Positions 1 to 64,000 of a DNA stretch of 64,000 bases are shown one piece after another. Origin of the DNA: Azolla caroliniana. Taxonomy: Eukaryota; Plantae; Polypodiophyta. A program made the position numbers and the translations under genes. Position 1 is the stretch's first letter. Each line of letters begins with the position of its first letter. The notes under the pieces were generated by a model. The model had not been told where the DNA came from, searched no databases, and was given only the letters and a program-made list of their open reading frames with translations. The stretch is taken from positions 13,206,001 to 13,270,000 of the forward strand of contig JBHGNT010000021.1 in the NCBI GenBank assembly GCA_043228905.1, in the 5' to 3' direction.

Positions 1-33
1 GCTAAAGCAGGGGTTGGCCGAATTAAGTTCATC

Positions 34-759
34 ATGTCTAGTTGGAGTACCCGAGCTCAGGCCAGCATAAATGAAAGCACGGAGAAGCTCTGGAGGGAAT
101 GGGCACAACAGGCAGCTGAACTGCAGATACTCCGAGCTGATGCAGAAAATCGGAAGAAAAGCGGAGATGGGTTCTATAAAATGGACGAAGAAAGTATCGT
201 CAACATCCGGGAAGAACTGTCGGAGGATTTCTATGCTCTAGCAGAAGAGCATCTCAAGGAAATCCGAGGGTTAGTAGAGAGGTTGGATGATGGATAGCTC
301 GAAACCCAACTAGAATTGGAAGGGTACGAGAAGGACCGACTGCGACAGGAAGCCGAGGGACACACAACGCCGATCTCCATTAGTGAGGGCGAGCGACCGG
401 CTGAAGAGGACCCAACCAACAATGTACCCCGACAAGAATTACCCGAGGAAGAACTTCCGGAGCAAGAGCAGGTTGATGCCGGGGATGATGCAGAGTGGAG
501 ACAGAGAAGTACCGAATCCGGGGAGGAAAGGACACAACCAGTGGAAACCGGAGAGAGCGATACCGGGAACGGAACGGAGGTAGAGCAGGATAGACCCGGA
601 CAGGATACAGAAGAAACACCGGTACCACCGGTACAAGCAGAGTCGGAGCAGCAAGATGCGAAAAGGCAGCCAATCCAATTGGACGTCGGAGACGGCACAG
701 GCAAAACAACACTTGAAACCTCTGAGCGGAGTTTGCTGGATAATTTGGAGGAAGACTGA
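34..759 (+). pseudogene. C-terminal part of the Gypsy 3' accessory ORF (coiled-coil, then acidic low-complexity tail), with one in-frame stop
   Basis: EWAQQAAELQILRADAENRKKSGDGFYKMDEESI aligns with EWVAQAAELHILRADAENRRKEGCGFYKMDEASI (46159-46791, minus). ORFs 34-297 and 316-759 are in the same frame, and the TAG at 295 corresponds to Q in the homologue. Confidence 0.85.
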
Positions 760-767
760 AGCCGGCT

Positions 768-807
768 GTGGGTTCGAAGTGCAATGCACTTTCCCACGGG
801 CGTGCCA
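768..807 (+). other. tRNA-Arg 3'-end mimic at the position normally occupied by the PPT (element W)
   Basis: GTGGGTTCGA-agtgcaatgcactt-TCCCACGGGCGTGCCA, then 2 nt, then the LTR TGTTGG. Confidence 0.8.
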
Positions 808-809
808 TG

Positions 810-1094
810 TGTTGGCCGGTCAGAGAAAAGCAAGGTCGGATCGGATAAATATAGAAATAGGAATAGAATTATTAGGAGGGACGGATCCGGTAGTTGTAAC
901 CGATCCGGATCCGAACCGATTCGGTTGCGGTTAACGGTTGCCTACCGAGCACCGATTGTAATCTGGCCGGATGCCTATAAAAGGATCCGATGTTTTGTAA
1001 TGAAGGGGGCGAAGAATTAATATAGTTTCGCTTATGCTGATTAATCTTGTCTTCGTCTGTGCTTAAGTGTAATTATCATACGCGTGTATTAACA
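810..1094 (+). repeat. 3' LTR of element W (285 bp)
   Basis: Starts TGTTGG and ends TTAACA; TATA box CCTATAAAAG at about 974; composition changes abruptly after 1094. Confidence 0.75.
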
Positions 1095-2350
1095 TCCTAT
1101 CCCTACCACCCCTTTGGAGAAGTGTCGGATAGACACCTGTGTTGAGGCTAGTCCAGCCATACATACAACACAACGGGGAAAGCCTACGGAAGGCAAGCGC
1201 AGAGCGGAGAGAATCGGCACGCCGAGGTGTGCGGCACGCAAAGGGCGGAATCCGGCATGCGACCGGGAGCGCATCCGGAGGATATACGAGGCAGACAAAG
1301 GAAGAGCAACCGGGTCGGCGACGGCGTTCGGGAGGACCGAACGGGGAGGAAAGCACGGGCATCGGATACGGCGGGTCGGATGTAGTCGGGGGTTCAAGGA
1401 CCCACGGTGGACGTGGCGGATCGGGTGGAGGCAATGACTCGGCGAACATCGTCGAGTGTGGCGGATCGGATGGCGCTGACGGTTCGAGACCATTCGGCGA
1501 GGATGGTGGACCGGAAGGCGGCGGTGGTTCATGTGGACGGGGTGGTCTTGCTCGAAGTGGAAGACAAAACCGGGCGGGCCCACGAGGACGCTAAGGACTC
1601 GGCCAGTCGTCGTGACTGAAAATCTCGTGTTCTCTCTCCCCTATGGTTTGGCACATACCGGTGGATGTGCGGTTAGGTGGGGGCAGATGTCGTGAAGATT
1701 TTCATCCACAAGTGGAAACCCGAGCAACGAGAGCCAAAGAGCGATGGTGCTAGAAATGCCCCATAAGATCCCTAAGGTATAAAGGTGATGTGGTCTTGTG
1801 CGCACATCCACGCGAGAGAGAGAGAGAGGTACTATGCGGTACATAGGTACCTAGTTGTTTGTGAGGAGGTGGGAGTTAAGGGGGCCATCAATCTCACCCT
1901 CCCCAAATCAAGGCAAATATCCCCTTTGAATGAAAGGGGATATTTTAGTCTCGCTTTTGTAAACGGTCTTCCCTCCTTGTGCTATAAAAGGAGAGGGAAG
2001 GCACCATTGTGAGGGTTGCCTATTTTGAGTGTGCGAGGTATACCACATTGGTCGAGCGTTAGGGTTAGGGTTAGGCATTCTTTGTCTTTTCTTCGTCTTC
2101 GTCGGTTAGGGTTTCGAGTAGTCGTTTGGTGCGGCCTACGCGGCCACCGTTTTGTAATCGTTCATTTCGTTTTAATATATCTTGTTGATAATCTTGTCTC
2201 CATCTTCCTCTTGTTCGATCTAATCTCTTGTTCATTCTTCTTCTTCTTGAGCAAAGCTTCCATTCCATGTCCGATTCCTTCTCCTCTACTCCTTCGCCCA
2301 AGACCCCCATGGTCCCGCCCTTCTCCACGCATGCGCATAGCAACGCGACA
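1095..2350 (+). mobile_element. 3' part of LTR element N1 (TGTCG...CGACA family, probably non-autonomous); 3' LTR 1688-2350
   Basis: GC-rich internal DNA without pol motifs; 22-nt motif at 1649-1670, then G-rich PPT. LTR runs TGTCGTGAA...CAACGCGACA and shares TATA-region and U5 blocks with the LTRs of N2. Confidence 0.85.
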
Positions 2351-3474
2351 CCGTGTTCGGCTTTGCCAGATCCGGATTTGTCCGGATCGGCGTGCTTCTT
2401 CCAACACTTGCTCTCCTTGTGGCCTTTCTTGCCATAGTACCAACATTTCGTGTCGGCCATTCCTTGCCAATTTCCGGCACCGCTTTGACTCCCCCTGCTC
2501 CCCGAGGGTCTGGAATTATTGTCGGCATGATGATTATGGCTTTGGTTTTGCACCTCTCGACCGCGTCCATTGCGTGTCGACCCGCCTCGTCCACCACGAC
2601 CACGGGTTCTATCCTCCTCCATGTACAACATTTTGTTGTCTATGTGCGTGCTCGTCAACACACCCATGTGGTTCTCTTCAACGAGAAGCATCGATTGTAC
2701 CTTGAACAATGATGGCATACTCTTTCTTGTGCAAACCGTTGTTCAGAATGATCTGAACCTACATCGCATCGAGGCAAACCTACACCATTTCGTCCTCATC
2801 GATGGTCACATTGATGGAGACGAGACAGTCCTAGATTTCTGTGATCAGGGAGGTGTAATCAGCCACCGACATGTCTTTTTGTCAGACATTGCTTAGCTCT
2901 TGTTTGAGCTGAAGCTTGCTGGTTGTGGTGCTTGCAGCGAATATCTTCTTCAGATTTCCCCAAGCCTCCTTTGGTGTCTTAGATTCCCGGATATAGCTTA
3001 ATAGTTGATCAGCAACACTGGATGCGAAGTAGTAGAGAACTCTGCTTGTCAACTATTCCCAAACCGGAAAATCCTTGTGTCTCGAATTTGGTGCATCATT
3101 TGCCCTAACAAGTATTGGTGCATCTTGTATGAACAAGATGCATAGTTGCTCCTATCAAGGTTTTTCGTCAAAGGTGAGCTTCCCATTCCTCTGTCCATTT
3201 CTATTCTCGTTTGTGTGTGGAATAATGCTTGGCTTCAACTGAGTCTTAAACACTCAATGGAAGAAAGTAGGATTTAATAGAAAGGAGATTAATGTACTTA
3301 CACAATAAGAGACAACACTAGATGTTTGTGTAGAAAAACCCTAATAGGGAAAAAAACCACGAGAGCCCACAGACTCCAACTATATCACTATAAGAAGAGG
3401 ATACCAAGCGAGACTCGGAGGCAGCGACCTCACGCTCTATGTCTTTGCCAACCACTGGTTACAATAGAAAAGCC

Positions 3475-3475
<1 letters not shown>

Positions 3476-3533
<58 letters not shown>
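3476..3533. repeat. (CT)n microsatellite at the LINE 5' junction
   Basis: Read directly; followed by a duplicated unit of about 50 bp (CTCGTTTCACTCCAGCCATCAATG... at 3531 and 3605). Confidence 0.95.
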
Positions 3534-3536
<3 letters not shown>

Positions 3537-3857
3537 TCACTCCAGCCATCAATGTTTACATTCTATAGCTCATTTGAAATCTCTCTCTGTCTCTCTCTCT
3601 GTCTCTCGTTTCACTCCAGCCATCAATGTTTACATTCTATATCTCATTTGAAAGCTCTTTAAGAGAACTTTCTAAGGAATGTTCATTTACTAAATTCCGT
3701 TACTGTGGTGAGAAGTTATGAGCATTTTCCTCTGCATCCATCTTTGCCCCACGGCTCCTCAAACGCAAGGTAGATTTTGAAGCCCTAAATCAAGTGAAAG
3801 GTATATTTTCTATCTCCCTCTCTCCCTCTCTCTCTTCTCGTAGGGTTTGGTCCTACA

Positions 3858-4760
3858 ATGACACACACTCGTAAGGCCTCCTCAAAGTTCGGGAGTATGA
3901 TTGAAAATGAACCGAAATCACCAACAAATGTTGATTCCAAATGCAATAAACACAATGGACAAAATACTTATGAGTCACTTGATTTCTCTTCAAGAAACCA
4001 TAAACAAGCAAGGTGAAGAGATTGGGATGTTAATGAAAGAGAATGCTAAGCTCCAAACTATTGCCATTGAGAATGAAATTCTTAAGAAAGTGGTTGCAAA
4101 ACTTGAAGAAGACATTTAGGAATGTAAAAGAGCTTCTTTCGAAACAAATGAGTGTCTTAATAAGATTGAGTTAAAGGAAGCATTAAAAGAAGAAAAATTA
4201 GACACAATGAGGGGGGATGTAAGTGAGATGAAAAATTTATGTACAACAAAATCATGGGCCGATGTATGTGGTGGGGATGGGGTATCAAACTCATCTAATT
4301 TGCATGTGATGCATCAAGAGAAGAATATAGAAAGCATAGATGCCCGAGAATTGAAAGAGCGTGAACGAAGATCAAAGAACATTGTTATCCGTGGGATTAA
4401 AGAGGAGAGTATGGAAACACCCGCTTCCCTTGGAAAGTCCATTGGTGAATTTTTTAGCATGCATTATGGGATGTCGAATGTGAATGTATATGGGGCACAC
4501 TGAGTTGGGAAACATGGTGTTACTCGCTCCGGAGAAAGGCCCATTGTATGCACAATGACAGATGATACAAAGCGGCGGATCATACTCGAAAATAGTTGGT
4601 TATACCTCAAAGGTACACAATGCTTTCTAAGTGAAGATCGTACTATCTCACAACAAAATGCCCGTCGTAAAGCATATGAAGAAAGATTGAAAAATAAGGT
4701 TAAGGATGTGCTTAAAGATGGAAATGTAGGCAAATATGGACATGTCACCTATGAGACTAA
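3858..4760 (+). pseudogene. LINE ORF1 (fragmented)
   Basis: ORF pieces 3901-4119, 4207-4503 and the start of 4555 are in one frame, separated by stops. Confidence 0.75.
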
Positions 4761-7700
4761 ACCATGTCTTTTACAACGATGTTTTTGGAATTGCAATGGA
4801 TACCCATGGAATGCGGGATTCGGCATAGAGGAGTTCATTGATGACTCGGATATCACACTTCTTGTTGAAACATGGGAGCATGATACTCAAAGGAGTCAAG
4901 GTTTAGGAAAATATAACGTACACTCTTTGATATGGGAGAAAAATCCAAGACAAAGAAGAGGACAAGGAGGGGTGGCATGTTTGATTAAGAAGGAAATAGA
5001 GAAATATGTGTCAATCATAAAAAATGATGAACACAAATGCTACATGTGGCTCAAAATAGAAACACTTAATGATTTGCCCACTTTTGTAGTTGGATGTTAC
5101 ATTCCTCATCAAGATTCTAACTTCTATGCTTGTTTGGATAAAGATCAACCTTTTGCAAATCTAGAAAATGATATTGCTTATTTCAAATCCAAAGGGAAAG
5201 TTATTGTCTTTGGTGACATGAATCCTCGTACAAGAAGTTTCCAACTTGATTCACAAGAATCTTTCATGCCACATATCTCAAGGATGCTTAAAAAGATCCG
5301 GACCAATTTGGGAAACTACTCCTACAAATGTGCAATAGTACTAGATTGCTTATTGCAAATGGTGTTTCCTTATGGCCCAGTACTAACGGCTTTACATGTA
5401 GAAAACACAATGGAAATAGTGTGATTGACTATGTGCTACTTTTCGAAGGTATTTTGGATCGTATACATAAATTCTCACTAGGGGAATGTACACCGGAATT
5501 AACAATTGACAACGGTTTGGTTCAGTTTGGAAACCGAACCGTTTAATTTTTTTTGAAACCTGAACCAAACCAAACCAAACTGCGAAACCATTAAACTGAA
5601 CCATTAAACTTTTTTCAAACCGTTAAACCATTAAATCGTAAAAACCACGGTTTCGTGGTTCAATTTCGGTTTTCAACATAGGTCAAATTTTTTATTTTTA
5701 AATTTTTATTTTTTAAAATTTATAATATTTCATTTTTTTAAATTTTTTAAATTTTTAAGATGTTCCTAAAATGTGAAAATAAGGTTTAAAAATGACAAGA
5801 TTGTCTAAAAAAAAAATTTAATTTAAAAAATAAAAAATAAAAACCGTTAAACTGTTTAAACCGCGGTTTTTTACTGATGAAACCATTAAACAGCGGTTTC
5901 GCGGTTCGGTTTGGTTCAAACCAAACCGTTGCCGATTGTTAAATGTATGCATAGGTTTGATTGCAAGAAGGTCATTGAAGATAGTAAACAAATGCACTTG
6001 AGCATGAATCTTAAGCAAGCGCCCATGTATTCCAAGATGGTTTTGGATATGTTACAAATGACAAAGACACAACATGGTGCCACACTAGAATGCAAATGGG
6101 AAGCTTTTAAGAATGTCATTCTCTCTTGTACAAACAAATGTTTTTTAACCAACCGCACATCATGGAAATGCACCAAGAAATGTAAGAAAAAATGGTTTGA
6201 TAAAGAATGTCATGAAGCTTGAAAGTGCCTTATGGTTTTGGATGTAGTTAAGGATAAAGAAAATTACCAAAAGCATTTGCATGACTATAAAAGGCTTATT
6301 CAAAGAAAGAGACGAATATGGGAAGTTACTCAACAACTTCTCCAAACGCAAGAGAAAGCACATGCATGTGCTAAATTTTGGGGAAATCTAAAGGGGAAAC
6401 GTGTTGAGAGTTATGGTGACTTAACTCTTCATGACTTGTCTATGCATTGTAAGAATTTATATGAGTTATCTCTTGCCAGAAAGATGATGTGTTATGGTTC
6501 TCTTTCACATCTGTCTCCCTTCTTTACAATTGAAGATATATGCATAGGACTTAAGAAATTGGCCTCTCGAAAGGCAAGCGATCTTCAATGTATAAAAGCT
6601 GAAATGCTCAAATGGACGGGAAAGGAAGCACATATATGGATATGCGATATGTTTAGTGATGCATTGCAACATAGTATGCCATATGATTGGACTACAAATT
6701 GGATCAAACCTTTACATAAAGGTGTAGATGTAAATAATGTAAGCAACTATCGAACCATCATGGTTGGCTCATTAATGGCAAAACTATTTGGATGTATAAT
6801 GGAATCAAAGATAAGTGTATGGGCAGAAAAAAATGGTAAGAGAGCTTATGGACAAGCTGGTTTTCGAAAACACCATAGCACCATTGATCATCTTGTCACT
6901 CTTCGAGAATTAATGGAGGAAAGTTGCCTTAGAGGTAAATGTTTATATTGTTGCTTTGTAGACTTCAAGAAAGCTTTTGATATGGTACCTCGTGAGCATC
7001 TTTGGAGGCGGATGGAAGAACTTGAGGTGCCAAGTGAATATATGCTTGCAATTTCCCGAATATATGAGAAGGTTATATGTTGTGTGCGTATGAGAGATAG
7101 ACGTTCAGATTTTTTCAATAGCACTATTGGTGTTTAGCAAGGATGCCCACTCTCACCAACATTATTTGGTCTATGCATTGATGAATTAGGAGAAATGGTT
7201 ACCAAGTTTGTAAAGGAAGAATGTGTTGAAGAAGTTGCCATTGGGAATGTTGTGATTATGTTTTTGTTATGTGTGGATGATATAGTGCTTTATGAAGGCA
7301 TTGGAAATTTTTTGCATGCATATTAGATTAAGTGTCAATAGCTCTAAAACAAAGATTATGCTTGTGAAGAGTCAAAAAAGAGATAAACCATGCATTATGT
7401 ACAACAATGAGCCACTTGAATGTGTGGAAAGCTTCAAATATCTTGGCCTTGAAGTTCCTTCAAATCATAAATAGAATGAATGAGCTACACGCCGCTTAGA
7501 GGCGGGTAAGCGAGCATATTATGCATTTGAGAACACATGCAATCTTGGAGATATTAAGTGTTAGGTCCTCAAGAAATATCTTTTTGACACATTGGTGACC
7601 CTGGTTCTTCTCTATGGGGTGGAAGTATGGGGTGGTAGCATCCCTAAATCTATGTGCAAAGAGTTTGAAAATGTCCAAAAACATTTTCAAACGCCCTACA

Positions 7701-8410
7701 CCCTCCTTCTCCTTGAGACAGGATCGCTTCCCATTGAGATCATGCCCATTGAAAGGGTTGTTGAATACATGCTTATGGTTCAAAAAAGCCCCTCACATCA
7801 ACTTCCTAGAATTGCATGGAAAGCAAGCCAAAAGATCCAAAAGACGCATAAAAGCAAATTTTTGTGTTTTGGTTGGATGCAAGATTTAGAAAAATGGTTT
7901 GGTAGATGGGATGCAAGACACTTGCTTCATGATGCGTCACTAGAGTTCTCTATAAATGAGGCCTTTTTGCAATGCCAATGTATCATGACATGGGATAAAT
8001 GTGGTGGCTCACCCTTCACACATTATACTACAAATGTTGCACCTAACTACAAAACCATATTCTTCGCGGAACAGGGAAGTCGTACACATCAATACATGTT
8101 AGAGCCCATCCCGATATCTGCCATTCAAACCATTGCTTCGATGTGACTTATCTCGCACGCATTGAGATGTGAGACGGGGCGTTGGGGCACAAGTGATGAG
8201 AGTGGCCAACTATGCACAATTTGCCCTAAACAAGTTTGAGAGTCTGAGTATCACACTTTGATACAATGCTCTACCTTTGATCATATTCGACCATGCTTTC
8301 CACATCTCTTCGATCGAGCCCCCAATCCTTGCACGAATTTCTCTCACAACCATGATGTGCACTCTCGATTGCAACATTCATTGGTAAAGTTCTTGAACAT
8401 CGAGAGTCGC
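4761..8410 (+). pseudogene. LINE ORF2 (endonuclease/reverse transcriptase), fragmented
   Basis: ORFs 4555-5424, 5328-5546, 5911-6222, 6232-7137, 7292-7474 and 7592-8146 carry the expected motifs in order. Confidence 0.9.
5499..5942. mobile_element. MITE (non-autonomous DNA transposon) inserted in the LINE
   Basis: Imperfect TIRs TTAACAATTGACAACGGTTTGGTT / AACCAAACCGTTGCCGATTGTTAA, subterminal AAACCG repeats and an AT-rich core. TSD could be TA or TTAA. Confidence 0.85.
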
Positions 8411-8789
8411 TACTCACCTTCACATGTATCACGTGAAGTGTAATATTTTTGGTCTCATAGGTCATATTTGACCTCCGAAGACAATAATATAATCTATCTA
8501 TCTATCTCTATCTCTATCTTTTACAACAGTAAAGATAACAACTCTAATCAGACTCTTTTTCATAAGTGGTTGCCCTAAGTCATATTTATACTTATATGAA
8601 TTTAGGACTATTTATAAATATGGTCATGACCGGTCCTCTAGAAACATATTTACAGATATGTCCCTGGATCTGGTTCACACCGGATTCATCTGGATATCTT
8701 CAGGATACGTCTGATCTGGCTCCTCCTATTCTCCTCCGAATCCCATCCGGAGGGTCCAAATTCCCAACAAGCTCCCCCTTCACTCCGAC

Positions 8790-10037
8790 ATGGGATGCCT
8801 TGTCAATCTGATTCGTCTCCTGCACACGTCCAACTTGTCGGCTGACAGCACCTTCTTGGTAAGCATGTCTTACCCGTTCTCCTTCATGTGGATCTTCAAC
8901 AGTGCGAAGTCTTGATCTTCTATTCTCTCCTTAAGCTAGTGGTATCTACGTTGGGTGTGCTTCGTCCTGGAGTGGTACACCACATTCTTTGCAAGGTGGA
9001 TGGCACTTTGACTATGGTAGTAGAGCCGGAATTCCTCCTGCCGGATCCCTAGCTCTCCGATCAAGTCCTTCATCCAAATTACCTCTTTATCGGCTTCCAC
9101 CGCCGCCATGTACTCCACTTCTGTTGTTGATAGTGCAATGGACTTCTGCAGCCTCGACTACCACTATACGACGCCCCCTACTTATGTCATAACATATCCG
9201 GAAGTTGACCCACTGGTATCTGCATTAGCCGACATATCTGAATCTGTGAATCCTTCAATCTGGGGTTTTCTAAAGCTGAATCAAAGGCACATACTAGAGG
9301 TACTTTCAAGTACTGGAGTATCCACTTAAACACGGTCTAGTGTTCTCTTCCCGGATTGCTCATGAACCGGCCAACGACTCCGACAGCATATCCGATATCT
9401 GGGCGGGTACACACCATTGCATACATCAAGCTTCTGACGGCAGAGGCGTATGGTATCTTCATCATCTCCAACTTCTTGGCCTTCGTCTTCGAACTTTGGT
9501 TTCCAGACAACTTGCAATTTGTGGGAAGTGTCGATCTCACCGGCTTTGCATCTGTCATGTTGAACCGATGGAGCACCTTCGCCACGTACTTGTCCTGTGA
9601 CAGCCACAATAGCTTCTTCGTCCAGTCCCGAACTACGTACATCCCCAATATCTCTCGCACCGGACCAAAATCTTTCATTGAGAAGGTCTGGTTCAAAGCC
9701 TTCTTCAGATTCCCGGTTTTGGTTTGGTCCGGTCCAACAATCAGCATGATATCCTTGATCGGTCATGAAGGAGTCGAACTTCCGGTACCATTGCCGAGGA
9801 GCTTGCTTTAGTCCATATAAGCTCTTCTTCAACTAGCATACCAGGTGCTCCTTCCCTTTCTTGATGAATCCTTCCAGTTGTTGCATGTAGATCTCTTTTT
9901 CGAGGTCGCCATGTAGGAATGTCGTCTTGATGTCTAGTTGCTCTACCTCGAGGTTCATGCTTGTGGCTATGCTCAACACAGTCTGGATGGATCGAATTGT
10001 TGTGTGAGGCCGCCCAAGCATACTTGAACCATCTCAT
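8790..10037 (-). pseudogene. Copia RT/RNase H fragments (Tork-like)
   Basis: Motifs QLDIKTTFLHGDLEKEIYM, KKSLYGLKQAPRQWY, PYASAVRSLMYAMVCTRPDI and SAIHLAKNVVYHSRTKH; several frameshifts. Confidence 0.9.
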
Positions 10038-10039
10038 CT

Positions 10040-10731
10040 TCGTCGACGTTTATGTTGATGGAGCCAAGTGAGTTGCAAATGCTCTTGATATTGGTGGTGT
10101 AGTCCGACATGGACATGTCCTTTTGTCGAATGTTATTCAACTCTTGTTAGAGTTGAAGCTTTCGGGCTGTTGTGTTGGCGGCAAACATTTTCTTTAAGTT
10201 CGCCCACGCTTCTTTAGGCATCTTGGTGTCTCGAATGTGGCTAAGCATGTGGTCGTGGACACATGTTGCCAAGCAATACATCACTCGACTGGCCGCTTGC
10301 TCCCATGTTGCGTAGTCAGCGTTCTTTGAGTCAGGTCGATTTTCTTGAGCGTCGTTGATGTAGCTCCAATACCCTTGGCCGACGAGGTATTGGGTCATCT
10401 TGTACTCCCAAGATGAATAATTGCTCCGGTCTAGCTTTTCACTCGGGAGCAAGCTACCCATTTGTGTGTTCATGTTGATTGTGTCTTCTCTTCTTTTGCT
10501 TTTCTTCCTTCGATCACATACACGTGCTATGTAGCGGCACTACGGTAGCCAATAACCAAATTTTGTCGTTGGCGTCTCGAACACACAATCATGGAGTTGG
10601 GTGGGCTTATTGGATTTTCTAAACCACATGCTCTGATACCATGTTAAGAATTAGGTAAGTAATTAAGCAAGGGTTAATTAGTACCTAATTATGTGATTAA
10701 GTTAATAAGTGGAAGATTATGTGATATGTGT

Positions 10732-10803
<72 letters not shown>

Positions 10804-11118
10804 TGAACAACATAAGATGGGGGATGAGTAAGCATATTAAATTACCATTATCATCATCATCAAATACAAAAATACCCACAATGAGGTATATATAGATCTC
10901 ATGTGCAAAGGTGCACATGTGTGAGTAGAATATAGGTACTAATGTGTAAGTCCTATATTAAATGTACTTAGGAGTGGAGGATCTAGAATATCCCACTTAA
11001 GTAAAAGGTCCTATTTAAGGCATTATGGTCAACACTTCTTACTAGATTCTATCTAGGTAACTATGAAGTTACATGGTTGACTAACTAACTAAACTAAGTT
11101 GAGCTTGATCTCTCAACA
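10040..11118 (-). mobile_element. Truncated Ty1/Copia element E: 5' LTR 10642-11118, PBS-Met 10629-10641, gag N-terminus 10040-10473
   Basis: GCTCTGATACCA abuts the LTR TGTTAAG...CTCAACA; gag reads LPSEKLDRSNYSSWEYKM...TARKLQL; the LTR holds a (GT)n(GA)n microsatellite at about 10727-10799. Confidence 0.9.
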
Positions 11119-11943
11119 ATATATATACATATATATCTTTTACAACATAAAGATAACAACTCTAATCATAATTTTTTTCATAAATGGTTGCCCTAAGTCA
11201 TATTTATACTTATATGACTTTAGGACAATTTACAAATGTGGCCATGACAACTCTCTAGAAACATATTTACATATATGTCCCTTGATCTGGTTCACACGTG
11301 ATTCATCTGGATATCTTCTGGATCCGTCTGATCCGGCTCCTCCGGTCCTCCGTATCCCATCCGAAGGGACCAAATTCCTAACAGTTTGTTCCGAAAGTTA
11401 GGGTTTGTCTATGTTGAGAGCTCTTGTTGGCAACAGAGGATGTTCTACATGTAAATATGAATATGCGAAATTAAACAGATCTCAACCGGCTTAGCCGAAT
11501 AGCGACAGAAACCACAAAGAATGGAATACGTAGAGTAGGAGAGAGAGAGAGAGATAGAGAGAGAGCAAGACAATAAATCTCTATTTCAAGAGCTCTGTAG
11601 AAACTCTTTAATGTGCTTTATAAGAACTTTTATACAAGTCCTTAAAGGACTGATAGAAGTACTGACCAGTAATTCAATGCTCGTACCGAGCGACTAACAC
11701 TAACTCCTAAAAATATGGCTATGTACTAGGCTAGGATTGTAGTCCTCTAACTGCCTACCGGTTACCCACAATTTCGGACACCGATCCGGCTCTTCGTCCT
11801 AGATACCAACCCCAACACCGATCCAGCTCTTCATTCCAGATACTAATCCAGACACACCAATCCGATTCCTCTTCGTTCTGGATTACGATCTGGCTCTGGC
11901 TTATTCAGCCGATCCGGAGCATGTTGAGCTTGTCCGCTCAAGA

Positions 11944-14224
11944 TTTAATAATTTGTCGATCTCTTCTTTTACCTTTGGAGCGCTTCCAATAGCATCGTTG
12001 TTGTATCAGCTTGGCTTCTTTGCTCAGATGTATCCAGTGCTGGTAAAATTTTGGGTCAAGCCCCTTCATGTCCTCGTAGAACCATGTGAATACATCCTTA
12101 TACTCCCTTAATAATTCTGTCATTGTCGATTTCTCTACCGGCACGATTTCGTTATCTATCTGTACCGGCTGAGGTTCTGCTTCCGACCCCAGGTTGATTG
12201 CTTCCATCATGGATGCCTTCACTCGCTGGGAAATTTGCATTTCCCTCTCCAATTCCTCTTGGATGTGGCATAATTCAGCTATTGCTTTTGGGTCCAGCTT
12301 CCTCAACTCCTCATCCGTATCTGTGTCCTTCTTGAACACCTAGGGTGCTACCATCTCCACCACGTCAATTTCAAACAACGGCACGAGCTTAGGATTTTCT
12401 TTGAGATATTTGTCGATTTCCTCATCTGTTAGTCCATCTAACATGTTGATTCCCTTGACATATAATGGCGTCATCGCCTTTTTCGTCGTTTCTCTCTCTT
12501 GTGTCAGTTTTCCCTTGCCTAAAACTGGTTACATTCTTCTGCCAATTTTGCGTAATATGCACTATCCACAACCATGGTCAGCCTTACAAGAGTGGATAGG
12601 CTCTTGGCCTATTGCTGAGACCTGAAATAGATAACCCCCCATGGAGATCTTTAACGTCTAGATAAGGCCAAGTGGTCAAACTGAGTTGGTGTCGGCCATC
12701 CTAAGCCTGAATGGCCACGACTTCCATTCCCAGATTCCTAATCTATCGCATGTCACTTTGTTGATTAGATTAACTCCGGATACACCGTCTATTATGGTCT
12801 CGGACACTTCTCTACCCTTAATAATCACCTTAACGGTCAGATTCTGCTCATCAAGTGAGACCAGACCTTCACTAGGATTTGTTAAATGAATTTGGACTGT
12901 CGATCGCTCCTCTTTTCTAAATACCGCTATTATGGTCTTTGTAAACCTCGACACGAACTTCAATAGGCCAGCTAATGGTAATGTAATTTGGCAATCAACC
13001 AATGCCTACCATGTCGGGTCTTTGGTTGACAGTCCCTCATCCGTCATTAGCTTCGGCTCCACCGATTGTTCTGTCATTTCCTTGAGCATTTGTTTTGCAT
13101 TCTTTTGATTCCCCTTCTCCACCCATTCCTTTGCCACTTTGCGTACAACCTCCTGAGCCTCCCACTTATGTAGCTTCGCTTTTCAATGCGTTATGACATT
13201 GGTGTACTTTGGCTACCTCGGTTGTTAACATGTTCACTGCCGGTACTTTGCCTTTTTTCTTTTCTGGGTATCAGTTAGCATAGTGCCCTTCCTTTCGGAA
13301 ATTGTAACATGTTGGCTTTGCTGGCTCACTTGGTTCACTTGGCAATTGTAATTGTCGGTTGTGGGCCGTAAGTTGGTCATTTCGTCTCCTCTTGATTGTG
13401 AGGGTCGTACTGGAATGGCCTAGCATTTTGACATTGTCTCCTATCGTCTCGAGCTCTTTTGTTATCCTGTGGTGGGAATCTGTGGCTCCCTTGCTGATTA
13501 TTTTAAATCGCCTCTTGTCATAATTCTGGCATTGATCTCTAATCGGCAAAACCTTGCTAGTTTCTATATTGTGGATGGGTTGTCCATCGGCTCATCGTTC
13601 CTTATCATATTGCGGTGAGAAATCCCTTTAATACCTCTCACAACAATCTTGCCAATACTCATCCAGCTGGAATCTCTTTGTATACTAGGGTTGGTCATCT
13701 TGCCAATACCTATCGTCCCATCAAAATATGTCTACCAGTTGGAATCGATCTTCTTCTGGCATCTTGTCTTCCCTCAGCCCAGTTTGTCAAACCTAGGCGC
13801 CGTCGATCTATTCAATAAATTGTATTCACATTGATTGATTGTGTGAGCTCCGGAGTGGCACAAGACACAATGCGTCTTCATTGTGCATTCTAACGTCGAG
13901 TGGCCTGGATTTAAAAATGTGGTGCATTGTACAACATGTCGGAATCTCAAGTCATCCTCCTTCAGTAGTGCTTGCTATAGTACTCACATTGACATTGCAT
14001 TGTCGTTTTGTGCTTTGTCCATTTTAGCACTCTATAAATAACGTACTCCAAGGTCTCAACTTTAAAGTCTAGAACTGCCAGCCTTGATTAGAGCGGCTCT
14101 TAGAGGGCTGTGAGGAATGTTTCTTTTAAGTCCTTCTCCGGTGCTGGTCACGTGAGTTTCTTTCTTAAATTCTGCAACCGGATAATGAATTGTGGTATTG
14201 ATTCATGTGGTTCCTGGTACGCCG
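11944..14224 (-). mobile_element. Degenerate gag-protease-RT start of Phygy-like Gypsy X (oldest, basal layer)
   Basis: QEPHESIPQF (gag), CYNFRKEGHYAN knuckle, IIDGVSGVN protease and DMKGLDPKFYQH, all collinear with element Z at 57915-60500. Confidence 0.85.
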
Positions 14225-15376
14225 TGTTACCAGTTAGGAACACGGTCCACCCTCAGTCCTTCGGGATGGATTTCAAAGTGATCGTGGTGCAAGGGGAATA
14301 GGGATGTGTAGTGCGTGTACTTCGTAAGGTGAAAGGGAGACGGCTACAACCAAACCTCCGATAACGTGTACTTACACAACATGTACTTACCTTACACTTA
14401 CTGCTACGTAGTCTTGCATAGAGAACGAGGAACGAGAACAAGAGATCACTAAACAAAATACCAAGATTAGAGAAGATAGAACTATATTAAACGACAATCC
14501 CCAAAATACACTAGCTCTTTACAATAGTCTTTTGTCCCTTATATACACATGGCTTCTAATTGGTTACGTTGCCTACATAAAACCATTACACGTGTTGTCG
14601 TGAAAAATTTCGGCCAGAGGCGGAAACAGGGAAACATTGGCTACATCGGCGGGGTGCAGTGTGTGTACGCACCCATGTACATTTAGTGTGAATATCGAGG
14701 GCGCCTTTATGGCGCCGAAGAGTAGTCAAGTCAGGACAAACGATCCCATGTAAGTCGGGATTTGTCCCACATTGTAACGCATCCCTTTCCTTGTTCTATA
14801 AAAGGAAGGGAACGCCCTTTGTGAAAGGGTTGCCCATTTTGCATTAGAGGGTATACCGTTAGGTTTAGAGTTAGTTTCTTCTTCTTCTTCTTCTCCTTCG
14901 TGTTCACTTAGGGTTTGCTTCAGCTCATCTCCTGCGCAAGACCCCGCTCGGCGCGACGAGCCCGTGAGCTCCCCGACGGCGGCTTGGCAGCTGACGACTA
15001 CTGTAACCTGCCTTGGAACGGCTCGAAGCCGGGAATGTATTCCTTTAATATACATATATACGTTTGGGTCTGTCTGTGTATATTCGCGTCTTCGTTGGTG
15101 TCGGGTGCTTCCCCTTTCCTGCACTTCCTGTACTTAAGGGTGTGAGTCGGTTTGGCCTGTGTGTGTGTGTGTGTGTGTGAGTGAGTGTGCGTGAGTCGGT
15201 GTTAAGCGCGCGCTCTCCCTCTCTCTCTCTCTCTCTCTCCCTTCGGTTGCTTCCGGTGTGCTTCTGGGATGCCCCGGAAACGGTGAAGCACGACTTCCTA
15301 CGCTCCATCACTCCCTAGTCCAAGACCCCCGTGGTCCCGCCTTTCTCCACGCACGCGCGTAACAACGCGACATATT

Positions 15377-15393
15377 TGGTGAACCCGACGTGA
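15377..15393 (+). promoter_or_regulatory. Primer binding site complementary to tRNA-Trp
   Basis: TGGTGAACCCGACGTGA lies 4 nt after the LTR and is complementary to the plant tRNA-Trp 3' end ...TCACGTCGGGTTCACCA (recalled sequence). Confidence 0.85.
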
Positions 15394-15409
15394 AAGGCAG
15401 CAAGGGAGG

Positions 15410-16010
15410 ATGGAGTCGGAAGACGACGAGCTTGCGGAGATGGTGGCCGAAGTGGTGTTGGAGTCGGCACGAGTGATGATGAGGCGAGAAGCGGCGCAAT
15501 AGGCGGTTGAGCGAGTGGTCGAAAGAATCGGTCGTTTCAACGGGGACAAAGTCCCATCTTACTTGGAAGCCTACAACGCGGAAATGGAGGAGTGTGGCGT
15601 AGACGAGGCGTTGAGGCTGGAGTTCTTCTGTCGGGTCGTGGCTGTCCGGATGCATGCAGAAATAAAGGAGCTCCGTGAGGCTCATAGTTCGTGGGAGGCC
15701 TTCGAAGAGGCGCTCCTGAAGGCATACGGAGGACGGCGGAAGAGCCGGGGACGGCACGACTTTGACCAGTGGGTAGCATCGGCAAAGACCCACCGGGGCG
15801 CGACCAAGGCGTTCCGAGAGTTCGAGTGATGGCTTGCTCGGTCCCGGAGCGGGAACAAGGTTTGGTGGGGGCGGACAAAGTCCTTTTGTTCATCAGATCG
15901 ATTGACCAAGTGGAACGGGAAGCCATCGGGATTGAGCTCGAAGACGATGATGGAGTGAATGGGCTTACGGAGGACTGGTCGAAGGTCAGAAGGGTGTGCC
16001 AAGGCTAGAC
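15410..16010 (+). pseudogene. gag capsid-like domain of N2
   Basis: GRFNGDKVPSYLEAY...HSSWEAFEEALL...ADKV aligns with GRFGGKNITDFLATY...HATWAEFEKALL...GDKV at 41688-42215 (minus). Confidence 0.8.
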
Positions 16011-17684
16011 AACGAGCGAGCCAAGAAGGCTAAGAGGAAGGGACGCGACGACGTGCCATCACAGCAGGAAGAGGCCAAACGGCAAAGAGAGTCGGCAAGG
16101 GTCGACGTTGGGGCCAGGATTGCAGAGGCGTACACAGCTCTCGAGGCGATGCTCGAGGAAGAGGAAAGATCAAGGCCGCAAGCTGAGACTGAGGAGACGG
16201 ACCTGCCCCATGCGACGGCGGAAGATTGGTACGACGGTACCATGGGAGAGGGCGCGAAACAAAACGCCCTCTCGACTTGCAGAGATAGAACGGCCACGGA
16301 CGAGGCCGAGATACCGATCGTGGGATCGGAACGTTGGGACCAACGGTTTCGGGCGTGTTAGCCCGAGATCCCAGAAATCGGAGAAGCAAGCCCAGACGGG
16401 GCTTGCGCGATCGGTAAGAAGACAACCGCCGACCACGGAGAGTCGGTGGCTACGGACAAAAGCGTAAAGCAGACGGGCGATTCTTTGTGCCTTCCCACAC
16501 TTGCTCCCGAGACCATGGCAGTCGGGCCCGAGTGCCCACGTAAGTCCCAAGCGGAGGAAGGCGGCGGCGATAGACCGAGAATCACCGGCGAGACGATACG
16601 GGGAAGGAACGGACGAAAGCCCACGGACCCGATTCCGGAGAACTCGACATTCGGGCCCGTATGCCCATGTAAGACCGAGGAGATGGATGGCGGTACCGAG
16701 GAGTCCTGGCACGATGCCAGTGAAGTCGGATGGGAAACGGCCTGCGAGGAGGCCGAGGACAGACGCGGCACGAGGAGATCGGCATTCCGATACGGGTGGA
16801 GCGTAATCCGGTCATGGATCGTTCGATCGGGGCCGGATTCGGCATGAAAATGTCGATACGGAAGAGGGTGCGGAACGAGCCGCCCTCTTTTACATGGGGA
16901 GAAAGACCAACCGGGCGAAGGTTGAGATTTGGAAAGAGAATGAAAGCCGGTCCTATGGGATTCCTTACGCCGATCCGGCTGTTACGGGCATGACCATATA
17001 ATATCCCGTGGTAAGAATTTACCGTAGTATTCTATACACGTGGATAAGTGTGAGGGTTAAATGAGAGTGTAAAGAAGGGGAGGATTACTTTTAATCCTCG
17101 GGATTGAGACAACCCATTAGGTCAAGTGTGAACTTGCATGGGGGCCTTGGGTTTCACTATAAATAAGAGGCCTAGCTACCCTCATTTGATCATCTTTTGA
17201 CTACATCGAGACTCTGCTCGTGTGGTGGGTCAACTCTTGTAGCGAGCGCGCCAGCACCAGGTACGACTCGACGCCACGGCGGTGGTATGGGACGCCGATC
17301 GAGGCTCGAGTCCGTCTCGATCCCTTCGCTCGGGGGTGGTCGGGTGGATCGGCACCCTTCTTTCTCTTTCTCCTTTCTATCTATCTTTTCATTATCCTTA
17401 TCTTAAGCTTACGTTAGTACCAAGATCTATAATATTTGGTATCAGATTTTTGTACTAATGTTTCTTTGTTTTTCATTTGTCTTTTGATTGATGCTGATCG
17501 ATCGTTGTGCGGTTGGCCTTGATCCAGACAATGATCAACAAAGAACTTCGGTAACTCTTTCCATAATTTTTCTTTCTATTCTCTCTTCTCCCATCTAATC
17601 ATGTGTTTAGTTTATATGTAATTTTTTTCATTAAGTCAATGATGTTGTAGTGGTCTTTAATTGATTATCTAAAACGTTTACATA

Positions 17685-17945
17685 TGTGCACGAGGTCAAT
17701 ACCTCGTTTGACATATTGATAATATGTGATGAGTGTCGTATGCGTACGAGGTTAATACCTCAATTACGTATTACGTTCACGAACATATGTTACGTTTGTG
17801 TATGAGTTTAATACCTTGATTTGTTGTAAACGATATGCGTTTGGTCTCGTATGCGTAAGAGGTCAATACCTCCATTGCGTATTACGATGATCTCTTATTT
17901 GTGGATGTTTCGTGTGCGTAGAGGTATATACCTCGATTACGTATC
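17685..17945 (+). repeat. Array of five GAGGT-N4-ACCTC hairpin units in the chromovirus leader
   Basis: Cores at 17692, 17748, 17804 (degenerate), 17859 and 17921. Confidence 0.8.
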
Positions 17946-19111
17946 TCGATCACATCATTTGTGCCTATTTAATATAACGATATGTTTAATATAGGCATAT
18001 GTGGTCACATATATACGTATATATGTGATAAGTAAACATATGTGTATATTCGTTATTACGTGATTATATCGAAAGTTGTCCTTGTCGGGAAAAGGATGTT
18101 GGTGGCCGTCCTCACATTTTTGTGAGAATGGCGTTGTCACCATCCCTTTTTCAACATTTTTTTATTGTTGATAACCCCATTGACGACCTCGATTTCGTTA
18201 CGTAAAGAAATGCGAATAGCCAAAATGATGTTGAGTACGTAGGGCTTGACCCACTTCAAGTGAGGTCGCTCCAATGACGCACGTATCCAACATCCCTCCC
18301 TCGTTACATGGATACGATGCCACCATGAGCTCGTTCTTACGAGAGGCATTCGTAATGACGTGACCATGTGATGGCCCACGTGAGCCTACTACGAAATGAG
18401 GGCTCATTTGGCTTGACCATTAGGTTGCCCTTTGGCATATGCCATCGTAATTACGAGACTTGAGGTTAGGTAACGTACCAACATAGTTTTGGTAAATGAG
18501 GACGAAATAAGGACCTTGACATATATGTTCTTTTAAAAAAACGTATATGATCAATGGCCTCGCATATCTCTTATACGCATCAAACATTAAGCATTCGAGA
18601 AGAGCAACTTACTTGGTTGGCTCAAGTGTTTAATGTATTTGTTCTCGAGGTCTCGAGTTCAAATATGACCAAGACCATACAACATCCTTGATACATATGA
18701 CTATAACACATGTTTAGACTTAAGGTCTAAGTGCACCTCGGGGTCCTCGTAATAGGACTTAAAGAGCCGAAACCACTTATGTGGGCACCGAAACATAGTT
18801 TATTGTTAACATTTTTTTCATGTATAAACTATTCATGACGCGAACATACATGGTTGAGCCTCGGGGAGCCACCATGAAAAAATTGATATAGAGATCAGGG
18901 AAAGACATTTATTTGTCACCCCCATGGTTTTTAAAACACCTTTGTGTTACCATAGTAACCTGATCTTGAACCTCATCTCATACGTCTAGAGGGGTATTGA
19001 CGTGAGATAATGATATCGATTAATGCTCGCCCATGATATGTTTACATCACGACATGATGTTATGACTATATCTCTGACCTTATCCTATTTCTTTTCCAGA
19101 AATAATCTTTA

Positions 19112-20011
19112 ATGGCTCAAATTAACGACCCGATGTCATCCGCTCAAGCGGAAGGAATTCAAGGGAATCCTCCTGGACAAATGTCCACTGAGATGTATTT
19201 GGCACAAATAACCCAATACCTTAGTTTCACCGCGCAACAGATGACCGAACTTCGGCAATCTCAGAGTGCTCTTGAGGCACGTGTCATTAGTCTACAACGT
19301 GAGACTAATAGACCTGATGAGCGACAAGGTGAACCATCATTTGTCGTTAAGCCATATACGGGAGACAAAAAGGAAAGAACCGAAGAAGCAATCTGCACAT
19401 GGCTGGGACGATGGGAGTCTCATTTTGAGCTCTATCCCACGCCAGGTAGTACGAAGATTGCATATGTCGGCCGAGAACTCGGGGGTAAGGCCGCCGCCTG
19501 GTGGCGTGGCCTCCGTACTATGGGGAAATTGCCCGATACCTGGACAGATTTTGTCACGGTTTTTAAGGGCCAATTTCTGCAACCTCCCTCTCGAACCGAG
19601 GCAGCACAAGCTTTAATGAACCTCTCTAGCAGGAAATTTTCCTCGCTAGAAGACTATGTTCACCATGCTAGAACCCAAATCCAAAAATCGGGTCTAGAAG
19701 GGGACAATTGGTTGATAGCTTGTTTTGTCAATGGCATCCCCAATTCGGACTATCACTGGATAGTGCACGATAAGGATCCAAAATCCTTCGAAGAGGCCGT
19801 TGAAATAGTTCTTCGCTATCAACGCACTTCGAAGAAGGACCATAACAAACCCAACGAAGCGCCCGGGACTAAGCAGTCGCAATTTGTTGGGAAACGCAAG
19901 ACACCCAACGAATTCCTGGATCGCGATTGTAAGCGACAACATCCTTTTTGTGTATTCTGCAAAAAGAAGGGTCATACAAAAGATCAATGTCGAAAGCTCC
20001 AACGGAAATAG
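19112..20011 (+). CDS. gag: Chromovirus Gag (retrotransposon gag domain plus CCHC knuckle)
   Basis: 299-aa ORF with AAAWW, TWTDFVTVFKGQF and CVFCKKKGHTKDQC. Confidence 0.9.
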   Translation: MAQINDPMSSAQAEGIQGNPPGQMSTEMYLAQITQYLSFTAQQMTELRQSQSALEARVISLQRETNRPDERQGEPSFVVKPYTGDKKERTEEAICTWLGRWESHFELYPTPGSTKIAYVGRELGGKAAAWWRGLRTMGKLPDTWTDFVTVFKGQFLQPPSRTEAAQALMNLSSRKFSSLEDYVHHARTQIQKSGLEGDNWLIACFVNGIPNSDYHWIVHDKDPKSFEEAVEIVLRYQRTSKKDHNKPNEAPGTKQSQFVGKRKTPNEFLDRDCKRQHPFCVFCKKKGHTKDQCRKLQRK

Positions 20012-23000
20012 CACGACAACAAAGCTAAAGCTGCAGACCATAAAGGTCAGATTCCTAATGTCCTTCAGGTCTATACACATCATTTAAGTAATTGTCAATG
20101 TTCTTTCCCTCACTATGTATTGGGTCCCAATGATTTACTACGTGCAAACGGGTATATCAATGGATCTCCCGTACAGTTTTTATTTGATTCGGGAAGCTCA
20201 CACAATTTTGTGAATGATCGTTTGGTTCAGATATGGGGAATCCAACCCACCGTAAGTGATCACACCTACACGGTGCACTTGGCTGATGGAAGAGTACAAT
20301 ACATCAACGGGGCGATTCATTCATTAGGAATTTCTATTGATACTTATATAGAGGAAGTAGACTTCCATGTAATGAATCTTTGTACCACCGATGTAATACT
20401 GGGTTATCCCTGGTTTTATAATAAAAACTCTTCTTTATTGATTGATTGGGTTCGTCATTCCATTTCTTTTGTACTGAATGATTGTACGCATTTTATTCAA
20501 TGTGTAAAAAAACAATCCCTCTCGATTGTTTCCTCGTGTCCATCAATATCTGAGTTGTCTTGTTCTACGTTATTTTATTGTGTACTTGATCCAGACATTC
20601 ACGTTTACAATATCGATAATGTCCCGATTCAATTAACATATTTTGAACAACAACAACTTGATGAAATCTTAAATGATTTTCATGATGTTTTTCCAAGTGA
20701 ACTACTTGATGGGTTACCTCCTAAACGTAATATAGACCATCGTATAGATATTGTACCTGGTGTTGCACCAATAAGTATACCTTCGTATCGCTTAAGTCGA
20801 TCCGAAGAAGATGAGGTATCTAAGCAACTCAAGGACTATTTACGAATGGGTTATATACGTTATAGTAAATCTCCATGGGGTGCACCAGTTCTCGTGGTTA
20901 AAAAGAAAGAGGGCACATGGCGTATGTGTATTAATTACCGACACTTGAATAAAGTGACGATCAAGAATTCGTATCCATTGCCCCGGGCTGACGATCTAAT
21001 TGACCATCTCCAGGGAGCTCGGTATTTTACGAAACTTGATCTCCGTACTGGCTACCATCAAATACGAAAAAGTGAGGACGATGTTCCTAAAACGGCATTT
21101 CGTACGCGCTATGGCCATTACGAGTTTTTGGTTATGCCTTTTGGTTTGACCAATGCTCCGGCTACTTTTCAACAAGAAATGAATGACATTTTCCGAGAAC
21201 AACTTGGAAAATTTGTCGTTATTTTCTTGGATGATATTTTAGTTTATAGCCGTACATTACAAGAACATGCTAGACATGTCCGCTTTGTTTTACAAACATT
21301 GCGTGACAAACAGTTTTATGCGAAGATCTCAAAATGTGAGTTCTTCAAGAAATCAATTACTTATCTAGGACATCTCATAGCCGAACGAGGAGTTGAAATT
21401 GATCCTTCTCGCATTGAGAAAATCAAGCTTTGGCCCACTCTTCGGAATATTCGAGAAGTTCGATCATTCCTTGGTTTTGTGGGGTTTTTGCGAAAGTCTC
21501 TTCGTAATTACTCCCAATTGACGATGCCGTTTACTGATCTTTTAAAAGGTCAAACGCGTAAGTCTACAAAACCTATTGTGTGGAATGCTACACTAGACCT
21601 TGGATTTAAGGAACTCAAGGACATAGTTTGCAAGGCTCCTTCACTTCTTTTACCTGATCCTTCAAAACCTTTTGAGGTTGAAACCGATGCAAGCGATTAT
21701 GCTATAGGTGTTGTCTTGTATCAAGATGGTAAACCAATAGCATTCGAGAGTAAGAAACTTGATTCTGCTCAATGTCGGTATACCGTTCAAGAAAAGGAAT
21801 TATTTGCAGTTATACATGCGCTCAAAACATGGCGCCATTATCTTTATGGAAATCACTTTGTGGTAACTATGGGCTGAAAGGTCGTAAGGCACAATGGGCT
21901 GATCTCATCCAGGACTTTGATTTTTCCATACGATATCGTAAAGGTTCCATGAACATTGTCGCTGATGCACTAAGTCGCATCCGTGAAGTTAACACGCTTA
22001 GCTTCACTGAAATATCATCAGATCTTTATGATCACCTTCGAGGAAAGTATCCTGATGACAGTTATTTCGCAAAATACTGGGCTAGAGTTGAGTCTGGAAC
22101 AGACACCACCACATCCTTGAAGGAATACTTCCACATTGCTAACGGTTTGCTCTACCGTAATGGGAAGGTTTGTGTTCCAGATTTACCCGAGGTCAAAAAG
22201 AGGATTCTTTTTTAATGCCATGATGCACCCTCAGCAGGGCACCCTGGAATACATCGTACACTCGTTCTCATCTCCACTCAATTTTATTGGCCTAAGATGC
22301 GTCCTGACATACATAGCTATGTGACTAAATGTCACCAGTGTCAGGTTAACAAAGCCGAGCGACTTAAAGCTGCAGGACTTTTACATCCCTTGGACATTCC
22401 CAATAATAAGTGGGAAAGTATATCCATGGATTTTATTGTTAGCCTTCCTCGCACCCAAAAAGGTCATGATGCCATCTGGGTTGTCGTTGATCGACTAACT
22501 AAAATGGCCAGATTTATTGCTACTAAAACCACGATAACAGCTCCTGAATTGTTTCGTTTTTATGGGTTACCGATGGATATCGTGAGTGATCGAGATCCAA
22601 AGTTTACTAGTGACTTCTGGACACAAGTCTTTAAGAAGTTAGAAACTACGTTGAGCATGAGCTCCACGGATCATCCTCAATCCGATGGACAGACAGAACG
22701 AGTAAATCAAATTATTGAGGACATGCTTCGAGCATACGTTGGTGCAAAACCAACAAAATGGGAACGTTATCTCCCAATTTTGGAGTTTGCTTATAACAGC
22801 TCCAAGCATACGTCGACGGGATATAGTCCTTTTATGTTGATGTATGGTTTTCAGCCACGAGCCCCGATTGATGTTACTATACATCATGATGAGTTGCGAA
22901 GTACGCAAAACTTTCTTCGGGATATGCAAGATATGTTGCATATTGCACGAGATAATATAAAAACAGCTCAAGATAGAGCGCGTTTTTATGCCGATCATCA

Positions 23001-23484
23001 TAGGCAACCTCGTGTATTCAACCCTGGACAGAAGGTATTTTTACGTGTACCTCACAATTCTAAGACATTGTCTACGGGTAAGTGCTCTAAGTTAGCCCCA
23101 CGGTTTTGTGGACGTTTTATAGTCCTCAAACGCATTGGGTCATCAGCCTATCGTCTCGCTCTTCCCGATGGTGTCGGAATTCATCCAGTCTTTCATGTGA
23201 GTCGTCTAAAAGAACTTCTAGGTTCTGGCGACAATACAGTTACGACTGAAACTCTGGTTACTTCTGAAGAATTATCTTCTAAACCACATGTACCAGAAAG
23301 AATTCTCGATGTTAAAACAAAAAAATTACGTACTACAGAAATCCGAGAATTCAAAATAAAATGGATGGATAAATCAATAAAAGATGCCACATGGGAACGC
23401 GAAAATACTCTTAGAACTAACTTCCCTAACTTTCCATTGCAAGAGTGCAATGTTTTAAAGAGGGGGAGTATGATACGGGCATGA
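20012..23484 (+). pseudogene. pol: Chromovirus pol: PR-RT-RNase H-IN-chromodomain, disrupted
   Basis: Motifs [52 protein letters not shown] and chromodomain PERILD...IKW...DATWE. Frameshift/deletion near 21870 and a stop at 22213. Confidence 0.95.
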
Positions 23485-24661
23485 CCATATAATATCCCGT
23501 GGTAAGAATTTACCGTAGTATTCTATACACGTGGATAAGTGTGAGGGTTAAATGAGAGTGTAAAGAAGGGGAGGATTACTTTTAATCCTCGGGATTGAGA
23601 CAACCCATTAGGTCAAGTGTGAACTTGCCTGGGGGCCTTGGGTTTCACTATAAATAAGAGGCCTAGCTACCCTCATTTGATCATCTTTTGACTACATCGA
23701 GACTTTGCTCGTGTGGTCGGTCAACTCTTGTAGCGAGCGCGCCAGCACCAGGTACGACTCGACGCCACGGCGGTGGTATGGGACGCCGATCGAGGCTCGA
23801 GTCCGTCTCGATCCCTTCGCTCGGGGGTGGTCGGGTGGATCGGCACCCTTCTTTCTCTTTCTCCTTTCTATCTATCTTTTCATTATCCTTATCTTAAGCT
23901 TACGTTAGTACCAAGATCTATAATACCGGCTGCAGGCCCGAGTGCCGGCGTGAGTCCTATAAGAGAGATCGGTGGCGACAGGAGAACGGGACTCGGCAAT
24001 CCGGAGGACGAACGGACCTGAACGAGAACCGGGCGGAGCGGACTCCCGGATGACCATTCTAGGAGGGAGGAAGAGAGCAGGCCTACGAAGAGGCCGAGGA
24101 CACGGTACGTCGGTACCACGGGAGAGGGTGCGGAACAAAACGCCCTCTCGGCATGCGGAAAAGGACGACCCGGGATAGGGTCGGGAAGACAAATCGAACG
24201 CCCAAGGAGGATCCTTCACACCGGTTCTAGAGACTTCAGCAGTTGGCAACGCGGTCGACGTAAGACCAAGATACTGACGGTGGCGGCAAGGTGACGAAGG
24301 CCAAAGGGCGTAAGGAAGTCCGGTCCTACGGGATCCCCACACTTAACCAGAGACTCTGGCAGTTCAGCTAACGTGGCAACATGAGACCAAGAGAGAAGGT
24401 TGGTGGCGGCGGGAAACAGGACCCGCCTACGCGGAAGACACGAGGAGAGTCTGGGAGTGACTCAAAACAAAGGCACCCGAATTTCGGCAAGCATAGAAAC
24501 GGAGTCCGGTCCTATGGGACCCTCACACCGATCCGGAGACTCCGGCAGTTCGGCCAATGTGGCAACATGAGACCGAGAGAGAAGGTTGGTGGCGGCAGGG
24601 AACGGGACCCGACGACACGAGGTTTCGGAAGGAGCCGGTAGGGGCAAACACGGGGAGGTGT

Positions 24662-27600
24662 TGTAGAAAGTAGCGTGCAGAAGCAGGTATGAAGACAGAA
24701 CAGAGGAAGGAAACTCAGGTTCAATGGAGAGCTTGGGCTTACACGGTATACGCAAGAGAGACAGAGAGAGAAACACAAAAAACTATATTCAACAATAATA
24801 CTCAATCTCTATACATAAGACGTGCTCAGTGAGCACTTTTATCAAGAGCCCCTACACGAACTCCCAAATATATTCCTCACGGAATATCTTTCCTAACGAC
24901 CTCCCGGTTTATGTACTCGGCCTAACCGATCGGTCCCAACCGATCCGGTCCTCGGCTTCTTCAGCCGATCCGGCCGATGTTGAGCTTGTCTCTCAACACT
25001 CCCCCTCAAGCTCAACTTGAGGCTCTTCGGGATCTTCACAACACCGGTTCCTCCTGGCTTCTCGCCTCGCTCGTGCTCCTCGACCCGCTCGACTCCGTGC
25101 GCTTCAACCCTTCCGGTTGGCTTGTCTGCTCATGTGGCCCTCATCAACTCTTCTGTTGTTGCGGTGTTGACGCTTCTTCTACTGCCTTTTCTTCAGCTTG
25201 GGCCTCGGTTGATTCAGCGTGTCTGAATCAAACATCCGAACTGACCCGGCTACCTCCGATCGGTCTTCGCTCTTGTCCGAGTTGGCTGTCTCCAACTCGT
25301 CTTCGGACTTCTCGCCCTCGATGGCGTTATCTTCCCCATGCATAGTTGGCATCGGCTCTCTCCTTCGGATGCTCCCCTTCTGTCCGCTCCTTCAGCCGAT
25401 CCGATGTCGAACTCGTCAACCGACTCGGTGTCGCGGTGTCCGCTCCTTTCCTGCTGCCTTGCTTGGCCGTTCGGGACTGTTCTCCCCCTCAAGTTCGGCA
25501 CATCAAGGTGACGCAACCCGAGCGCACCTGAGAATTGCCGCAACTTGTCCAGACCAAGAGGCTTGGTGAAGATGTTGGCAGCCTGCCGATCTGTCGGAAC
25601 ATACTGAAGTTCGACTTCACCGGAAAGGACACGCTCACGGACGAAATGGTAGTGCACCTCAATGTGCTTGGTCCATGCATGGAAAACGGGGTTCTTCGCG
25701 AGCTGGATGTTGTTGAGGTTGTCGCAGTAGATCGTCGTTGGATCGGACACCTCCTCTCACAGGTCCTTAAGTAGTCGCTTCAACCATATGGCTTCGCATG
25801 TCGCGACAGCCGCTCCTCGGTACTCATCTTCGGTGCTCGACAGTGCAACTGTCGGCTGCTTCTTACTGCTCCACGTGATCGCAGCACTCCCGAGGGAGAA
25901 CGCGTATCCAGACGTGGATCGATGATCGGCGGCGTTGCCAGTCCAATCAGCATCGGTGTAGCCGACTAACTGTGCAGCTGCACCGGTCCGATATAGCAGT
26001 CCGCGGTCCTTAGTGCCGCTTACATACCGAAGTATGCGTTGCACACACTGAAGGTGCTCCTCGGTAGGTTGCGCCATGAACTGACTGATCACCCCGACCG
26101 GATAACTGAGGTCGGGTCGGGTGATGGTCAAGTATATGAGGCTTCCGACAATTTGTCGGAACCTCGTCGGGTCGCATACCTTTCCCGTATCGGGACGAAG
26201 CTTCACGGTTCTATCCAGAGGAGTCGAGACGGACTTACAGTCGGCCATCCCGAGTTTGAAGAGCATACTCAGCACGTAATGACGTTGGCTGATCAATATG
26301 CCTTCGGGGGTACGGATCACTTCGATCCCAAGGAAGTAATGAAGGTCCCCCAGATCCTTCATGTCGAACGATGCCACAAGCTGGAGCTTCACGCGGTCGA
26401 TTTCACCTAGGTCGGTGCCGGTGATGACCAAGTCATCAACATATAGTAAAATACTAACCGGTCCGAGTCGACCTTTCCAGATGAACAGGGAAGAGTCCGA
26501 TTTTGACGTGGCGAAGCCCATCCGACGCAGTTGTTGCGTGATCTTCGCGTTCCAGGCACGCGGAGCTTGCTTCAGTCCGGAAAGGGACTTCTTCAGTCGG
26601 CATACTACCGAGGAGTTTGTTCCGGAGTGAAATCCGGGGGGCTGTACCATGTACACTTGTTCCTCAAGGTCACCTTGCAGGAACGCATTCTTTACATCCA
26701 TCTGATGTAAGTGCCACCCCTTGGCCGCGGCTACTGCGAGCAAAACACGGACGATCGTCATTTTCACGACCGGTGCACACGTCTCATCGTAGTCGATGTC
26801 GTGTTTCTGCGTGTAGCCCTTTGCCACTAGCCGAGCCTTGTACCGGTTGACCGAGCCATCGGTGTTGTACTTGACTTTGTACGCCCATCAATCGGCATAC
26901 TGCCGAGGAGTTTGTTCCGGAGTGAAATCCAGGGGGCTGTACCATGTACACTTGTTCCTCAAGGTCACCTTGCAGGAACGCATTCTTTACATCCATCTGA
27001 TGTAAGTGCCACCCCTTGGCCGCGGCTACTGCGAGCAAAACACGGACGGTCTTCATTTTCGCGACCGGTGCAAACGTCTCATCGTAGTCGATGTCGTGTT
27101 TCTGCGTGTAGCCCTTTGCCACTAGCCTAGCCTTGTACCGGTTGACCGAGCCATCGGTGTTGTACTTGACTTTGTAGGCCCATCTACACCCGATCGGCTT
27201 CACACCCTTCGGTGCGTCAACTACGTCCTAGGTCTCGTTCTCCACCAATGCGTGCATCTCTTCCTCCATCGCGGCATGCCAATTCGCGTCTTTAGTCGCT
27301 TCTGCGTAGCTCTCCGGCTCACACACTTCCGCTACACGAGTCATGTACGCATAATGATGCGCCATGTACTCGTTGTATCCGAACCGCACAACTGGGTTCT
27401 TCTGGCGGGTAGATCGGCGTAATCTCACATTAGCCGATGTCGAGGCCTTCTCGGTCGACGCAGTCTTCATCTTTAAAGACCCGTCACCGGTTCCCTCAGA
27501 GTCGGACTCGCGTCAGTCTGACTCGTTCCTTTCCATGCCGGAATCCGACACCTTCTTCTTCCCTTTCTCTTTGCGCGTAAACCGTCTCCTCGGCTTCCTG

Positions 27601-30536
27601 CGCGGGGAATGCACGGCCGAGTCTCCACTACTCGCCGGCTCCTCATCGGACTGGTCGTACCGACTCAGTCGTCCAATCGGTCCACTTAACCGGAGTGAAA
27701 TCGGACTCTCTTCGTGGGTCTCAATTTCGGGCTCATTCGGAGGCATTTCAGCCTCTCTGACCTCATCGTCAGAACTCGTATTGGAGTCGGGGTTCCGAGT
27801 CGAGAGCAGGTACCAGGACACGGACTCGTCAAACACAACGTCGCGGCTGACACGCGCTTGTTTGGTGCGAGGGTTATAGCACTTATAACCCTTCTGCTCG
27901 TCCGAGTAACCGACCAAGATGCACTTCTCGGCCTTTGCGTCCAGCTTCCTCCTTTTCTCCTTCGGTACATGCACATACGCAATGCTACCGAACACCCTCA
28001 AGTGTCGCAAGTTCGGCTTCGTTCCGAAATATAGCTCATGCGCCGACACTTTGTCTCCAATCCGGTTCTGGATGTATACCGCAGTCCTTACCGCCTCGGC
28101 CCAGTAGAACTTGGGCAAGCTCTTCTCCTCCAGCATTGCCCGTGCCACTTCCACAATCGACCGATTCTTTCTCTCGGCCACGCCGTTCTGCTCTGGCGTG
28201 TATCTACAACTGAATTCGCGGCGAATTCCCATTTGTTGTAGGTAACCGTTTAATTGACCGGAAAAGTACTCTTTCCCGCCAGCCGACCGCAGACACTTGA
28301 TCTTTCGTCCCGTTTCAGCTTCCACGAACCCTTTGAGGTCCCGGAAACAGTCGAAGACTTCGCTCTTCCTCTCAATGAGGTAGATCCACGTGTGCCGCGT
28401 GTGGTCGTCGATGAAGGAGACGAAATATCGGCTCCCACCAAGACTAACGTTTTGTGCCGGCCCCCATACATCGGAGTGTATAAGGTCGAGCTTGTTCCGG
28501 CTCCGGTTTCACTCGTTGGGGAAGGGAAGTCGGTGTTGCTTCCCGAGTTGGCAGGCTTCACAAATTTTTGCCTTTCGGCCACTAAATTTGGGCAATCCGA
28601 ACACTACCTGTTTCGATTGCAGATCTTGAAGCCATTGGTGGTTGACGTGGCCTATCCGCTTGTGCCACAAGTCGATGTTCGACTCGGTCTTTTGTCCCTT
28701 CGTGAACATTGCGGTGCCGCTGTCAGTGGAGTCGAGGATGAACATCCTCCCGTCTCTGCGCCCTTGCGCAATCACACGGCCTTCTTCCTCAATGAAGCAC
28801 CCGAGGTGTGTAAACCGAACCTCCATCCCTTGGTCGACGATCTGTCCAACCGAGACCAAGTTTTTTGTGATTGTCGGGACATGCAACACGTTCATGAGTT
28901 TCCCTTTCTGCCCGACATGGCTAAGGGGAACTTCTCCGACATTCGCGATCAGATGCGGAGTGTCGTCTCCTGTTGCGACTACTCCCGGTTGTATTGGTTT
29001 TTCAAGGTACGAGAACCACTCCTTATGGATCGCCATGTGGTTTGACGCGCCGGAGTCTACGTACCACACCTCGTCCGATCTCGGAGTGCTCTGTTTCATT
29101 GAGTTTGCTTCGTGTCTCGTCACGAAGACAGATCCTTCTCCAGCTCTCCCGGAGTCTTTGACGTAGTGCGATCACTGCCGATTTCCCTTGTCGGTATGTC
29201 TGGAGCCGTTCCCGGAACCAGTTCTCTCCGAATCGGCGCGCTTCTTCCAGCACTCACTTTCCTTGTGGCCTTTCTTGCCACAGTACCAGCACTCCGCGAT
29301 GGACTTCCCTTGCCGGTTCTCATCGCTTCGACTCCCCCTGTTTCTGGAGGGTCCGGAGTTGCTGTTGGCATCCCTTTGGTGCCTTCTTTCTTGATCTCGT
29401 CGGCCGCCTCCATTGTGTGCCGACTCGCCTCGTCCTCCACGTCCACGGGGCCTATCTCCCTCCGTGTACAACATTCTGCTGTCGGTGTGCGTGCTTGTAG
29501 ATGCACCCGCGTGGTTCTCCTCTACCAGGAGCATCGATTGTAAGTCGAAAAAGGACGACGTATTCTCCCGGGTACACACAGCCGTTCGGAACACTCCGAA
29601 CTTCGACGCCAAACCTCTGAGACAGATCTGGACCATCTCGCTCTCCTTGATGTTCACCCCTATGGAGGCGAGGGAGTCGCAGATATCCTTGATCTTCGAG
29701 GTATAGTCCACCACCGAAAAGTCACGTTGTCGTAGGTTGCTCAACTCCTGTCGGAGCTGAAGCTTCCTGGCTGTGGTGCTCGCGGGGAAAATCTTCTTCA
29801 GATTTTCCCACGCACCCTTCGGCGTCTTTACATCCCGAACATAGCTCAATAGCTGTTCGCCCACACACGACGTGAAGCAGTATAATACCCTGCTCGCCGA
29901 TTGCTCCCACGACGGGAAGTCTCTGTGTGTCGATTCGGGTGCCGTGTCATTAGCTGCTTCGACATATCTCCAGTAGCCGTGCCTGAGCAGGTACTGGTAC
30001 ATCTTGTAGGACCAAGACGCGTAGTTGGTTCTGTCGAGCTTCTCTGTTGGAAGCGAGCTCGCCATGCCTCTATCCATCGTTCTTCTTGTTCTTCTTCGTC
30101 AAGTTGTGTCGGCTGCAGAGAGGTTCTCAATCCTCGCGCTCTGATACCATGTAGAAAGTAGCGTGCGGAAGCAGGTATGAAGACAGAACAGAGGAAGGAA
30201 ACTCAGGTTCAATGGAGAGCTTGGGCTTACACGGTATACGCAGGAGAGACAAAGAGAGAAACACAAAAAACTATATTCAATAATAATACTCAATCTCTAT
30301 ACATAAGACGTGCTCAGTGAGCACTTTTATACAAGTCCTAGAAGGACTGACCGAAGTACTGACAGTACTTCAATGCTCATCAAGAGCCCCTACACTAACT
30401 CCCAAATATATTCCTCACGGAATACCTTTCCTAACGACCTCCCGGTTTATGTACTCGGCCTAACCGATCGGTCCCAACCGATCCGGTCCTCGGCTTCTTC
30501 AGCCGATCCAGTCGATGTTGAGCTTGTCTCTCAACA
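24662..30536 (-). mobile_element. Full-length Ty1/Copia element A; 3' LTR 24662-24998, 5' LTR 30150-30536
   Basis: TSD GGTGT; PBS-Met 30137-30149; PPT 24999-25010; the left LTR lacks 50 bp present in the right LTR. Confidence 0.97.
25100..30077 (-). pseudogene. Copia A gag-pol polyprotein (stops, frameshifts, internal duplication of about 295 bp)
   Basis: gag 29172-30077; PR WYVDSGASNH; IN WHKRIGH...CEAC and EQNGVAER; [11 protein letters not shown] and YVDD; RNase H YTDADW and TKHIEVHYHF. Confidence 0.95.
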
Positions 30537-32462
30537 GGTGTGTCAGGCCGGAAGGGCACACCTGGATCAGAACAGGAGTCTCGCAAATGGCCATCGTGGG
30601 CCGGATCGAAGCGTGACTACAGGACGGTGTTCGGCGCGGGCGGGGCCGAACGAAGGAAGCGAAAGACGGCACAAGAGAGGTGTCGGGGACGAGGTGACAA
30701 GAGCCTAGTGGACTGCACAGGGCCGGAGTCAGGGGATGGCAAGAGAGGCCGGAGGAGTATCCTGCACACTCGCTTCGTAGATCTCGGTAGCTCCGTCGAA
30801 GTAGCGAAGACTGACACGGCAAGCCCAGGGTGACAAGCTGGTGGGGGCGAGGGGACGACGGCAAGCGGAAGACTCAGGACCTATCGCGGCAACACAAAGA
30901 CGGGAAGGGCCAAGCAGGCTACTACAGGGTGTTCCTCGGATGCAAAGGACACCGGTATGCGGGTGAGCGGCGATGCACGATCTGGCCAAAAAGGGGGCCA
31001 ACAAGGCGTGCAATGAACCGAAGTGCGACACAGGCAGTGCCAAACAACGGACGAGGGTATGTGGCACACAGAGGTGCCGGAGCGGAAAGGCGAGCGCGGA
31101 GATAGGTTGCGCGGTTCGGAGGTAGCGCGGAGAAGGCCGGAAAGGGATCCTCCACACTATTCCGGAGACCATGGCGGTTCGAGCCGACGCGGCGATGTAA
31201 GACCATGGAGAAGGAAGGTGGCGGTGAAAGGACGAAGGCAATGCGAAACAACATGGGACGACCATCAGGACATCACGATTGGACAACGGAGGCCAAGCGG
31301 GCCACTACGGGCATGCCTCAAATAGAGGACAACGGGCATACGGCAGGAAGCGGGGCGTTCATACGGCCGAACAAGGGCCAACGGAAGTACGCGTACTACG
31401 GAGATCGCGGCAGAGGACCCATCGACGGGTCGAACGAGCCTACAGGGAGGTAAGCGCGAAGGAAGAATCGAAGCCGACGGATCAAACCGGCAGCGAGCCG
31501 GGATGCGGATCACGGAAGACCGGTTTCTCACCGGCCGAAATCTCTAACCCTTTAATCGGACTTGGCACATACCGGTGGATGTGCAGTTAGGTGGGGGCGG
31601 ATGTCGTGAAGAATTTCGGCCAGAGGCGGAAACCGGGAAACATTGGCTACATCGGCGGGGTGCAACGTGTGTACGCACCCATGTACATTTAGTGTGAATA
31701 TCGAGGGCGCCTTTATGGTGCCGAAGAGTAGTCAAGTCGGGACAGACGATCCCATGTAAGTCGGGATTTGTCCCACATTGTAACGCATCCCTTTCCTTGT
31801 TCTATAAAAGGAAGGGAACGCCCTTTGTGAAAGGGTTGCACCCATTTTGCATTAGAGGGTATACCGTTAGGTTTAGAGTTAGTTTCTTCTTCTTCTTCTT
31901 CTCCTTCGTGTTCGCTTAGGGTTTGCTTCAGCTCATCTCCTGCACAAGACCCCGCTCAACGCGACGAGCCTGTGAGCTCCCCGACGACGGCTTGGCAGCT
32001 GACGACTACTGTAACCTACCTTGGAACGGCTCGAAGCCGGGAATGTATTCCTTTTATATACATATATACGTTTGCGTCTGTCTGTGTATATTCGCGTCTT
32101 CGTTGGTGTCGGGTGCTTCCCCTTTCCTGCACTTCCTGTACTTAAGGGTGTGAGTCGGGTTGGCCTGTGTGTGTGTGTGTGTGTGTGAGTGAGTGTGCGT
32201 GAGTCGGTGTTAAGCGCGCGCTCTCCCTCTCTCTCTCTCCCTCTCTCTCCCTTCGGTTGCTTCCGGTGTGCTTCTGGGATGCCCCGGAAATGGTGAAGCA
32301 CAACTTCCTACGCTCCATCACTCCCTAGTCCAAGACTCCCGTGGTCCCGCCTTTCTCCACACACGCGCGTAACAACGCGACAGTGTTACTTTAACGCTCC
32401 TAATATAATACTCTATTTTCCATGCGTTATGTCTGGTGGTTACAATTCCGACGGACAACACC

Positions 32463-32503
32463 TGGCACGCCTATGGGACACTACCATGGCACGTCGAACC
32501 CAT
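32463..32503 (-). other. tRNA-Arg 3'-end mimic replacing the PPT (element Y)
   Basis: Minus strand reads ATGGGTTCGA-cgtgccatggtagtg-TCCCATAGGCGTGCCA, then 2 nt, then the LTR TGTTGTCC. Confidence 0.75.
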
Positions 32504-35500
32504 TCGTTTCCTATTCAACGCTCAAAATGCCGAGGATGTTCGGCTATGTTCGTTCGTCATGCACCGGAGACGACGTGATCTCCGTAGGTGCTTTGTTGGT
32601 ACGCGTGGCTGGTGTGTCGGTTTCTGTGTTGTCCTCGTCATGTGGCTCCGTTCGTTCACCATGCACCGGAGACGGCGTGATGTCTGTAGGTGCTTCGTTG
32701 GTATAGTGTCTGGGACTTGCCTCTGTGGGTTCGGTGATGGCTCTTTTTGGCGTAGGCTATTGTCGGGTCGTTGGTCTTCTGTGCCTCCGTCCTCCGAGGG
32801 ATTTCTCGGTGTTGTTGTTACCTCAGGTCCGTCATTTGGGTTAGGCTGGGGCTCGTTTTGTTCGGTGGAGTCGTTGTCTGGCACTGTTATTGCTTCCGCC
32901 CTTTTCAATTCCTCTGCCTTCTAGTTCTCGTTGGCGGAAAAGATGGTGAGTGGCATCGTATTTGCCCAGGAGTCGTGCAGAGAGTTTTGAGGGGGTCAGG
33001 CACGCAAGCTACATTGTGCGTGGTGTCTATGGTGTGCAGGAGAGCGAGAAGATCGAGGAGCATGAGGAGGGCTAGGAGAGCAGAAGGATGGAGGCAGTTT
33101 TTTGTAATGTGTAGAATTTTTTTTGTTTCCCTCTTTTTGTGCCCTAGGGTGCATGGGTCTGTGCGACATCGTGGCGACACGTTGTCGTGAAGATTCCGGG
33201 CCATGGTGAGAAACTGAGGAATATCAAAAGAATCGGCAGAGTGCATCATTTGCACTTACCGTTGTAAAAATGTGTGAATAATAGGGGTGCCTTTATGGCG
33301 CCGAGTAGAATCAAGTCGGGACAGAGAATACCATGTAAATCGGGATTTATCCCACATTGTAACGCATCCCTCTCCTTGTTCTATAAAAGGAAGGGAGGGC
33401 CCCTTGTAGGGGGCTTGCCCATTTTGAGTTAGGAGGGTATACCGGTAGATGTAGGGTTTGGTTGTTCTTACTCTTCATCTTATTCTTGTTCCCTTAGGGT
33501 TTCTACTTTGGTCTTTTAACTCTATTTCATTTTAGGGTTTCTCTTTGGTCTTCTTCATTGTCTCATGGGTTAGGTTCATTCTTGGAATGGAGGTTAGTAC
33601 TTGTGAAAGAATAACGTGCGGAAGCAGTGGAAAACCGAAAAACGAAGAACAGAAACACAGGTTTAATGGAGAGCTTAGAAATATACACAGTACGCGGGAG
33701 AGACAGAAAGAGAGCACACAGAAACTCAATTCAAAATATTACTCAGTCTGTACATCGTATATGTTCAGTGAACACTTTTATACAAGTCCATACGGACTGA
33801 CAGAAGTACGGTGTACTTCAATGCTCACACGAGCATCTGACACTAACTACGAGATATTAACTCCCTAGTAGACTAGCTGCTACTTGGCTTCCGGTTACTG
33901 CTTGATACAGCTAACCGGCTCCCCAACTCACCTGCTCACCGATCTGGCTCATCTTTCCGGATGTCGATCCGGCTCAAGCTTATTCAGCCGATCCAGATCC
34001 GATTGAGCTTGCCGCTCAACACTCCCCCTCAAACTCAACTTGAGGTCGGATCGTAGTGTCAGTCTCCATGGCAGTCGGTCCTTCCACCCAACTCCTTCTG
34101 GCGTCACTCCGCCTCACTCGCGCTCCTCGTCCGGTCCAGTCCCGTTTTCCGCGACCCTTCTATTTCTGCGCATCTCAACCTCCTCGGTCGGCTTGTCTGC
34201 TCAGCAGGCCCAAATCAGCTCCCCTGCTGTTGTGGTGTCCGCTTGGCCCTTCGTTGATTCAGCGTATCCGAATTAAACATCCGAACCGACTCAGCTTCCT
34301 CCGATCGGTTTTCACTCTCGTCCGAGTTGGTTGTCTCCAACTCGTCTTCGGTCTTCTTGCCCTTGATGGCTTCGTCTCCCCCACACTTGGTTGGCTTCGG
34401 CTCTTTCTTTCGACTGCTCCCCTTATGTCCGCTTTTGGACTGTTCCGCGGATCCGCCATCAGCTTCTTCAGCCGATCCGAAATCGAATTCGTCATCCGAC
34501 TCGGCGTCACGGTCTTTTCCACTCCTTTCCTGCTCCCTTCCATGGTCATCATGGACGTCTCTCCCCCTCAAGTTTGGCACATCGAGGTGACGCAACCCAA
34601 GCGCACCCAAGAATTGCCGCAACTTGTCCAGACCAAGAGGCTTGATGAAGATATCGGCGTTTTTGCCGATCCGTCGGAACATATTGAAGCTCGACTTCAT
34701 CAGAGAGGACACGCTCATGGACAAAATGGTAGTGCACCTAAATGTGCTTAGTCTAGGCATGGAAGACGGGGTTCTTAGCTAGTTGGATGTTGCTGAGGTT
34801 GTCGCAGTAGATTGTCGTTAGATCGAATACCTCCACCTGCAGATCCTCAAGTAGTCACTTCAACCATATGGCTTCGCATGTCACGACAGCCGCTCCTCTA
34901 TACTCAGCTTCGGTGCTCGACAGCGCAATTGTCGGTTGATTCTTGCTACTCCACGTGAATGCGGCACTCCCAAGAGAGGACGCGAAACTGGACGTCGATC
35001 GGCGATCGCCAGCGTTTCCGGCCCAATCAGCATCGGTGTAACCGACCAAGTACGCGGAAGTATCGGTCCAATATAGTAGCCCCCGGTCCTTAGTGCCATT
35101 GACGTACCGGAGTACGCGTTGTCGTGAAAATCCGTCACTATATGCGGATCGTGAGACGGAACCGCCAGGGTTCTGGACTAGAAGGATTTAGTGCAACATG
35201 TACAACACAAGCAAGTTTTAAGCATAACACAACTGGGAGAGACAAATCATTAGTTTATTGCAAAAGAAAATCTATTCTTTATAATTTCATAATTGTGTTA
35301 GAATGGGTTGGAAATGAGAGATTAAATTTTCAAAGAAAGGAGCCAACAACCATGCAAGGAGTGGTCCGATATGAATACGAGAGATAATTTTGGACAAGAA
35401 AGATCGAGTAAACAAAGCTAGGAGTTTGATATCAATATGTGAGGTAATTTGTTTCTAGAATCCGAGAGGGAAGAAGGAAAAAAAAAACCTAGAGGGAAAA

Positions 35501-36579
35501 ATGGAACATATATCCTGCTCCTTGTTGATCCTCCTCCCCAATGTTACTTTGCATGCCCACTTTAAGTTGCATGGCCTCTATTTTTAGTTGTGTGGCCTCT
35601 ACTTTTAGTTGCATGCTTCCATTTTTAGATGCATTCCTTTTACGTTTAGTTGCATGGCCTTGGCTTTTGGTTGCATGCGATTGTCCGTATAATTCGGCCA
35701 AATGACACAATCATCCATAAAGTGTAGCCCGTGTGCAATCCGTATGTGTGTCGCCACCAAACCGTAGACGCGTCCGCGCGCAAATGTCCCGCCTAAACCC
35801 TTTTACTTTTAGTTGCATGGCCTTGGCTTTTGGTTGCATGCGATTTTCCGTATAATTCGGCCAAATGACACAATCATCCATAAAGTTTAGCCCGTGCGCA
35901 ATCCGTACGTGCGTCGCAACCAAACCGTAGACGCGTCCGCGCACAAAAGTCCCGACCGCGCAATGTACGCATCCACGCGCACGCGCGTCCAACCCGCACC
36001 GCGTACGCGCACGCCCAAAAACGTCCACGCGGCCATACACACGCGCATACACCTGAAGTGTGTACGCATCGACGCGCTCGTCCACACACGCGCGTACGTC
36101 TGAAAACTTCCACGCGGCCATACACACGCGCATACGCCCGAAACGTTAACACGGCCATGCATACGCGCGTATGCCACATAGTGTAGCCCAAGTCACCTTG
36201 AACATTCTGTGCTCCACACATTGATAGAATGAAGATGTTTTGGATTCCCTTATATATCGTGGGTTCCAATGTTGTCCTATCTATGTGGGATATCTCACAG
36301 TTTTGTCTTTTCTTACTTCTTCTTCAAACTTTACACTCACATAACTTGATACCTGTTTATCCGTTTCATGCGTAGTAAAATATATTATGAAGCTCTTGAA
36401 GACACCTATCTCTATGAATACATTAAGCTAATCTTAAATAATAGTTTTACTAAGTTTCATATCATGTGAAAAATCAGACGACATTCACCCCACCAAACCT
36501 GCACATCCACCGGTATGTGCCAATTGTGGTGAGGTTCCTCTTTTAATTACTCTTTTTCAACCTCGATGTTCGAGGCTCT

Positions 36580-39500
36580 ATCATCTAGAGCTTCAATCTC
36601 AAGATTTGGGGCCTCTCTTCTCTTAAAGATCTTGATTCTTTTCCCTGCAATTGGCAAAGCAAGTCGAGTTCCATCTAACTCCACTAAAAAATAGGTTGCA
36701 TTGCTTCCTATTTTCTTGACCATATACGACCCAAACCATCATTTTGCGAACTTTCGAGTAGTGCTATATTGATTATCGAGACTACTGTCATAGACAAGAA
36801 CCCAATCTCCTTCTTCAATTTTTCTTTGCCAAAGGCGATGCTTTCTATCAAAAATGTCCTTGTTCTTCAGTCGAGCTTGGCGCAACCGTTCTATTGCCAA
36901 CTCGACATCTTCGGGCCTCCGTTCTAGTTGTTAAATCCTCGTGGCTAGCAAGTCTTCCCGACTCATTTCCTCTTGCCATGACAAAGATGTCCATGAAGCA
37001 ACACTTTACTCGATAGACATTATTGGTTTTTGCCCTAATATGAGTTCGGCCGGCATATATCCTGTAGTCATGCTATGTGTAGTTCTATCAGCCCACAATG
37101 CATAAGGTAGTAATCGTGGCCAATTCCCCATCTTGCCGTCGCAAGCCTTTGCTAGAGCTTTTACAATCGGACTATGTCCTCGTTCCACCTTCCCATTTGC
37201 GTCTGGGTTGTATGCCACGATGAGCGATAGTTTGACGCCTATTCTTGAAAAGAATTCTTTAGTTTCATTCACATCTAATTCTCCCCTATCAGCTACTATT
37301 TTGCCAGCACATCCGTATCGACAAATAACATCTTCAAGGAGAAACTTAAAAACTACCGAAGTTGTTTTATACCTTAGCGCCTGTCCTTCTACTTGGTTGG
37401 TGAGATCCTCTCTTGCTAGCACGAGATACTTCATTTAACCCAATCCCATCGACATAACCACTATGTCTACCAACCACTTATAGTGCATTGATAATGGATA
37501 TGTCGGGTGAAGTTCATCCCTATGTTGAATATTCGAGTATAATTGGCATTGCTCACATGTTTCAACATAGCTTGCTACATCTTTGTAAACACCCGACCAC
37601 CAATACTTTTCCTTGAGCTTTGCAAATGTTGCCCATCTACCACGATCACCTGCCCACACACTATCATGAAATTTAGCAATTAGTGTTTGTTGATCCTGTT
37701 TCTTGCACACCACTCGAAGTGGAGTTCCATTCTTTTTCTTCGTAAACTTCCAAAGATGTCCTTCTTTGAGGAAGAACTTGTAGGCCTTCTTCCTAATTCG
37801 GTAGAAGTCTTCCTTTGACCATGATTCATCTTTTGTAAGAGAGCTTAAGTATTTGCCAATTTCAATGAATTCACCCTCATAATCTTCTACTTTGAACACT
37901 GCTAGCACCCGAGCACAAGAAACCGTAAAGAAGTTTAGGCCAACATACTCTTCGTCAAAGTGCAAATCTTCTTCACCCTCATACCTCACCCTTGACAACA
38001 TATCGGCCACCACATTATGCTTTACATTTATATGCCGAATCTCAGGGTTGAGGGCCTTGATATAGGCAATCCATCGCAGCATAGCAATATCCAGTGTAGC
38101 ACAACCGGATATCATTCCGAGAATAGGTAGACAATCGGTTTCGATTATGACCTCTGTTCCTATAAGGTAGTCACGGTCGATTTTAACCGTGGATACTATT
38201 CCCCATAGCTCTCTCTTTACTTCGGCATACTTCCTTTGTCTTTCGGTTAACACCTTCGCACCGAATCGGATTGCATACCGATTCTTTTCTTTGTCTTCTT
38301 GGTTTATCACCCATCCAATTCCGGTTGGGCTCGTATCCACTGTCACATATATCGGGGTACCATCGGTGTAGTCGGCTTTGTGCAGTGCTGGAGCTTCCAA
38401 TAATAGTTTCTTTAGCTTTTGAATCGCGTAGGTATGCTCATCTTCCCATTCGAACTTCTTCTTTTTCTTTAATAGTCCATACAATGGTTCAACGACATGA
38501 GCATAATGTGGAATCCATATGCGATAGAATGCACATGCTCCCAAGAATCTACGCACCTCCATTTGAGACACACATTCTTCTTTCATCTCTTGAATAGCGT
38601 TCACCTTGGATGGAGATGGCTTCCGGCCATAAGACCCACAAAAGTGTCCTACTACCAATATTTCTGGTTGACCAAATGCAAACTTCTCTCCCGAAAGCGT
38701 GAGATTCGCATCCTCAAGCTTTTGCAACACCTTCTCACTATCCTTTATATGATCAATGACAAATCTTCGGCAACCATCTTCATCTTTCGATTCATCTTTT
38801 TCTTCCACCAAGCATCCTTTGATTGGAATATCATCTAAGAAGGGCATTGTGATATCGGGGATGCAATCCCTCAACACTTTATTCATGGCATTCACCATGT
38901 GGGCTACGGAATTTGTTGCACCTTGGGGTAAGGTGCACATCCTTACCAACTCGATCGGCGTCCTCATTGTCGTTATGTCTCTACTATCGACGGCCAATTG
39001 AAATTGATCATAGCCCGAGTAGAGATCACCAATGGAATAGATTGATCTTCTCGGGAAGGCTTCGGCAAATTCATCCACACTTGGACCAATTCCGGCATTT
39101 CGGATCGTCACCTTGTTGACGGATTGGACATCTTGAATAAAGCATAAGGACCCGTTCTTCTTCGGCACCGTAAACCATCTATTGGAGTAGGGAGCATTGG
39201 ACGGCTCAAGAATTCCCATCCTAACCTTTTCCTTTAGAAGCTCAATCAACTTCGGAATGTGAGCTCTTGGAACCGGTATCGGCTTGAGGTTCCCAGGTAC
39301 ATGCGGCACCGTAAAAATCACCATCAGCTCTATTATCTTCGGGTCGGCACATCCGATCTCTTGTGGAGAGAAGGCAAAGCCTTTCCCATGTCTCTCAAGC
39401 ATTCCACGGAACATTCTCTCCTCTTCAGGGAGAAGGAAATCTTCCCTTCCAACTTGTAGCTTTCCTTTTGTCTCTTTGGTGAAGACATGACCTATTGCCT

Positions 39501-39900
39501 TTAGATCCCTTAAGCTCGAATCATTAGCAACTTCCTTCATCTTCTGCCAGCTATCTTCCGGTAGCGGAACCGCAACTGGCTTGATCTTCTTATTCATTGT
39601 TTTATATTTTGTGTTGACTTCAGCTTCATCCATCAAGATGCCTCGATGATATTCATCGATGATAGCGTACATGTCGATAAAGTTAACCGAAATCACATGT
39701 TTATTGTGAGGATAGCTCAAGTCCACGACTTCCTCGATTTCGCCGATGGTGTCGTTAAATGAGGCTTCCTCCAGAATATGAGACACAAATTCTTCTTCTT
39801 CGATTATGCTTTCTTCTTTCAGCACCTTCTCGAAGTCTTGTATCCGATGCTTGTCCTTCTTGTTGAGTAGTGTTAGTTTACATGTGCCACTAGGTGTCAC
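36580..39900 (-). pseudogene. pol: pol (RT-RNase H-IN) of the Ylt1-like Gypsy
   Basis: 821-aa plus 142-aa in-frame ORFs with GDLYSGYDQ, LPQGATNS, PFLDD, VDTSPTGIG, CEQCQ, ADRGE and NGKVER; a GPY/F-like tail runs to about 36600. Confidence 0.93.
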
Positions 39901-39949
39901 ACATATTGCTTCTCCTTGCGATCCACTTATTTTGCTTCCTTGTGGGGAC

Positions 39950-42215
39950 TTATGATTGCTTGGACTATTTCTACCCCACTCTTCAATAGTCAGCTCTAAA
40001 AAGCCGAGGATTCGCCTCCAAGGCTATCTCGGTTCCTTTCGTGATTAGCCCGCACCGTAAGGAGTTGAACAAATCTTTGATTGTCAAGGCTCTTGACTCG
40101 CGCGAAGGCCGCTCCATTATCGAACACCTTAGTCTCCATCTAGGACTATGTGATATATGGTTGTCCTAGGATGACGGAATGTGAAGCCAAGTCTTGCACG
40201 AAGAAGTGTTGATCCATCTCCACATCTCCGATTGTGACTTTAACATTGGGGCAAGCTGCGTACAAGTCTTCTGTGGCCTTCGTTGCCGCTCGTATCTTCC
40301 ATCCGTAGTTTGTGTTGATCATACATCTTCCTTTCTTGTAGAATTTGGTCGACATGAGGTTGATCTCCAAACCATGGTCAATCAAGGCTACCACGGTCTC
40401 CTTCTTCTCTCTGATCTTCACCAGCGTCTCCATTGTCGCTCTTGCCCAATAAGGCCGAGAGTAATGGCTGTCCACCATCACTTCTTCTTCCTCCTCCTCT
40501 TCTGATCTTGCCATGGTTATGACACTTGTTTTCACCTCTTCTTCATCCGATTGTTGCCGCGTCCGCTTAATCAAGTCCACGATAGTATCGTGGAACTCCT
40601 TCTTAGCGATCCCAAGTAGCTCTCTCAAAGTAAGGTCGACATGACTGTCTAAAACCTTCTCCTCAAGGACCTTCCGCAAGTCGGTTGTTTGTTCTATGTT
40701 CGACCTTAGCTTGTAAGTCGGAGCCGCTCGTTCTTTTCCTTTCTTCACAGATTCATCAACTTCCATCCGAGAAGGTTGGCTCGATCCACCGGGCTTCATG
40801 CTTGTTTCTCCTATCTCTTTTCGTGGTGTAGGCTGGGCTTGTCCTTCTTTCCCTGCATTCCTTGTATTGTGACGCTTTGAGGTGCCATCTTCTTCACCGG
40901 TTCTTTTCCTCTTCTTTTCGACAAGAGCCTCATAGTTGTCGCACACAACCTCCACAAAGCTTATGTTATCATCGACTGGATCCGACAATCCGGTTACTCA
41001 TCGCACATTCCGATCAGCATGTTTGAGATCCTCTAAACCTATTTTTCCTTTCTTTTCATAATCGAATATTGTTGGCCAAAACCCAACTCCCGGCTTGATC
41101 GTCTTTAGATTCTCTCTTCCGACTCGTATTCCCGCCGATGCAGCATAGTGCATGGCTTCCACATGCCTTGCATCTTCCTCTTCCACGATCTTCTTCAGCT
41201 TGCCTCTCCCGAAGTTCACTCGTTGTGGCTTTCATGTCTCGCTCGAGTGGATCATGTTGCCGTCCAAATAGACGACATTCTTGCGAATTGCGTCTTGCAA
41301 GTCAGTGCACTCCCTTCGCGAGTGCTCGAAGCTATCGCACCACACACATCTATACACTTCTTTCCCCTTTGGCCCATGTCGACCTAAGTTGGCCAGAGAT
41401 ACCGCTTCAAACTTCTTGAAGATCTCTTCGATTATAGATTCCTCGATTGTTTTCTTGTCGAAATTGTTGATCGGCTTGTTAGACTCGATCGTCACAGGTG
41501 TCTTCCTCCTCCACGATTGTGGATTCTCCATATCAGTTTCCTCTTGCCATTGTCGACACTTGTCAAGACGGCTACAAGCCTTCTTCACCATCACCCAGTC
41601 CGCTACCAAGCCATTCGGTTGTGTTTCGTCCTCCAAAAAGTTGCCCAATTCTCGCCGATCTTTCACATCCACTGTCTTCAGGAATATTCAGACTTTATCT
41701 CCATTGAGAATTCGTTGATCAACACTCGGAAGTCGGTTATACTTCTGGTCAAATTCGGCATATACTCCAGACACACACATATTCTTCCCTTTCTTCTCGA
41801 TCCAAGACATTAGCGTATGTCGAGTCATCCATGATGCGTCTTCAAGCATGTATTCAGCGAGAAGCGCCTTTTCGAACTCGGCCCAAGTTGCATGCTCGTT
41901 TTGGATCTCCATGACGCGGTCACGGATCCCTGGTTCCACCACACGTTTGAAGCTAGAAATTTGTTTGAGATCATTGACATCGCTTTGTTGCTTCTCGTTC
42001 CAATAGGTAGCAAGAAAATCCGTGATGTTCTTGCCACCAAATCTTCCAGCTATCTCGACCGTACGATCAACAACTTTGTCGATTAAAGCTTCTCGATGTC
42101 TCACCTTCAGCATGTATTCCACTACGGATACCATGCCTTGCGTTAATTCCTCTCCTTGAGTTCCGCTTGTGGAAGCCATCATTGCACTTGATATCCTCCC
42201 TACCGCCTCTTTCAC
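39950..42215 (-). pseudogene. gag: gag-protease of the Ylt1-like Gypsy, fragmented
   Basis: ORFs 41688-42215, 41232-41672 (CVWCDSFEHSRREC) and 40146-40988 (LTLRELLG, ALIDHGLEINL, VILGQP). Confidence 0.88.
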
Positions 42216-45200
42216 GTCGGGTTCACTACTTAATTATGTCGTGAAAAGCCGTCACTATGTGGTGATCGTGAGACGGAACCGTCGGGGTTCTGGACTAGAA
42301 GGATTTAGTGCAACACGTACAACACAAGCAAGTTTTAAGCATAACACAACTGGGAGAGACAAATCATTAGTTTATTGCAAAAGAAAATCTATTCTTTATA
42401 ATTTCATAATCGTGTTACAATGGGTTGGAAATGAGAAATTAATTTTTCAAAGAAAGGAGCCAACAACCATGCAAGGAGTGGTCCGATATGAATACGAGAG
42501 ATAATTTTGGACAAGAAAGATCGAGTAAACAAAGCTAGGAGTTTGATATCAATATGTGAGATAATTTGTTTCTCGAATCCGAGAGGGAAGAAGAAGGAAG
42601 GGAAAAAAAAAACCTAGAGGGAAAAAATGGGACATATATCCTGCTCCTTGTTGATCCTCCTCCCCAATGTTACTTTGCATGCCCACTTTAAGTTGCATGG
42701 CCTCTATTTTTAGTTGCTTGGCCTCTACTTCTAGTTGCATGCTTCCATTTTTAGATGCATTCCTTTTACTTTTAGCTGCATGGCCTTGGCTTTTGGTTGC
42801 ATGCGATTGTCCGTATAATTCGGCCACATGACACAATCATCCATAAAGTGTAGCCTGTGCGCCATCCGTACGTGCGTCACAACCAAACCGTAGACACGTC
42901 CGCGCGCAAAAGTCCTGACCACGCAATGTACACATCCAACCCGCACTGTGTATGCATCCGCACACACGTGCGTCCCGACGGCGCCGTGTACGCATCCGCG
43001 CGCACGCCCGAAAACGTCCACACAGCCATACACACGCGCATATGCCCGAAGTGTGTACGCATACGCGTGCTCGTCCGCACACACGCGTATGTCTGAAAAC
43101 GTCCACGCGGCCATGCACACGCGCATACGCCCGAAGCGTTAACACGGCCATGCATACCACACAGTGTAGCCCAAGTCACCTTGAACATTCTTTGCTCCAC
43201 ACATTGATAGAATGAATATGTTTTGGTTTCCCTTATATATCCTGGGTTCCAATGTTGTCCTATCTTTGTGGGATATCTCACAGTTTTTTCTTTTCTTTCT
43301 TCTTCTTCAAACTTTACACTCAGTGCATAACTTGAGACCTATTTATCCGTTTCATGCGTAGTAAAATAAGCTATGAAGTTCTTGAAGACACTTATCTATA
43401 TGAATAATTAAGCTAATCTTAAATAATTTTTTTACTAAGTTTCATATCGTGTGAAGAACCACACGACATCGTTGTGCGCACTGAAGGTGCTCCTCGGTCG
43501 GTCGCGCCATGAAATGACTAATCACCCCGACCGGGTAGCTGAGATCTGGTCGGGTGATGATCAAGTATATAAGGCTTCCGACTATCTGTCAGAACCTCGT
43601 CGGGTCGCATACCTTTCCAGAATCAGGGCAAAGTTTGACGGTTCTATCCAGAGGAGTTGAGATAGACTTATAGTCGGCCATCCCGAATTTGAAGAGCATA
43701 CTCAGCACGTAATGCCGTTGGCTGATCAGTATGCCTTCGGGGGTGCGGATCACTTCGATCCCGAGGAAGTAATGAAGGTCCCCCAGATGCTTCATGTCGA
43801 ATGATGCCGCAAGCTGGAGCTTCATGCGGTCAATCTCACCTAGGTCGGCGCCAGTGATGACCACGTCATCAACATAAAGTAAAATGCTAACCGGCCCGAG
43901 TTGACCTTTCCGGATGAACAGTGAGGAGTCTGATTTTGACGTCGCAAAGCCCAACCGACGCAATCTTTGTGTGATCTTCGCGTTCCAAGTAGGCGGGGCT
44001 TGCTTTAGTCCGTAAAGGGACTTCTTCAATCGGCATGCTGCCGAAGTGTTCGTTCCGGAGTGAAATCTGGGGGGTTGTACCATGTACACCCATTCCTCAA
44101 GCTTACCTTGCAAGAACGCATTCTTTACATCCATCTGATGTAAGTGCCACCCCTTTGCCGCAACCACCGCGAGCAAAACACGGACGATCGTCATCTTCAC
44201 GACTGGCGCAAACGTCTCATCGTAGTCAATGTCGTGTTTCTCCACGTAGCCCTTTCGCTACTAACCAGGCCTTGTATCGGTTGACCAAGTCATCAGTGTT
44301 GTACTTGACCTTGTACACCCTTATGCACCCGATCGGCTTCACACCCACATGTACTTGACCTTGTACACCCACATGCACCCGATCAGCCAATGCACACATC
44401 TCTTCCTCCATTGCGGCACGCCAATTCGCGTCCTTCGCCGCTTCTGCGTAGCTTTCCGGCTCACGCACATCCGCTACACAGGTCATGTACGCATAGTGAT
44501 GCGCCATGTACTCATTGTATCCGAACCGCACAACAGGGTTCTTCTGGCGGGAAGACCGACGTAACTTGGTATTACCCGGTTTGGGGCCCTTCTTGGCCAG
44601 GTCGGACCTCGTTCCCGGAGTTCGGCCTTCATCCTTTGTGGAGTCGGATTCGCTCCGATCCGACTCAACGTTGCCGGTTTGGTATTCCGGCATCTTCTTC
44701 TTCCCCCTTCTCTTTGCGCGTGAACCATCTCCTTGGTTCCTTGCGTGGGGAAAGCATGTCAGAGTCTCCACTACTCGCTAGTTCCTCATCCGACTGGTCA
44801 TCCCGACTCAGCCGCTCATTCGGTCCACTTAACTGAAATGAGATCAGACTCTCTTCTAGAGTGCCGAGGTCTTCATCTTCTATCTGGGCCGATTCAGGCT
44901 CACTAGCCTCATCCTACGGTATCGGGTCAGGGTCAGAAGTCGGAGTCGGTAAGGCATACCATGATGTCGTCTCATCAAACTCAACATCTCGGCTAACTCG
45001 GACCTGGTTCGTCCAGGGGTTATAACACTTATCCCCCTTTTGCTCATGCTAGTAACCGACCAAGATGTATTTCTCTGACTTTGAATCCAACTTCCTCCAC
45101 TTCTCATCCAGCACATGCACATGTGCAATGCTACCGAATATCCGAAGGTGTCTCAAATTTGGCTTGCGCCCGAAGTATAGCTCATGCACAGACACCTTGT

Positions 45201-45732
45201 CACTGATCCGGTTTTGGATGTAGACGGCCGTTCGAACCGCCTCCGCCCAGTAGAAATGGGGCATGCTCTTCTTGTTACCCGTTCCTTTGGGTGAACACCT
45301 TCGATAGATCTGCGGCTATCGGTATTCAAGGGCGTGGTACGTGAAGGCTCGTAATAGAGGCGTCGTGAGAGAAACAATGCTCAGAGATAAAACACTAGCG
45401 AGATCTTGATAGGCGTGGGCGGCGCTGAAATCATAGGTATGAATCAAAGCACAGACACATGGAGCAAACTGGGCACAAATCAGATATATTACTGCGACAG
45501 AAAAAGGATTACAGAACACGGCCTACGGCCGGTGACCTTACAAGATTATCTAGTTACGAGGGACTCAGCTAGTGCTTCCGCCTATATTTTTCTTCTCCCC
45601 TGCTCTGAAGTACTGGTCCTCGTTTAAATAACGTTTCCCCTAATACACAGCCGAGTCGTCGGTGGCCCGTGATACTCGGACTCGGCGTTTGCTAATTTCC
45701 TAATTTTACATTTCTATCCTCTGGACAACACT

Positions 45733-45771
45733 TGGCACGCCCGTGGGACAGGACCTGTCCGTCGGACCCAC
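45733..45771 (-). other. tRNA-Arg 3'-end mimic replacing the PPT (element Z)
   Basis: Minus strand reads GTGGGTCCGA-cggacaggtcctg-TCCCACGGGCGTGCCA, then AG, then the LTR TGTTGTCC. Confidence 0.85.
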
Positions 45772-45828
45772 GACTTACAAAAATACTAACAATATTACAA
45801 AAATTTCCTTTTAGGCGTGATCCTCGTT

Positions 45829-48800
45829 TCATTCCTCTTTTAAGATGTCGAGGATGTTTTCGGGGTCCGGGGTGCTGGCAGGGTGGTCTGGTTGGACTGT
45901 CGATGCCGGGGGTTGAGTTTGGTCCGGGGGTGTCATATCTTCTCGGGCGTCCACCTCAGGTGCGGCCGATTCTTCTGGTGGGGATGTGGGTTCGAGGGCC
46001 CTGACCTCTACTTCGATTGGATCTGGTACCGTGTGGGCATCCATGGGATATTTGTTGGCCGGGGCAAGTTCCTCCTGTGCCGTGTCCGTGATCCCCTCGC
46101 TGGAAGGTTCTTCCTTCTACTCTGTGGCCGTTGGAGGGCTGGTGGGGATGGCTGCGAGTCATTCTCGTTCGAAGGCTTCTGCTTCCAGGCGAAACAACAT
46201 CTGACCGTCATTGATGTCCTCTAGTATTTGCTCGATTGCCGCAGTGTGAGATTTTGCCAAGGACTGGTAATCCTCGGTTAAATCTGCACGCAGGTTTTGT
46301 ATGCTGGCTTCGTCCATTTTGTAAAAGCCGCAGCCCTCCTTCCGTCGGTTCTCGGCGTCGGCGCGTAAAATATGCAATTCGGCAGCTTGGGCTACCCATT
46401 CGTCTCCTGCGCGACTTAATGTTTCCTCGACCTTTTTGGTAAGGTGTTGGCGCTGTTTCTTGATCAGTATTCTGATGCATGTCTCATCCATGCCGTGCTG
46501 TGCTCGGATGGCTGCTAATTCCTGTTTTAAGCCGTCGACCTCGGCCTGAAGCTTCTTTGCTAGTAGTTCATAGGTGGCTTGAGTGTTCTTTGCATCCGCG
46601 GTTACGAGCTGGATAGACTGCTCGTAATGCTTGGTGAGTTCTTCGGTAGCTTTCTCCCATTCTTTTTGACACGCGGCCCAGACTTGTTCCCGTTCGATGA
46701 TTCTCTCTTCTTGTAGGGCGAAGTAGGAATAAGATAATTCGTCTTTTTGCTCCGAAAGTAGCTTGCATTTGATAAAAAACTCGTCAGCCATTTCTTTAAG
46801 GGTCGTACGCTGACTCTACAACTCAGCATTCTCCGCGATCATTCTCTCCTCCCGTTGGCGATTTCTTTCCTCCTGTCGGTGGTTCAAGTCTTTCGCATTG
46901 TCGAGCGCGGCCTGTAGGTCTAGGACCTCCTTCTCTTTCTTTGCCACTGTGGCTGCGTATTCCTCCAGCTTGCTTTTGAGTTCGGCTTCTTTGCCCGCGG
47001 CTTGAGCTTGTACCCGGCCCAATGCTTTGTTCTGCTCGTGTATCCTTTGGTCGGCCTGGGCTCTAATCTCGGCCATCTGCTTGGAAGCTTCTTCTTTTAG
47101 GCGAGCCATCGCCTCATGATGCCATTGTTCGTGTCTCTCGGTTCGTCATTGTTCTTCTTTAAGCTCCGCTCGGTAATCCCGGAGCGGGGGTTCTGTCTGG
47201 GTTTCCACCTCCTTGGGTGGACGAGGGGGTGGTATCTCGGTCTTCTCCATGGGTGTGGCTGCCTCGGTTGTTGTGCAGGCATCGACCATTTGTAATGAGT
47301 CCGTTTGTGTGCTGCCCTGAATCGTCAGGATTGAATCTGTGACAGTGCTTTCATCCATCATTGTTATGCGTGGAGGGGCTGGGAGGGCCTCGGTGGTCGT
47401 GACCGGAAGCGGCCGATTTTGCTCCCAGGCTGCCAGCTTCTGTTTTGCAGCGTGCCATAATTCCGTAGCCATCTTAGCCTGTTTTTGGGATATTTTTATC
47501 TTTCGGGCCATGTCTTTGGCTGCTCGCGTAGTGCGATCCAGGTCCCTATATGCCTCGATAAGGGCCGTGTTCAACTCGGGGACCTCCATGAGGAGAGTGG
47601 CCTGTTTTGCCTGCTTCTTTCTCCCTATTTTTTGTAAAGCCCTATCGTCCTGGGGCTCAATTTCACCCAATAGTGCGCGTTCAATCATTTTTGTTTCGGC
47701 GTGCTCTTCCGCCATTCGAGCGGCTGCCGTGACTTGGGCTCTAGCGAGGAAGTAGACCAACTCGAATGTCGTACCGAGGCGTAGGAGCGCACTAAATTCA
47801 TAAGCCTACACGGGGAGGTCTTTATACCCGAGGACTTCATCCTCCGAGATGTGCGTTGTCTACCCATGCTCGATCTTTCCCTGGTTCAACGATGCCTCCT
47901 CAGGGATGATGGCCAGGTTGCTCTGTCTGACAACTAAGGCTTGCTCTTGTTGTGGCTCTTTCTGTTCTGTCGAGGACTCGCAGTTGAGTCGTCTTCTCTT
48001 GCTCAGCTGTGTTTGGGGTTCCGGGGCCGGTAGTGTCGTTTCCTCCGCCTACTTCCTTTTCTGGGGTCGTGGTGGTGCTGCTTGCTATGTGTTGGGGCAT
48101 GCGCTAGGCCTTGGGGAAGTTACCGAGGGGCGCAATGTTGGCTGTGGAATGGTGACATCATCTGCCGTGTTGTCCTCCGCGGCTATCTCCTCCTCCCATT
48201 CTTGGCAGGTCTCGGAAACTTCCCTTTTTTGTTGGGGTTGGGTGGGTGGTGGTGCAGATGCGGGGTTTTGGTTGGCGGTAGGAGGTGAAGGAGATGTGGG
48301 TTCCTCCCATGCTTCGTGGTTGATGGCAACGAATTTCTCTCTCTGCGTTCGTGGTGGTGGTGGGGACGTGAGTGTGCGAGGGGAAGGAAGAGAAGAGGGT
48401 GGGTATAGAACCATCAAAAAGTGGGTAAGAATAGACAACATCTTCTTACCGAACTGGAATGAAGTTAAGGCGGCGCGGAGTCCTTCGCCTGTGATGATTC
48501 CCCAATCGATTTTGTTTCCTTCATACGCGCTGATGATGATGGCTGCCTTGTTCTACGGCATGCTCGTCGGGTTCATATGCACGAACGCTTACTCCATCAA
48601 TATACGAGCAATCTCCCCGAAAGCTCTGTTGGGACCGCCATACGTGCGATATGCCTTGCCTGAGGCTGAGTACTCACCGAAGTACTCTTTCATCTTCAAT
48701 GCCGGGGGTATGTCGACCTCATGGTCCCCTCCCCGTTGCAGGTCCAAAACAGCCCGAAGCACGTTGTTGGTGATGGCTTCGGGACAAATACGTTTAGCCA

Positions 48801-48906
48801 CACCTTGGGCATCTGGGTGCGGGGGGGCATCGATGATCTTCAGGTAACCGCCCATTCCTCGTTCCTGGAGCTAGGCGCGGGTTTCTGTTGAAGCGGTAGG
48901 AGGCAT
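45829..48906 (-). pseudogene. Large (about 1000 codon) sense-strand accessory ORF downstream of pol, function unknown
   Basis: Consecutive fragments 48589-48855, 48085-48441, 47900-48100, 47146-47760, 46816-47109, 46159-46791 and 45829-46044; homologue at 34-759. Confidence 0.8.
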
Positions 48907-49428
48907 GGTGGAGATGGAGACGGGGTTTGACTGTGTGGAAGAGTGAAGAAGAGTGATGAGACGAGGGCGAGACAGAGCAGGAACAATAGGAAGGGGAAGT
49001 TCAGCAGAGGGGCTATGAGAGCGAAAGCAGGCTTGAGAGCAAGAGCGTTTAGAGCGATGAGAGCGAGACGGGGTTTCTGAGCTTGAGAGCGATGGAGATT
49101 GGAAGCGATAATGAACTTCTGTGTCTGTGCTGCGTTTTGGAAACGGTTTTAGTAACTTACTCCTAGGGTTTTGTGCCTAAAGCGAATCCTGAAGATTCTG
49201 AGTCGTGGGTGCCATAATAAGTGACTAGCACCACGTGTCCTGAAGGTGAGTGGGGTGCTTCTAGTGCTTTGCATGTGCTTAAATAGGTAGTAAATGAGTG
49301 GTGGCGAGGGATGCTCCTAAATTTGTGGGTGCCTAGGTGGGTGGTGTAAGTGTAGCTAATCGGTGGCTAAACTATGGTTAATCCTACCTACTACTACTTT
49401 CATTAATTTCAAGAAGGTGGGTGAGTCC

Positions 49429-51902
49429 TTATTCAGGGGGACACGTGGCCTCCTCCATGGTGGTTTCCCGAAACGGGTTGGGTGGTGTAGTGCCTCGATA
49501 TGGTCGAAGTCGGAAACCATTGGCCCAGCTTTTGACAGTGTCGCCGGTGAGTGTGCCGAGCTGGAACGTCCCGTTGAACTCGTCGATAATCCAGAATGGA
49601 CCGGTCCACCGAAATCTTAATTTTCCCGGCATAGACCTGAGTTGTGTTTGAAAAAGAAGAACCGGTTTGCCAATGGTGAGCTCCTTTTCCAGCCCGTGTC
49701 GATGTCGATCCACGAAAGCCTTGCGTTGTCGTTGGCGTTGTTCGAGCTGGACCATACTCTCTATCCTATCTTCGCCGAGTTCGAGGAGTTGTTCCAACCG
49801 GTATTGCTCGGATTGGGCCTCGGGGAGCCGAGCTTTGATTTGAACTCGGAGGCTCGGGACTTGGAAATCTACGGGCATTACGGCTTCTAACCCGAACGCC
49901 ATTCGAAAGGGGGTTGATTGGATGCTTGTTTTGAAAGTCGTACGATACGCCCACAACGCACTCTGGAGTTTGTCATCCCAATCGGTCCTGTTTTCATTGA
50001 CGATCTTCTTCAGTATGGTTTGGAGGATTTTACTGGTTGATTCCGCCAAGCCGTTCGCCTGCGAGTAGTATGGTGTGCTTTTCTTGTGCACCACCGCGTA
50101 GTGGTGTGTAAGCTCACGTATTATATGATTGATGAAGTGCCCACCTTGGTCACTAACGAGCTCGATTAGGAATCTGTAACGGCACCAGAGGTGCTCATAC
50201 ACGAATTTAGCCATGGATGTCGTCGTGTTGTCTTGGAGTGCCTTAGCCTCGACCCATTTGGTGCAGTAATCCGTGGCAACGATAATATACCTATTCCCTG
50301 TACGGGCCGCGGGTGGTTTGAAAGGGCCTACAAAATCCAAACCCCATTTTTGAAATGTGTCCAACGGAAGAATCGGCTGGTGTGGCATGCGTGACTGTTC
50401 CATTGGTTGCCCCAGTCATTGGCACAAATCGCATTGCCGGCAAAACTCGTGAGCGTCTCTCTTCGTTGTCAGCCACCACAATCCACTTTGCCAAACTTTC
50501 CTTGCCGTGGAATCCCCGGGGTAGTGCCCCCCAGCTACTCCCTGGTGGGCCTCCTGAAGAACGACGCTCTTCTCGAATTGCCGAATCGCTCGGCGCCATA
50601 TGCCGTCCGAGCCTTTGTGGTAGAGAATGTCCGAGAGAAGGCAAAAATTCTGGCTACGCACTGCTAGGCGTTTTCTCGTGTCAAGGGGCATGTGCTCGAG
50701 AGGTAAACCGGTAGTGAGAAAATGGGTCATCTCCATGATCCATTCATCTTCGTTATCGTCTGGTATCGTGGTCAGGTTAAATAGGCTGGCGTCTAGTAGC
50801 TCGTTGTACGTTGTTTTTGCCGGTTCCCCTGACTCAAGATAGCTCAAGTAGTTGGCGACGGCATGTTGTACCCCGGGTCGATGCTGAATCTGGAAATCAA
50901 ACTCTTGGAGTAGGAGCATCCACCGAGCCAACCGTCCGGTGAGGGCTTGTTTATTGACCAAATAAAGAAGGGCCGAGTGATCCACGTGAAAGGTAAATTT
51001 TCGGCCTAAGAAGTAATGCCGGAATTTATTGATGCTATAAATCATACCGAGGGCCTCCTGCTCGGTGATGGAGTAATTCTTTTCCGCGGTCGAGAGCCGT
51101 CAGCTGGCGTAGTACATGGGCCTATACCAATTCGGGGGTGTGCATTGCATCAGGGCACTTCCGATGGCGATGTCTGAAGCATCTACGAAGACATGAAATG
51201 GTTCGGACCAAACCGGAGACTGGACCATAGGGGCATGTGATAGCATTAGTTTTAGGGTCTGATAGGCCGTGTCCTCGATTGACGTCCATTGGAAGGGAAG
51301 GCGATGGACTGCCGCGTGTAAAGGTGTCGCGAAATCGGCCAGGTGTCGTATCATTCGGCTGTGCCACCGGATCTGTCCCAAAAAATGGCTTACTGTCTTA
51401 GCGTTCGAGGGTGTGGTGGCGGTCAGGATTGCCTTTACTTTATCCGGGTCCATAGCAATGCCTTCTTGACTGACAATGTGGCCGAGAAGGTTGCCGTTGG
51501 TGACTAAGAACGCGCATTTCGCCGGGTTTAAGCTCAATCGAGCTTGGCGACAACGGTCTAGGCAGAGTCGTAACTGGGTCATGTGTTCCCGTCGATGGCC
51601 ATACACGGCGAAATCGTCGAGAAAGACTTGCATGAACGTCGGGATGTAGTCATGAAAGATTTCGGTGATGATGCGCTGGAACGTAGCCGGCGCCGTTTTT
51701 AGACCGAACATCATTACTTCTGCTGCAAAAACACCCCATTCCGTGACGAAAGCAGTTTTCTCCTGATCCTCCAGGTGCATTCTTATCTGGTTATAACCGT
51801 TGAACTCGTCGAGGAAACTGTAGCATTCGTGGCCGGCTACCGTGTCGAGGACGTTGTCCGTGAATGGGAGAGGGAAACCGTCAGTGACTGTTGCCGCGTT
51901 AA
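49429..51902 (-). pseudogene. pol: Element Z RT-RNase H-integrase
   Basis: GYNQI, MFGLKTAPATFQ, FLDD, VDASD, HHCC, WGLDFVGP, SDQG, NGLAE, WTGPF; no chromodomain. Confidence 0.95.
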
Positions 51903-51907
51903 GCTTC

Positions 51908-54900
51908 TGTTGAGCGGCAAGCTCAACCGGAGCCGGATCGGCTGAATAAGCCGGAGCCGGTAAGCGAGACGGATCGGGCGAAACGGATCGGTATGATGGT
52001 GAGCAACCGAACCGGCAAGCAGTGGAGGCCGGGTCCAATCCGTAACCGGAAGTCCAATCGGAAGCCTAGTATAGGATAGAATACTAGGTAGCTATAGTCT
52101 CGTAGTAAGTGTCAGATGCTCGTGTGAGCATTGAAGTACATGGTACTTCTGTTAGTCCCAAGAGGACTTGTATAAATAGTGTTACTTAGGACAGTGTGTA
52201 TACAGAGTCTTGAAATAATTTTGAAATAGTGTTCTGCTCTCTCTGTCTCTCCCTCTCTCTCTCTCTCTCTGTGTTGTTCTCTGTTTTACGCTTCCGCAAA
52301 CACTCACGTTTACATGGTATCAGAGCGCGAGGGTTGAGAACCTCCACTGCAGACATTTACTCTTGAGAAGAAAACCCTAACAGGTCGAAAACAGACACAA
52401 TAGAAGACATGGATAGAGGCATGGCTACGTCGCTCCCGGTGGAGAAGCTCGACAGGAGCAACTACGCATCCTGGTCTTACAAGATGCACCAGTACCTGCT
52501 TGGACACGGGTACTGGAGCTATGTCGAAGGAGCGAATGATGCGGCGCCCGACTCGGCACACAAGGACTTCCTGGTATGGGAACAGGCGGCAAGCAGGGTG
52601 ATGTACTGCTTCGCGTCCAGTGTCGGCGATCAGCTGCTTAGCCACATCTGTGACGCCAAGACACCGAAGGATGCTTGGGGGAACCTGAAAAAGGTTTTCG
52701 CCGCAAGCGCCACTGCCCGAAAGCTGCAACTCAGACAGGAGTTGAGCAATGTTCGACAGAAGAACATGTCCGTGGCATACTACACAGGCCGGATAAAGGA
52801 GATCTGCGACTCGCTCGCCTCTATCAATGTTACTGTAGAGGAAGACAAAATGGTGTAGGTATGCCTCGGAGGCCTGGCGTCCAAGTTCGGAGGATTCCGG
52901 ATTGCGGTGTGTACAAGGGAGAATAGCCCCTCATTCTTCGACTTACAGTCGATGCTCCTTGTAGAGGAGAACCACGCCGGTGCATCTACCAGTGCATCCC
53001 CGGACAACCGAATGTTGTACACGGGAACGGATCGGCTCCGTGGGCGTGGTGGAATAGGTGGGTCGGCACGCAATGGAGGCGGCCGGCAAGAGCAGGAACG
53101 GAGGCACTATGAGCGTGCCGATAGCAGTTCCGGGACTTCCACAAGCAGGGGGAGTCAAGGCGGAGCCGAAGGCCGGCAAGACAAATCCGCTACGGAATGC
53201 TGGTACTGTGGCAAAAAAGGCCACAAGGGAGAGCGAGTGCTGGAGAAAGCGTGCCGATTCGGACAAATCCGGATACGGCAAGACCGGTAATGATGGTCGG
53301 CAAAACTTGCACTACGCAAACGGATCAGGAGGATCCGGAACCGGAAAGGCCGGTAAGGGGCCATCCTTGGTGATGAATCACAAGGCAAACTCAATGAAGA
53401 AGACCACTTCCAAAACGGAGGAAGTGTGGTATGTTGATTCGGGCGCATTGAACCACATGACAAGCCACAAAGAGTGGTTCTCCTTTCTGGAGAAACCAGA
53501 TCAACCAGGAGTAGTCGAAACCGGAGACGACACTCCTCACCCAACCATGCACGTCGGAGAAGTCCCTCTAAGCCACGTCGAACAGAAAGGGAAGCTAATG
53601 AACGTATTACACGTTCTGACAATCACGAAGAACCTGGTGTCCGTCGGTCAGATTGTCGACCAGGGGATGCAGGTGCGGTTTACGCACCTCGGGTGCTTCA
53701 TTGAGGATGAGGGCAAAGTCATTGCGCAAGGGCGCAGAGACGGGAGGATGTTTATCCTCAACACCAATGACTTTGGCATCGCTCTGTTCACGAAACGACA
53801 GAAGGTCGAGTCGGACATCGACCTGTGGCACAAGCGGATAGGCCACGTCAACTACCGGAGGCTTCAAGACCTACAAACGAAACAAGTCGTTTTCGGTTTG
53901 CTGAAGTTCAGCGGCCGGAGAGCCGAAATTTGTGAAGCCTGCCAACTTGGGAAGCCACACCGGCTTCCATTCCCCACCGAATGGAACCGGAGCCGTAACA
54001 AGCTCGATCTCATCCATTCGGATGTGTGGAGACCGGCACAAAGGGTAAGCCTTGGCAGGAGCCGATACTTCGTCTCCTTTGTCGACGACTATACTCGACA
54101 TACTTGGATCTACCTCATTGAGCGGAAGAGCGAAGTCTTCGATTGTTTCTGGAGCCTCCAGAAGATGGTGGAACGGGAATCAGAGAGGAGGATCAAATGC
54201 CTTCGGTCGGATGGCGGAAAGGAATATTTTTCCGGCCAATTCACTAGTTATCTACAACAGAAGGAAATTCGGCGAGAGTTCAGCTACAGATACACACCGG
54301 AGCAAAACGGTGTGGCCGAAAGGAAGAACTGGACACTTGTTGAAGCGGCAAGGGCAATGCTGGAGGAGAAGAGCATGCCCCGGTTCTACTGGGCGGAGGT
54401 GATCCGGACGGCCGCATTACTGACAAGGTGTCAGGTCATGAGCTGTATTTCGGGCGCAAGCCGAACTTAGGACACCTTCGGATATTCGGCAACATAGCGT
54501 ATGTGCATGTGCCGGATCAAAAGCGGAGAAAGCTGGATGCAAAATCGGAAAAATGCATTCTAGTCGGCTATGCTCAAGAGCAAAAGGGTTAGAAGTGCTT
54601 TAACCCCCGGACGAAGGAAGTCCAAGTTAGCCGGGATGTCAAGTTCGATGAATCGGCATCCTGGTACTCCGTACCGACTCCGACTTCTGATCCTGACCCA
54701 ATGCCGGAAGATCAGGCTAGTGAGCCTGAATTAGCCCTGGCAGAGGATGACGAAGCTGGGACTCAAGATGAGAGTCCGGAATCGTTACGATTGAGTGGAC
54801 CGAACGAGCGACTAAGTCGGTTGGACCAGTCGGATGAAGAGACGGCAAGTGGTGGAGACTCTGCCGTGCTCTCCCCGCGCAAGGAACCGAGGAAACGGTT

Positions 54901-57834
54901 CACACGCAAAGAGAAGGGGAAGAGGAAGATGCCGGAATTCGAAACCGGCAACGATGAGTCGGATCGGTGCGTATCCGACTCCGGAAAGGAGAAAGGCGGA
55001 TCTTCGGCAACGAAGACCGACCTGGCCAAGAAGGGCCTCAAATCAGGTGACGGTGCGTTGCGCCGATCAACCCGCTAGAAGGATCCCGTCATACGGTACG
55101 GGTACAATGAATACATGGCGCATCATTATGCGTACATGACTAAGGTGACAGAAGTGCGTGAGCCAGAGAGCTACACAGAAGCGGCAGAGGACGCAAATTG
55201 GCGTGCCGCTATGGACAAAGAAATGCGGGCACTCGATGCCAATGAAACTTGGGACCTAGTTGATCCTCCCCGTCACTGTAAACCGATTGGATGCAAGTGG
55301 GTGTACAAGGTCAAGTACAACGCCGACGGTTTTGTTAACCGGTACAAAGCCCGGTTAGTGGCGAAGGGATACGCGATCGACTACGACGAGACCTTTGCTC
55401 CTATGGCGAAGATGACGACGGTTCATGTGGTACTGGCGGTTGCTGCGGCAAGGGGGTGGCATCTTCACCAGATGGATGTGAAGAACGCCTTCCTTCAAGG
55501 AGAGCTTGAAGAAGAAGTCTTTATGACTCAGCCCCCCGGATTTCACTCGGAGATGAACAAGTCGGCGGTATGCCGACTGAAGAAGTCGCTTTACGGCTTG
55601 GAGCAAGCCCCCCGAGCTTGGAACGCGAAGATCACGCACCGGTTGCATAAGCTGGGGTTTGCTGTCTCTAAGTCGAACTCTTCGTTGTTCATCCGGCAAG
55701 GCTCTGACGGTCCGGTATGTATACTCTTGTATGTGGATGATTTAGTCATCACCGGACCGGGTCTTCCCGAAATCAACCGCGTCAAGTTCTAGTTGTCGGA
55801 CGCATTCGAAATGAAGGACCTAGGGGACCTTCATTATTTTCTTGGGATCGAAGTGATCCGGACCCCCGACGGCATATTGCTCTCACAACGACATTACGTG
55901 TTGAATATGCTGTATAAGTTCGGCATGACGGATTGCCGACCTGTCTCCACACCCCTGGACCGGAACCAGAAGCTCCGTCCCAACTCCGGACTTGCCTGCA
56001 ATGAGAAACGGTTCCGACAGGTTGTCGGAAGCTTGATATACTTAACCATCACCCGACCCGACATCAGCTATCCGGTCGGCGTGGTAAGTCAGTTCATGCA
56101 GAAGCCGACCGTGGAGCACCTTCAGTGCACGCAACGAATATTACGGTATGTCAGTGGCACTCAGGACCGGGGACTGCTATACCGGCGAGGTATACCCGCA
56201 GAACTTGTCGGTTACGCAGATGCTGACTGGGCTGGCGATGCGTCTGATCGCCGCTCTACTTCCGGATACATGTTCTCCATAGGTAGCGCGGCCGTTGCGT
56301 GGAGTAGCAAGAAGCAGCCCATGGTGGCTTTGTCAAGCACTGAGGCTGAGTACCGGGCCGCTACCGTTGCCACTTGTGAAGCCATCTGGCTTCGGCGACT
56401 ACTGCGAGACTTGCGGATCGAGGTATCGACCCCGATCCCGATTTACTGCGATAACATTAGCAGCTTGCAGCTCGCCAGGAACCCTGTGTTCCATGCTCGC
56501 ACAAAGCACATCGAGGTCCACTACCACTTCGTACGTGAGCGGGTCCTGAGCGGTGAAGTTGACCTACGGTATGTTCAAACGGATCGGCAAGTTGCCGACA
56601 TCTTTACCAAGCCGCTCGGATCGGACAAGTTGCAGCACTTTACCGACATGCTTGGTATTCAGCATCTCGACGTGCCGCACTTGAGGGGGAGAAGCAAGGG
56701 CAAAGTCTCTACCGAAATGGGCAAAGGCCAAAAAACTGTTGAACCCGTCAGTAAGAGGAGAGCCGGAAGAAGAGGAGACAAGAAGATGAAGGAAGCCGAG
56801 TCGACGAAGGAAGTCGACACATCCGAACAGGTCGGAGCAAGCGGCTGTGAAGAAGAGTTGTGCACTCAGGAAGAGAAGTGCATGTTGTGCGGAGGTCATC
56901 ACGACGGTATTGACCATGATGCGGAGTCAAATGAAGAATTTGATTTCAGTTCAGCGGCTGAAGAAGCCGAGGGAAGCATGGAGAAGGCCAAGACTCGGAA
57001 GTGGTCCGACGTGGTGAGAGGCCTGAAGCCGGAAGTCGAATCGGAGTGTACCGATTCGGACAAGAGCTGGAACGAGTCGGAGACAGCCGACTCGGGTCAA
57101 CAGATGGATCCGGATGAGTCGGATCGACTGAAGGCCAAGGGGACACGGACACAGCGGAAGTCGATGCCATCGTGGGAGAACCGACGGATCGGCAAGCGCC
57201 GGAGTCACAGCAACGTGAGTGCTGAGATGGGCCTATTGAGCAGACATGCCGACCGAGAGGGTCGAGGCGCGTAGAACCAAAGAGGTCGCGGCAAACGGGA
57301 CCGGACCGGACGAGGAGCGCGAGCAAGGCGGAGTGACACCAGGAGAATTCGGTTGGAAGAACTGACTGCCATAGAGGTCGACACTATGACCCCACCTCAG
57401 GTTGAGCTTGAGGGGGAGTGTTGAGCGGCAAGCTCAACCGGAGCCGGATCGGCTGAATAAGCCGAAGCCGGTAAGCGAGACGGATCGGGCGAAACGGATC
57501 GGTATGACGGTGAGCAACCGAACCGGCAAGCAGTGGAGGTCGGGTGCAATCCGTAACCGGAAGTCCAATCGGAAGCCTAGTATAGGATAAACTACTAGGT
57601 AGCTATAGTCTCGTAGTAAGTGTCAGATGCTCGTGTGAGCATTGAAGTACATGGTACTTCTGGCAGTCCCAAGAGGACTTGTATAAATAGTGCTACTTAG
57701 CACAGTGTGTATACAGAGCCTTCAAATAATTTTGAAATAGTGTTCTGCTCTCTCTCTCTCCCCCCCCCCCCCCTCTCTCTCTCTCTCTGTGTGTTGTTCT
57801 CTATTTTACGCTTCCCCAAACACTCACGTTTACA
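51908..57834 (+). mobile_element. Full-length Ty1/Copia element C; LTRs 51908-52314 and 57419-57834
   Basis: TSD GCTTC; PBS-Met 52315-52327; PPT TTGAGGGGGAG at 57408-57418; inserted in the RT of Z. Confidence 0.97.
52409..57274 (+). pseudogene. Copia C gag-pol polyprotein with C-terminal extension
   Basis: ORFs 52409-52858, 52907-53290, 53058-54470, 54701-55078, 55115-55792 and 55793-57274 carry gag/PR/IN/RT/RH motifs in order. Confidence 0.95.
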
Positions 57835-57839
57835 GCTTC

Positions 57840-60700
57840 CGATAGTCGACGCAGACACGGATTTTTCCGTTCTTCTCTTGGACCACTACGATCGGGCTCA
57901 ACCACGTGGCCCATTTAACAGGGCGTAGTAGTTTGTCGGAGTAGTTTGTCGATTTCCTCTTTGACTTTAGCGGCGTAGTTGGGGTTCATCCTGTAGCGCC
58001 TCTGCTGAACCGACCGAGTGTTGGGTAAGATGTGAATTTGATGTTGGTAGTATTGAGGATCCAACCCCTTCATATCGGTGTAAGACCAAGTGAAAACATC
58101 CTGGTAGTCGGTGAGCAATTGTACGAGGCATGCCCGTTCTCCGGTTGGTAGATTATTGGCAATTTGTAAAGTACGGGGATTCTCGTCCGAACCGAGGTTT
58201 ATTGTTTCCAGGGTTGATGCTTTCACTCGTTGTGAAATGGCGAGTTCGCGTTCGAAAGCCTCCCGAGCATGACGTAGCTCGGCAACTGTGGTTGGATCTG
58301 GTTCATCTTGGGGTGGTGACTCCTCCGTGACTTCCTCGTCTTTAGGTGGCTCGATGGTTGGTAAGGCATTGATTTCGAAGAGAGGGATGATCGTGGGATG
58401 ATCATCTAGGAATTCATCGACCTCCTCATCGTCCAAACCGTCAAGCATATAGACCCCTTCCACGTATAACGACGAAGTGTTGAGGGCGACGGGGACTCGT
58501 TCTTCAGTGATGATTCGGACTTTTGTCTTGCCTCTTCGGAATGAGATCATGTTGCGTTGCCAATGTTGCTTGATATTCGCTGTACGCAACCATGGTCGAC
58601 CTAGTAACATTGGGTAGGCGCCTTGTGTCTCCAGTCTTAGCACGACGGCCGAGATCGTGAACATGTGGCCTCCGAGTGTGAAGTCGAGATGGCGGATTAA
58701 ACCAATGGGGCGAACGGAGCGGGTGTCGGCCATCCGAAGCCAAAAGGGGCATGGTTCCCATTGATTCAGGTTGAGGTTGTGACACGTTGACTTGCTATTA
58801 ACGTTTACGCTGGATCCGCCGTCGATGATGCATCCGTGCAGGTCTTGTCCCTTAATGATGATTCGCACGGCTGGGTTCTGAGAATCCATGAGTGGTGGAC
58901 CAGTTCCTGCTTCGGTGAGGTGTACCGGTGGTGTCACGAGCTTAGTATTGGCCTGGAGTGCCGCCAGGGTGTCCCGAAATCTCGGCATGAGTGGTAACAG
59001 TTTATGTAGGGGCAGCGAGATGCGGGAGTAGGTAAGAACATCCCATAGCTGGTCGTCCTCCGACGACGTGGATGGTATCGAGGTTTGTGGTGCTTCACTG
59101 GGCCCGTCTCTCATGTCAGTTTGCATGCGCACGGCATTATTTTTATTGGCCGTGTCGATCCATTCTTTTGCTGCCTGACGGACTTCATCCTGGATTTGCC
59201 ACTGAGTAGTCTGCGCTTTACTCCGGGTAGTGACCGTTTGAACATCGGCCATGATACTTTTCACCGCGGGTGCCTTGCCACGGTTGGTTGTTGGACATTG
59301 TGTGGCGTAGTGGCCTGGTTGGTTACATTTAAAACATGTAACGTTGGCCGAGCTACTGGTGTCCGCTCGGTTTGTGTGTGGAAGTTGTTGTTGTTGATTC
59401 TCAATCTCGTTTGGTGGTGGGTTGTTCCGAGGTGCGTTGGAGTTGTGTTGGTCATTTTGAGGAGCATCCCGTCGGCGGTTTTCGTTAGGTCTTCTATTGT
59501 TGCGTGTGTTGCGGTTGCCGTTTCGTCGATCAATGCGTGAGTTCCGTCAGTCATACCGGTCATCGCGATCGTCATCATATCGAGCATAATCGTCGTGCCG
59601 GTCATCGCGATAATGATCATGGCGGTCATCACGTCCGTAGTTGTCGTCTCCGCGCCGTCGATCCGGGGATCGCGGTCGGTCGTTATCCTAGTCTCGGTAG
59701 ACATATCACTCGTCCTGCCGAGAGTATGTATTTCATGGCTCGATCTGGCGGACCGGTGCCGCCGTTGTGCGGTTCAGCATATTATATTCGCACTGCTCGA
59801 CAGTGTGAGCTCGAGACTGACAGATCGGACATTGTGGTCGGTGGGGACATTCGAGGGCCAGGTGCCCTAATCCTAAACACGCCGTGCATTGGAGAGCTTG
59901 GCGAAAGCGATTGTCCTCTTGGGGAAGAGCATTTTGTAAGGATGCCATCGAGAAGGTTGCGTCGTGCTGGGTCCGATCGAGGGTGAGAACCCGCGCTATG
60001 ACTTGTTCGATAGTATGGTTGGCGAAATTTGTAAGTGCGAGAGTCATTTGGAGAGGCTCTCATAAACTGGATAGGAAAGTTTCCGGCATATGTTGTGCCA
60101 AGACATCATTGGCCACTTGTCTGTAGAGATCCTGGAACCGAATCGTGAACTGCGCGACTGTTTCGTGCGGTTCCTGGCATATAGAGAAGAATTGCCGGAG
60201 CAGTTCCCGTTTAGGCACCTCGCGATGAAAAAGTTCAAGGAACTTTGTGCGCACGATTTGGAAAGTGGGTGCCTCTCCTATTTCGAGGCGAGAGTACCAT
60301 CGTGTGGCCGGTCCATCAAGGGAGAGTGTGAACTCGGCAATATTTGAGGCATCGATTTCGGCCGGCGTGAGGCGGTGCGTTGAGTGGTTGGCCTGCCACG
60401 TGGATATGAAGGCACGGATGTGTGACTCCGCGCCTGCTCCGTCGGTGTATCGTGGGTATGGGTACGGCATGATGTCGTACTCTGGGTCTTCTGGTAGCAC
60501 CAGAAAAGGGTTTAGTTTAGGTTGATTGACCTCCGGAGGGCTCGACGAGGGTTTTGGTGGTGAATCAACTCGCTATTGAGTGTTCGGTGGCGAGGATTGC
60601 ACTGGGGAAGCCTCTGATTGCTCGGGAAAGGATTGGTCAGTGACCACTGAGTCGAAAGTTTCTTCGACTGGCTCAGGGCGTCGGGCGGGTGGCCCAGACC
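57840..60700 (-). pseudogene. gag: Element Z gag-protease-RT start
   Basis: SLDGPATRWY; knuckles CTACLGLGHLALEC, CPICQSRAHTVEQC and CFKCNQPGHYATQC; protease IIDGGSSVN; MLLGRPW; YRMNPNYA. Confidence 0.92.
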
Positions 60701-63700
60701 TCGTGGTGCAAGAGGGCGTCGTAACGGCGGCTAGTGGTTACCTTCAACGAAGTTCGCTGTGCACTCACAGCTGTAACCAGGCGTGCCAAATTGTGTTACC
60801 CGTTCCTTTGGGTGAACACCTTCGATAGATCTGCGGCTATCGGTATTCAAGGGTGTGGTACGTGAAGGCTCATAACAGAGGCGTCGCGAGAGAGACAATG
60901 TTCAGAGATAAAACACTAGCGAGATCTTGATAGGCGTGGGCGGCGCTGAAATCATAGGTATGAATCAAAGCACAGACACATGGAGCAAACTGGGCACAAA
61001 TCAGATATATTACGGCGACAGAAAAAGGATTACAGAACACGGCCTACGGTCGGTGACCTTACAAGATTATCTAGTTACGAGGGACTAAGCTAGTGCTTCC
61101 GGCTATATTTTTCTTCTCCCCCGCTCTGAAGTACTGGTCCTCGTTTAAATAACGTTTCCCCTAATACACAGTCGAGCCGTCGGTGGCCCGTGATACTCGG
61201 ACTCGGCGTTTGCTAATTTCCTAATTTTACATTTCTGTCCTCTAGACAACACTTCTCTTCTAGCATTTCCCTTGCCGCATCGACAATCGACCGGTTCTTC
61301 CTCTCGGCCACACCGTTTTGCTCCAGTGTGTATCTGTAGTTGAACTCTCTCCGAATTCCTTTTGCTGCAGATAACTGTTGAATTGGCTAGAAAAATATTC
61401 TTTTCCGCCATCCGATCGTAGGCACTTGATCTTCCTCTCCGTTTCCCGTTCAACCAGACTTTGCAGGTTCTGAAAACACTCGAAGACTTCTCTCTTCCAC
61501 TCAATGAGGTAGATCCATGTGTGCTGCGTATAGTCGTCGATGAAGGAGATGAAATATCGACTCCCGCCAAGACTAACGTTCTGTGTCGGCCCCCATACAT
61601 CGGAATGTATCAAGTCGAGCTTGTTCCGGCTCCGATTATGCTCGTTGGGGAAAGAAAGTCGGTGTTGCTTCCCTAGCTGGCAGGTTTCACAAATTTGTGC
61701 CTTCCAACCACTAAATTTGGGGAAAGAAAGTCGGTAATTGACGTGGCCGATCCGCTTGTACCAGAGATCAATGTCTGATTCAATCTTCTATCCTTTGGCA
61801 AACAAAGCGGTGTCGACGTCATTGGTGTCGAGGATGAACATCCTCCCGTCTGTACGCCCATGCGCAATAATTTGGCCATTTTCCTCGATGAAGCACCCAA
61901 GGTGCGTAAACCGCACCTGCATCCCCTAGTCAACGATCTGATCGACTGACACTAGGTTCTTTGTGATAGTCAAAACGTGTAATACGTTCATCAGCTTCCC
62001 CCTTTGTCTGATGTGGCTCAAAGGAACTTCTCCAACATGCACGATTGGGTGAGGAGTGTCGTCTCTTGTTTGGACGACTCCCGGTTGTTCCAGTTTCTCC
62101 AAGAAGGAGAACCACTCTTTGTGGCTCGTCATGTGATTCGATGCACCGGAATCAACGTACAACACTTCCTCCGATTTGGAAGTGGTCTTCTTCATCGAGT
62201 TAGCCTCATGTTTCATCACCAAGGTTGGCCCTTTATCGGCTTTTCCGGTTTTGGATCCTCCCGATCCTTCTGCGTAGTGTGAGTATTGTCGGTTCTCCCT
62301 ATCGGCCTTGCCGGATCCGGATCTGTCCGATTCAGCGCGCTTCTTCCAGCACTCGCTTTCTTTGTGGCCCTTTTTACCACAGTACCAGCACTCCGTGTCG
62401 GCCTTTGCTTTCCGGCCTCCAGCGCCGCCTTGACTCCCCCTGTTTGTGGAGGGTTCGGAACTGCTGTCGGCACATTCTCTGTGCCTTTGGGCCTACTCTT
62501 GCGGGCTGCTACCATTGCGAGCCGACCCGCCTCATCCACCACACCCACAGGGCCGATCCGTCTCCATGTACAACATCCTTGATTCGGGCTGTGTAATCGG
62601 CCATAGAGAGATTTTTCTGTCGGATATTGCTAAGCTCTTGCCTGAGCTGCAACTTCCTGGCCATTATGCTTGCGGCGAAAACCTTCTTTAGGTTTCCCCA
62701 AGCTTCTTTTGGCGACTTGGCATCTCGTATATGGCTTAGCAGTTGGTCTCCGACATTGAACGCGAAGCAGTACATCACTTTGCTTGCCGCTTGTTCCCAC
62801 ACTGGGAAGTCCTTGTGTGCCGCATCAGGTGTTGTGTCGTTAGCTCCGTCCACATAGCTCTAGTACCCATGCCCAAGTAGTTACTGGTGCATCTTATATG
62901 ACCAAGATGCGTAGTTGAATCTGTCAAGCTTCTCCATCAAGAGCGAGCTAGCCATTCCTCGGTCCATTACTTCTCTTTCTATTCTTACCGGGTCTTCAGA
63001 TGCGAATGTCGGCTGTAGAGGTTTTTAACCCTCGCGCTCTGATACCATGTGAAAGAATAGTGTGCGGAAGTAGTGGAAAACCGAAAAAAGAAGAATAGAA
63101 ACACAGGTTTAATGGAGAGCTTAGAATATACACATTACATGGGGGAGAGAGAGAGAGAGCAGATAGAAACTCAATTCAAAATATTACTCAGTCTGTACAT
63201 TGTATATGTTCAGTGAACACTTTTATACAAGTCCATACGGACTGACAGAAGTACGGTGTACTTCAATGCTCACATGAGTGTCTGACACTAACTACGAGAT
63301 ATTAAATCCCTAGTACACTAGCTACTACTTGGCTTCCAATTACTGCTTGATCCAGCTAACCGGCTCCCAAGCTCACCGGCTCACCGATCCAGCTCATCCT
63401 TCCAGATGTCGATCCGGCTCAGGCTTATTCAGCCGATCCGGATCTGGTTGAGCTTGCCGCTCAACAATACTCCGTTTAGGTTCTTCTTCTTGTGAGTGTT
63501 CGTGCGAGTTAGGGTTTATGCATTTGGGGTCTTACGGTGTTGCTCTCTTTCTTCATGTGAGAATTTGGGTTGTTTGGGGTTTCAACAACGACGACTTTTG
63601 GCATTCCGGTAGCGGCACTTGGAGGTTCGGTTTCCTCTCCTCGATGGAGAGTGTTTCCCATGGAGGCCGGTTCAAGAAAGGAGGGCGAAGTGGCATGGGA

Positions 63701-64000
63701 ACACTCCACTGTCTTCGGGGTGTGACCAACGGTGGACGTCACAGTTCCGGCGGCCCACTTGACTCGTCTTCGCCGGTCCCCATTCTTATGTTGATGTATT
63801 TGCCGGTTATTTTGTAATAGCCACCAGGTTCGGGGCATGTAAACGTCTTGTTGTAAAGCTCTTGTAATATATGTTCATGTTGGTGTATATGTAGCTTTCA
63901 TTGTAACATACTTGAGTCGGGTCCATATTCGCGGTGAACCGTTTTTGTGGAACCCTACATTCGTTGGAGCTGGAAGTCGATTCTGGACCGAAGCCCACAA

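Follow-up and report, generated by a model that had tools for sequence, protein, structure and literature searches.

Fern Ty3/gypsy retrotransposons related to an element of Azolla caroliniana carry, at the site of the polypurine tract (PPT), a tRNA-sense mimic of the 3' half of tRNA-Arg(UCU), and the comparison of these sequences points to an undescribed way of priming plus-strand DNA in this lineage. To our knowledge, retroviruses and LTR retrotransposons are without exception taken to prime their plus strand from an RNase H-resistant PPT. A large and very abundant fern lineage lacking a PPT would amount to a second solution to plus-strand priming, by means of its own RNA or a host tRNA, and would offer a natural system for primer choice by reverse transcriptase (RT) and RNase H. 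It would also give a reason why such fern elements may be overlooked or wrongly delimited by annotation software that relies on a PPT; the motif is a sharp marker of their 3' LTR border. The reading that we favour, with somewhat less than even confidence, is that a cis element descended from the tRNA-Arg(UCU) 3' half would replace the PPT and set the plus-strand start, with the element's own RNA as the primer.

A tRNA-like motif in fixed register with the 3' LTR

The window analysed, a stretch of 64 kb, holds the motif at three sites, designated W, Y and Z. As a first-pass annotation of the sequence had proposed, the motif is present at all three with its CCA end exactly 2 nt before the LTR-initial TG, and reads RTGGG, TYCGA, an insert of 12-14 nt, (G/T)T, CCCAY, RGGCGTG, CCA, 2 nt and TGTTG. 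The mimics lie at 768-807 on the plus strand (W), at 32463-32503 on the minus strand (Y, an ATGGG/CCCAT variant) and at 45733-45771 on the minus strand (Z), and score 76.5, 64.5 and 72.4 bits, respectively, against a covariance model of the motif built from six sequences; a search of the window with this model returned these three sites only. The 2-nt spacer is TG in W, GG in Y and AG in Z (45731-45732, minus strand), where genomic copies are A/G polymorphic. Exactly four copies of the 9-mer GGCGTGCCA were counted in the window, against about 0.5 expected by chance: one in each motif and one, on the opposite strand, in the primer binding site (PBS) of Z. Taken over all sources, 12 junctions that represent at least five families and at least three sources share the 2-nt distance between CCA and LTR. 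Chance likeness of the motif was rejected.

W is truncated by the start of the window; it shares 88% identity with the end of L245, an intact metagenomic copy, and from this homology the approximate end of its LTR (810-1176, plus strand) was drawn. The LTR of Y is split: its first 78 nt lie at 32383-32460 on the minus strand, and it continues at 14595-14229 beyond a plus-strand element (14596-32382) inserted 78 nt into the LTR. The repeat pair 14596-15372 and 31602-32382 belongs to this nested element and not to Y. Beyond the resumed LTR follows a Z-like gag (13197-11989, minus strand; 39% identical to the gag of Z). Y is thus a complex or tandem arrangement, and the earlier description of it as a simple element 3' end holds for the mimic and the 2-nt register and fails for what lies beyond them, where the LTR is split and followed by gag. 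No PBS is present after the end of the Y LTR, and the weak homology in this region suggests that a leader of about 600 nt including the PBS may have been deleted between LTR and gag. Directly after the LTR end, 14229-14215 (minus strand) reads C-GGCGTACCA-GG, a 10/11 copy of the last bases before the LTR.

The nested plus-strand element is itself a gypsy element with a full 18-nt tRNA-Trp PBS (15377-15394) and a conserved GCACAT...ATGTGC hairpin just upstream of the C-interrupted G-rich tract before its 3' LTR (31602), and contains a chromovirus (16980-23925) and copia-like DNA. A related gypsy element with a DUF4100 gag (35120-43469, minus strand) has the same tRNA-Trp PBS, with TGG changed to TAG, at 42228-42211, shares the hairpin and has a G/T-rich tract, GGTGGGGTGAA, before its 3' LTR.

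Borders, primer binding site and coding content of element Z

Z is the only full element of the window in which both ends are testable. It spans 45273-61251 on the minus strand, and alignment of the LTR pair places the 3' LTR (TGTTG...TAACA) at 45273-45730 and the 5' LTR at 60794-61251, both 458 nt long, 96.7% identical and with TG..CA ends. A 5-bp target-site duplication (TSD), AGAAG, lies at 45268-45272 (minus strand), with its second copy at 61252-61256. Z interrupts copia-like sequence, of which a paralogous empty site was found near 28122. Among contigs from four public DNA runs that match the Z LTR, the sequences separate precisely at 45730, the behaviour expected at an outer LTR edge. 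Because these borders are firm, the mimic is an internal sequence that adjoins U3 and is absent from the 5' LTR.

The coding region (45829-52038, minus strand) encodes RT-RNase H and integrase, followed by about 3.6 kb of coiled-coil extra ORFs, the last of which stops about 57 nt before the mimic; a gag-like ORF lies at 57915-59264 (minus strand). The Pfam order on this strand, RVT_1, RT_RNaseH, Integrase_H2C2, rve, is that of Ty3/gypsy. No archaeal-type RNase H, the extra domain of the Tat/Ogre lineage, was detected among the Z ORFs with Pfam, which is weak evidence since Z is degraded but gives no ground for placing Z in Tat. The counterpart of the broken coiled-coil ORFs of Z and W is intact in L245, where a homologous ORF of 1048 residues (1649-4795, plus strand) that matches no Pfam family follows the integrase and stops some 5 nt short of the mimic. 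A copia element nested in Z and not part of it (51908-57834, plus strand), with a canonical PPT and a tRNA-iMet PBS, serves as an internal control.

The PBS of Z (60776-60788, minus strand) is complementary to positions 64-76 of tRNA-Arg(UCU) at 12 of 13 bases, the single mismatch being a C>T change at a CpG. It is separated from the LTR end by 5 nt (CAATT, 60789-60793, minus strand), and in Adiantum relatives by 3 nt (CTT), spacers that exceed the 2 nt on the mimic side. The complementarity of this PBS to the motif, noted in the first-pass annotation, is borne out by a predicted duplex of 10-11 bp with an energy of -31 kcal/mol. Such pairing invites the proposal that the main role of the mimic is long-range contact, its partner being either the PBS or those strands of the primer tRNA, 5' acceptor and T stem, that binding at the PBS sets free; the two RNA ends would be drawn together for the first strand transfer, or the PBS masked, and the G-rich tail would act as a weak primer besides. 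There is precedent in the CYC5/CYC3 pairing of Ty1 and the 5'-3' bipartite PBS of Ty3. However, long-range contact leaves the fixed register of CCA, 2 nt and TG unexplained, and as the main role of the motif we consider it improbable. PBS-mimic pairing may instead add to priming by the element's own RNA or by a host tRNA.

Identity of the motif with tRNA-Arg(UCU)

In L019, a related plant contig, the covariance model found a second match, which ARAGORN and Rfam identify as a complete tRNA-Arg with anticodon UCU (1190-1265, plus strand; 71 bits against a threshold of 29). Its last 28 bases comprise the T arm, the acceptor 3' strand CGGGCGT, G73 and CCA, and agree with the tRNA end given in the first-pass annotation, which had read the motif as T arm, acceptor 3' strand and CCA. 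Identity to positions 49-76 of this tRNA is 26/28 in W and in Z, and 24/28 in Y and in L054. The mimics share only two departures from this tRNA, the absence of C66 and an insert at the 58|59 junction, such that the Z mimic consists of tRNA 49-58, a palindromic insert and tRNA 59-76 without C66. The idea of a full-length 3' part of the tRNA must be amended to this extent, the mimic being one base shorter. Only positions 49-76 are represented; Rfam gave no tRNA match to the W motif even at E<=10, the motif not forming the full cloverleaf of RF00005, and ARAGORN found no tRNA in the window. Since in eukaryotes CCA is added to tRNAs after transcription, the motif most likely descends from cDNA of a mature tRNA-Arg. 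The human tRNA-Arg-TCT has the same T arm (PMC13267816), which was the only match when the literature was searched with strings of the tRNA sequence.

The tRNA copy of L019 has CCA after it in the DNA and, in the orientation of the Z-like element beside it, reads T-TGGCAC..., a context shared with the Z PBS. After it come about 330 nt of the end of an extra ORF, a mimic (708-759, minus strand) and an LTR. This copy may be a deleted element into which the whole primer tRNA was copied by read-through past position 58, as opposed to a tRNA gene; the contig stops at this point.

The insert lies at 58|59, the point at which m1A58 stops reverse transcriptase (the role of tRNA position 58 is discussed in PMC1785368), and the block after it, being tRNA 59-76, corresponds to the 18 nt that define a PBS. 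The complement of the motif does read as a second, inverted PBS, as had been suggested. These features are what would be expected if host tRNA-Arg(UCU) primed both strands, at the PBS on the RNA and at the inverted PBS on minus-strand DNA, with no need of a PPT: RNase H would clear the template, and the packaged tRNA would anneal opposite the mimic and be extended into U3. A tRNA would then start both DNA strands of a retroelement. Both inner LTR borders of Z, each on its own strand, read alike (CAACA, 2-5 nt, TGGCAC); the conserved tRNA 49-58 could pair too, and the palindromic insert would loop out at 58|59, where m1A58 blocks pairing. Against these points, the abundant host-type copies all lack C66, and W and Z also carry G for A/G67-type mismatches, which leaves 9-10 contiguous bp. 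A tRNA annealed to DNA is moreover an RNase H substrate, and would have to outcompete a perfectly matched fragment of the genomic RNA and tolerate a bulge. We regard dual priming by the host tRNA as the strongest alternative, a real but rather unlikely possibility, and return below to a primer cut from the element's own RNA.

Absence of a polypurine tract

In all 12 mimic-type junctions the longest purine run in the 20 nt before the LTR is 3-4, as against 12 in the chromovirus and 9 in the copia element of the same window, and the claim that these elements lack a PPT at the PPT position is upheld by this comparison. In Z, no polypurine tract abuts the 3' LTR, while LTRs, TSD, PBS and pol order are all those of an ordinary element. 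L242, a relative with 45% integrase identity and a tRNA-Asp-like PBS, has a purine run of 10, and in the two elements of the window that have a tRNA-Trp PBS, a G-rich tract broken by T or C precedes the 3' LTR.

A PPT hidden upstream or inside U3 was rejected. An upstream primer would place the mimic in the 5' LTR, and the 5' LTR of Z starts with TGTTG directly after the TSD. The same observation bears on the view that the motif is a functionless relic, a captured tRNA cDNA that hitch-hikes while the true primer lies elsewhere or the LTR borders are misplaced. Purine-rich codons do occur 10-100 nt upstream, and in the contig L009 the run AAGGGGG lies 14 nt upstream of the tail. But no other part of the element is as conserved or as widely shared as the mimic, which is kept across fern lineages in which the integrases are only 55% identical. 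The probability of a relic or a misplaced border is very small, and we take this explanation to be close to excluded. An antisense nested PBS remnant was also rejected.

Distribution among relatives

The closest homologues of the Z integrase were found in ENA and JGI assemblies, followed by Adiantum nelumboides (42-58%) and Marchantia (37%). When relatives were fetched by protein alone, the junction was present wherever a 3' junction could be read; it was unreadable in L240, L241, L243, L246, L248 (Marchantia) and L249, which were left out of the count. L245 (73% identity) has the mimic junction, and L247 (56%, from another sample) has a small loop and the tail CGTGCGTGCCA. GTGCCA, two bases and TGT are common to these two and to both Adiantum families. 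The integrase tree groups the PPT-bearing L242 with Marchantia in a separately supported clade; its backbone is unresolved, and the mimic carriers are not claimed as one clade. A scan of metagenome and viral contigs with 16-mers gave 237 matches, of which only L009, L019 and L054 are real, the remainder (nearly all) being chance matches in bacterial or phage DNA.

In the three copies of Adiantum family 1, the younger one, the T loop is kept through GAGTC, the inserted hairpin is unrelated, and the acceptor part contains two small indels. Their PBS, TGGCGATCC..., matches their own 3' motif at TGGC only, yet GTGCCA-NN-TGTTG is kept. This weakens strict coupling between PBS and mimic, whether as the main role of the motif or in the form suggested by the first-pass annotation, in which the RNA circularises and self-primes. 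The indels fall in the 3' block with which a host tRNA would pair, and so also count against dual tRNA priming. On the other side, an old Adiantum element (one copy) has a perfect 11-nt match, CGGGCGTGCCA, which includes C66, together with a decayed Arg PBS, and counts in favour of dual tRNA priming. From the absence of C66 and from the indels and differing PBS of family 1 it follows that exact complementarity to tRNA or PBS is not required, and, judged on these comparisons, the evidence leans to a cis structure on the plus strand, which the first-pass annotation had listed as one of its three models.

Two further relatives were noted. L009 (1015-1079, plus strand) contains a W-like copy without the hairpin (tRNA 49-65) that keeps AGGGCGTGCCA-AG-TGTTG; it may be a minimal form or a dead copy. 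L241 (24-18118) is a head-to-tail array of a related element with a period of about 8.3 kb and a PBS-like site, TGGCGGATCC, in which a separate LTR pair was not detectable.

Constraint and hairpin structure

Four DNA runs were compared with 45560-46060 at 80% likeness. Word depth, which reflects contig depths and not copy numbers, peaks 5-30 fold over 45713-45763 in the four runs. Within 45733-45778 and the adjoining spacer, variation reaches 10% at two places only, spacer base 45732 and the insert loop, where one base is added, while the flanking LTR and ORF end are full of variants, and loose ends reveal other families with the same GTGGGTTCGACG start. The mimic is the stretch of the element that the largest number of families have in common.

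In the six sequences of the model, an outer stem of 7 bp (the T stem and two pairs into the acceptor part) and an inner stem of 4 bp can be drawn. Stem cells are paired in 89% of cases, against about 50% when the partners are slid, and three pairs show compensatory change, in sequences from 4-5 families. We note that the stem change of Y could be two CpG decays. Each family has a palindrome of its own in the insert, unrelated in sequence to the others (P = 0.005-0.04 in four of five families). G.U pairs occupy 6 cells on the plus strand and 1 on the other strand. Neither these nor the compensatory changes would be needed if the host tRNA were the plus-strand primer. Minimum free energy (MFE) folds of individual sequences do not agree with one another, and their z-scores are weak in all but W, so that the structure rests on the comparative count; with few independent families, this is moderate evidence for a hairpin that would form on the RNA.

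A possible mechanism of plus-strand priming

The left edge of U3 in any LTR element is dictated by the point at which the plus-strand primer ends, to within the 2 nt that integrase removes. It follows from this established replication scheme that the CCA of the mimic must be the end of the primer or of its binding site, a conclusion that we consider quite probable. The further proposal of a primer made from the element's own RNA is more tentative, and each of its enzymatic steps is a suggestion drawn from anatomy, tRNA identity, PPT absence, conservation and hairpin covariation. Once the minus strand is made, the hairpin that resembles a T arm, together with its inner stem, would refold out of the RNA:DNA hybrid, and a tail of 8-10 nt ending in GUGCCA would alone remain annealed. 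RNase H would trim the U3 RNA behind this tail, and RT would extend a primer that resembles the tRNA end already used at the PBS. The short annealed tail could be shielded from RNase H, as in the making of the Tf1 minus-strand primer.

Several points count against this proposal. RTs extend non-PPT RNA primers on DNA poorly. The sequence of tRNA 49-58 is conserved, including the unpaired TTCGA, where a pure hairpin would call for pairing only. The need for an inner stem is questioned by L247, which has a small loop and no such stem, and the need for a hairpin by the L009 copy, which keeps the 11-nt tail without one, albeit as a single copy.

Comparison with known systems

No prior description of a tRNA-sense motif that replaces the PPT was found in the full-text literature or in the plant LTR survey PMC6317226; subscription journals and Repbase notes lay outside this search. 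Several plant non-chromovirus Ty3/gypsy elements of the Athila/Tat/Ogre group use tRNA-Arg PBSs (PMC6317226). The mimic lineage resembles them in its TG..CA LTRs, 5-bp TSD, tRNA PBS, order of RT, RNase H and integrase, and long extra ORF region after pol. It differs in that it lacks a PPT and has a copy of a tRNA 3' half abutting U3.

Self-priming elements of the Tf1 type have no tRNA PBS, their PBS being complementary to the transcript start (R). As proposed here for the mimic, a cis-encoded RNA structure that is cut by the element's own RNase H takes the place of the usual primer. This likeness is one of logic only, since Z has a tRNA-Arg PBS; in Tf1 the tRNA is replaced at the minus-strand PBS, whereas here the site would be that of the plus strand and the structure imitates a tRNA. 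The self-priming of Tf1/sushi is mentioned in PMC6317226.

The bipartite PBS of Ty3, the CYC5/CYC3 sequences of Ty1 and the PAS/T-arm contact of HIV-1 are RNA 3'-end or U5 sequences matched to the T arm of the primer tRNA; in the Ty3 type, complementarity of the 3' sequence may be to the T or the D arm. These sequences are complementary to the tRNA, in contrast to the mimic, which is tRNA-sense, ends in CCA and lies in primer register. The mimic could still pair with the strands freed when the tRNA binds the PBS, a possibility on which duplex energies alone bear.

Hepadnaviruses prime the plus strand with a capped RNA oligomer that originates at the pregenome 5' end and is translocated. There too the plus-strand primer is not a PPT, although hepadnaviruses have no LTRs and their primer shows no likeness to a tRNA. 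In the 3' tRNA-like structures of plant RNA viruses and in the Mauriceville retroplasmid of Neurospora, a CCA end is a start signal for the polymerase or RT. Unlike these full mimics of acceptor and T arm, which stand at the 3' terminus of the RNA, the motif of the fern elements is half a tRNA with an inserted hairpin, and is internal.
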